NCBI GenBank assembly: GCA_047651235.1
Contig: CP178758.1
Location: 1,260,001-1,292,000, forward strand
Length of the DNA stretch: 32,000 nucleotides
From: Candidatus Electrothrix yaqonensis
GTDB lineage: Bacteria; Desulfobacterota; Desulfobulbia; Desulfobulbales; Desulfobulbaceae
Direction: 5' to 3'
Each line of letters starts with the position of its first letter. Position 1 is the first letter of the stretch. The notes under the pieces were generated by a model. The model made no database searches and was not told the origin of the DNA. It saw nothing but the letters and a program-made list of their open reading frames with translations. The position numbers were made by a program, and so were the translations under genes. This document shows, in pieces, positions 1 through 32,000 of this stretch.

Positions 1-172
1 GCATCCTGCTGAAAGACCTGTCAGATTTTATGCTAACCAGCTGTCTTTTCTGACGGTATTTTTCGTATGGTCTCTCCGGGCCTCAACTGATCACCGGAGA
101 AGGGCTTTCCTATTAAATTTTGCGTCTTCCGGCTGATCTCTCCATCTGCCCGGCTGGCGGTTGCCGAGCACC

Positions 173-204
173 GTAGGGGCGAACCCCTGTGTTCGCCCAT
201 GTCT
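173..204. repeat. GTAGGGGC-type hairpin element (REP-like) immediately 3' of the EF-G-like gene
   Basis: Sequence is gtagGGGCGAACccctgtGTTCGCCCatgtc. The 8-bp arms lie at 177-184 and 191-198 with a 6-nt loop. It shares the GTAGGGGC head and a CATGTC tail with the palindrome at 27109-27136. No U-tract follows the stem on either strand, so it is not a canonical intrinsic terminator. Confidence 0.5.
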
Positions 205-228
205 ACTCGAGTTTCTCCTGAAAAAAAA

Positions 229-2283
229 TTACGCTCCGCTGTGGGCCGCAATAATCTTCTCGGCAATATGCGAGGGCACTTCATCATAATGGGAGAACCA
301 GACCCGAAAGGCACCGCGTCCGCCGGTCATTGAGGTCAGGTCCGGGGAGTAGAGCTGGATTTCGGCCTGAGGTACCTGGGCTTTAATTATCTCATATTTG
401 TCGGTAGAATCCATGCCCAAGACCTTGCCGCGCCGGGAATTAAGATCGCCCATCACATCGCCGACATGCTCCTTGTCCACCCGGATTTCCATCTCCATGA
501 CCGGTTCCAGCAGCACGGGGTTCGCGTCTGCAACTCCTTTTTTAAAGGCCAGTGAACCGGCGATTTTGAAGGCCATTTCTGAGGAGTCCACATTATGGTA
601 TGAGCCGTCAATCAGGGTGACCCGGAGCCCTTCAAAAGGATACCCGGCAATAACACCTTTTTCCATGGCCTCCAGAATTCCCTTTTCCACGGCCGGTCTG
701 TATTGCTGGGGAATAACCCCGCCCACGATCTTATCGACAAACTCGAAATGCTCGCCGTTGCTCAGCGGTTCCAGCTCAACGGTGCAGTCGCCGTACTGGC
801 CGCGGCCGCCGGACTGCTTCTTATGTTTGCCCTGGGCAGTGGCCTTACTCTTGAGGGTCTCCCGGTAGGGAATTTTCGGGATGGACAGCTCCATCTCCAC
901 AGAAAACTTTCGTTTGAGCCGCTCCCGGATCACCTCAATATGCACCTGCCCGACCCCGGAAAGCAGAACTTCGTGGGTCTGGGTTTCACGGGTCAGGTGC
1001 AGGGTCAGGTCCTCGTCAAGCAGACGGGTCAGAACAGAAAAAACTTTTTCCTCGTCTTTTTCCGCACTGACCGCATAGGAAATCACTGACGGTATGGGTT
1101 CCAGACGGTCATAGAGGATGGGTTTGTCCGGAGCACAGAGGGTATCGCCGGTCCCGGTCTCCTTGAGTTTGGCAACAGCCACAATCATGCCCGGCACAGC
1201 TTTTTCCACCTGCTGCTGCTCTTTACCCTGCAGGAGGAAAAGATGGCCGAAACGCTCAGACTCCTCTTTGCTGGCATTGTACAGGGTGTCGCCTTCCAGG
1301 GTTCCGGAGAGTATCCGGAAGACGGTCAGGCGCCCGGCAAAAGGGTCGGCCATAGTCTTGAAGACTTGGGCAGAAAACGGAGCATCAGCTGTTCCGGCCC
1401 GTTCGCTCAGATCCTTGGTTGCAGGATCAGTCCCGATCATTGCCGGACGCTGATCCGGCGAGGGCAGCAGGTCTACAACAGCATCCAGAATAAGGGAACT
1501 GGCCGCATTGTTGAGGCAGGAGCACGGAATGACCGGAGTCAGTTTTGCCGCGTGGACACCGGCAACCAGCCCGGCGACCAGCTGTTCCTGATGCAGTTCG
1601 CCTTCCTCCAGAAAGGTCTCGATCAGATCGTCATCCGTATCAGCCACATATTCCATCAGGTTTTCCCGTCTGGTGGCAACTTCGTCAACCATGTCCGCAG
1701 GGATTTCACCGGCCTTGACCGTGCCGTCTTCCTGGAACAGCAGGGCACGGTTGTTAACGATATCAACCACACCGGTAAATTCCTGTTCCTGGCCGAGCGG
1801 CAGGTAGAGCACCACCGGCTTTAGGGAAAAAGCCTGTCTGATTTCATCAACCGTCTTCTGGAAATTTGCCCGCTCCCGATCCATCTTGGTCACACAGATG
1901 AGACAGGGCAGGTGCCGATCCTGGATACAATCCACAAAACGTTCGGTCTGGTTCTTCACTCCAAGTACCGCACCCACCGTGAGCACTGCGCTGTCCGCCA
2001 CCTGAGCGGCGAATCTGGCCTCATTGACAAAATTATCATCCCCCGGAGTATCTGCCAAAAAAACCTGATGTTTCTTCCAGGTAAAATGACTGCACGCCGT
2101 ACTGGTTGATATCTGGCGTTTTATTTCCTCTTCCTCGAAATCCATGGAAGTGGTGCCGTCATCCACTCTGCCGAGCCGTTTGACTGCACCGGCAGTAAAA
2201 AGCAGGGCCTCGGCAAGGCTTGTTTTTCCACTGTTGCCGTGTCCGAGAATGACAGTGTTCCTGATTTGTTTGACATCGTACAT
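229..2283 (-). CDS. Elongation factor G family GTPase (EF-G2-like paralog), 684 aa
   Basis: This is the internal part of the 888-aa ORF 229..2895. Homology-like sequence begins at MYDVKQIRNTVILGHGNSGKTSLAEALL (P-loop), followed by DTPGDDNF (G3), TKMD (G4) and EF-G domain II-V style sequence through to the C-terminus. The ATG at 2283 is preceded by GGAGG (revcomp of cctccgg at 2290-2296). The upstream 204 codons are low-complexity and run into the divergent murJ start. Confidence 0.9.
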   Translation of the reverse strand: MYDVKQIRNTVILGHGNSGKTSLAEALLFTAGAVKRLGRVDDGTTSMDFEEEEIKRQISTSTACSHFTWKKHQVFLADTPGDDNFVNEARFAAQVADSAVLTVGAVLGVKNQTERFVDCIQDRHLPCLICVTKMDRERANFQKTVDEIRQAFSLKPVVLYLPLGQEQEFTGVVDIVNNRALLFQEDGTVKAGEIPADMVDEVATRRENLMEYVADTDDDLIETFLEEGELHQEQLVAGLVAGVHAAKLTPVIPCSCLNNAASSLILDAVVDLLPSPDQRPAMIGTDPATKDLSERAGTADAPFSAQVFKTMADPFAGRLTVFRILSGTLEGDTLYNASKEESERFGHLFLLQGKEQQQVEKAVPGMIVAVAKLKETGTGDTLCAPDKPILYDRLEPIPSVISYAVSAEKDEEKVFSVLTRLLDEDLTLHLTRETQTHEVLLSGVGQVHIEVIRERLKRKFSVEMELSIPKIPYRETLKSKATAQGKHKKQSGGRGQYGDCTVELEPLSNGEHFEFVDKIVGGVIPQQYRPAVEKGILEAMEKGVIAGYPFEGLRVTLIDGSYHNVDSSEMAFKIAGSLAFKKGVADANPVLLEPVMEMEIRVDKEHVGDVMGDLNSRRGKVLGMDSTDKYEIIKAQVPQAEIQLYSPDLTSMTGGRGAFRVWFSHYDEVPSHIAEKIIAAHSGA

Positions 2284-2526
2284 GAAGACCTCCGGAGACC
2301 GGGTGCTGAAGTTAATGTGCCGACAGCCGGTTATCCTGCCCGGCATACTCCCGCCAGCAGAAGAGAAGTTCCTGTTCCGCAAAAAAAACTTTCTCTTTTG
2401 CCCGCAGAATGGTAACCATCTGTCGTTTTCTGAAGTTGTTCTGGATAAACCGAACTTCTTATATATTCTTATTATCCTTGTCAAGTCAAGTCTTATGGAC
2501 CGAGCTGACAGGGACGGCAGGGAATC

Positions 2527-4128
2527 ATGACAGAAAAAAAAGCAGCAACAGGCAGTTCGACAGGAAAGATAGCCCGATCTGCCGGGGCAGTCAGTGCGGC
2601 AGTCATGTGCAGCCGTGTTCTGGGGCTGATCCGGGAGCAGGTCTTTGCCGGACTGTTCGGGGCGGGATATGCCTATGACGCCTTTGTGGTGGCCTTCAGG
2701 ATCCCCAATCTGCTCCGGGACCTGTTCGGTGAGGGAGCGCTGTCCGCCGCCTTTGTCACCGTGTTCTCCGACTACGACACCAAGAAAGGTGCACAGGCCA
2801 CCTGGCAGCTGGCCTCCAATGTGCTGGTCTTTATCGCGATCCTTTTGAGCAGTATCACCCTGCTCGGTATTTTTTTTGCCGAACCGGTTGTTCATCTGCT
2901 GGCCCCGGATTTTGATGCTGTTGCAGGCAAAACCACGCTGACCGTCCGGCTGACTCGGATCATGTTCCCCTTTCTGATTCTGGTCGCCCTGTCTGCAGTG
3001 GTCATGGGCATGCTCAACACCAAGGGGAAATTTTTTATCCCGGCCATGTCCTCATCCTTTTTTAACCTCGGCTCCATTATCGGCGGCACGGCTCTGGCTC
3101 TGCTCCTGCCCAAGTTCGGCATTCCCGCCATTGTCGGCATGGCCTGGGGAACCCTGCTCGGCGGCCTGCTCCAGCTTCTGATCCAGCTGCCCTCGCTGCG
3201 GAGAACTGGTTTCCGTTTCAGGCCGCATCTCGATCTGCGTGATCCCGGTCTGAAGCGGATACTCTGGCTCATGCTGCCTGCCACAGTCGGTCTGTCCGCC
3301 ACCCAAATCAATATCTTTGTCAACACCAACTTCGCCTCAAGCTGTATGGAGGGCTCGGTCTCCTGGCTGAATTACGCCTTCCGCATGGTCCAGCTGCCCA
3401 TCGGCGTATTCGGCGTGGCCTTTTCCATTGCTGCCATGCCGGTCCTGGCCCGTCATGCTGCGGAGAAGGATCTGGAGGGCCTGCGCGCGACCTTTGCCTC
3501 CTCCCTGGTCATGGTGTTCAGTCTTACCATTCCGGCTACGGTCGGGCTGATTCTGCTGGCCGAACCCATTATCCGACTCATCTTTGAACACGGGGCCTTT
3601 ACTGCTGCTGATACCCTGCAGACGGCCCAGGCCCTGATCTGCTACGCCTGCGGTCTGTTTGCCTATTCGGCGGTCAAAGTCATGGTGCCGGTCTTTTATG
3701 CCCTGAACGATACCAAATATCCGGTCATTGCCTCCTTTCTTGCCGTGCTCACCAATATCATCTTTATCAGCCTGACCATTGACCTTTTCTCCTTCCGGTC
3801 CATTGCTTTGTCCACCTCCTGTTCCATGGGCCTGAACTTCCTTTTCCTCGGCACGGTTCTGTACCGCAGACTGACCGGATTTTCTCTGGTCTATCTGGGG
3901 CGGGGCGTTATAAAAATTATGCTGGCAAGCACGGTTATGGGTTTGGGGGTATGGGGAATGCAAAAGCTTTTTGCTGCTTTGCTGACAGGAGCGGTCTGGT
4001 GGCAGTTGGTCGGGGTATTTGCGGTGATCGGCAGTGCAGCTCTGCTTTACGGCACTGTCCTGCACCTGCTCAGGCTGCCGGAATTTGATGAGGTGACCGG
4101 GAAGATCAGGCAGCGATTCGGGAGGTAA
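2527..4128 (+). CDS. murJ: Lipid II flippase MurJ (MviN family), 533 aa
   Basis: The N-terminus SRVLGLIREQVFAGLFGAGYAYDAFVVAFRIPNLLRDLFGEGALSAAFVTVFS is the classic MurJ signature. The protein is polytopic and hydrophobic throughout, with the expected length. Confidence 0.95.
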   Translation: MTEKKAATGSSTGKIARSAGAVSAAVMCSRVLGLIREQVFAGLFGAGYAYDAFVVAFRIPNLLRDLFGEGALSAAFVTVFSDYDTKKGAQATWQLASNVLVFIAILLSSITLLGIFFAEPVVHLLAPDFDAVAGKTTLTVRLTRIMFPFLILVALSAVVMGMLNTKGKFFIPAMSSSFFNLGSIIGGTALALLLPKFGIPAIVGMAWGTLLGGLLQLLIQLPSLRRTGFRFRPHLDLRDPGLKRILWLMLPATVGLSATQINIFVNTNFASSCMEGSVSWLNYAFRMVQLPIGVFGVAFSIAAMPVLARHAAEKDLEGLRATFASSLVMVFSLTIPATVGLILLAEPIIRLIFEHGAFTAADTLQTAQALICYACGLFAYSAVKVMVPVFYALNDTKYPVIASFLAVLTNIIFISLTIDLFSFRSIALSTSCSMGLNFLFLGTVLYRRLTGFSLVYLGRGVIKIMLASTVMGLGVWGMQKLFAALLTGAVWWQLVGVFAVIGSAALLYGTVLHLLRLPEFDEVTGKIRQRFGR

Positions 4129-4360
4129 AGTATCTTTTTGTAAAATTACGCTGAGACAGAACTGACTGCTGAATTTTCCGGCAGATAGCGGGAACTGTGC
4201 ATGTTCTTTTATTGCAGTGTGATATTTATCTTGAAAAATTGTTCAGTTTATATTAGGAAATCCTTCAGTTTGTGTTACGAGGCTCTTCGTCTGCCCGTCA
4301 GCAGCAGAGCAGCCCGCTTCTCCCGGACAGAAAGTCATACAGAACAGGACACAGCATTTT

Positions 4361-4639
4361 ATGAGAAAGATCTCAAAAACAGTGAAGCAGGTAAAGGCGA
4401 GGTGCTGTCGGAAGTACAGGAAAAACGACAAACATTGCAAACGCTGTCCTCTGGTCGTCAGAGAACAGTGCCAACGTGAAACCGAAAAGGAGAAGACAAT
4501 GGGTAAAGACAAAAAGAAGTGCTGCTCAAAGAAGGAATGCAAAAAGAAAGAGAAGGCTGAGAAGAAAAAAGAGGCAAAAAAATGCTGCGGAAAAAAGAAG
4601 GATAAGAAAAAGAGCAAGAAGAAAGGGAAGAAGAAATAA
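4361..4639 (+). CDS. Small, extremely basic Lys/Cys-rich protein (92 aa; alternative 46-aa product from ATG 4499)
   Basis: ORF MRKISKTVKQVKARCCRKYRKNDKHCKRCP...KKKDKKKSKKKGKKK has 37 Lys and 10 Cys of 92 residues by my count. The internal ATG at 4499 has a good SD (aaaaGGAGaagacaATG). A clean intrinsic terminator follows. No homolog recognised. Confidence 0.55.
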   Translation: MRKISKTVKQVKARCCRKYRKNDKHCKRCPLVVREQCQRETEKEKTMGKDKKKCCSKKECKKKEKAEKKKEAKKCCGKKKDKKKSKKKGKKK

Positions 4640-4661
4640 TTCTCCCGTCCATGCAGTTATC

Positions 4662-4692
4662 CGGCCTGATCTGCGAGGATCAGGCTTTTTTT
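4662..4692 (+). terminator. Rho-independent terminator after the Lys/Cys-rich gene
   Basis: GCCTGATC (4664-4671), loop tgcgag, GATCAGGC (4678-4685), then TTTTTTT (4686-4692). Confidence 0.75.
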
Positions 4693-4831
4693 ATGTCCGC
4701 AGTGCTGGCTCATAGTTTTCAGGAACGGGATAACTGTCGCGTTCCGTGTGAGAATTACCCGGAAGAAAAGCCGGATAAGCCGCAGAGCCTTGCGGCCCCG
4801 CCCTGTTGATTGCTGACGAGTCGTCAGGCAG

Positions 4832-5170
4832 TTATATCAGCTTCTCCAGATACCCTATCGCCTTCATGATAAGAGGATACACCGCGTTCTGACCGTCGCA
4901 GTCACAGATCCAGTCATTTTCATCCGGACTGCCCGCTACCGCACAGCCGTCAATTCTCGGCACGAGCTTCTCCAGAAGCTTTCTCCGTGCTCTGTCGTAC
5001 TTGATCCTGCCGCTTTCTTCCTTACCGGCTTCAATGTTCTCTCCGGCAGTCTGTGTCAGATAGAGCGCGTCGTTGATTATATTGTGTACATTATTGTAGT
5101 TCCCACAGGTTTCAGGGGCAGTCAGAGCCTCCACAAATGCCTTCATGACTGCCTCATGAAGGGAGAGCAC
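4832..5170 (-). CDS. Hypothetical protein, 112 aa from a GTG start. It is probably the 3' part of a 5'-truncated PKD/Ig-like gene, since the frame is open to 5356.
   Basis: The ORF track start at 5170 is GTG. The same frame stays open for 62 more codons upstream (to the stop at 5357-5359) with no ATG, GTG or TTG. Those codons read ...WSITAIPADSSAELDDPTAETTCLVADLPGTYQVSLVVNDGTDDSESDTAEAVV, a PKD/bacterial Ig-like pattern (G-x-Y-x-V-x-L-x-V-x-D). Confidence 0.4.
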   Translation of the reverse strand: MLSLHEAVMKAFVEALTAPETCGNYNNVHNIINDALYLTQTAGENIEAGKEESGRIKYDRARRKLLEKLVPRIDGCAVAGSPDENDWICDCDGQNAVYPLIMKAIGYLEKLI

Positions 5171-5407
5171 AACCGCTTCGGCAGTATCGGATTCGCTGTC
5201 ATCTGTGCCGTCGTTGACGACAAGACTGACCTGATAAGTTCCGGGAAGATCAGCAACGAGGCAGGTAGTTTCTGCAGTCGGGTCGTCAAGCTCGGCCGAA
5301 CTGTCTGCAGGGATCGCAGTGATGCTCCAGAGATCAGGCTGGAGGATTTGATGCAGTTAGAGACTGAGCCGTCGTAAAACAAGAAGCAAGGAAGAACCGG
5401 ACCGGTT

Positions 5408-6319
5408 TCAATGCCTCCTGTGCTGCCGGTTGAGCCGTCTGAATAGCACGATCAGGCTGCGCTTGAGCAGGTTGACGCTATGGTAGACATGATCCAGCTC
5501 GTCATCGGATTCAGAGGGATTGATATAGACAAGTTCGGTATCCAGCCTGCCTGCGGCAATGGCTTCCACACCGGCGGTGAGCCGTATCAGGCGGAAAGCA
5601 AGGAAGTGGACAAAGAGAAAGTTCACTGCAAAAATCAGCACAAGAAAGATGGCAGTCCAGGGGGTCAGCAGCGCGCGTAAGACCTCCTTGATTCCTGTGA
5701 CCGGCAGGGTGACGCTGATGATACCCCGCACCTGTCCCACCTTGTAGCCGAAGGCTTTTTCAGTTCCGTATTTCTCCAGCACTTCCGGGGGGGCGTCCTT
5801 GGGATCACCGTGACATTTCAGGCACTCCTGCCGCACCAGAAGCGGACGGGCATAGCGGTATGTTCCGTTTTCATACCGTTCGGCAAAGTCGAGTTTTCCG
5901 TCCTGTTTGAAAGCCTTGATGGCGCTTGCCTCAAAATCATCCGGTGCATTGCCTTGGTACCGGTAGTCGTCACTGGTGACCCGGAAGGTTGCACGGCTGG
6001 CCTCTTTCCGGGCGAGCACGGACAGCTCTCTGGTGGCCAAGGCCGGATTTTTGCCGTAAAAGGTACTGCCGTGCGCAGAGGAGTTCTGGACAAGAAAATC
6101 TTCATATCCCGGAACCAGTTTCCGGACCCAGACCATACCGCTCTGGGCAACCCAGGAGCGGAAGGCAACAATCTGGTCTGCCACGGCTCCTGCTTCCTGT
6201 CGGGCCGCATACATCCGTAGTTGATACAGACCGGTCATGAACGCTCCGGCTGTCAGCAGCAGGCTCAGCAGGAATACACAGAGAAACTTCAGGTAGATAC
6301 TCAGATTTCTTCCAATCAT
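5408..6319 (-). CDS. Membrane sensor protein with a DUF3365 (c-type heme, CxxCH) periplasmic domain and a HAMP domain, and no output domain, 303 aa
   Basis: N-terminal TM helix, then a periplasmic domain carrying ECLKCHGDPKDAPPEVLEKYG (CxxCH heme-c motif typical of DUF3365/Tll0287-like sensors). A second TM helix and a HAMP-like segment (RLIRLTAGVEAIAAGRLDTEL...) follow, and the protein ends there. Confidence 0.75.
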   Translation of the reverse strand: MIGRNLSIYLKFLCVFLLSLLLTAGAFMTGLYQLRMYAARQEAGAVADQIVAFRSWVAQSGMVWVRKLVPGYEDFLVQNSSAHGSTFYGKNPALATRELSVLARKEASRATFRVTSDDYRYQGNAPDDFEASAIKAFKQDGKLDFAERYENGTYRYARPLLVRQECLKCHGDPKDAPPEVLEKYGTEKAFGYKVGQVRGIISVTLPVTGIKEVLRALLTPWTAIFLVLIFAVNFLFVHFLAFRLIRLTAGVEAIAAGRLDTELVYINPSESDDELDHVYHSVNLLKRSLIVLFRRLNRQHRRH

Positions 6320-6346
6320 TGCCCGGCTGAATAACCCTGAACAGCT

Positions 6347-6871
6347 TTACTCATCCTCCTGTGCAGCCGCTTTCTGCGCCAGCAGCTTCTGCAGAACAAG
6401 GATGCCGTCCGGGGTGAATGGTTCTGCGTTACTGTAGTCCAGAGCAGTAGGGAGAGACATAAAGCAGCCGTACTCCACCTCTTCTGGCTGGAGAGTGAAC
6501 GGCCCTTCATGGGTACAGGAGAAAATCCTTCCCCAGACCCGGTTATCCAGATCCTCGTAGTACTGGTCAAAGAGAAACTCCAGCTTTGCCGACCGGACAC
6601 CTAATTCCTCGGCCAGTTCCCGTTCAGCTGACTCTTCGTAAGTCTCTCCGGCTTGAACCACCCCGCCGGCAGCCACATCCCAGTAGCCCGGATAGATATC
6701 CTTGCTGGCCGTTCGTTTCTGGATAAACAGCTCTCCGGCCCTGTTGAACACCAGAATATAGCTGGCCCGGTGAATAAGCCTCTGTTCGCGCATCAGCCGT
6801 CTGGGCACCTCGCCCAGTTCTCTGTTGTTCTCATCAACCAACAGAACGATTTCCTCGCCGGGTGTGTACAT
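6347..6871 (-). CDS. NUDIX hydrolase (IDI/YfcD-like), 174 aa
   Basis: Perfect Nudix box GVVQAGETYEESAERELAEELGV (G-x5-E-x7-REUxEExGU). The start MYTPGEE at 6871 has AGGAG 13 nt upstream. The longer 277-aa ORF version overlaps rlmL and is rejected. Confidence 0.85.
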   Translation of the reverse strand: MYTPGEEIVLLVDENNRELGEVPRRLMREQRLIHRASYILVFNRAGELFIQKRTASKDIYPGYWDVAAGGVVQAGETYEESAERELAEELGVRSAKLEFLFDQYYEDLDNRVWGRIFSCTHEGPFTLQPEEVEYGCFMSLPTALDYSNAEPFTPDGILVLQKLLAQKAAAQEDE

Positions 6872-6881
6872 TACTTCTTTT

Positions 6882-9122
6882 TTACTCCTGTTCCTTCCGG
6901 TGTTCCTCTCCGGCAGGATGGCGGAACTGCCAGCAACGGTGTATTTTGTTTCCCCTCTCCTGAAAATCCCTAGGCAGGGTGCGGTCTGTGATCTCCCTGA
7001 TCTCGAATTCCTCTTCCAGCACGCTGTCCAGCCTGAATTTCCTCGAATTAGTTGAGAAAATAAGAATGCCTTCCCGTGCCAGGCAGCGCATGGCCAAGCG
7101 CAGCAGTTCGCCGTGATTCTCCTGCACGTCAAAGAGCATTCCTTTGTGGCGGGCATTGGCAAAGGTCGGCGGATCAACAAAGATCACCCCGTAGCGCTCC
7201 CGGCAGGTTTTCAGCCACTGCAGGCAGTCTGCTTCGCTGAACCGGTGCAGCGGGCCGCCGTAGCCGTTCAACGACAGGTTGGCCTGCGCTCTGGTGAGGT
7301 ATTTCTCGGAAAGATCCACGGTCATGGTGGAGACCGCACCTCCCTTGGCTGCGTACACGGTTGCCGAACCGGTATAGGCGAACAGATTGAGAAAGGTTCT
7401 GCCTTCGGCCAATTCGGCCAGCATTGCTCTGGTCTTGCGGTGATCAAGAAAAAGCCCGGTGTCCAGATAGTCTGTAAAGTTGACCAGAAAACGGCAGCTG
7501 CCTTCCCGCACCTCGTGCAGCCTGCCGGTGCCGGTGCGCTTCTGGTACTGGTCTTTGCCCCGCTGGCGCTGCCGCTTCTTCACAAAGAGATCAGAATGTG
7601 GCACCTTGAGGAGATGCCGGAGCACCTGCAGGGCCTGACTGAACCGCTCTTCAGCCCTTTCCGGAGCCACTGTTGCGGGCGGGGCATATTCCTGCACATG
7701 CACCCATTGCTCATACAGATCAATAGCCAGATTATATTCCGGGATGTCTGCGTCATAGATGCGGAAGCAGGTGATGTTGTTCTGTTTTGCCCAGGGAAAG
7801 AGCGTACGGCAGTTCTTGCGCACCCGGTTGCTGAAATCTTCCGCCGGTAATTCCGGGTCGGTTGCCTGGACCTGCCGGACCAGTGGCGGAGGTTCTGTAT
7901 CCCCCGGTGAAACAGCCGTGAGCAGGCGGCATTTAAGAGGGCCGTTGTAGAGCCGGTAGCGTTCCTGCCGGGGAACACCCAGCATATCGGCAAGATCCGG
8001 GTTGGCTGTGAAGAATCCCAGCTGCCAGCCCGGAAAATGGGTGCGGAAGATCCGCCCCAGACAACGGTACAGATACTTGGCCGCCTCCTTTTCCGAAAGG
8101 CGCTCGCCGTAGGGCGGATTGGTCAGAAGAAGGCCCTCTGCAGCCGGAGGCTGCACCCGGGCAAGCTGGCGCTGTTTGACTGTGATCCGGTCGCTCAATC
8201 CGGCATTGATGATATTTTTTCGGGCAGCCGCCACCACCTGCGGATCGGCATCATAGCCGATAATCTGCGGCCACGGGCTTTCCGTGTGCTGATCCTCCCG
8301 CTCCAGAGCCTCGGCCACCAGGGTCTCCCAGAGTTTGGCATTATGTCCCAGCCAGTACATGAAACCGAAACTGTCCCGCAGCAATCCCGGGGCAGAATCC
8401 CCGATAATCAGGGCCGCCTCAACGAGCAGGGTGCCGGAACCGCACATGGGGTCCAGCAGACAGAAGTCGGACGGCATCCCGGCCCTTACTCCGGAAAGAT
8501 GGGCAATGGCAGCGGCAAGGGTCTCCTTGAGCGGCGCTTCCCCGGCCCCGGTCCGGTATCCCCGGCGATGCAGGCTGTCGCCGGACATATCCAGGGCCAG
8601 CGTTGCTGCCGTGCCCTGCACATGCAGGTTGAGCCGGATGCCCGGCCTGCGGACATCAATATCCGGCCGTTCCCCGGTCCGTCGGCGGAACTGATCCACT
8701 ACAGCATCCTTGATCTTCAGGGAGGCATAATGGCTGTGGCTCAGCTCGGACCTGACCAAAGTGGAATAGACGGCAAAGGTCGTGTCCCCGTTGAAATGTC
8801 TGCCCCAGTCAATTTTACCGGCTTCCTCGTACAGGGCCTCCGGAGTGGCTGCCTCGAAGCAGGCCAGCTCAAGCAGGATTCTGGAGCTGAAGCGCGACCA
8901 TAAACAGGCCCGGTAGGCGGATTTCAGACTGGTTGCCTGCCATCTGACCGCTCCCGGGGTACTGATCGGCTCCCTGCCGCCCAGAGCACGGATTTCCTCT
9001 TTGACCAAGTCTTCCAGTCCTGCGCCGCAGGTGGCGACAAAAGTGCGAAGTTCCGGGTTGTTGCGTCTTCTCTTCGACCGGACGGTCCGACCGGAACTGC
9101 TGGAGATGCTGTGCGTCTGCAT
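6882..9122 (-). CDS. rlmL: Bifunctional 23S rRNA methyltransferase RlmL/RlmKL (m2G2445 / m7G2069), 746 aa
   Basis: THUMP-type N-terminus, an N6/N2-MTase motif LLTNPPYGERL, and a second C-terminal SAM-MTase module with VIFVDPPTFANARHKG. The length and two-module architecture match RlmKL. Confidence 0.9.
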   Translation of the reverse strand: MQTHSISSSSGRTVRSKRRRNNPELRTFVATCGAGLEDLVKEEIRALGGREPISTPGAVRWQATSLKSAYRACLWSRFSSRILLELACFEAATPEALYEEAGKIDWGRHFNGDTTFAVYSTLVRSELSHSHYASLKIKDAVVDQFRRRTGERPDIDVRRPGIRLNLHVQGTAATLALDMSGDSLHRRGYRTGAGEAPLKETLAAAIAHLSGVRAGMPSDFCLLDPMCGSGTLLVEAALIIGDSAPGLLRDSFGFMYWLGHNAKLWETLVAEALEREDQHTESPWPQIIGYDADPQVVAAARKNIINAGLSDRITVKQRQLARVQPPAAEGLLLTNPPYGERLSEKEAAKYLYRCLGRIFRTHFPGWQLGFFTANPDLADMLGVPRQERYRLYNGPLKCRLLTAVSPGDTEPPPLVRQVQATDPELPAEDFSNRVRKNCRTLFPWAKQNNITCFRIYDADIPEYNLAIDLYEQWVHVQEYAPPATVAPERAEERFSQALQVLRHLLKVPHSDLFVKKRQRQRGKDQYQKRTGTGRLHEVREGSCRFLVNFTDYLDTGLFLDHRKTRAMLAELAEGRTFLNLFAYTGSATVYAAKGGAVSTMTVDLSEKYLTRAQANLSLNGYGGPLHRFSEADCLQWLKTCRERYGVIFVDPPTFANARHKGMLFDVQENHGELLRLAMRCLAREGILIFSTNSRKFRLDSVLEEEFEIREITDRTLPRDFQERGNKIHRCWQFRHPAGEEHRKEQE

Positions 9123-9205
9123 GAAATATGATGAGTGGTTATCGGAATGTTATCCGGAGTGTAAAGATTTCCGGCATGGCCGGGAAAAATCAGGGCAGAG
9201 CCCGG

Positions 9206-9898
9206 TCAGATATCAGTCTGCTCGATATCAGGCCGCCCGAATTCATGGCGCAGCTGGTCCAGCTCCTGATGAAAGATCTGCTGCAGCGAGGAGATATTTT
9301 CTTTAATCATGGCACCGACATTGTTGGTATCTCCTGAAACCGCAGGCCCGGTTTCGGCTGTTCCCTGCTGTACATGCACGAGTTCCAGCAGCGCGGCAGC
9401 CTCCCGTACCGCCATCATGCCGGTTGCTGCGATTTCCTGGCGCATGGCTGCAAGCAGACCGCGCAGTGCTTCACCTTCACCTGTTGTATCCGCTTCATTC
9501 TGATCCGCAACCGCCGGTTCTGACGTGCTTTCCATCTTTGCCTTCAGACAGCTATGCTGCCAATCAAGCACGGTTTTCAGGGCGGCAAAAGCCACAGGCT
9601 GTGCTTTTTCCTGGTCCGAGATTTCCCAGGCAACATCCCGGTATACTGCCATAAGCTCTTTGAGCAGACTGAAGGTACGGGCATCTGAAGCGGCACGAAA
9701 TGCGGCAATATGCGTCACCACAGCCTCCATTCCGGACAATACCGGCTCGACAAGGGCGAGACGTTCTTTCTCTTCCTCACGGCAGGTCTGGATATCTTCC
9801 CGGATAGCCGTCAGGATGGCATCTGAAATTTCCAGACCGAGTGCATTGACAGCCTGATTGAGACGTTCATAGCCGGGAGAAGCGGTTTCAGAAAACAT
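9206..9898 (-). CDS. Hypothetical acidic, helical protein, 230 aa, downstream of the hybrid histidine kinase
   Basis: ATG-initiated ORF co-directional with the kinase and 85 nt after its stop. No recognisable motif and no HxxKG Hpt signature. Confidence 0.55.
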   Translation of the reverse strand: MFSETASPGYERLNQAVNALGLEISDAILTAIREDIQTCREEEKERLALVEPVLSGMEAVVTHIAAFRAASDARTFSLLKELMAVYRDVAWEISDQEKAQPVAFAALKTVLDWQHSCLKAKMESTSEPAVADQNEADTTGEGEALRGLLAAMRQEIAATGMMAVREAAALLELVHVQQGTAETGPAVSGDTNNVGAMIKENISSLQQIFHQELDQLRHEFGRPDIEQTDI

Positions 9899-9982
9899 GA
9901 CGCTGATTCACCTGCATATAATGTTGGTCTTCCTGTTGACTTTCTGCTCTCCGCCGCAGAGAACGGAGAGCCTGCCATGCTG

Positions 9983-12055
9983 TTATGCTGCTGTTTTTTC
10001 GGATTTGCACTCTACAGAGTCTGCAGATTCCGCAGATGGCAGGGTGATGATAATCCGGGCACCTTGTCCTGCCTCTCCTTCAATATTGACGGTACTCCTC
10101 ATGGAGGTGAGCATCTTTTTCACAATGGTGAGCCCCAGTCCCGTGCCTTTGGCCCGGGTCGTAAAAAATGGTTTAAAGAGCTCCTCTTTGACATGGCCAG
10201 GAAAGCCGCAGCCGTTATCCTGAAAGACGATCTGGACGAACTGGTTATTCTTTCGCGTAAGATACATAGTGATGAGCGGCTTTGCCGCGTCACGGAGCGC
10301 ATTCACCGCGTTGGTGACAAGATTCAGCAGGACCTGATGCAGGGCCCGTTCATCAACCAGAGAGCAGGCTGCATCATTGATCTGCAGTTTCATGGCAATA
10401 CCTTTGCGCTGCAGATCCTTTTCGTGCATTCGTTGAAAATTTGCAAGAAAAGCGGCAAGGTCTGTCAGGGTGAGTACCTGTTCTTCATGCACATTGAAAT
10501 TTTTCAGGGAATAGAGCAGATATTCCATCCGTTTGATTTCCCGCATGGAACGGTCAAGAAACTCCCTGATTCTTTCCGGAGAGAGATGATCCAGCTGCCT
10601 GAGCAGAACACTGATGGCCATTTTCAGCGAGTTCAGGGGATTGCCCAGTTCATGCCGGATGCCTGAAAAAACAAAGCCCACATTGTCCATCAGATTGGCA
10701 GCTTCTGCAATGGATTCAAGGCGTTTCTGGTCGGTCCGGTCATGCTTGATGATACAGAAGCTGTTGACTTTGTTTTTTTCGCCCCGGACCGGAATAATTG
10801 CGACAGACTCATCATAGACAGAACCGTCCTTATGCCGGTTCCGCAGTTCCCCGCGCCATTCTCTGCCTTCAGCCACAGAATCCAGCACCTGCCGGCAGTT
10901 GAACCTGCCCTGTTCGTCCGATTGTATCCGGCCGAATTTCATTCCGATCAGTTCTTCCGGAAGATAACCGGTCACCTTTGTGCTGGCCGGATTGGCGTAA
11001 AAAATGGTTCCTGTTTTATCGGTCATCAGCACACAGTCGGCAAACTCACTGATCGCTGCGGCCAGCCGGACACGCTCCCGCGATTCGAAGGTTCTCCGGA
11101 CAGCGGTGCCGATGATCTCCGAGGACGTTGTCATGGCCTGCACAAGGGGCTCATCCCAAGACCGTTCTTCCTGGCTGCAGTCGAATCCTATGCACCCCCA
11201 CAGCTGCTTGTACACGTAGATCGGCAGAATCAGACAGGTCCGGATGTTGTTCTGTTCAAACTCCTCCCGGAGAAAGACCGGCAGGCTGCGGTCCGGTCCG
11301 ATAATCGGGCCTGCAGTCAGCAGCCGGATGGGAGGACGCCACATGGCCAGCACATCAATACTGGAACTGGTGATGGTATTTCCGTATTTATACCAAGTAT
11401 AATGCCGCTGTTCGGAAGTTCGCGGCTCAAAAGTTTTCAGGTAGACGTGCTCGCTGTCCACATTCTCTCCCAGATACTGCAGCACATCTTTGATTATTTT
11501 TTCCCAGTTTTCTGTCTGCAGAAATGTTTTTGCCACATAATTGACTGCGCTGAGGATATGATCCCGCTGCAGCAGATTGCAGCCGATCTGCTTCTGGACA
11601 GCCAGGGATTCCTGCAGAAGCGCATTGGTTCCCTCCAGATCAAGGGCCTGCTGTTCAAGTTTTTCCCTGGCCGCCTTGATTTCCAGGGTATTGCGCACTC
11701 TGGCGCAGAGCTGCGCCCTGTTCACCGGTTTGCGGAGAAAATCAACAGCTCCTTCCTCAAACCCTCTGTATTCGTTTTCCTCCGCCCCTGTGGCGGTGAG
11801 AAAAATAATCGGTATCTTCCGTGTGCGTTCCTGTGACGTCAGTTTTCTGCACACCTCAAACCCGATGATATCCGGCAGGTTGATGTCCAGCAGGATCAGG
11901 TCCGGAATTTCTTCCTCCGCCAGCCGCAGCCCATCCTTGCCGTTTTCCGCATTCAGAACCCTGTACTTCTCATATTCCAGAATATGACGCAGGATGGAGA
12001 GCACCAGGATATCATCATCAATCAGAAGTATTTTGGCAGATTCAAAGGATCTCAT
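9983..12055 (-). CDS. Hybrid sensor histidine kinase with REC - coiled coil - GAF-like - PAS - HisKA - HATPase_c architecture, 690 aa
   Basis: The N-terminal receiver has KILLIDDD...DLILLDINLPD...KP. The H-box is FSGIRHELGNPLNSL. The ATPase N, G1 and G2 boxes are LLNLVTNAVNA, DNGCGF and GTGLGL. The central region resembles GAF plus PAS (FADCVLMTDKTGTIFYANPASTKVTGY). Confidence 0.9.
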   Translation of the reverse strand: MRSFESAKILLIDDDILVLSILRHILEYEKYRVLNAENGKDGLRLAEEEIPDLILLDINLPDIIGFEVCRKLTSQERTRKIPIIFLTATGAEENEYRGFEEGAVDFLRKPVNRAQLCARVRNTLEIKAAREKLEQQALDLEGTNALLQESLAVQKQIGCNLLQRDHILSAVNYVAKTFLQTENWEKIIKDVLQYLGENVDSEHVYLKTFEPRTSEQRHYTWYKYGNTITSSSIDVLAMWRPPIRLLTAGPIIGPDRSLPVFLREEFEQNNIRTCLILPIYVYKQLWGCIGFDCSQEERSWDEPLVQAMTTSSEIIGTAVRRTFESRERVRLAAAISEFADCVLMTDKTGTIFYANPASTKVTGYLPEELIGMKFGRIQSDEQGRFNCRQVLDSVAEGREWRGELRNRHKDGSVYDESVAIIPVRGEKNKVNSFCIIKHDRTDQKRLESIAEAANLMDNVGFVFSGIRHELGNPLNSLKMAISVLLRQLDHLSPERIREFLDRSMREIKRMEYLLYSLKNFNVHEEQVLTLTDLAAFLANFQRMHEKDLQRKGIAMKLQINDAACSLVDERALHQVLLNLVTNAVNALRDAAKPLITMYLTRKNNQFVQIVFQDNGCGFPGHVKEELFKPFFTTRAKGTGLGLTIVKKMLTSMRSTVNIEGEAGQGARIIITLPSAESADSVECKSEKTAA

Positions 12056-12550
12056 AGACGGTACGTGACATTATCTGCAAAAATCATCTGCAGGACGTGA
12101 ACCGGAGATGCAGCCGGAAATCCAACCGAAAATGCCCCTGCTAATATTCCTGCGGTGTGATGCTGTACAAAACATGACTGGTTGCTGCGGCTGCGTCGGT
12201 AAAGCCGGTTCGGGTACTGTCCGGAACAACGTCCGGTCGGAATGACAGGTACTTTTTTTGTTTCTTTCAGACACTGTTATTGCTAACATGGAATATCAGG
12301 AGAGACAAGATTATTCGTTCCGCCTGCCCGTAAAAAGAGACGTGGAAGAGACACCGGACAGCCCCGGATACAAAAAGGGGCAGGACAGGTCCGGATACCG
12401 CCGGGCGGGCCGGTTGCTTACCACTGTGTATTATGCCCACCGTGTGCCGCGTTATGCACGGCTGTGTACAAGGGTGTAACAACGGTCGGCTGCCGCACCA
12501 CAATCGGGATACTGCAGGAAAGGAAAAGGAGAAAGAATAGAAAGAATTAT

Positions 12551-13384
12551 ATGAAACAGGTAATTATTGTCGATGACGAGCCGGAACTGCTTCTGAGCAT
12601 ACAGGCCGGACTGGAAAAAAACAACGGTTGTTTTCAGATCATGACAGCGGAAAACGGCCGGGAAGCCCTTGATCTGCTGGAAAACAACGTTGTTGATCTG
12701 GTGGTGACCGACCTGCGGATGCCGGAAATGGACGGTGTGGAACTGCTTGCCGCCATGAGCGAATCCTTTCCCGAAGTTCCCAGCATCGTGATGACAGCCT
12801 TCGGCACCTCCTCTATGGAACGGCTGCTGAAAAAAACAGGAACATTGAATTTTCTTGAAAAACCGCTTGATATTGACAGTCTTGAGCAGGCTGTCACCAA
12901 TGCGCTGGATTTTTATCATAACCGGGAGGGCGGTCTGGAGCTAGATATTTTTTTGCAGCTTGTGGCTATGGAACGAAAAACTGTGCATCTCAAGGTGGTT
13001 GATCCCGACAGGCGGCAGGGCAGCTTTTTTTTCCGTAAGGGCTTTCTGATTGATGCGGAGCAGGATGACCGGATCGGTGATGAAGCGGTGCTGGCAATGC
13101 TGGAATGGAAACATGTGCAATTGAGCATGAAGGAGTTTATTCCTCCTGTTGTTCCGGAAGCTCCCGAAGTTCCGAAAGCCCGTCCGCATACAGAGACCCG
13201 TTCCGAACAGCTGCTCCTGCGTTCCGGTATGCCGTACTGCCGGGAGCGGCAGAAAGCCTGCAATCCGTTATATGATGAAGTCAGGCAGGAGTTTATTCAG
13301 GCAGGAGTTTATGCGTCTGAAAAAAAATATGAGCTGTCAGCCCGGAACAGCAGGACGGCATACAGAATCGAATCTGATCCATGA
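12551..13384 (+). CDS. Response regulator with receiver + DUF4388 (PATAN-like) domains and no Roadblock domain, 277 aa (paralog 1)
   Basis: REC motifs are IVDDEPE, VVTDLRMPEMDG (Asp54) and VMTAF..EKP. A DUF4388-like segment follows: LELDIFLQLVAMERKTVHLKVVDPDRRQGSFFFRKGFLIDAEQDDRIGDEAVLAMLEWKHVQLSM. I chose the start MKQVIIVDD at 12551 by alignment with the two paralogs; the ORF track begins at 12464. Confidence 0.8.
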   Translation: MKQVIIVDDEPELLLSIQAGLEKNNGCFQIMTAENGREALDLLENNVVDLVVTDLRMPEMDGVELLAAMSESFPEVPSIVMTAFGTSSMERLLKKTGTLNFLEKPLDIDSLEQAVTNALDFYHNREGGLELDIFLQLVAMERKTVHLKVVDPDRRQGSFFFRKGFLIDAEQDDRIGDEAVLAMLEWKHVQLSMKEFIPPVVPEAPEVPKARPHTETRSEQLLLRSGMPYCRERQKACNPLYDEVRQEFIQAGVYASEKKYELSARNSRTAYRIESDP

Positions 13385-14568
13385 AACGGCAGGTATTAAT
13401 AGTTGATGATGAACCGGAGCTGCTTCTGAGCATCAGGTCCGGTTTTGAAGACAATGATCGTTTTGAGATCATGACGGCGCATAATGGCCTGGAAGCACTT
13501 GATGTAATGAGAAGAAACTCTGTTGACCTGCTGGTGACCGATCTGCGGATGCCGAAAATGGACGGCGTGGAGTTGCTTGCCGCCATGACGGAATCCTTTC
13601 CCAGGGTACCGAATATCGTGATGACAGCCTTCGGAACCCCTGTGATGGAACGGCAGCTGAAAAAAGCTGGCACATTGGAGATGCTTGAAAAACCGCTGGA
13701 TATTGATGCGCTTGAGCAGGCGATCAACAGAGTACTGGATGCGTATGACGAACAGCACAGCGGGCTTTCCGGAATCTCTCTGGACAACTTTCTCCAGATT
13801 CTTGCTCTGGAGCAGAAGACAGCGACGGTCAAGGTTGTTCATCCGGGCGGGAAAAAGGGCAGCCTGTTTTTTTCTGACGGCAAGTTGATTGATGCGAGGT
13901 GTGATCACAGCCTCGGAGAAGAGGCATTTTTTGAAATGCTGTCCTGGGAACATGTCCGACTGAGTATGGACAAGTTGCCGTCGCCTCCGCCAAAAACCAG
14001 AATTCACGCTGAACTGATGTCGCTTCTGCTGAAATCCGCGCACCGGAAGGATACGCGCCAGGAGGCCAAACCGCTGAATCTGGTCAAGCAGGAGCTGCGT
14101 ACTCAGCACCGTATCCAGCAGAAAAAACAGCAGCAGGGGAAGAAGAACAGACAACACAGAAACTATAACAATCACAACAGGAAAACCGTACCAGGAGGGG
14201 AGAGAAAAATGGCAGGAATCAAAGAAGTGCTGAAAGAAATGGCAGGGGAAATGGACGGAGTGCTTGCAGTGCAGGTGACCGGTATGGATGGTATCACGAT
14301 TGCGCTGCATAATCCCACCGGCACGGATGTGGAGGCATTTTCGGCAAAGTTTGCTATGGTCATGAAACTCGTTGAAAAATCTGTCAGCTCGCTGCAGGGA
14401 ATGGGCAGCTTTGAAGAAAATCTGGTGCAGGCGCAGAACGCCTGGATCCTGACCCGGTTCGTCACGCCGCAGTACTATGTGGGCATTGCGGTCAGCCGGG
14501 ATGGTACCTTGGGTAATGTACGCCTGGTTGCCCAACGTTATATTGACCGCCTGCGCAAACTTTTGTAA
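13381..14568 (+). CDS. Response regulator with receiver + DUF4388 (PATAN-like) + Lys/Gln-rich linker + Roadblock/LC7 (MglB-like) domain, 395 aa (paralog 2)
   Basis: The start overlaps the paralog 1 stop (ATGA at 13381-13384). REC motifs are conserved, including Asp54. DUF4388-like segment: ISLDNFLQILALEQKTATVKVVHPGGKKGSLFFSDGKLIDA...EAFFEMLSWEHVRLSM. The C-terminal 119 aa, MAGIKEVLKEMAGEMDGVLAVQVTGMDGITIALHN...YYVGIAVSRDGTLGNVRL, fit the Roadblock/LC7 pattern. Confidence 0.85.
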   Translation: MKRQVLIVDDEPELLLSIRSGFEDNDRFEIMTAHNGLEALDVMRRNSVDLLVTDLRMPKMDGVELLAAMTESFPRVPNIVMTAFGTPVMERQLKKAGTLEMLEKPLDIDALEQAINRVLDAYDEQHSGLSGISLDNFLQILALEQKTATVKVVHPGGKKGSLFFSDGKLIDARCDHSLGEEAFFEMLSWEHVRLSMDKLPSPPPKTRIHAELMSLLLKSAHRKDTRQEAKPLNLVKQELRTQHRIQQKKQQQGKKNRQHRNYNNHNRKTVPGGERKMAGIKEVLKEMAGEMDGVLAVQVTGMDGITIALHNPTGTDVEAFSAKFAMVMKLVEKSVSSLQGMGSFEENLVQAQNAWILTRFVTPQYYVGIAVSRDGTLGNVRLVAQRYIDRLRKLL

Positions 14569-14600
14569 TTATAAACGGATCAAAACGCAGGAGGATAAAT

Positions 14601-15077
14601 ATGGCTTCAGAAGAGCAGAAAAAGAAAAATCTGATGCGCCTGATGAATCTGATGATCGCAGGTATGGCCAAAGCATTATATGACCTGTTCGGCGACACCG
14701 CCTTTGCCACGATGAGTGAGGTCGGCAGAACAACGCTGGAAATCATGGAACAGGAAATGGGCCTTGAAGTGGAAGGAGAAGATCCGAAAGATGTTCTCAT
14801 GGAAATCGGCCGTATTTTTGCCGATGAGATGGGATTTATAGAATCCTTCAGCACCGAGCAGGAGGGCAATAACCTCTCGCTTATCGTCCATCATTGTCAG
14901 GGCTGGAACCTGACGCAGTCTATTCTGAAGACAGGGATCGAAATTCCGTTCACCTGCCCGATCATGAATGTCTGTCAGGCGGCTCTGATCCGGATGGGGA
15001 AACCGGCACAGAAATCCATTTCGCCTCTTCCGGAAACACATGGCTCCACCATCACTTTTACGCTGATTGAACAGTAG
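14601..15077 (+). CDS. Hypothetical 158-aa protein, possibly a V4R-like (4-vinyl-reductase-type) small-molecule-binding protein
   Basis: Strong SD (AGGAGGataaatATG). The architecture is a helical N-half (AKALYDLFGDTAFATMSEVGRTT...) followed by a Cys-bearing C-half (LIVHHCQGW...FTCPIMNVCQAAL...TITFTLIE). This resembles V4R/COG1719-type proteins as I remember them. The functional call is tentative (about 0.4); the confidence given is for the CDS itself. Confidence 0.65.
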   Translation: MASEEQKKKNLMRLMNLMIAGMAKALYDLFGDTAFATMSEVGRTTLEIMEQEMGLEVEGEDPKDVLMEIGRIFADEMGFIESFSTEQEGNNLSLIVHHCQGWNLTQSILKTGIEIPFTCPIMNVCQAALIRMGKPAQKSISPLPETHGSTITFTLIEQ

Positions 15078-15204
15078 GAACAGCAGGGTGCAGAAAGCGG
15101 AGCAGCCGTGCCCTCGATCTTTCCCGTCGGCGGACGGCTGCCCGGATTTCGGTCCGGTACGTAAATCAGATGGAACGCCAGATGGAATACCATCGGAGTA
15201 ACCT

Positions 15205-16413
15205 ATGAAACAGCAGGTACTGATAGTTGATGATGATCCGGAACTGCTCCTGAGTATCAGCTGCGGTTTTGAACAGAATGAACGCTTCCACCTTCTCAAG
15301 GCAGAAAACGGTCGGGAAGCCCTTGCTGTTCTGGAGACCAACAGGGTGGATCTTGTAGTCACCGACCTGAATATGCCGGTCATGGACGGGGTGGAACTCC
15401 TTTCCGTGATGAGCAATTCGTTTTCGGAAGTCCCGTACGTTGTGATGACAGCGTTCCGGACTTCCGTGATGGAGGAACATCTGAAACAGGCCGGTGCTCT
15501 GAATCTCCTTGAAAAGCCCATTGATATTAATCAGCTTGAAGAGGCGATCAACAAGGCGCTGGATATCCAGGAGGAGCAGAACTGCAGTCTTGCCGGTCTG
15601 CCGCTGAGCAGTTTTCTTCAGCTTGTTGCTATGGAGCAGAAAACTGCGCATCTGAAGATTTTCCATCTGGGCGGACAATGCGGCAGTCTTTTTTTTCATG
15701 ACGGGGACCTCATTGATGCGGAATACGATGATCTGATCGGTGATGAAGCTGTGCTGGAGATGCTGGCATGGGAAAATGTCAGGGTGAGTATAAAAGAGTT
15801 TACCGGGCCTTTTTCCAATTCCAGGATGAAATCCGAGCTCCTGTCCCTTATTTTTACAGCTCTGCAGCGCCAGGACTGGAATGCGGAAGATGCTGATAAT
15901 CCGCTGCAGGTGGTAAAAGAGGAATTTGACCGGATGAAAAAAACAGCATCCGAGAAGCTTATATGCAGGCGGACAAATACAACAAATACAGCTAGGCCAA
16001 AACCGGACAGGAAGACAGAGACAAAAAAAGATAGAAACAAGGCAGGGACAAAAAAGGAAAAAATCAACGATGTACTCAAAAAGATGGCAGCTGAACTGGA
16101 CGGATTGCTTGCGGTGCAGGTAACGGGTCTGGACGGGGTAACCCTGGCCCTGCATAATCCGGCCGGTGCGGACATGGAGGTCTTTTCCGAAAAGTTCTCT
16201 ACTATAATGCAGCTTATCGGAAAATCCGTCGGTTCTCTGCGGGAGATGGGGGAATTTGAAGAAAGTCTGATTCAGGCCCGGAACGCCTGGATACTGACCA
16301 GATTTATCACGCCGCAGTACTATGTGGGCATTGCGGTCAACCGGGAAAGCACTCCCGGTAATGTGCGCCTAGTCGCCCGGAGTTATCTTGACCGGCTGCG
16401 TCGCTCGCTGTAA
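15205..16413 (+). CDS. Response regulator with receiver + DUF4388 (PATAN-like) + Lys-rich linker + Roadblock/LC7 domain, 402 aa (paralog 3)
   Basis: Same architecture as 13381..14568, with IVDDDPE, VVTDLNMPVMDG, VMTAF and EKP. DUF4388-like segment: LPLSSFLQLVAMEQKTAHLKIFHLGGQCGSLFFHDGDLIDA. Roadblock-like C-terminus: MAAELDGLLAVQVTGLDGVTLALHN...YYVGIAVNRESTPGNVRL. SD GGAG lies 8 nt upstream. Confidence 0.85.
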   Translation: MKQQVLIVDDDPELLLSISCGFEQNERFHLLKAENGREALAVLETNRVDLVVTDLNMPVMDGVELLSVMSNSFSEVPYVVMTAFRTSVMEEHLKQAGALNLLEKPIDINQLEEAINKALDIQEEQNCSLAGLPLSSFLQLVAMEQKTAHLKIFHLGGQCGSLFFHDGDLIDAEYDDLIGDEAVLEMLAWENVRVSIKEFTGPFSNSRMKSELLSLIFTALQRQDWNAEDADNPLQVVKEEFDRMKKTASEKLICRRTNTTNTARPKPDRKTETKKDRNKAGTKKEKINDVLKKMAAELDGLLAVQVTGLDGVTLALHNPAGADMEVFSEKFSTIMQLIGKSVGSLREMGEFEESLIQARNAWILTRFITPQYYVGIAVNRESTPGNVRLVARSYLDRLRRSL

Positions 16414-16455
16414 CTGTACAATTCTTCGTAGACGATCAGCCGGAAATGTTTGTTC

Positions 16456-17748
16456 ATGGTCACCTTCCGTCCCGCCTTTCTCACCCGTCCGGACAGCCTG
16501 ACTGTACCTGAGGCCCGCTATTTTCAGGATCTTCTCTATCGGACCGTAAAAATCGGCACGGAGCTGGAATTCGCCCTGCCCAAAGGCGTACTGCGTGAAG
16601 ACCTGCAGCCCCGTGTTGAACAGGCCCTGCAGCCTTCCAGGGATATGAACCGGCTGGGGGCCTTGGGGGTCTATGATGTGATCAAGGAGCACTGCGGAGT
16701 CGAAGTGCTGGTGATCGGCCGGCATCCTCATTGGGATGCCCTCCTGCAGCAGTATCAAGGGATTATTCGCGTCCTGCTGGCTGAAAAAGTCAGAATGCGC
16801 CCGACCTGCGGCCTGCATTTTCATATTCTCGGCACAGGACTTGCAGAAGAGATTCCGGAAATCATCTTGGCAAACCTGTGGAACATGGCCCGCATTTTTG
16901 CTCCGGGACTCAAATTTATCACATCAGGCGGGAAAAGCAAGCAGGGGTTGTGCCGCCGGCGCCAGCATAATGCGCATCAGGAATTCATGCGTCTGTCGCC
17001 GGAAGAGCATTCCATGCAGGCAATTCAGGCTCTGCTGAAAAAAAGCATGGATGTTCCCGAACACCAGAATTTTTTTAATATAGCACATGTCTGCTTTAAT
17101 GCGGCTGGCAAGATACGGAATTTCCACCTTGAGTTCCGTTTTCCGGATGGCGACCTCTGCCCGGTCTCGATTACGGCCAAAACGTTTTTATTTTTGATCA
17201 TGCTGCTCAAAGCGGTGGAAATCTCTAAATTCGGGTTGCTTAGGGCTGGCGACACCGGTTCTCTGATGAAAAGAAACAGAGAACTCATGGACATGATAAG
17301 TAATAATGACGGCAAGTTGGCCACTAGCGACACCGGTGCTATTGATGACCTGCTTCTGCGGGAATATCAGGAAAATGCCCAAGCCCTGCTAATTTTTCTT
17401 AAGTCCGTTCTTCTGCTCCTCGACAGTCCTGCCGAACTGGTGCTGCAGGAGCTGGCAATGCAGCCGGTTTCCCTGCGCAGAAGCCGGGGACAGAGCTGGC
17501 AGCAGATTGAGAAGAACCTGCTCGCTCATATCAGCCCCCGGCCTGTTCCGGACGAGACAGACTATGAGCTGATAAAAATCATTGAACTCGGCCTGCTGGT
17601 GCATATCGACAGTAAAAAAAGCTGGCTTGCCGGAGCTGCTGATATGCTCGGTCTTGCGCCGGAAGAGGTGTACGCCCGGGTGCAGTGCTTTCATGACCGC
17701 TCGCCTGTCTGGCAACAGGAACTGGGCAGCATTGTCTTTCTGCGTTAG
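16456..17748 (+). CDS. Putative amidoligase (glutamine-synthetase/GCS2-like fold, 'Amidoligase_2'-type) with an uncharacterised C-terminal region of about 170 aa, about 430 aa
   Basis: Three motifs match my recollection of the amidoligase family: an N-terminal G-x-E-x-E strand (KIGTELEFALP), CGLHFHIL, and NFHLEFRFPDGDL (the E-F-R motif). The ORF track start at 16450 is TTG and the first ATG is at 16456. No clear SD; the gene lies 42 nt after the preceding gene. Confidence 0.65.
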   Translation: MVTFRPAFLTRPDSLTVPEARYFQDLLYRTVKIGTELEFALPKGVLREDLQPRVEQALQPSRDMNRLGALGVYDVIKEHCGVEVLVIGRHPHWDALLQQYQGIIRVLLAEKVRMRPTCGLHFHILGTGLAEEIPEIILANLWNMARIFAPGLKFITSGGKSKQGLCRRRQHNAHQEFMRLSPEEHSMQAIQALLKKSMDVPEHQNFFNIAHVCFNAAGKIRNFHLEFRFPDGDLCPVSITAKTFLFLIMLLKAVEISKFGLLRAGDTGSLMKRNRELMDMISNNDGKLATSDTGAIDDLLLREYQENAQALLIFLKSVLLLLDSPAELVLQELAMQPVSLRRSRGQSWQQIEKNLLAHISPRPVPDETDYELIKIIELGLLVHIDSKKSWLAGAADMLGLAPEEVYARVQCFHDRSPVWQQELGSIVFLR

Positions 17749-17816
17749 CCAAGCACGATATTTGCATACAAAGCAGGGATTGCGGAATTCTACAGACAAG
17801 AAAACAAGGAATCATC

Positions 17817-18596
17817 ATGTGCGGCATCAGCGGCGTACTGATCAGCCCCGGACGCAGCACAGCACAGCTTTTCCGCATCAGCGAACTGTTTATGGCCAAT
17901 CTTATCGCCAATGAACAGAGGGGAAAGGAGGCCACAGGCGTTGCCCTGCTCAACCGGGATTCCAGCTGGCTGCTGGACAAGGCGCCGCAGACGGCAAGCC
18001 GGTATATCCGTTCAGCAGGATACCGCCGGGTCATGCAATCCCTGTCTGCGGAGACAACCGTGCTGCTGGGCCACACCAGAGAGCCGACCAAGGGAACGCC
18101 GCAGATCAACGCGAACAACCATCCGATCGTCCGGGGCAGCATTATCGGGGTGCATAACGGAACAATTACCAATGATGACGAGATTTTTGCCCAGCAAACC
18201 AACAGCGCTGACCGGATCGGTTCGGTGGACAGCGAAGCTGTTTTTGCCCTGCTTGACAGCATTGCGGATGCAATGGCGCTGCCCTCCTACGGCAGAAAAC
18301 TCTATGAGCAGTCCGGCAAGATCATCGGCTCATATGCGGTTCTTTATGTAAATCCTACTTTGCCGTACTGTGTTTTTCTGTTAAAGTATAAGAATCCTGT
18401 TTCAGTCCACTGGGATAATGAACTGGGCGCCCTGTTTTTTTCCTCGCGTTATCTGTTCCTGCGCAAGACCTTCGGACGTGCCGCAATCACGGACGGGCTG
18501 CCGGGAAGAACCGGTTTTATGTTCGACGCTGCCCGGCTTCAGCAGAATGGAGCTCTGCCGGCGCGCCGGTTCCGCCTGTTCAGCAATGAATCGTAA
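17817..18596 (+). CDS. Stand-alone class II (Ntn-type) glutamine amidotransferase, YafJ-like, 259 aa
   Basis: N-terminal MCGI supplies the nucleophilic Cys2 after Met removal. Other motifs are GHTREPTKG...NNHPI, VHNGTITN and VDSEAVFAL, the canonical class-II GATase set. SD aAGGAatcatcATG. Confidence 0.85.
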   Translation: MCGISGVLISPGRSTAQLFRISELFMANLIANEQRGKEATGVALLNRDSSWLLDKAPQTASRYIRSAGYRRVMQSLSAETTVLLGHTREPTKGTPQINANNHPIVRGSIIGVHNGTITNDDEIFAQQTNSADRIGSVDSEAVFALLDSIADAMALPSYGRKLYEQSGKIIGSYAVLYVNPTLPYCVFLLKYKNPVSVHWDNELGALFFSSRYLFLRKTFGRAAITDGLPGRTGFMFDAARLQQNGALPARRFRLFSNES

Positions 18597-18672
18597 TCAG
18601 GGATAGTTCACGGTTAATCGCGCCAAAATGATCCTGCAGTCCTTTAACAGGAATTTTCTGCTATAATGAAAG

Positions 18673-19308
18673 ATGAAAGAAACAATACCGGCAAAAACTG
18701 ACAGGCCTGAACTGTCTGTGATACCATATGAGAACGCAATGAATATCCGACAGAAATTATCCCGACTTGCGGAAATCGACGGCTTTGCAGGAGCAGCTCT
18801 GTTCACCCCGGACGGACGCCTGCTTGTGAAATGTGAACCTGTTGATATCAATATCGAACTTCTCGGCTCTCTTGCCAATAATGTCCTGCGTACTGCTGAA
18901 AAGGTCTCGCGCGATATGAGCTGCGGCCGCAGCCACTTCACCTTCATGCATACGGAAAAGGTACTGATTCTACTCCGTTGCCTTAATGAGGGCAAAAATC
19001 CTCTGCGGGCTGAACCGGGAAGATGCCATATCCACCTTATTCTTTTTATTGATAATCCGGAAAGCCTCGGTATCGCCAAAATCGAGATCAGCAAGGTTAT
19101 TGAATCGCTGGCTGCAAATTTCAGAGCACCGGCAAAAGGCAGCAGGCAGCAGAAAAAAAAAGCCCCTGCGTCGCAGAAGACGGCAGACCGGACAGAGAAC
19201 CGGGCGGAAAAACTCCCGGAACAACAGGGGAAGAAGCCTCTGAATGATGTGGCATGCCTCCTGAATAACGAACAGGTAAACAGAGCGTTTGATAGTTTAC
19301 TTGCCTGA
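18673..19308 (+). CDS. Roadblock/LC7 (MglB-like) domain protein with a basic Lys/Gln-rich C-terminal tail, 211 aa (possible alternative start at M23, 18739)
   Basis: LSRLAEIDGFAGAALFTPDGRLLVKCEPVDINIELLGSLANNVLRTAEKVSRDM...VLILLRC fits the Roadblock pattern (x-G-phi-x-G-A-x-phi-x-x-DG). The tail reads APAKGSRQQKKKAPASQKTADRTENRAEKLPEQQGKK. Confidence 0.7.
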   Translation: MKETIPAKTDRPELSVIPYENAMNIRQKLSRLAEIDGFAGAALFTPDGRLLVKCEPVDINIELLGSLANNVLRTAEKVSRDMSCGRSHFTFMHTEKVLILLRCLNEGKNPLRAEPGRCHIHLILFIDNPESLGIAKIEISKVIESLAANFRAPAKGSRQQKKKAPASQKTADRTENRAEKLPEQQGKKPLNDVACLLNNEQVNRAFDSLLA

Positions 19309-19343
19309 TCGTTACTGTCTGACTTTTTCTCAAAGAGGATCAT

Positions 19344-19709
19344 ATGGCCAAAAAAAACTGCTGGGAAGTCAAAAAATGTGGTCGGCAGCCGGGTGGTCAT
19401 AAGGTCAGAGAACAAGGTATCTGCCCTGCTTCCACGATTATAGCGGTTGACGGCATCAATCACGGCAAAAACGGCGGGCGGGCCTGCTGGGCTCTGACCG
19501 GCACCATGTCCGGTCCGGCGGAAAAAGTCCAGGGCACGTTTGCCCGCCTCCTGCCCGGCAGCTGCTATGACTGCAAATTTTATGAACTGGTAATGATGGA
19601 AGAAGGGGAGAATTTTGAAGGAACTGTCCGGATCGTCCAGAAACTGAGAGAGGTTATTGATGCCGTTACAACCACTGCTCCATCAAAACCCCCATCCCGG
19701 TCAGGTTGA
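19344..19709 (+). CDS. Cys-rich 'two-CW' type small protein, 121 aa
   Basis: SD AAGAGGAtcatATG. MAKKNCWEVKKCGRQPGG...GICPA...GKNGGRACWALTGT...CYDCKFY carries two C-W dipeptides plus a CxxC, six Cys in total. It matches my recollection of proteins that NCBI annotates as two-CW domain-containing. It is the last gene of the plus-strand cluster. Confidence 0.65.
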   Translation: MAKKNCWEVKKCGRQPGGHKVREQGICPASTIIAVDGINHGKNGGRACWALTGTMSGPAEKVQGTFARLLPGSCYDCKFYELVMMEEGENFEGTVRIVQKLREVIDAVTTTAPSKPPSRSG

Positions 19710-19739
19710 TGCACAATATATCCTGCCGACCGGCATAAT

Positions 19740-20504
19740 TTACAGCGTCCGGCAGGAAGCCCTTGTTACAGGCACACAGGGGCAATCCGGTTCCTGCACT
19801 TCAAGCGAGAAACAGAGATGCCCGAACCGCTGCTCGATATAATCCAGCAGGGTATAGATGAGCAGGACAACCCCGCTCATCTCCAAGAACTCCTCAATCG
19901 TATACAACACGGTATAGGTGACGCTGTAATAGCCGTGCAGCTCAGCCTCTCTTCCGCCGAGCATATCAAACCCTGCAGCCCCGGTAAGAAAGATAATCGC
20001 GGAAAGGCTCAGAAGAACGGTTGTCTTGCGGGGAAGGCCAAGAATAAAGCGAAAATAGAGCAGCCCAAGGATGGTCATTAAGATGCTGTAGGGAATAATC
20101 CAGGGGAAATAGAGCAATCCGCCTGCCTCAAGAATTCCTGTTGATTTGATGTATTCTTCTGTGTAATTACCGAGTCTCTCGTGCAGGACAAAGGTTTCAT
20201 CCAGGGAGAGAAAGAAAAAAACTGCGGCAAGACCGAGCCAGTAACGTCGCCACCCTGCCTGCTTCTTTTCCAATGCGGCGATACAGAGAAAAAGCAGGGA
20301 AGAGAAAAACAGGGCAAAGCCTGAATACAAGGAAGGGATATTCTTCTCTATGTCCAGATCAACATATCCTGTAATATCCATCAAGTCCTGATTCCCGGTA
20401 TAGAGAAGAACTGTCTGGGCTATACTGTGCAGCATGGTTAACAGAATGACAAATGCCAGAAAAAAGAGAGCTGTTTCCCGGGGATGTATTTTCAGCTGAA
20501 ACAT
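19740..20504 (-). CDS. Polytopic inner-membrane protein of unknown function, 254 aa
   Basis: ATG start and about 7 hydrophobic helices (FFLAFVILLTML, LYSGFALFFSSLLFLCIAAL, LGLAAVFFFLSL, and others). Convergent with the two-CW gene, with 30 nt between the stops. Confidence 0.7.
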   Translation of the reverse strand: MFQLKIHPRETALFFLAFVILLTMLHSIAQTVLLYTGNQDLMDITGYVDLDIEKNIPSLYSGFALFFSSLLFLCIAALEKKQAGWRRYWLGLAAVFFFLSLDETFVLHERLGNYTEEYIKSTGILEAGGLLYFPWIIPYSILMTILGLLYFRFILGLPRKTTVLLSLSAIIFLTGAAGFDMLGGREAELHGYYSVTYTVLYTIEEFLEMSGVVLLIYTLLDYIEQRFGHLCFSLEVQEPDCPCVPVTRASCRTL

Positions 20505-20579
20505 AGTCAGAGCCGTAACCTGAAAGGAATTGAAAGAAAAAAAAACGATTAGAGCCTGTTGAAAAACGCAGAGCGTCAG

Positions 20580-20624
20580 CTGTCTCCCTCCCGAGAGTTT
20601 TTCACGTCTCGAAAAGGGAGACAG
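20580..20624 (-). terminator. Long imperfect hairpin between the RGY-repeat gene and the next minus-strand gene (possible terminator or attenuator)
   Basis: CTGTCTCCCT (20580-20589) pairs with AGGGAGACAG (20615-20624), with an inner cgaga/tctcg stem. On the minus strand a TTTTT run appears only about 12 nt after the stem, so this is not a textbook terminator. Confidence 0.35.
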
Positions 20625-20696
20625 TTCAACAAAACAGCTCCTGTCCGCTGCAGAGGCTTGCAGAGAATAACCTCTTGAAGCAACCTTTAATCGTCG

Positions 20697-21044
20697 TTAG
20701 TAGCCATAGCCATAGCCTCTGTATTCATACCGATCATCATCGGAGTAACGCCCGCTATTAGCGCCGCGATATTCGTAGCGGCTACCGCGCTCGTATCCGG
20801 TGCCGCGATACGCATACCGATCATCATCGGAGTAACGCCCTCCATAAGCGTTTCCGCGATACGCAGAACGATTATCGGAGTAACGTCCTCCATAAGCACC
20901 GCGATATTCGTAGCGGCTGCCGCGGTCGTAGTATCCACTGCCGCGCTCGTATCTGCTGCCGTATCCGCTGCCGTGGGCAGTTGCGAAGAGTCCCAGTACG
21001 AGGAATGAACTGATCAGGGTGAGGGCTGTTGTTGTCTTTTTCAT
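20697..21044 (-). CDS. Secreted low-complexity Arg/Gly/Tyr/Ser/Asp repeat protein, 115 aa
   Basis: GGAGG SD. The signal peptide is MKKTTTALTLISSFLVLGLFATAHG. The mature part is almost entirely R, Y, G, S and D (…GGRYSDNRSAYRGNAYGGRYSDDDRYAYRG…RYSDDDRYEYRGYGYGY). A 28-nt perfect DNA repeat occurs at 20726-20753 and 20813-20840. Confidence 0.7.
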   Translation of the reverse strand: MKKTTTALTLISSFLVLGLFATAHGSGYGSRYERGSGYYDRGSRYEYRGAYGGRYSDNRSAYRGNAYGGRYSDDDRYAYRGTGYERGSRYEYRGANSGRYSDDDRYEYRGYGYGY

Positions 21045-21439
21045 GGTAAACCTCCGTTTGTGATAATGGTTAAAGCGAATTGCTCTTGTTTCTGATTTCA
21101 GGATAGCAAAGGGAAAATTAACGGAAGATGAACCGGAAAACTTTTTTCATTTTTTTTTGCTGGTGGTCCCCTTCTTTTCAGCATGGTTTCCTTCAGTAAT
21201 GTTATCCGTCTCCTGAAACAAGCATTCGGAAGACAACTAACTCTCAAGAGGGGGAGTGTCAGGAAATATACCTCTACTCAACCAGTTAAAACAAATCGTC
21301 ACCATAAAAAATTCCCTTTGCTTTTTATCTGCAATCGGATACCATAAAAGTAATAACTACAGGGCGGTAATACTTATGTTTCAGTCTGTACTTTTTTACT
21401 GCAGGCCGAACAGAGGCTGAACAAAAAAGGAAGAGAACT

Positions 21440-22246
21440 ATGAAGAAGATACTGAGCGCAGCAGCACTGTCCACCCTGCTTTTTAGCGCAGGACAAGGTA
21501 TTGCAGGCAATATGAGAATTATGCCGCCTTCCCTGGGGCAGGACTGTCCGGAGGGATGCCTGGATCAACTGGACGAACTGAATTCCAGTCAGGCCCGGCA
21601 GGATGAACAGCTTGAGGCATTGGAGCAAAGTCAGGTCCGCCAGGATGAGGCTATTCAGGCCAACGCAGATGATATTAAAAGCAATCTGCAGGAAATTGAA
21701 AACCTGAAAAACCTTCAGCATGAAGAAGTGTACTCCTGGTATGTCAGGGCAGCCGGTCAGGTAAATTGGATGGGATCCATGGATCTGGATAAGGCCGCCT
21801 ATGGTTCCCAGGCAGATACTGATACCGGATACGGCTTCGGTTTTGCCCTCGGGCGTCGGTTCGGTAATCTCCGCATTGAAGGAGAACTGGCCGGACAGGC
21901 AGCCGACATTAAAGGCGAAAATTTATCCGATATCACGATCAGCACTGCCATGCTCAACGGCTTCTACGGCATTCCGATATACGGCCCGTTTTCCATCTAC
22001 GGCAGAGCCGGAGCAGGAACCGCCAAGATTGAAGTGGCAATGAACGATGTCGATGAAAGTGAAGTGACCTTCGCCTATAAAGCCGGAGCCGGCATCACGA
22101 TGGATATGGATTATAATATGGCTGTTGATCTGGGATATGAATATCTGCGCACCGGTGACGTTGAACTCGGTGCAGAGCATGAACTGCTCAGGATCGACGA
22201 TATGAAGAGCAGCGGAGTCAACGCCTCTGTCCGCTATGCCTTCTGA
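21440..22246 (+). CDS. Outer-membrane beta-barrel protein (OmpA-like/porin-family barrel) with an N-terminal coiled-coil extension, 268 aa
   Basis: Signal peptide MKKILSAAALSTLLFSAGQGIAG, then a CPEGC pair and a Q/E-rich heptad-like segment of about 70 aa. Alternating beta-strand sequence follows (GYGFGFALGRRF, LRIEGELAG, AYKAGAGITMDM, and others), ending in the OMP-type C-terminus VRYAF. SD AAGGAAGAG. Confidence 0.8.
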   Translation: MKKILSAAALSTLLFSAGQGIAGNMRIMPPSLGQDCPEGCLDQLDELNSSQARQDEQLEALEQSQVRQDEAIQANADDIKSNLQEIENLKNLQHEEVYSWYVRAAGQVNWMGSMDLDKAAYGSQADTDTGYGFGFALGRRFGNLRIEGELAGQAADIKGENLSDITISTAMLNGFYGIPIYGPFSIYGRAGAGTAKIEVAMNDVDESEVTFAYKAGAGITMDMDYNMAVDLGYEYLRTGDVELGAEHELLRIDDMKSSGVNASVRYAF

Positions 22247-22287
22247 GCCTCTCCTGCTCCTGAAAAAAAAAAGCTGAATTCCTCCTG

Positions 22288-22335
22288 CCCTGAATTCCTT
22301 GCCCCTGTTACAAACCGGGAATTCAGGGTTTTTCT
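22288..22335 (+). terminator. Probable rho-independent terminator after the OMP gene
   Basis: CCCTGAATTCC (22288-22298) pairs with GGAATTCAGGG (22318-22328), followed by TTTTTCTCTC. The loop is long at 19 nt. Confidence 0.6.
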
Positions 22336-22501
22336 CTCTGTCTCCGGCTGACATCTCCTCAATCAGCCGGATAATTTCCCTCTTTTTCCTTTGCCTGTTT
22401 TACGGTATCATTGATCAGCTGGTCAATCTTCTTATTCTTCTACTTTCCCCATCCGGTACATGATGGAGGAATATTTTTAGTTATTTTTTACTTTTTATCC
22501 C

Positions 22502-24976
22502 ATGAAGTTATCTCAGAAAAAAAGCAGCACCAAGTGGACCTTTCCGTTGTTCATCAGCATGATCCTGCTGTTGTCCGCCTCATTTTCTGCCGACGCACCT
22601 GCCGCCGCTGAATCCAAGGATGTTGTGGTGGAAAAAACTATGGCAAATTTTTCTCAGATTCCCGGCCTGACCCGTGAGGAACTGGACTACGGCAGGAAGG
22701 TAATTGAAAAACTGGACTACAATTCTCAGAGGATAACTCGGAAGATCAGTCTGCTGCCCGGAGTGAATTTTGACCTGTGCAGACAGGTCTGGGATGCTCT
22801 GGTCCAGGAAGGCACCTCATACGAGCAGATTCTCGCCTTTGAAGAATGGACCAAGCTGCAGGGCGCAACCATGCCGTTGGCTGTTCAGGTGCTTGCAGAA
22901 ATCAGGAACCTGCGGCGGGACGACGTGAAATCCCTGCGCGCCTTTCTCAAAATACGCAGGCAGAGCGCAGATACCGTCCTGTCCCTGTTTCCCCGACTCA
23001 AGGAGCTGGATTCCCCGAACAACATGGCAGCCCGAAAAATGTTTGCTGTCAGGGGAATGACCGTACAGCAGGCCCTGGACAATCTTGCCGTGCTGCCGAC
23101 CTATACGACAAAACAGGCATGGGCCTATGCCGCTTTTGCTGAAACACGCGGTATGCTCTCTGTCACTGTGGCCGACGCCCTGCCTCTTTTTCAGCAGCTG
23201 CGGGATGAGGACGCCTGGAACATGCGCACCCTGATCAAACAGAGAAAACTGAACCGGGACGGTGCCTGGAGATGGCTGATCAGCTATTTTGCTCACCCTG
23301 TCCTTGTTCAGGAAAAACAGTATTACCGGTTTAATACCGAGGAACGCACCCGGCTGCTTGACGCCTTTCATGGCGCAGGGGAAGAACTGATCTGGAGGAT
23401 CAACAGCCTGCACGCGATTACTGATGATTACGGCACGGAAATATCCAGTGCACAACTGCACAGCATGTCCGGTGCCCGATTGAAGGAACTCTTTGATGAG
23501 CTCTCCAGCAAAACCAGAGTGAACTACGGTGCCCATTTTGCCGCTGCCCATCGGGCGGGCAGAAAGAACAGGATGATCGGCATACTGCGCAAGGCCACAA
23601 GCGCCGACCGCGTCCAGGTGTCCGAGGATCTGACCTCGGCAAATATCTATGCCCTGCTGGCTCAGGGAAGTGAACTCTATGACTCTTCCTTCCGGGATAT
23701 TCTGGTCCCGATCCTGAAAAAACGGATCAAAAAATTCCACCGGAATAACCTGCTCATCTTTCTGCAGGCAACGGATCCGGATAACCTGCTGGTTTCCAGC
23801 TTCATTGTCAGCCTAGCCCAGAAAGGCAAACTGACCACCTTCTTCCCCGATGATGCCGGGGAGCAGAAAAAAATCCTCGAACTGGTGGCGGCATCCGCCT
23901 TCAAGGATGAAGATTCCATTCTGCTCTTTTCCGCCACCTTCCGGCATCTCCTGAAGGTACTGGAATCCGACGCCCGATTTTATCTGATCAAAAAAATGGT
24001 CCTGGCGGACAACGGCAGCAGCAGTTTCAGCAAGCTGCTCACCGTGATTCTGCAGTACTATCTGCAGGAATACCCGGAGCTGCTCGATGCCAAGTCGCAG
24101 GAACTTATCCGCCGCTTTGTCGCCCGCAACGGTGCTGTCAACCTGGATAAATATCTGCAGACGCCCTTTGCCGAATGGAAACAAGATAAGCAGTTAGGCT
24201 CCATATCTGTCTTTCATCCGGATGACGACGGACGCAAATCCTTTATCTCCAATGCCCGCAACCTGATCAGCCACGGGTATCGGATAGAGTTTTCTTCCGG
24301 CTATACCTCGGGCAGCGGTGGATATAAAAAGAGCAAACAGATAATCGCTGCCGCCCGCAAAGGATCGGCTGACAAACTGGCAGCCCTGTTCGCAGCCATG
24401 CGCCGGAATCCGTTTGCGGTTGCTTTTGTCAGAAAGGTCAACGACATAACTCTCCGGCACACCGTGTATGTCTATGCCAACGAAGAAAATCAGGAGCTAC
24501 TGATCAGACATTTTCTGGAGAGCGGAGATGAGATGCTGGCCCAGCGGGGGCATTCCTACTGGCGTTCGGAACAGATCACTGATCCTATGGAAAACCTGAA
24601 AGAAAGCGGCAAAATTACTGATCAGATTCTGACGGGAAAGCAGCGTTTTCTGAGCCTCGGATCCTGCGGTGGCGTCAAGGCATATACCCGGCTGACCAGA
24701 ATGTTTCTCGGTCATGTCGATATTCTCGCCACGATCGGGACCGGCATGGCGATCATCAATGATCCGTACAACCGGAATTTCTTTGAGATCATTGCCAATA
24801 ATCCCTCCTCCATGACCTGGGAGGATATGGCGGCTCAGTCTTCGTTTATCTTTGGTAACGGTCGGGGCCAGGACTATCTGCAGCCCGGCTGCCTGACCGC
24901 CATCCTCCATAAAATACTGGAGGAGGAACAGCCGTACAGGTCTGGCTTCTCAACATCACCTGCCATCGACGAATAG
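22502..24976 (+). CDS. Large exported protein of unknown function, 824 aa
   Basis: Signal peptide MKLSQKKSSTKWTFPLFISMILLLSASFSADAPAAA. The N-terminal two thirds look helical and the C-terminal 250 aa or so look alpha/beta. No family recognised and no obvious SD. The 3' end overlaps the convergent nagZ by 21 nt. Confidence 0.75.
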   Translation: MKLSQKKSSTKWTFPLFISMILLLSASFSADAPAAAESKDVVVEKTMANFSQIPGLTREELDYGRKVIEKLDYNSQRITRKISLLPGVNFDLCRQVWDALVQEGTSYEQILAFEEWTKLQGATMPLAVQVLAEIRNLRRDDVKSLRAFLKIRRQSADTVLSLFPRLKELDSPNNMAARKMFAVRGMTVQQALDNLAVLPTYTTKQAWAYAAFAETRGMLSVTVADALPLFQQLRDEDAWNMRTLIKQRKLNRDGAWRWLISYFAHPVLVQEKQYYRFNTEERTRLLDAFHGAGEELIWRINSLHAITDDYGTEISSAQLHSMSGARLKELFDELSSKTRVNYGAHFAAAHRAGRKNRMIGILRKATSADRVQVSEDLTSANIYALLAQGSELYDSSFRDILVPILKKRIKKFHRNNLLIFLQATDPDNLLVSSFIVSLAQKGKLTTFFPDDAGEQKKILELVAASAFKDEDSILLFSATFRHLLKVLESDARFYLIKKMVLADNGSSSFSKLLTVILQYYLQEYPELLDAKSQELIRRFVARNGAVNLDKYLQTPFAEWKQDKQLGSISVFHPDDDGRKSFISNARNLISHGYRIEFSSGYTSGSGGYKKSKQIIAAARKGSADKLAALFAAMRRNPFAVAFVRKVNDITLRHTVYVYANEENQELLIRHFLESGDEMLAQRGHSYWRSEQITDPMENLKESGKITDQILTGKQRFLSLGSCGGVKAYTRLTRMFLGHVDILATIGTGMAIINDPYNRNFFEIIANNPSSMTWEDMAAQSSFIFGNGRGQDYLQPGCLTAILHKILEEEQPYRSGFSTSPAIDE

Positions 24977-25999
24977 GCGATTGACCTGCAGTAACCGTTG
25001 GATTCTCTGTAACGACTGTTCAAGCCGTTCTTCGGAAACAAGGCCTTGGTCAAGGAGTTCCTGAATCGCAGCAACTCCCTGATCCAGGGCATCCGGGTTG
25101 CGCACCAGATTATTGCCCACGATCAGCAGATCCGCCCCGGCTGTTACGGCCAACTGAACGGCCTGCCAGAAACCGTATCTGTCGGATATTGCCTTCATCT
25201 GCAGATCATCCGTCATAATGACGCCGTCAAATCCCATCTTCCGGCGGAGCAGCGTGGTCAGCACCGCCGGTGACAGGGTGGCGGGTAGCCCGGCGGGATC
25301 AAGCCTGTTATGCACCACATGCGCCGTCATGACCGCATCCGCAAGGCCGTCCCGGATCAACCGGGTATACGGGGCAAGCTCCTCTTCCTGCCAGTCGTCA
25401 GTAATATCGACAAACCCGAGATGCGAATCCCCTGCAGCACTGCCGTGTCCCGGAAAATGCTTCAGGCAGCAGGCAATGCCCTGCTGATGATGGGCTTTGA
25501 TAAAGGCCCGGCAGTGGGCTGCAACCGCATCAGCTCTGCAGTCGAAGCTGCGACCGTACTGGGCAATAATCGGATTCGCCGGATTCAAGTTCAGATCCGC
25601 TACCGGGGCCAGATTCAAATTAATACCGTATTGCGCCAGTGCTGCCGCCATTGCAGCAGCAGGGCCTGTTGACAGCTCAGGTAGTTCCCGGCCGAGTTCC
25701 GCAGCAGAAACTGTGGCCGGAAATCCGTCCCGCTCCTTCAGCCTGCACACCCTGCCCCCTTCCTGATCCACGGCAATCAGGAGCGGTTCAGATGCTGCTT
25801 CCTGCAGTTGGCCGGTCAGTTCCTGCAGCTGCTGCGGAGAACTGAAATTCTGGATTGTCGTATCAACATTCCGGTCAAAGAGAATCACTCCTGCCGGAGA
25901 ATGACGGGCAAGCGCATCCGCCAGCCGCTCATTATGCTCAAGGGTGCAGCCGTCAAAACCGAGCAGAAACATCCGGCTCAACTTCACAGAACAACTCAT
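24956..25999 (-). CDS. nagZ: Beta-N-acetylhexosaminidase NagZ (glycoside hydrolase family 3), about 347 aa
   Basis: LIAVDQEGGRVCRLKERDGFP and CLKHFPGHGSAAGDSHLG are the GH3/NagZ signatures. The ORF track start at 26011 is TTG and the first ATG is at 25999. The exact start is uncertain; MFLLGFDG at 25972 is also possible. Confidence 0.9.
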   Translation of the reverse strand: MSCSVKLSRMFLLGFDGCTLEHNERLADALARHSPAGVILFDRNVDTTIQNFSSPQQLQELTGQLQEAASEPLLIAVDQEGGRVCRLKERDGFPATVSAAELGRELPELSTGPAAAMAAALAQYGINLNLAPVADLNLNPANPIIAQYGRSFDCRADAVAAHCRAFIKAHHQQGIACCLKHFPGHGSAAGDSHLGFVDITDDWQEEELAPYTRLIRDGLADAVMTAHVVHNRLDPAGLPATLSPAVLTTLLRRKMGFDGVIMTDDLQMKAISDRYGFWQAVQLAVTAGADLLIVGNNLVRNPDALDQGVAAIQELLDQGLVSEERLEQSLQRIQRLLQVNRLFVDGR

Positions 26000-26063
26000 G
26001 AAGACTCTCAACAGAGCTTACTGCCAATCGAACATGAAAAAATGGTACCAAGGGCCTTGTCCA

Positions 26064-27071
26064 TTATCCATAATACCCACGATACCACTCCACAAACTTG
26101 CCGATTCCCTCTTCAATGCTGGTCTGCGGCCTGAAGCCGATCTCCCGGACCAGATCATCAACATCGGCATAGGTTGCCGGGACATCACCGGGCTGCATGG
26201 GCAGGAAATTTTTCCTAGCTTTTTTGCCCAGACAGTCCTCCAGCACCTCGATGTAGCGCATCAGTTTTTCTTTGGCGTTATTGCCGATATTGTACAGCCG
26301 CCAAGGACAGTAGCTGGTGGCTGAATCCGGCCTGTCGCCGCTCCAGTCCGGATTGGGAACAGGCAAGTGATCAACCAGCCGGAACACCCCTTCAACGATA
26401 TCGTCAATATAGGTGAAATCCCGTTCCATCTTGCCGTTGTTAAAGATATCAATGGGCCGGTCTTCCAGGATGGCCTTGGTGAAAAGGAACAGGGCCATGT
26501 CCGGCCTGCCCCAGGGGCCGTAGACCGTAAAAAAACGTAGGCCGGTGCAGGGCAACCCATAAAGATGGCTGTAGCTGTGGGCCATCAGCTCATTGGCCTT
26601 TTTGGAAGCTGCGTACAGCGAAACCGGATGATCCACATTATCATGCACGGAAAAGGGCATGGAGGTGTTGGCGCCGTACACCGAGCTGGACGAGGCATAG
26701 AGCAGGTGCTTGACCTGATTATGACGACATCCTTCCAGGATATTGAGAAAGCCGATCAGGTTGGCCTCTGCGTAGGAATGTGGGTTGATCAGGGAATAAC
26801 GCACTCCGGCCTGCGCAGCCATATTCACCACAGCATCAAACTGTTCGTCAGCAAAGAGCTTCTCCATCTGTTCCCGGTCGGCCATATCAAAATACGCATG
26901 ACTGAACCGGTCAAATTCGAGCAGCTGGGCCAAGCGGGCCTTTTTCAGCTCAGGATCATAATAATCATTGAGATTATCCAGCCCGACCACGGTGCGGCCG
27001 TCTTCAAGCAGGCGTTTGGACAGGTTGTGCCCGATAAAACCGGCAGCGCCGGTAACCAGTATTTTCCGCAT
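26064..27071 (-). CDS. NAD-dependent nucleotide-sugar epimerase (UDP-glucuronate 4-epimerase-like, extended SDR), 335 aa
   Basis: [14 protein letters not shown] (Rossmann GxxGxxG), YASSSSVYG, and [15 protein letters not shown] (the YxxxK catalytic motif). Overall similar to the Cap1J/LpsL/WbnF type. Confidence 0.9.
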
Positions 27072-27108
27072 AATTTTATCAAGAAAATATTTTATTTCCG
27101 CACATTTT

Positions 27109-27136
27109 GTAGGGGCAGTTCGCGAACTGTCCCTAC
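27109..27136. repeat. 28-nt near-perfect palindrome (GTAGGGGC-type, REP-like) between the aldolase and epimerase genes
   Basis: GTAGGGGCAGTTCG|CGAACTGTCCCTAC has 14-nt arms with one G/T mismatch (a G-U wobble in RNA). It sits in the 72-nt gap between co-directional genes. TTTT precedes it on the plus strand and AAAA follows it on the minus strand, so it is not a canonical terminator for the minus-strand transcript. Confidence 0.6.
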
Positions 27137-27143
27137 ATGTCGG

Positions 27144-28424
27144 TTAATCATCAAAATCGCCTTCCGGCCCTTTGTCCGTGTCCAGCTCGGCAGCACGGCT
27201 GTGGATTTTTTCCTCAGTCCATTCTTCCGGCGATTCAATCCGCCCGACCTTGGGGCCGAGGTCATAGGAACCGGCCTCCAGAATGGCTTCCACTGCGTAG
27301 CGGGCTGTGCCTTGGGCATTGAAGACCTCGGTCAGCATGGTGTAGACAAAATCGCTGACCCGGCGGGCCATGCGCTCACGGATTTCTCTGGGCTGGCCCA
27401 TGATTCTATTTTCAAAAACCGCATTGAGCTTTTTATAATTGCCCTTGGACCAACCCTGCGCCTTGGCATACGCCTTCATTTCCTCCCACAGCTCTTCGCT
27501 GACGCCCTGACCGGGCACCTTGACAAACTCGCCGTCCGCATCCAGAATGGCATTGCCGTAATCGTTCACCTCAACGCCCCAAGAAATCATCTGCAGGGCC
27601 GTGGCCACGTTGGCCTTGGTGGTTCTGGTCTGTGCAGCAATGGACCGCAGCCGGTCCGAGCTGTTGCCGGAGGTGCCGTGCTGGGCACCGGAAACGCCGT
27701 AATCTTTCAGGGCTTCGTGAATATCTGCAGTCAGCTCGGTCTGAATCCCCTGACCGGAAGCTTCGAGACCGTGACAGGTTCCGTTATTCAAAGCAATCCA
27801 GTCTGGAAAAATATCGTGAGCATTCAATCCCCTGACCAGAAACAGGGCCTCCTCTGCGGAAGACAGCCCTTGGGTGCCTTTGATTTCCCCGACCTCGGTT
27901 TCGTAGCCTGCCCAGGACGGGATAAAACGGTTCAGGTCGATGCTCGCCAGCAGATTATCGTCGTCCTGCATGTGCGAGGCATCAATGGCAATCGAGGTGA
28001 TCCCGGCATCAAAGAGCGAGGGAATTTCGGTGCGGGCAAAGGGCAGGTCATCGGCGGATTTAATCCCGTAATGATCTGCATGAATAGCCACCGGCACGGT
28101 GATAGCCAACTCGTTGCACAGGGCGTCTACCTGCCGGGCCATATTCCAGTAGTTGGTCGGGCAGTAGGATGAAGCCCCGCCCTCGGAACGAGCTATCTCG
28201 ATGATCAGGGCGGCCTGGGCACGCTGGGCTGCCAGCAGCGCTCCACGCATCACCAGATGGTTGCGGCCGTTGGCAGCCATTGTCATGGCTCTGCCTTTGG
28301 CCAACATGGCCCGGTCAATCACCTTACCGCTAACCAGCAGGGCTCCAGAATTGGGGAACAGGGTTCTGATATTCGGCGGACGACCTATTTCAAGGGCTTT
28401 TTCAAAATCTGCTATGTAGGACAT
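27144..28424 (-). CDS. fba: Class II fructose-1,6-bisphosphate (ketose-bisphosphate) aldolase, long form, 426 aa
   Basis: VAIHADHYG and NNGTCHG are the Zn-ligand His motifs of class II aldolases. TIM-barrel-like sequence throughout. GGAGG SD (ctaaaGGAGGaacccATG). Confidence 0.9.
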   Translation of the reverse strand: MSYIADFEKALEIGRPPNIRTLFPNSGALLVSGKVIDRAMLAKGRAMTMAANGRNHLVMRGALLAAQRAQAALIIEIARSEGGASSYCPTNYWNMARQVDALCNELAITVPVAIHADHYGIKSADDLPFARTEIPSLFDAGITSIAIDASHMQDDDNLLASIDLNRFIPSWAGYETEVGEIKGTQGLSSAEEALFLVRGLNAHDIFPDWIALNNGTCHGLEASGQGIQTELTADIHEALKDYGVSGAQHGTSGNSSDRLRSIAAQTRTTKANVATALQMISWGVEVNDYGNAILDADGEFVKVPGQGVSEELWEEMKAYAKAQGWSKGNYKKLNAVFENRIMGQPREIRERMARRVSDFVYTMLTEVFNAQGTARYAVEAILEAGSYDLGPKVGRIESPEEWTEEKIHSRAAELDTDKGPEGDFDD

Positions 28425-28463
28425 GGGTTCCTCCTTTAGTATCTAACTTGATAAATTATTGCC

Positions 28464-28859
28464 TTATTTTTCACTGTGCAGAGAAGTGTGGCACTCTTTA
28501 TGAAGAGGTATCGGTTTTCTTCCATCCCGTAACGTATGATGGAATTCAATTTCATCATTCTCTCTAAATTCTCTATCGCAAACTTGACAGTTACCTGTCG
28601 GTTTTACTTTGAACTGTTTTTTCCAATACGATCCTCCATCTTTTTTCCCCTGCTCTTTTGCTACCCAATTTTTCAGTCTGTTCAGGAGGAGGTAATATGT
28701 TCTCTCAACATTCGACAATTCCGGGAAAGGATCGTTATCCAAGTACTGCTCCAACTCACTGTCATTTTGTAGAGTCTTTGCGTAGTCAACAAGCAACTCT
28801 TTTATCTTGCTGCCTAAATTGTCATATTGTTTTTGAGAAATTCCGTCTGAAGTTTTCAT
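28464..28859 (-). CDS. Small HNH-endonuclease-domain protein, 131 aa, in a low-GC islet
   Basis: The C-terminus CQVCDREFRENDEIEFHHTLRDGRKPIPLHKECHTSLH has the layout CxxC...HH...H...CHxxLH, a Zn-finger HNH. The N-terminal 85 aa are unknown. By eye the gene is clearly more AT-rich than its flanks. Confidence 0.65.
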   Translation of the reverse strand: MKTSDGISQKQYDNLGSKIKELLVDYAKTLQNDSELEQYLDNDPFPELSNVERTYYLLLNRLKNWVAKEQGKKDGGSYWKKQFKVKPTGNCQVCDREFRENDEIEFHHTLRDGRKPIPLHKECHTSLHSEK

Positions 28860-28971
28860 AGAGCAATTTCATAGGGCATTTTGATGATCTGGTAAAAAGT
28901 CGAAAAACAGCAAATCGCTAACGGCAACTCAATGAGTTGCGATGCAAAAGGAACATGGTTCTCAGCGGAGT

Positions 28972-29592
28972 TCACTTGTCCGCCGCAGGCTGAAGTATTC
29001 CCAGCAGCACCTGAAACAGTTCATCCAGATCCAACGGCACACGGAAAGAGTCAATATCTTTGATAATCATTTTTCGGTCCTGGTCAAGCATCCCGAACCG
29101 CCAGAGATCGCCGACCGTCACGGCACCGTAGATGCGTTCCGGAACATCCTCCTGATACTGTTCCATAGCGATCAGCTCAACTGCCAGCTGACTGAAGCCG
29201 CGTTCCAGATCAGATTTCTTTGCTTCCGCAACAATAAAACTTTCTGCAGAATGCATGAAATAATCAAGATTCCCCTTCAGCCGCTCATTGACATACACAG
29301 GATACTCAATGTCAACATCCAGTTCCACATAATCAAGCAGCTCCAGGATAATCGGGGCGATCAGCATTTCCCGCTTGGCAGCCTCGGAGGTCAGGGAAAT
29401 GCGCGGCAGCTTTCTGTAGAAGGTTTCGCGGAGCCGATCCAAGTTACCGCTGAACGTGCCTCGCGGAAGGGGAAGTTTGGTCAGCTCATAGCTGTAGCCG
29501 AATTCAGCCACAATGTCTTTGGTGGGATGGCTGAGTTCAAAATAATCGGAAAAGCTGTAGCTTCTGTCTTGCTGTAAGATTGATCTGCTCAT
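28972..29592 (-). CDS. PD-(D/E)xK nuclease-fold protein (type I restriction HsdR N-terminal-domain-like), 206 aa
   Basis: EAAKREMLIAPIILELLDY...GNLDYFMHSAESFIVAEAKKSDLERGFSQLAVELIAM contains the D...(E)AK core followed by a conserved Q, as in HsdR_N-type stand-alone proteins. Confidence 0.6.
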   Translation of the reverse strand: MSRSILQQDRSYSFSDYFELSHPTKDIVAEFGYSYELTKLPLPRGTFSGNLDRLRETFYRKLPRISLTSEAAKREMLIAPIILELLDYVELDVDIEYPVYVNERLKGNLDYFMHSAESFIVAEAKKSDLERGFSQLAVELIAMEQYQEDVPERIYGAVTVGDLWRFGMLDQDRKMIIKDIDSFRVPLDLDELFQVLLGILQPAADK

Positions 29593-29856
29593 GCGGCATC
29601 ATCCCGGTCCGCTCCAAAGCTGCCCGCCCGAAGCTCTCTGATTATCCACGGATAGTTCCGCCCCAGCATACCCTATTCACAGAATACTGTAAACATATGC
29701 CGTGCGGATTACAGGCTGATTTTTTTCCGCTGTTCTGCCGGGTCGCGCCGGAGCGGCAGGCCCGAAATGTAACGAAATACATTTCATATCCGGAAATATC
29801 TGATTTGCACTTGACAAACAGACAGCACCGCAATACACAGAGGCTGCCGAGTCGAA

Positions 29857-30339
29857 ATGCAGTATTTTGTACTCTTCAGGAGACCGTATGTGCCGTCAGG
29901 TGAGCTGAGAAAAAAAAATATCTTCAAACCGGGCGTGAGCAGATCTATGCATCTGTTTATCGCTCCGTTTATGTGGACTGCTGTGGGCATCATGCTCATG
30001 GAGCGCGGGCTGGGCTGGATAGGCGTGGGCATGACCTGCCGCCTGCTGCTGATTGCTCTGCTTGTCGGCACAACGAAATCTCTGACTGTCCTGGACCGCT
30101 CAGCAAAAAAGGCGATTCAGCGGATCATGGGACTCCGGGACAACACCTGTATCGGAGCTGTCTACCCGTGGAAGACGTGGCTTTTTGTTATTCTGATGAT
30201 GTCTTCCGGCATTGCCCTGCGCAGCCTGACCGAACCCGGCCTGTTTATCGGCAGTGTGTATTTTGCCGTGGGCTGGGGGCTCCTGCTGTCCAGCCGTCAC
30301 GGCTGGCTCCAGTGGCTGCGGCAGATGCGTCATGGTTGA
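29857..30339 (+). CDS. Small integral membrane protein of unknown function (160 aa; more likely 130 aa from ATG 29947)
   Basis: About four hydrophobic helices (LFIAPFMWTAVGIMLM, LLLIALLVG, WLFVILMMSSGIAL, FIGSVYFAVGWGLLL). A terminator follows. The start is ambiguous. Confidence 0.55.
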   Translation: MQYFVLFRRPYVPSGELRKKNIFKPGVSRSMHLFIAPFMWTAVGIMLMERGLGWIGVGMTCRLLLIALLVGTTKSLTVLDRSAKKAIQRIMGLRDNTCIGAVYPWKTWLFVILMMSSGIALRSLTEPGLFIGSVYFAVGWGLLLSSRHGWLQWLRQMRHG

Positions 30340-30342
30340 CTC

Positions 30343-30368
30343 TCCTGAGCCGGATCAGGATATTTTTC
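30343..30368 (+). terminator. Rho-independent terminator after the small membrane protein gene
   Basis: TCCTGA (30343-30348), loop gccgga, TCAGGA (30355-30360), then TATTTTTC. Confidence 0.65.
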
Positions 30369-30590
30369 AATAATCCGAAGATCCAACGATCCACGCACAC
30401 CATTCTCTTCTGCAGAAAACGTCGGCTGAGCTTTTCCACCGGAGAATGAACAGGGTGAACGGGAAGAATCCGCAGACCGGAAATCGGTGATCCGGAGTTC
30501 ACTTCCGAACTAAAGTGCCATTAGTACATCAAAAATATATATCATATTAACGGTATCGAAGATATTTAATTCAACAGAGGGAGTGTTCCA

Positions 30591-32000
30591 ATGAAGTTGC
30601 AGGTGAAGTCGCTGTTTCCTTTTCTCCGATGGTTCAAGCTGGTAACCAAGGAGAGTATCAAAGATGATCTTATGGCCGGTCTGACCGGTGCGGTGATCGT
30701 GCTGCCCCAGGGCGTCGCGTTTGCCACCATTGCCGGTCTGCCGCCGGAATACGGTCTGTACACGGCCATGATCACGCCGATTATCGCGGCCCTGTTCGGT
30801 TCCTCTTTTCATCTGATTTCCGGCCCGACTACGGCCATTTCCATCGTGGTTTTCTCCTCAGTGAGCCATTATGCGGAACCGGGCAGCCAGGAATTTATCA
30901 GAATCGCGTTGACCCTCACCTTTCTTGCCGGGGTCTATCAGCTTTCCTTCGGGCTCGCCCGGTTGGGAAGCCTGGTCAACTTTGTCTCCCATACGGTGGT
31001 GATCGGGTTTACTGCCGGAGCTGCTATTCTCATTGCCACGAGTCAGGTCAAGCATATTACAGGCATACCGGTTCCGAAAGGGGAGTCATTTCTCCGTACC
31101 TGGGTTGATCTGTATCAGGGGATGCATAGTTTTAATTTCTATCTCCTGCTCATCGGACTTGTTACTTTAGGGGTATCTTTTGCTTCAAAAAAAATCCTTC
31201 CAAAAGCGCCGAATCTGCTTATCGGTATGGTTGTCGGCAGCCTGCTCGCAGTCGTGCTCAAGAACCTGCAGGTGACAGCCCCGGATGCCATTAAACTGGT
31301 CGGAGAAATACCTGCTCACCTGCCGCCGCTTTCGTCGCCTGATTTTTCTCCTGATACCATCAGAATGCTGGCCCCTGAAGCCTTTGCTGTCGCCCTGCTG
31401 GGCCTTATCGAGGCCGTATCCATCAGCCGGGCTGTGGCCACAAAATCCAACCAGCGCATTAATTCAAACCAGGAGTTCATCGGCCAGGGTTTATCAAATA
31501 TCTGCGGCAGCTTTCTCTCCAGTTATGCCGGTTCCGGTTCGTTTACCCGTTCCGGAATCAACTATGAAGCCGGAGCCAAGACCCCGCTTTCTGCGATTTT
31601 CGCCGCAATTGCTCTGATGGGAATCATTCTGCTGATTGCGCCGCTGACCGCGTATCTTCCTATTGCCGCTATGGGCGGGGTTATCCTGCTGGTTGCCTAT
31701 AATCTGATCGATTTTCATCATATCAAGCAGGTGCTGAGCTTCAGCAAATCCGAGTCTGCTGTCCTGCTGACCACCTTTTTTGCCACCTTGTTTCTTGAGC
31801 TGGAGTTTGCCATCTATATGGGGGTGCTGCTTTCCCTTGTTCTCTTTCTTGCCAAAACATCAAATCCGGAAATTCTGTCTATCTCCATTGATGAGGCAGA
31901 CCACGAGGGGCTGAGAAAATTTATTGATACGGAGCAGAAACCGCTGGCAGAGTGCCCGCAGCTGAAAATCATCCGGGTGGACCGATCCGTCTACTTCGGC
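30591..32000 (+). CDS. SulP-family anion transporter (sulfate permease with the start of a C-terminal STAS domain), 3'-truncated by the window edge
   Basis: Not in the ORF track because it has no stop. My manual translation from ATG 30591 (SD AGAGGGAG) is open for all 470 codons to position 32000. It reads MKLQVKSLFPFLRWFKLVTKESIKDDLMAGLTGAVIVLPQGVAFATIAGLPPEYGLYTAMITPIIAALFGSSFHLISGPTTA...NQEFIGQGLSNICGSFLSSYAGSGSFTRSGINYEAGAKTPLS, which carries the SulP signatures. Confidence 0.9.
   Translation, partial: MKLQVKSLFPFLRWFKLVTKESIKDDLMAGLTGAVIVLPQGVAFATIAGLPPEYGLYTAMITPIIAALFGSSFHLISGPTTAISIVVFSSVSHYAEPGSQEFIRIALTLTFLAGVYQLSFGLARLGSLVNFVSHTVVIGFTAGAAILIATSQVKHITGIPVPKGESFLRTWVDLYQGMHSFNFYLLLIGLVTLGVSFASKKILPKAPNLLIGMVVGSLLAVVLKNLQVTAPDAIKLVGEIPAHLPPLSSPDFSPDTIRMLAPEAFAVALLGLIEAVSISRAVATKSNQRINSNQEFIGQGLSNICGSFLSSYAGSGSFTRSGINYEAGAKTPLSAIFAAIALMGIILLIAPLTAYLPIAAMGGVILLVAYNLIDFHHIKQVLSFSKSESAVLLTTFFATLFLELEFAIYMGVLLSLVLFLAKTSNPEILSISIDEADHEGLRKFIDTEQKPLAECPQLKIIRVDRSVYFG

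What the first reader, a model, noticed from the sequence alone, without database searches (positions are those of the whole stretch)
12551..19709. Eight-gene REC / DUF4388(PATAN-like) / Roadblock signalling cluster joined to an amidoligase + class-II amidotransferase pair, with no GTPase
Eight same-strand genes are packed tightly. One pair overlaps by 4 nt (ATGA), and the other gaps are 32, 127, 42, 68, 76 and 35 nt. In order they encode:
- REC-DUF4388
- REC-DUF4388-Roadblock
- a possible V4R-like protein
- REC-DUF4388-Roadblock
- a GS-fold amidoligase
- an Ntn-type glutamine amidotransferase
- a stand-alone Roadblock protein
- a Cys-rich two-CW protein

Roadblock/LC7 (MglB-type) proteins are known as regulators or platforms for small Ras-like GTPases. 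PATAN/DUF4388, REC, Roadblock and V4R are known to co-occur in motility and development loci. As I recall it, this comes from comparative-genomics work by Koonin, Aravind, Makarova and Galperin.

Two things are unusual here. First, no MglA-like GTPase gene lies in or next to the cluster; the only P-loop GTPase in the window is the unrelated EF-G paralog 10 kb away. Second, the signalling genes appear to be co-operonic with an amidoligase + GAT-II pair, a combination otherwise predicted to make gamma-glutamyl-type amide metabolites or peptide-tag modifications.

A phosphorylation-controlled Roadblock module wired to an amide-bond-forming enzyme pair is not a system I know to be described. It could be a signalling pathway whose output or input is a covalent protein modification or a small amide ligand sensed by the V4R-like or two-CW proteins.
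Basis: partly seen in the sequence, partly recalled or inferred. Interest (0 to 1): 0.85.

Follow-up and report, generated by a model that had tools for sequence, protein, structure and literature searches.

The report
Conserved Roadblock–ligase signalling gene module
This cable-bacterium gene cluster is one copy of an apparently undescribed module, found in at least a dozen bacterial phyla, that joins regulator proteins of small Ras-like GTPases to an amide-bond-forming enzyme and a glutamine-type amidohydrolase; this suggests that cell-polarity or motility signalling is controlled by a chemical modification or a small ligand.

Summary
Eight + strand genes lie at 12551-19709, with exactly the overlap and gaps reported. 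The window comes from Candidatus Electrothrix sp. YB6.

Domain calls:
- REC, DUF4388/PATAN, class-II GATase and two-CW pass curated thresholds.
- Roadblock is confirmed only with a family profile (MglC, E 1e-12).
- The "V4R-like" protein (g3) and the "amidoligase" (g5) have no match in the local Pfam copy. Good AlphaFold models place them in the V4R/Bet3(TRAPPC3) fold and the glutamine-synthetase/YbdK/PafA-Dop fold.

The adjacency is not fortuitous. Among 74 loci holding a g5 homolog, from about 12 phyla:
- g3 lies just upstream in 69 of 71;
- PATAN or Roadblock lies upstream in 66 of 67;
- the GATase lies downstream in 55 of 66.

"No GTPase" is true here but local. Thirty related loci, mostly Chloroflexota, carry a genuine MglA.

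Best reading: a phosphorylation-controlled Roadblock/PATAN/Bet3-like platform that regulates a GTPase, whose state is set by a gamma-glutamyl-type amide written by g5 and removed by g6. The module is solid; the chemistry is inferred. I found no published description.

The parts
9983..12055 (-). Divergently transcribed hybrid histidine kinase (REC-GAF-PAS-HisKA-HATPase_c). It is the likely phosphodonor for g1, g2 and g4.
   Evidence: Pfam hits. A minus-strand REC/kinase gene sits at the same position upstream in Electrothrix and Desulfobulbaceae loci L003-L007 and L011-L013. Phosphotransfer to g1/g2/g4 is inferred.
12056..12550 (.). 495-nt divergent intergenic region, the presumed promoter region for the eight-gene unit.
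   Evidence: Sequence. This is the only long non-coding stretch bordering the cluster. The promoter scan gave no convincing + strand site here, so this is inferred.
12551..13384 (+). g1: response regulator, REC + PATAN/DUF4388, without a Roadblock domain.
   Evidence: Response_reg 90.3 bits and DUF4388 26.8 bits. The DD, D53, T81 and K103 receiver residues can be read directly in the translation. It is 55% identical to g2 and g4.
13381..14568 (+). g2: REC + PATAN/DUF4388 + a basic low-complexity linker + a C-terminal MglC-like Roadblock domain.
   Evidence: Response_reg 87.7 bits, DUF4388 52 bits, Robl_LC7 13.9 bits. The Roadblock profile A3, which includes this domain, matches MglC 7ct3 at E 1.2e-12.
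14601..15077 (+). g3: 158-aa V4R/Bet3(TRAPPC3)-fold protein of Pfam PF27323, with invariant Cys99 and a PFTCP motif (Cys119). It is the tightest partner of g5.
   Evidence: No hit in the local Pfam copy. PF27323 is precomputed for its homologs and is labelled RdxA_C. The AF2 model has pLDDT 84.8. Foldseek matches: Bet3 1wc8 E 9e-6, PoxR V4R 5fru E 3e-4, Thorarchaeota TRAPPC3 7yh3, and H-NOX. Invariant residues are listed. It lies upstream of g5 in 69 of 71 loci.
15205..16413 (+). g4: second REC + PATAN + Roadblock protein, a paralog of g2 inserted between g3 and g5.
   Evidence: It is 56% identical to g2. The same insertion is seen only in L007, L067 and L080.
16456..17748 (+). g5: 430-aa carboxylate-amine ligase of the glutamine-synthetase fold, a divergent relative of Amidoligase_2, with a C-terminal all-helical domain.
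   Evidence: No Pfam, NCBIfam or PDB sequence hit. The AF2 model has pLDDT 86.8. Foldseek matches GS 5dm3, YbdK 1r8g/1tt4, Dop 7oyh, PafA 4bjr and GmaS 9qur, and phage "Amidoligase enzyme" models. There is a transitive link to Pfam Amidoligase_2 through P0370. Invariant motifs are TELE, EHCGxE, TCGLHFH, CRRRQHN and HxExRxPDxD.
17817..18596 (+). g6: stand-alone class-II (Ntn) glutamine amidotransferase or gamma-glutamyl amidohydrolase.
   Evidence: GATase_6 39.7 bits. Cys2, R35-G36, H86-x-R88-xx-T91-x-G93, N114-G115 and D138 are each kept in at least 94% of 50 homologs. It lies downstream of g5 in 55 of 66 loci.
18673..19308 (+). g7: N-terminal Roadblock domain plus a charged low-complexity tail that ends in a conserved AFDxLL motif.
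   Evidence: Robl_LC7 20.7 bits, below the cut-off. PDB Roadblock 7yh1 at E 0.009. The family aligns to the Roadblock profile with hhalign probability 93%. It is present in L001-L003, L005, L067, L087 and L088. A plain stand-alone Roadblock gene follows g6 in many other Thermodesulfobacteriota loci.
19344..19709 (+). g8: small Cys-rich two-CW domain protein, always paired with g7. A lineage-specific addition.
   Evidence: NCBIfam NF045718 at 92.3 bits, cut-off 35. It follows g7 in L001, L002, L003, L005 and L067, and in L087 and L088, where g5 and g6 are missing.

Best explanation
The eight genes are an Electrothrix-elaborated copy of a widely conserved chromosomal module. Its core is a PATAN-Roadblock protein, a V4R/Bet3-fold protein (g3), a glutamine-synthetase-fold ligase (g5) and, usually, a class-II amidohydrolase (g6).

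Shown: the module is a conserved functional unit. In Chloroflexota it is embedded in an operon with MglA, further Roadblock proteins, receiver domains and histidine kinases.

Inferred mechanism:
1. The Roadblock, PATAN and Bet3-like proteins form a platform that regulates a small MglA-type GTPase, in the way MglB/MglC, Ragulator or TRAPP do. This would control polarity or motility.
2. In Electrothrix the receiver domains fused to g1, g2 and g4 put the platform under phosphorylation control by the divergently encoded hybrid kinase.
3. g5 uses ATP to activate a glutamate gamma-carboxylate, as every characterised GS/GCS/PafA-fold ligase does, and joins it to an amine. The amine is either a small molecule held in the g3 cavity or a residue on g3 or a Roadblock partner.
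4. g6 keeps all residues that grip the alpha-amino and alpha-carboxyl groups of a glutamyl moiety, and it hydrolyses that gamma-glutamyl amide again.

Together, g5 and g6 would write and erase the switch state of g3.
For: Module:
- 74 loci holding a g5 homolog come from Thermodesulfobacteriota, Chloroflexota, Acidobacteriota, WOR-3, KSB1, Calditrichota, Bacteroidota, Chloroherpetonaceae, Fibrobacterota, Coatesbacteria, Pseudomonadota and other groups.
- g3 is upstream of g5 in 69 of 71 loci, PATAN or Roadblock is upstream in 66 of 67, and g6 is downstream in 55 of 66, always on the same strand and in the same order.
- In several Desulfobacterales loci the g6 match starts within 3 nt of the end of g5.
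- Searching from g3 instead finds g5 downstream in 12 of 15 loci.
- The proteins are strongly conserved. g5 is 44-75% identical across phyla with 63% mean column identity, and g3 has 65% mean column identity.

GTPase link:
- MglA (E 1e-56 to 3t12) is present in 30 loci. In L034 it lies 6-12 nt from its flanking Roadblock genes, inside the operon.
- The module's Roadblock domain is most similar to MglC.
- The c7 and c8 proteins that flank MglA are Roadblock-like.

g3: Bet3/TRAPPC3, V4R and H-NOX fold. Members of this fold hold ligands in an internal cavity, according to PMC10933270.

g5: GS, YbdK, Dop, PafA and GmaS fold and phage amidoligases. The acidic, His and Arg motifs are invariant.

g6: the complete class-II glutamine-site signature is conserved in 50 of 50 homologs. 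It also gives a weak NCBIfam match to the gamma-glutamyl hydrolase EgtC.

Against: - No biochemical or transcript data exist.
- The substrate of g5 is unknown. GS-fold enzymes can also be hydrolases (Dop).
- No GTPase lies in this window, and I could not show that Electrothrix YB6 encodes one. No Electrothrix name appears among the top 120 MglA hits.
- g6 is missing from 11 of 66 loci. It appears split in E. laxa (L003) and was not detected in E. gigas (L005).
- g5 and g6 are missing downstream of g3 in L085, L087 and L088. The signalling core can therefore work without the enzymes.
- g3 has only two invariant cysteines, not the four-ligand Zn site of Thorarchaeota TRAPPC3 and PoxR, and no V4R Pfam hit.
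- Fold matches have modest TM-scores (0.3-0.59).
- The loci were retrieved with two g5 peptide patterns, so only the close family was sampled.
Confidence: 0.45

Rival explanations
1. Glutamine-dependent amidotransferase complex. g6 is the glutaminase subunit that hands ammonia to g5, and g5 amidates a carboxylate on a small molecule or protein. The amidated product is the ligand or mark read by g3.
For: g6 has the full glutamine-binding and Cys1 catalytic signature. Its best NCBIfam hits are GlmS and PurF N-terminal domains. g5 and g6 abut within a few nt in many loci. GAT-II fused to an amidoligase exists in Mycobacterium phage Tesla.
Against: To my knowledge, no characterised GS-fold ligase receives channelled ammonia from a GATase. 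g6 is absent from 17% of loci while g5 is kept, so it is not an obligate subunit. Known GS-like/GATase-like pairs (PuuA/PuuD, EgtA/EgtC, AtdA1/AtdA2) work as ligase plus hydrolase (own knowledge).
Confidence: 0.2
2. Pup-like protein tagging. g5 is a PafA/Dop-type enzyme that ligates the C-terminal or side-chain glutamate of one module protein to a lysine of another, and g6 deamidates or removes the tag.
For: Dop (7oyh, 9cku) and PafA (4bjr) are among the Foldseek hits at E 3e-4 to 3e-3. g5 is almost always paired with a small protein, g3.
Against: GS and YbdK score as well or better than Dop and PafA. By inspection of the alignment, g3 C-termini are not conserved and carry no GGQ/GGE-type tail. 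No small disordered Pup-like ORF was noticed in the module, although I did not search for one.
Confidence: 0.1
3. Metabolic-status sensor. g5 and g6 are used mainly as binders of glutamate, glutamine and ATP. They report nitrogen or energy status to the Roadblock/PATAN platform, and no signalling product matters.
For: Both enzymes belong to families centred on glutamate and glutamine. Other sensors are inserted into the module in some loci: protoglobin in L028 and L065, and PAS/GAF kinases.
Against: All catalytic residues are invariant across phyla in both proteins, which argues for retained catalysis.
Confidence: 0.1
4. Fortuitous or purely regulatory adjacency. g5 and g6 are an ordinary metabolic pair that merely sits next to, or is transcriptionally regulated by, two-component genes.
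For: Two-component genes are common neighbours of many operons. The enzyme pair is missing from a few g3-containing loci.
Against: The same order and strand recur in about 12 phyla. The PATAN-Roadblock regulators lack DNA-binding domains. g3 has no metabolic signature, yet it is the tightest neighbour of g5.
Confidence: 0.03
5. Anti-phage defence or conflict system carried on a mobile element.
For: Amidoligase/GAT-II pairs are frequent in phages. Weak PADLOC hits to PDC-M60B/C were found.
Against: The PADLOC hits cover only the receiver domain. g5 has no tblastn match in 72,556 plasmids or 50,697 phages. No toxin or nuclease effector is present. Flanking genes are housekeeping (RlmL, MurJ, EF-G).
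Confidence: 0.02

Closest known systems
MglA / MglB / MglC / RomR front-rear polarity module of Myxococcus xanthus (and Thermus MglA-MglB)
   Same: Roadblock-domain proteins act with a receiver-domain protein on a small Ras-like GTPase. The module's Roadblock profile is closest to MglC (7ct3, E 1.2e-12). Genuine MglA is inside the homologous Chloroflexota operons.
   Different: Here there is no GTPase in the locus. Roadblock is fused to REC and PATAN. A Bet3/V4R-fold protein, a GS-fold ligase and a GAT-II enzyme are added. None of these is part of the Myxococcus module (own knowledge; titles of PMC9481161, PMC7949163 and PMC10329633).
PatA-type PATAN (DUF4388) response regulators (Makarova et al. 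2006, Bioinformatics; recalled, not held in the library)
   Same: PATAN is combined with REC and Roadblock domains in regulators of gliding, phototaxis and development. The Pfam DUF4388 hits exceed the cut-off.
   Different: The domain order is REC-PATAN-Roadblock (PatA has PATAN-HTH-REC). As far as I could find, the obligate link to g3 and g5 was not described.
Eukaryotic and Asgard TRAPP (Bet3-family plus longin subunits) and Ragulator (Roadblock heterodimers): GEF or scaffold platforms for Rab and Rag GTPases
   Same: The same building blocks occur in one operon: a Bet3/TRAPPC3-fold protein, several Roadblock domains and a small GTPase. PMC10933270 notes that V4R/TRAPPC3 cavities bind ligands and that Roadblock/longin dimers act on GTPases.
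   Different: This is a bacterial, cytoplasmic two-component context. No complex has been shown. The enzymes g5 and g6 have no counterpart in TRAPP or Ragulator. That paper also found that Asgard GTPase genes are generally not in operons with Roadblock or TRAPPC3 genes, whereas here they are.
Streptomyces conservon (CvnA kinase-like sensor, CvnB Roadblock, CvnC, CvnD GTPase; Komatsu et al. 2006, recalled)
   Same: An operon combining a histidine-kinase-type sensor, a Roadblock protein and an MglA-like GTPase. CvnB5 (3leq) is hit by the Roadblock profile. Some conservons carry an extra enzyme (a P450).
   Different: The conservon has no PATAN, no Bet3/V4R-fold protein, and no ligase or amidohydrolase.
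Amidoligase_2 (PF12224) + GAT-II pairs of phages and bacteria (Iyer, Abhiman, Burroughs and Aravind 2009, Mol Biosyst; cited, not readable here)
   Same: A GS-fold COOH-NH2 ligase is paired with a class-II amidotransferase. The g5 model matches many phage "Amidoligase enzyme" models and a GAT-fused one. A distant g5 relative hits PF12224 at E 4.5e-4.
   Different: g5 and 13 close homologs give no PF12224 hit. The family is chromosomal and absent from the phage and plasmid collections. It carries a roughly 190-aa helical C-terminal domain, and it is tied to signalling proteins rather than to DNA or metabolite modification genes.
Gamma-glutamylation / de-glutamylation enzyme pairs (PuuA/PuuD, GmaS, EgtA/EgtC, AtdA1/AtdA2) and PafA/Dop
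   Same: A GS-fold ligase makes a gamma-glutamyl amide, and a GATase-type or GS-fold hydrolase cleaves it. GmaS, naphthylamine-GS, Dop and PafA are among the fold hits, and EgtC is a weak NCBIfam hit for g6.
   Different: Those are catabolic, biosynthetic or proteasome-tagging pathways with an intervening step or a Pup tag. Here no oxidase, Pup or proteasome gene is present, and the neighbours are signalling proteins.

Membership tests
Response regulator receiver (REC) | Pfam Response_reg above the gathering score, with the acidic pair, phospho-acceptor Asp, Thr and Lys present | tested here: met
   87-90 bits against a cut-off of 30.2 for g1, g2 and g4. DD, VVTDL, MTAF and EKP can be read in the translations.
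PATAN / DUF4388 | Pfam PF14332 above the gathering score (25 bits) | tested here: met
   g1 26.8, g2 52.0 and g4 39.0 bits. The Chloroflexota ortholog L034 8271-9008 scores 84 bits.
Roadblock/LC7 (MglB/MglC type) | Single-sequence Pfam Robl_LC7 above the gathering score (23 bits) | tested here: not met
   g2 13.9, g4 15.2 and g7 20.7 bits.
Roadblock/LC7 (MglB/MglC type) | Family-profile similarity to solved Roadblock proteins | tested here: met
   Profile A3 matches MglC 7ct3 at E 1.2e-12, and 7f8m, 9jue, Rv3364c, CvnB5 and 7yh1. 12 of 14 members hit Robl_LC7, best E 2e-9. The g7 family aligns to A3 with hhalign probability 93%.
Roadblock/LC7 (MglB/MglC type) | GAP or GEF activity on, or binding to, an MglA-type GTPase | not testable with these tools
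   Only co-location with MglA in 30 of 74 related loci.
V4R / Bet3 (TRAPPC3) fold | Sequence match to Pfam V4R (PF02830) | tested here: not met
   No V4R hit at E <= 0.1. Homologs carry PF27323, labelled RdxA_C.
V4R / Bet3 (TRAPPC3) fold | Two-layer alpha/beta fold of Bet3 and V4R sensor domains | tested here: met
   Model pLDDT 84.8. Matches Bet3 1wc8 at E 8.9e-6 (TM 0.54), yeast TRAPP 3cue (TM 0.59), PoxR 5fru at E 3e-4 (TM 0.56) and Thorarchaeota TRAPPC3 7yh3.
V4R / Bet3 (TRAPPC3) fold | Cys-based Zn site tethering the sheet to helix D, or a ligand cavity | tested here: inconclusive
   Only Cys99 and Cys119 (PFTCP) are invariant. Position 114 is acidic in most members, and Cys126 is seen only in the Electrothrix-like and closest sequences of the alignment. 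The site is described in PMC10933270. Model coordinates could not be inspected.
Amidoligase_2 / GS-fold carboxylate-amine ligases | Pfam PF12224 (or Gln-synt_C / GCS2) sequence match | tested here: not met
   None of 14 family members hits any such model even at E 10. Only the distant relative P0370 (E 4.5e-54 to the g5 profile) hits PF12224, at 20.6 bits against a cut-off of 22.
Amidoligase_2 / GS-fold carboxylate-amine ligases | GS/GCS catalytic fold | tested here: met
   Model pLDDT 86.8. The top 50 PDB hits are all GS, YbdK, GmaS, Dop, PafA or amine-GS. There are 21 BFVD hits at E <= 1e-3, and all but one of those carrying a name are called amidoligase.
Amidoligase_2 / GS-fold carboxylate-amine ligases | Metal- and ATP-binding acidic, His and Arg motifs retained | tested here: inconclusive
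   E36, E38, E78, E83, H121, H123, E226 and R228 are invariant in 14 sequences. They were assigned to GS catalytic positions by motif analogy only; no residue-level superposition was available.
Class-II (Ntn) glutamine amidotransferase | Pfam GATase_6 above the cut-off; N-terminal Cys nucleophile; Arg, Asn-Gly and Asp glutamine-site residues | tested here: met
   39.7 bits against a cut-off of 27. Cys2 is present in 50 of 50 homologs. R88, N114-G115 and D138 are conserved at 100%.
two-CW domain | NCBIfam NF045718 above the cut-off (35 bits) | tested here: met
   92.3 bits over residues 4-84 of g8.
MglA-centred polarity module | An MglA-type GTPase encoded in the locus | tested here: not met
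   The best tblastn hit of MglA in the window has E 0.17. The feature is met in 30 related loci.
Pupylation-like tagging (PafA/Dop) | A small tag protein with a conserved C-terminal Gln/Glu, and a proteasome or target context | tested here: inconclusive
   By inspection of the alignment, g3 C-termini are variable. No Pup-like ORF or proteasome gene was noticed in the surveyed loci, but I did not search for one systematically.

The most novel reading that the evidence does not exclude
Bacteria from more than a dozen phyla possess a TRAPP- or Ragulator-like assembly made of a Bet3-fold subunit and multiple Roadblock domains. This assembly regulates an MglA-type small GTPase. It is switched by a previously unknown reversible covalent mark or ligand: a gamma-glutamyl-type amide installed by a dedicated GS-fold ligase and erased by an Ntn amidohydrolase. 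In cable bacteria this switch is additionally gated by phosphorylation of fused receiver domains.
Probability: 0.2. Interest if true: 0.9.

Novelty: new variant of a known kind. Interest (0 to 1): 0.72.

Why it matters
**A new kind of control for small GTPases.** Roadblock proteins and small GTPases set cell polarity and motility in bacteria. They are also the prokaryotic relatives of the eukaryotic Rag/Ragulator and Rab/TRAPP machineries. A widely conserved operon puts a Bet3-fold protein, several Roadblock domains and MglA together with a dedicated ligase/amidohydrolase pair. That points to a layer of control not described for any of these systems: an enzyme-made amide ligand or modification.

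**A testable handle on two unstudied families.** g3 (PF27323) and g5 (no Pfam family) are highly conserved, at 45-50% identity between Chloroflexota and Thermodesulfobacteriota, yet I found no published study of either.

**A link to eukaryotic origins.** The operon gives a bacterial context in which Bet3/V4R, Roadblock and a GTPase are linked, which bears on the origin of TRAPP-like GEFs.

**Cable bacteria.** The locus is a candidate regulator of gliding or filament behaviour. Its content varies between lineages: g4 is duplicated, g6 is split or undetected in two Electrothrix species, and g5/g6 are missing in an Electronema-like locus.

Tried and rejected
**Sequence and database searches that found nothing**
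- Pfam-A, NCBIfam and PADLOC scans of g3 and g5, and PDB sequence or profile searches of g5, gave no hit.
- tblastn of g5 against the plasmid and phage collections gave no match. The mobile-element or defence reading was therefore set aside.

**Ideas tested and dropped**
- g3-g5 fusion proteins. The 520-600-aa g5 relatives looked like candidates, but they carry a Cys-rich insertion after the first ExE strand rather than a g3 domain.
- MglA in Electrothrix. The last homolog search, seeded with the L015 MglA, returned Desulfobulbaceae and Thermodesulfobacteriota MglA but no Electrothrix-named entry among the top 120. This is inconclusive.
- A Pup-like tail on g3. None was seen in the alignment.

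**Literature**
- These term combinations found no paper on this module: amidoligase + Roadblock; DUF4388 + Roadblock; PATAN + V4R; cable bacteria + MglA; two-CW; PF27323; and RdxA with Roadblock, V4R, MglA or TRAPP.
- Iyer et al. 2009 (PMC3268129) is not held.
- The Klebsiella CfmP paper concerns an ATP-grasp enzyme and is irrelevant.
- Podar 2008 does not discuss gene context.
- The meaning of the Pfam label RdxA_C for PF27323 remains unresolved.

Full report
**Source and observation**

The window comes from Candidatus Electrothrix sp. YB6, a cable bacterium: the g5 protein is 100% identical to NCBI locus ACL93V_05910. Eight ORFs lie head to tail on the + strand at exactly the coordinates given. 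The g1/g2 overlap is 4 nt (ATGA), and the other gaps are 32, 127, 42, 68, 76 and 35 nt. None of the terminator-like matches on the + strand falls between genes. A REC-GAF-PAS-HisKA-HATPase hybrid kinase is transcribed divergently from 12055, across a 495-nt spacer. The other flanking genes are housekeeping or unrelated: RlmL, MurJ, an EF-G paralog and an OMP.

**Domain checks**

- REC and DUF4388/PATAN pass Pfam gathering scores in g1, g2 and g4.
- GATase_6 passes in g6.
- The NCBIfam two-CW model passes in g8.
- Roadblock is sub-threshold in single sequences (13.9, 15.2 and 20.7 bits against a cut-off of 23).
- A profile of 14 orthologous Roadblock domains (A3) matches M. xanthus MglC (7ct3) at E 1.2e-12, along with other solved Roadblock proteins. 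Twelve of the 14 members hit Robl_LC7.
- The g7 family aligns to that profile with 93% hhalign probability. g3, used as a negative control, scores 2%.

**g3**

g3 has no hit in the local Pfam copy. Its homologs carry the new family PF27323, which is labelled RdxA_C; I could not find what that name refers to. An AlphaFold2 model (pLDDT 84.8) matches these structures:

- Bet3/TRAPPC3 (1wc8, E 8.9e-6; TM up to 0.59);
- Thorarchaeota TRAPPC3 (7yh3);
- the V4R sensor domains of PoxR and MopR;
- H-NOX.

This is the same set of structural relatives that PMC10933270 reports for archaeal TRAPPC3, and that paper concludes such proteins bind ligands in an internal cavity. g3 keeps two invariant cysteines, C99 and the PFTCP motif. 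That is fewer than the four-ligand Zn site described there.

**g5**

g5 has no Pfam, NCBIfam or PDB sequence match, alone or as a profile. Its model (pLDDT 86.8) matches only carboxylate-amine ligases of the GS fold: glutamine synthetases, YbdK/GCS2, gamma-glutamylmethylamide synthetase, naphthylamine-GS, Dop and PafA. In the viral library it matches phage "Amidoligase enzyme" models, including a GAT-fused one.

An exhaustive profile search found only 260 clusters (at 50% identity) among 1.84 billion proteins. One distant member links weakly to Pfam Amidoligase_2, at 20.6 bits against a cut-off of 22.

The invariant motifs are TELE, EHCGxE, TCGLHFH, CRRRQHN and HxExRxPDxD. They are consistent with an active metal- and ATP-dependent ligase, but this rests on motif analogy only.

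**g6**

All 50 homologs of g6 keep Cys2. The R35-G36, H-x-R88-x-x-T-x-G, N114-G115 and D138 positions are each kept in at least 94% of them. This is the complete site that grips the alpha-amino and alpha-carboxyl groups of a glutamyl moiety and cleaves its gamma-amide.

**Neighbourhood survey**

A scan of one genome per GTDB species returned 74 loci encoding g5 relatives that are 44-75% identical to g5. Their labels include:

- Thermodesulfobacteriota;
- Chloroflexota, the largest group;
- Acidobacteriota;
- WOR-3;
- KSB1;
- Caldithrix;
- Coatesbacteria;
- Cytophagia;
- Chloroherpetonaceae;
- Fibrobacterota;
- Pseudomonadota;
- a cyanobacterium.

Thiorhodovibrio frisius, a cultured gammaproteobacterium, carries Robl-g3-g5-g6 too.

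A phmmer survey with the window's proteins gave these counts:

| Feature relative to g5 | Loci with feature / loci with enough flank |
|---|---|
| g3 immediately upstream | 69 of 71 |
| PATAN or Roadblock upstream | 66 of 67 |
| g6 downstream | 55 of 66 |

The two g3 exceptions are a truncated contig (L067) and a solitary cyanobacterial gene (L032). In all cases the genes are on the same strand and in the same order.

The reverse search, starting from g3 in metagenomes, found g5 downstream in 12 of 15 loci with enough flank. The three exceptions are:

- an Electronema-like locus that ends after g3;
- two loci in which g7-g8 follow g3 directly.

g5 has no match in the plasmid or phage collections. 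The adjacency is therefore a conserved chromosomal module and not a chance arrangement.

**The GTPase question**

Clustering all ORFs of the loci revealed a 197-aa protein in 30 loci. It matches Thermus MglA at E 1e-56 and Myxococcus MglA at E 2e-51.

In Chloroflexota the operon reads: HisKA protein, REC-wHTH, REC-Roadblock, Roadblock (c8), MglA, Roadblock (c7), PATAN-Roadblock, Roadblock (c5), g3, g5, g6, REC, giant PAS kinase. The gaps are 6-73 nt.

In one deltaproteobacterial locus (L015), Robl-Robl-MglA follows g6. In two other Desulfobulbaceae MAGs, MglA lies in a separate Robl-MglA operon.

The window itself has no MglA. Whether YB6 has one elsewhere could not be determined. "No GTPase" is therefore a local feature, and the system as a whole is tied to MglA-type GTPases.

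**Lineage-specific parts**

- REC is fused to PATAN-Roadblock in the examined Thermodesulfobacteriota, Acidobacteriota and WOR-3 loci, but it is a separate protein in the examined Chloroflexota loci.
- g1 and g4 are Electrothrix paralogs of g2, about 55% identical.
- g4 sits between g3 and g5 only here and in L007, L067 and L080.
- g7 and g8 occur only in Electrothrix loci and in two unnamed metagenome contigs.
- g6 appears split in E. laxa and was not detected in E. gigas.

**Mechanism**

Shown: this is a conserved multi-protein unit that joins Roadblock/PATAN/Bet3-fold proteins, and often MglA, to a GS-fold ligase and a class-II amidohydrolase.

Inferred:

1. The non-enzymatic proteins form a platform that regulates a GTPase, under two-component control.
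2. Every characterised GS/GCS/PafA-fold ligase activates a glutamate gamma-carboxylate (established knowledge). g6 is built to bind a glutamyl moiety.
3. The pair therefore most plausibly makes and removes a gamma-glutamyl amide, either on a small amine held by g3 or on a protein side chain.

I put about 0.9 on the module being a functional unit and about 0.3 on this particular chemistry. The overall figure is 0.45.

The rival explanations are a glutamine-dependent amidation complex, Pup-like tagging, a pure metabolic-sensor role, fortuitous adjacency, and defence. They are weighed in the Rival explanations section.

**Novelty**

The parts are all known kinds: MglA/MglB/MglC modules, PATAN response regulators, conservons, TRAPP/Ragulator architecture, and amidoligase/GAT-II pairs. 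The obligate combination is not described in any paper I could search. The key 2009 amidoligase survey could not be read, so prior mention there cannot be excluded. I rate the module as a new variant of a known kind.

Noticed in passing
window 20697-21044 (-): A 115-aa ORF with a clear signal peptide followed by Gly/Tyr/Arg-rich repeats (RYEYRG, GGRYSDDDRY). It has a 48-nt tandem repeat at the DNA level and no Pfam hit.
   Followed up: partly
window 229-2895 (-): An EF-G paralog of 888 aa. Its GTP_EFTU domain starts at residue 209, so it carries an N-terminal extension of about 200 aa of unknown nature.
   Followed up: no
window 22502-24976 (+): An 824-aa protein with an N-terminal signal-like segment and no Pfam match at all.
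   Followed up: no
L028 8355-8891; L065 9383-9934: A protoglobin gene (PF11563, 113 bits for L028) is inserted inside the module: upstream of g3 in L028, and between g3 and g5 in L065. This hints at gas or redox input in some lineages.
   Followed up: partly
L030 1743-2360; L027 5372-5995; L074 2862-3497: A hexapeptide-repeat (LbH, gamma-carbonic-anhydrase-like) protein of about 210 aa sits between g3 and g5 in Cytophagia, Coatesbacteria and WOR-3 loci.
   Followed up: partly
L003 11320-12097; L005; L085 6001-6474: Within cable bacteria the enzyme pair looks unstable. g6 appears split into two ORFs in E. laxa, and no g6 was detected in E. gigas. An Electronema-like locus keeps REC-PATAN, REC-PATAN-Robl and g3 but has neither g5 nor g6 downstream.
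   Followed up: partly
P0360, P0366, P0370, P0372 (distant g5 relatives): A subfamily of 520-600 aa carries a long Cys-rich insertion right after the first ExE strand of the ligase fold. Its gene context was not examined.
   Followed up: no
L077 7557-11307; L078 7494-9927; L015 11978-16094: In Desulfobulbaceae-type loci MglA follows a Roadblock gene and precedes a large protein with no Pfam hit (435-714 aa). In L077 and L015 a further protein of about 280 aa, also without a Pfam hit, follows.
   Followed up: no
g3 family (P0121-P0220); L075 9367-9837: The precomputed Pfam family for g3, PF27323, is labelled RdxA_C. I could not find what RdxA refers to or any paper using the accession.
   Followed up: partly
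window 5408-6319 (-): A Tll0287-like domain protein with a HAMP domain (303 aa) lies a few kb upstream. It is a sensor-type protein not obviously linked to the module.
   Followed up: no

Follow-up and report, generated by a model that had tools for sequence, protein, structure and literature searches.

What would an ATP-dependent ligase and a glutamine amidotransferase be doing side by side in the middle of a run of signalling genes? The locus considered here lies in a stretch of Candidatus Electrothrix DNA of 32,000 nucleotides (hereafter the window), for which the original prediction had described an 'amidoligase' of the glutamine synthetase (GS) fold paired with a stand-alone class-II amidotransferase in a non-metabolic context. 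Both open reading frames lie where it had placed them (16456-17748 and 17817-18596, plus strand). They belong to a same-strand cluster with a divergently transcribed sensor kinase gene in front of it:

9983..12055, minus strand: hybrid sensor kinase REC-GAF-PAS-HisKA-HATPase, 690 aa, divergently transcribed (Pfam)
12551..13384, plus strand: REC + PATAN protein, 277 aa, first gene of the same-strand cluster (Response_reg 1e-25, DUF4388 6e-6)
13381..14568, plus strand: REC + PATAN + Roadblock-like protein, 395 aa, paralogue of the product of 15205-16413 (Pfam, jackhmmer)
14601..15077, plus strand: P158, predicted V4R/Bet3(TRAPPC3)-fold protein, 158 aa (AF2, Foldseek, synteny)
15205..16413, plus strand: receiver + PATAN (DUF4388) + C-terminal Roadblock-like protein, 402 aa (Response_reg 9e-25, DUF4388 1e-9)
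16456..17748, plus strand: AML, predicted GS-fold ATP-dependent carboxylate-amine ligase (open reading frame, invariant motifs, AF2, Foldseek)
17817..18596, plus strand: GAT, predicted stand-alone class-II (Ntn) glutamine amidotransferase with Cys2 as nucleophile (Pfam GATase_6, invariant residues)
18673..19308, plus strand: Roadblock/LC7-like protein with a Lys/Gln-rich tail, 211 aa (Robl_LC7 20.7 bits, under the 23-bit cut-off)
19344..19709, plus strand: two-CW domain protein, 121 aa, last cluster gene in Electrothrix (NCBIfam NF045718, 92 bits, cut-off 35)

The ligase, the amidotransferase and their motifs

AML is 430 aa long when read from its ATG (an in-frame TTG upstream, at 16450, would add two residues) and is 100% identical to the annotated protein P0001 of Candidatus Electrothrix sp. 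YB6. It is laid out as a catalytic domain (approximately residues 1-260) followed by a family-specific helical C-terminal domain (approximately 261-430). The three motifs that had first suggested an amidoligase are present (IGTELEF, residues 33-39; CGLHFH, 118-123; HLEFRFPDG, 224-232), and among 25 aligned homologues, with 48-75% identity to the window protein, the key residues E36, E38, H121, H123, H224, E226 and R228 are invariant, as are R167-R169 and E202-N205. The family comprises 515 clusters at 90% identity, and a profile search of 1.84 billion representatives recovered 261 AML-family matches with E <= 1e-3; the conservation of both motifs and family is far beyond chance.

A structural check had been proposed alongside these motifs, and an AF2 model of AML (mean pLDDT 87.5) searched with Foldseek returned a GS fold with the metal- and ATP-binding Glu and His residues, not a non-GS fold. 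All 22 PDB matches at E <= 1e-3 are GS-fold enzymes (YbdK, GS, Dop, PafA, GmaS), led by YbdK 1r8g (TM 0.52 on target), GS 5dm3, Dop 9cku/7oyh, PafA 4bjr and GmaS at E values of 1e-5 to 1e-3, and the PafA/Dop matches include 9cku, 7oyh, 4bjr and 4b0r. Among viral structures, the top matches are phage 'Amidoligase enzyme' proteins. The motifs E-x-E, H-x-H and E-x-R follow one another in AML in the order common to E. coli GlnA (EPEF, GMHCH, EVRFPD) and YbdK (IELEM, QHVHV, VEVRVMD), and hhalign weakly aligns FHxEFRFPD of AML with RIEVRFPD of GS, placing E-x-R-F-P-D on GS residues 357-363.

An AML profile found no match among PDB sequences, and AML did not match Pfam Amidoligase_2 (PF12224; gathering score 22 bits) even at E <= 10, while its distant relative P0371 came just under that score (20.6 bits, E 4.5e-4); relatedness to Amidoligase_2 is, therefore, of superfamily level only. 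Assignment to the 'amidoligase branch' of the GS fold holds at the level of fold and motifs and not at that of HMM membership, because there is no PF12224 match. The extra C-terminal region of about 170 aa, described as having no recognisable motif, indeed matches nothing in Pfam or NCBIfam, and neither does AML as a whole; the region is all-helical in the AF2 model and is kept end to end even in a viral-contig relative at 26% identity. Model and motifs together identify AML as a predicted ligase with the glutamine synthetase fold and the complete metal and phosphate motif set of the GS/YbdK type.

GAT, which is 100% identical to annotated protein P0221 of Candidatus Electrothrix sp. YB6, scores 39.7 bits against Pfam GATase_6 (cut-off 27 bits). 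The full class-II motif set ascribed to it is present (MCGISGV, HTREPTKG, NNHP, HNGTITN, DSE), and all 21 homologues compared keep R35/G36, H86/R88/T91, N100-P103, H113-G115 and D138-E140. The N-terminal M1-C2-G3 is near-invariant, with C2 in 20 of the 21; the exception looks N-terminally truncated. R88, N114-G115 and D138 presumably correspond to Arg73, Asn98-Gly99 and Asp123 of GlmS (glutamine binding, oxyanion hole). Judged by these residues, GAT keeps an intact Cys nucleophile and a complete predicted pocket in which glutamine would be held by its free alpha-amino and alpha-carboxyl groups. As anticipated, it has no fused synthase domain, being 259 aa long in a family of 250-300 aa throughout.

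Familiar identities were tried for GAT and rejected. EgtC (TIGR03442) is matched at 23.1 bits (E 4e-5) against an equivalog cut-off of 218.65 bits, and no egt genes lie in the window. With GlmS and PurF, the GAT domain alone matches, without the isomerase or PRTase domain; the scores are 51.8 bits for GlmS (cut-off 381) and 30.1 bits for PurF (cut-off 350).

Pairing, phage relatives and the signalling operon

The comparative set consists of 81 AML loci from at least 11 phylum-level lineages, across which the order V4R/Bet3-fold protein, AML, GAT is conserved. Flanking sequence was long enough in 71 loci: in 62 of them GAT immediately follows AML, and the other 9 have no downstream GAT. An orphan AML is present in Coleofasciculus. 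Pairwise divergence of AML is correlated with that of GAT (r = 0.85), compared with 0.36 for AML and P158 from the same operons. A viral contig (L083) encodes a full-length AML relative (E 2e-46) together with two GAT relatives (E ~1e-35; 31-33% identity to the window GAT), and amidoligase-then-GAT order is also found in the annotated Arthrobacter phage Salgado (gp98/gp99) and Alcaligenes phage vB_Af_QDWS535 (gp41/gp40). Synteny, correlated divergence and the shared phage gene order support AML and GAT as a real functional pair, as had been proposed, and synteny and covariation leave AML as the sole plausible candidate for a synthase partner of GAT in trans.

The combination as such is already known, having stood since 2009 as an uncharacterised phage and plasmid cassette of amidoligase and class-II GATase. 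The original prediction attributed it to Iyer et al. (2009), and PMC10580990 (2023) likewise credits those authors with the pairing, reports their proposal of cell-wall modification for the phage pair and calls the functions unexplored. In the literature examined, in which that paper makes the latest statement, no amidoligase + GAT pair has a defined substrate.

The most constant neighbour of AML is P158, which lies upstream in 73 of 76 loci. Its AF2 model (pLDDT 90.9) has Bet3/TRAPPC3 (mouse, human, Naegleria, Thorarchaeota), the sensor domains of PoxR/MopR and H-NOX as its top Foldseek matches (E 1e-5 to 1e-3), and P158 is accordingly modelled as a two-layer alpha/beta protein of the V4R/Bet3 fold. 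Pfam V4R is not matched, and the source database assigns the protein to PF27323 'RdxA_C'. K24, C99 and PFTCP116-120 are invariant; C99 and C119 are the only invariant Cys residues, and P158 lacks the four-ligand Zn site of PoxR and Thor-TRAPPC3. The homology of V4R and Bet3 is already established (PMC2253512, PMC10933270), and in PoxR and TRAPPC3 the fold binds small ligands (PMC10933270).

Roadblock proteins are found near AML in 61 of 63 loci, PATAN proteins in 58 and an MglA-like GTPase in 33. The GTPase-bearing loci are mostly from Chloroflexota, and one of these GTPases passes the Pfam Ras cut-off (24.2 against 21.6 bits); a six-frame translation of the 32-kb Electrothrix window gave no GTPase match. 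The Roadblock copies of the window score 16.7-20.7 bits against Pfam Robl_LC7, all under the 23-bit cut-off (17.9 bits for the C-terminal 122 aa of the 402-aa protein). Their orthologues in two loci (L001, L002) carry precomputed Robl_LC7 matches, and jackhmmer ties them to stand-alone Roadblock proteins of ~123 aa. The 402-aa gene is inserted between P158 and AML in the window genome, the 277-aa REC + PATAN gene has equivalents in other Electrothrix loci, and the 211-aa Roadblock/LC7-like gene recurs at its position in Electrothrix loci L003-L007. In L003-L005 and L007 the two-CW gene lies downstream; in L042 it precedes AML. Equivalents of the hybrid sensor kinase (684-696 aa) lie upstream on the opposite strand in L005-L007; the kinase is the probable input for the REC domains of the cluster, and its association with the AML module is lineage-specific.

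The 'non-metabolic context' of the original prediction was thus correct in that the neighbours are signalling proteins, and has to be revised in that their presence is not accidental. Going by synteny and predicted domains, they belong to a conserved module of several genes, with a V4R/Bet3-fold protein, Roadblock and REC-PATAN proteins and, in some loci, an MglA-like GTPase. One might still suppose that an ordinary metabolic or mobile pair, phage-derived or from a defence system, had landed by chance beside signalling genes, since paired relatives of both enzymes occur in phages, and GAT matches both the phage GATase family phrog_14519 (5e-19) and individual phage GATs (25-33% identity). We consider such an origin highly implausible: these signalling neighbours accompany the pair in at least 11 phylum-level lineages, AML has no match in PHROG or, by tblastn, in 50,697 phage genomes, and neither AML nor GAT matches a PADLOC defence model at E <= 0.1. 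Furthermore, the GC content of the cluster (0.50-0.54) is like that of the remaining window, the cluster contains no phage or transposase genes, and protein identities of 43-75% exclude a single, recently transferred island.

Candidate chemistries and their meaning

Our tentative reading is that AML and GAT are a co-inherited cassette that forms the catalytic arm of the signalling operon and carries out glutamine- and ATP-dependent amidation. GAT would hydrolyse glutamine by way of Cys2 and pass the ammonia to AML; AML, with metals on E36/E38/H121/E226 and phosphate on R228, would spend ATP on activating a carboxylate as an acyl-phosphate and would then capture the ammonia, converting the carboxylate to an amide. 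The logic would be that of MurT/GatD, rebuilt on a GS fold. The best substrate candidates would come from the V4R/Bet3-fold partner, either as a small ligand bound to it or as a carboxylate of the protein itself, and bicarbonate would be a further candidate because of carbonic anhydrase (CA) neighbours in 12 loci. This modification would determine the state of the Roadblock/GTPase/REC switch. If MglA/MglB and PATAN regulators are a guide, polarity or surface motility is probably what the switch controls.

Several points were counted against amidation. We know of no GS-fold enzyme that takes ammonia from a GATase partner, and to our knowledge the stand-alone class-II GATases of known function (e.g. 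EgtC) are gamma-glutamyl hydrolases rather than ammonia donors. Also counted were the loci without a downstream GAT and the Coleofasciculus orphan, the lack of an invariant acceptor residue in the Roadblock and PATAN domains (no invariant Lys, Glu or Cys was found there), and the lack of a GTPase in the Electrothrix window. The Lys-rich linkers of the neighbouring Roadblock proteins, which had been offered as a candidate acceptor, proved to be a peculiarity of Electrothrix; the corresponding linkers of other lineages are short and acidic.

The main rival, which we find somewhat doubtful, makes writer and eraser of the two enzymes. AML would couple glutamate, through its gamma-carboxyl, to an amine. 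The acceptor could be a small amine that the V4R/Bet3-fold protein senses, or an amino group on a protein, for which the invariant K24 of P158 is a possible example. GAT, as an Ntn hydrolase, would strip the gamma-glutamyl group, and the outcome would be a mark that can be undone or a signal molecule with a short lifetime. A signalling operon suits a writer and an eraser, and the loci without GAT would remain sensible. As far as we know, all characterised GS-fold ligases matching AML (GS, YbdK, GmaS, PafA) activate the gamma-carboxylate of glutamate, and GS-fold ligases are paired with GATase-fold hydrolases in EgtA/EgtC, GmaS/N-methylglutamate synthase and PuuA/PuuD. The invariant Arg88 and Asp138 of GAT would bind a free gamma-glutamyl head group no less well than glutamine, and the weak EgtC match of GAT (TIGR03442, 4e-5) points the same way, although its score is far under the family cut-off (23 against 219 bits). 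Further points speak against this reading: the Roadblock and PATAN proteins showed no conserved acceptor Lys, and the Lys-rich linkers are not conserved; the rate covariation of AML and GAT and their fixed adjacency in phages suit a physical complex better than opposing, independent enzymes; and the CA neighbours would go unexplained.

These neighbours belong to two unrelated CA classes, which adjoin AML on the same strand in 12 loci (~15%) from at least five lineages. Seven loci have a Cam-type gamma-CA (NCBIfam NF040597, 316-335 bits) and five a beta-CA (Pfam Pro_CA, 6e-43), and the slots differ, being either the P158-AML gap or the AML-GAT gap. Because two unrelated classes were recruited independently, a real link to CO2 or bicarbonate can be argued for, and the CA neighbours hint at bicarbonate chemistry. 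Perhaps AML activates bicarbonate in a carboxyphosphate-like manner and joins it with GAT ammonia or an amine to give a carbamate or a carbamoyl/ureido product, comparable to PurK or to the first half of the carbamoyl-phosphate synthetase reaction; or, the module may sense C/N status through CO2 and glutamine. We regard either version as quite improbable, in that CA genes occur in ~15% of loci only, with none in the Electrothrix window, and a carbamate would be unstable without a second step for which the module encodes no candidate. No GS-fold enzyme known to us activates bicarbonate, the known examples being ATP-grasp enzymes.

Amidation remains our preferred, if tentative, reading, and the place of the pair in the operon points to a chemical step in bacterial switch signalling. 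What is new, as far as predicted domains and synteny indicate, is an amidoligase/GAT pair wired into a Roadblock/Bet3-like/small-GTPase-type cluster in at least 11 bacterial lineages. This would add an enzymatic component to Roadblock/MglB-type switches, hitherto understood as pure protein-protein GTPase regulators. The cellular clade also supplies defined, conserved partners (V4R/Bet3-fold protein, Roadblock, receiver domains and small GTPase), and the substrate search is, therefore, narrowed and testable by co-expression and mass spectrometry. Moreover, a Bet3-fold protein, a Roadblock protein and a Ras-like GTPase in one bacterial operon bear on the prokaryotic ancestry of TRAPP and Ragulator. 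Hosts of the module are rich in filamentous gliders, including cable bacteria, Anaerolineae and filamentous cyanobacteria, and the module may, therefore, bear on direction control in filaments.

A bolder and, in our estimation, unlikely extension is that many, mostly filamentous or gliding, bacteria have a Ragulator/TRAPP-like platform in which Roadblock dimers are combined with a Bet3-fold protein and with either a small GTPase or receivers, and whose state is set by a dedicated enzyme pair through a covalent mark or a new small signal. For instance, perhaps the pair writes, and possibly erases, an amide, gamma-glutamyl or carbamoyl mark. Alternatively, a new small signal may be made from glutamine, possibly with bicarbonate, coupling N/C status to polarity or motility. 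If true, either option would be signalling chemistry new to prokaryotic small-GTPase pathways.

Comparison with known systems

The module resembles MglA/MglB, the conservon (CvnA-D) and TRAPP/Ragulator: its Roadblock proteins occur together with a Bet3/V4R-fold protein and, in 33 of 63 loci, a small Ras-like GTPase. The occurrence of PATAN proteins near MglB homologues was noted by Makarova (2006), as cited in PMC4316618. In the literature examined, no amidoligase or GATase is reported for MglA/MglB, the actinobacterial conservon, or eukaryotic and Asgard TRAPP and Ragulator. A complete MglA/MglB-type GTPase switch was considered for the Electrothrix module itself and rejected, as the 32-kb window contains no cognate small Ras-like GTPase.

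Phage and plasmid pairs of Amidoligase_2 (PF12224) and class-II GATase (PF13522) share with AML/GAT the GS-like fold, the three-motif core and the gene order, and, going by PMC10580990, are equally uncharacterised in function. They differ in that AML misses the PF12224 model and carries the extra helical C-terminal domain of ~170 aa, and in setting: the window pair is chromosomal, found in cellular lineages and housed in a Roadblock/V4R/PATAN operon, whereas the phage pairs lie among DNA-metabolism, ATP-grasp or COOH-NH2 ligase genes. With YbdK/GCS2 and GS, AML has fold and motif order in common, and its E-x-R-F-P-D is identical to the GS motif. Unlike them, it has a GATase partner; it has no significant sequence similarity to them (hhalign probabilities 0.3-2.6%), lacks the N-terminal beta-grasp domain of GS and ends in a different C-terminal domain.

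MurT/GatD, in which a peptide glutamate is amidated with a separate GATase subunit (PMC3267633), shares only the operational logic of an ATP-dependent ligase with a separate glutaminase. The two systems are not homologous, MurT having a Mur-ligase fold and GatD being a class-I (triad) GATase in a cell-wall context. Closer in build are EgtA/EgtC and GmaS/N-methylglutamate synthase, each combining in one operon a GS-fold ligase and a class-II GATase-fold processor of the gamma-glutamyl product. These are, however, metabolic pathways, whereas AML/GAT sits in a signalling operon with no EgtB/EgtD or mgs/mgd genes nearby.

AML was also considered as a pupylation enzyme and rejected: no window ORF of >= 25 aa ends in the Pup-like G-[GA]-[QE], there are no proteasome/Mpa genes, and AML has no sequence similarity to PafA/Dop by the profile search of PDB sequences. 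Deamidation in pupylation is the task of a second GS-fold enzyme, where the window system has an Ntn GATase instead. Like AML, PafA and Dop have the GS fold, and they act on protein-bound glutamate or glutamine, by ligation and deamidation, showing that this fold can serve protein modification.

Conserved signalling context

AML, a 430-aa ligase, and GAT, a stand-alone amidotransferase, are encoded within a run of eight closely packed plus-strand genes spanning 12551-19709, and a hybrid sensor kinase gene (9983-12055) lies divergent to this cluster. The original prediction had the coordinates, the lengths and all quoted motifs of AML and GAT correct.

Genes of the plus-strand cluster (REC, receiver domain; PATAN, DUF4388; Roadblock, Robl_LC7/MglB-like)
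12551-13384, plus strand: gene 1, REC-PATAN protein
13381-14568, plus strand: gene 2, REC-PATAN-Roadblock-like protein
14601-15077, plus strand: gene 3, P158, 158-aa V4R/Bet3-fold protein
15205-16413, plus strand: gene 4, second REC-PATAN-Roadblock-like protein
16456-17748, plus strand: gene 5, AML, 430-aa ligase
17817-18596, plus strand: gene 6, GAT, 259-aa amidotransferase
18673-19308, plus strand: gene 7, Roadblock-like protein
19344-19709, plus strand: gene 8, two-CW domain protein

To place this arrangement in context, 80 loci with AML relatives, taken from one-genome-per-species contigs, were surveyed together with two found by exact look-up (one duplicating locus L023), and their neighbours were annotated by iterative searches seeded with the window proteins. 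The loci come from Thermodesulfobacteriota, Chloroflexota (the majority), Cyanobacteria, Acidobacteriota, Calditrichota, Bacteroidota, a Clostridia-labelled MAG, WOR-3, KSB1, Coatesbacteria and Gammaproteobacteria, these labels being the record titles as written for metagenome-assembled genomes.

Neighbours of AML in loci with enough flank
P158 upstream of AML: 73 of 76
Roadblock-type protein within 6 kb: 61 of 63
PATAN domain within 6 kb: 58 of 63
MglA-like small GTPase: 33 of 63 (about 34 of the retrieved loci)

Because this synteny recurs across loci, a chance neighbourhood of AML/GAT and signalling genes can be ruled out, and the conserved signalling context is the main new point of our analysis. 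The original prediction had described the neighbours as signalling genes; Roadblock and REC-PATAN proteins are indeed present and prophage genes are not, and the description can now be refined to a context conserved across many lineages. PATAN proteins adjoining MglB homologues have been noted before (Makarova et al., 2006, as cited in PMC4316618), and in the literature searched we found no paper tying Roadblock, MglB, PATAN, DUF4388 or V4R to an amidoligase or amidotransferase.

The MglA-like GTPase carries the P-loop GPALSGKTT and an NKRD motif, and the one copy tested scored 24.2 bits against Pfam Ras, above the cut-off. It is about 195 aa long and is encoded upstream of P158-AML-GAT, within a group of several stand-alone Roadblock genes (for example, L044:5292-5897). 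Its carriers are mostly Chloroflexota, plus loci L017, L071 and L075. Translated in all six frames, the 32-kb Electrothrix window gave no GTPase match, and the Electrothrix module appears either to operate with receiver domains alone or to use a GTPase encoded elsewhere. Judged by analogy to the MglA/MglB and PATAN regulators, the output of the module is probably polarity or surface motility. As sampled from the record titles of L003-L082, the carriers are rich in filamentous, often gliding lineages, including cable bacteria, Anaerolineae, Caldilineae, Ardenticatenia, Caldithrix, Leptolyngbya and Coleofasciculus.

Several further features of the window deserve mention. The three REC-PATAN paralogues (12551-13384, 13381-14568 and 15205-16413) lie in tandem, the first two sharing 4 bases; among the retrieved loci, a third copy between P158 and AML recurs only in L009, and in other Electrothrix loci P158 is immediately 5' of AML with no such copy between. 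The two-CW protein is small and Cys-rich (NF045718, 92 bits) and is the last gene of the cluster in Electrothrix; it lies downstream in L003, L004, L005 and L007 and upstream of AML in L042, a distant deltaproteobacterial MAG. Beyond the cluster, a 115-aa ORF (20697-21044, minus strand) has Gly/Tyr/Arg-rich repeats (GSGYGSRYERGSGYYDRGSRYEYRG...) after an N-terminus that resembles a signal peptide, and adjoins a predicted 268-aa protein (21440-22246). A promoter and terminator scan gave counts close to shuffled expectation. A defence island or prophage was ruled out, as such genes are absent and GC is uniform.

The ligase and the amidotransferase

AML belongs to a well-delimited family of 515 clusters at 90% identity, and a profile search of 1.84 billion proteins returned 261 representatives with E <= 1e-3, 118 of them with E <= 1e-30. 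It had no match in Pfam and NCBIfam scans, even at E <= 10, in a profile search against PDB sequences or in PHROGs, and tblastn of AML and of P0355, its viral-contig relative, against 50,697 phage genomes was likewise negative. Among 25 members 48-75% identical to the window protein, E36, E38, H121, H123, H224, E226, R228, the R167-R168-R169 cluster and H203-Q204-N205 are invariant, and E202 nearly so.

The AlphaFold2 model built from this 25-member alignment (mean pLDDT 87.5, pTM 0.81) bears out the glutamine-synthetase (GS) fold that the original prediction had proposed for checking by AlphaFold and Foldseek: every significant PDB match of the model is a GS-fold enzyme, namely YbdK/GCS2, glutamine synthetases, gamma-glutamylmethylamide synthetase and the pupylation enzymes Dop and PafA, and the putative metal- and ATP-binding Glu and His residues are invariant. 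The motif order is that of both E. coli GlnA (EPEF, GMHCH, EVRFPD) and E. coli YbdK (IELEM, QHVHV, VEVRVMD). Alignment of the family profile by hhalign was not significant for either YbdK (0.3% probability) or GlnA (2.6%); the non-significant GlnA alignment sets FHxEFRFPD of AML against RIEVRFPD of GS, an E-x-R-F-P-D motif in which, in GS, E357 is a metal ligand and R359 binds phosphate. Judged by the model matches, the invariant residues and the motif order, AML has both the fold and the catalytic machinery expected of an ATP-dependent carboxylate-amine ligase, and it looks catalytically competent.

Assignment to the amidoligase branch stands only in part. The three motifs are present, and matches of the model in a viral structure library are mostly phage proteins named 'amidoligase enzyme', but AML is not a member of Pfam Amidoligase_2 by the HMM test; one distant relative within the family scores 20.6 bits, just under the cut-off of 22. 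The C-terminal region of about 170 residues, described earlier as free of recognisable motifs, indeed has no Pfam or NCBIfam match, and is modelled here as a helical domain that forms a family hallmark, aligning end to end even with the 26%-identical viral-contig relative. A subgroup of the family (P0362-P0377 and similar proteins) is 520-600 aa long; P0363 has a Cys-rich, zinc-ribbon-like segment inserted directly after the first E-x-E strand, and P0377 an unrelated N-terminal extension of about 170 aa.

GAT scores above the Pfam GATase_6 threshold and resembles GlmS and PurF in their glutaminase domains only. The full class-II motif set attributed to it is present: in 21 homologues (39-74% identical to the window protein), the N-terminal Met-Cys-Gly, R35-G36, N-N-H-P, H-N-G and D-S-E are invariant or nearly so, and within H-T-R-x-P-T-K-G, H86, R88, T91, K92 and G93 are kept, with T87 and P90 nearly invariant. 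By comparison with GlmS, these residues presumably include the nucleophile, the oxyanion hole, and the Arg and Asp that grip glutamine by its free carboxyl and amino groups. Since such GlmS-like catalytic and binding residues are conserved, GAT should act on glutamine or a gamma-glutamyl compound.

A co-inherited pair and its candidate chemistry

Of 71 loci with sufficient flanking sequence, 62 have GAT immediately 3' of AML in the same orientation, and pairwise identities of the two proteins are correlated across 61 loci (r = 0.85; 0.36 for AML against P158 in the same operons). AML and GAT are thus inherited, and diverge, together. The pairing extends to viruses: Arthrobacter phage Salgado encodes an amidoligase (gp98) and then a GAT (gp99), Alcaligenes phage vB_Af_QDWS535 encodes an amidoligase and then a Gn_AT_II protein, a pair bordered by genes for a COOH-NH2 ligase and an ATP-grasp protein, and in L083, a 146-kb contig called viral on its IMG/VR classification, one full-length relative of AML (E 2e-46) and two relatives of GAT (E about 1e-35) lie amid RuvB and endonuclease V genes.

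Some loci are arranged otherwise. L052 (an Anaerolineae MAG) has two AML+GAT pairs head to head, with neither P158 nor Roadblock genes nearby, an inverted duplication that may be an assembly artefact or real. In L007 (Candidatus Electrothrix gigas), the stretch from AML to the Roadblock gene downstream holds no GAT ORF, and L056:1961-3253 (Coleofasciculus sp. LEGE 07092) is an orphan AML amid unrelated genes for ClpP, a nitrite/sulfite reductase and a NUDIX regulator. No informative alternative partner was seen among the neighbours of the orphans L056 and L040.

We infer that AML and GAT act on a substrate belonging to the signalling module. As a candidate mechanism we tentatively favour amidation of a carboxylate at the expense of glutamine and ATP, in which ammonia released by GAT would attack an acyl-phosphate formed by AML, following the logic of MurT/GatD. 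The preference is based on the tight covariation of AML and GAT, their constant side-by-side placement in phages, and the cell-wall modification that Iyer et al. (2009) proposed for the phage pair, according to PMC10580990. That source adds that the functions of the pair 'remain to be explored', echoing the earlier statement that the pairing described by Iyer and colleagues has no defined substrate. Somewhat less probable is a gamma-glutamyl write/erase cycle, with AML acting like GS, GmaS or PafA and GAT like EgtC; this would fit the known chemistry of all characterised GS-fold ligases, and ligase/hydrolase operons are already known.

A bicarbonate-linked variant of the AML/GAT chemistry is less probable still and is suggested by gene order. 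In 12 loci, representing at least five lineages, a carbonic anhydrase of one of two unrelated classes is encoded directly next to AML on the same strand, either in the P158-AML interval or in the AML-GAT interval. These neighbours suggest that the chemistry of the pair is linked to CO2 or bicarbonate; the Electrothrix window is without a carbonic anhydrase.

Carbonic anhydrase genes beside AML
Gamma class, Cam-type (NF040597, 316-335 bits): L047:7223-7846, L037, L062, L046, L033, L043:1743-2363, L069
Beta class (Pro_CA, 6e-43): L060:9318-9908, L066 (two copies), L082:7092-7943, L028, L031:5372-5998

As for the acceptor, the Lys-rich Roadblock linkers named in the original prediction were dropped, as they are limited to Electrothrix. 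Nor do the Roadblock and PATAN domains offer a conserved acceptor, since no Lys, Glu or Cys in them is invariant, and the window has no gene for a Pup-like tag. P158, or a ligand bound by it, is the best candidate, because P158 is the most constant neighbour and has invariant R13, K24, C99 and C119. Its model (pLDDT 90.9) matches H-NOX, Bet3/TRAPPC3 (the Thorarchaeota version among them) and the V4R domains with which PoxR and MopR bind phenol; PMC10933270 and PMC2253512 tie the V4R/Bet3 fold to ligand binding and GTPase platforms. In the source database, P158 (14601-15077) and its homologues fall in PF27323 'RdxA_C', a very recent Pfam entry. The origin of that name was not found in the literature searched, and a P158-related protein may already have been named RdxA.

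Relation to known systems

The AML/GAT pair is related to the phage amidoligase and GAT-II cassette and would work alike, and it differs from that cassette in the extra AML domain and the fixed signalling context, and from the phage amidoligase class in failing Amidoligase_2 membership. By their defining tests, AML and GAT are not EgtC, GlmS or PafA/Dop, and neither matched a defence-system model in PADLOC. Uncharacterised amidoligases with a GAT partner are a kind already known, and what is new is the conserved association with Roadblock proteins, a Bet3-fold protein and GTPases. Such constant partners make the orphan enzyme pair tractable to study, and they suggest that bacterial signalling of the small-GTPase type has a chemical layer so far unrecognised.
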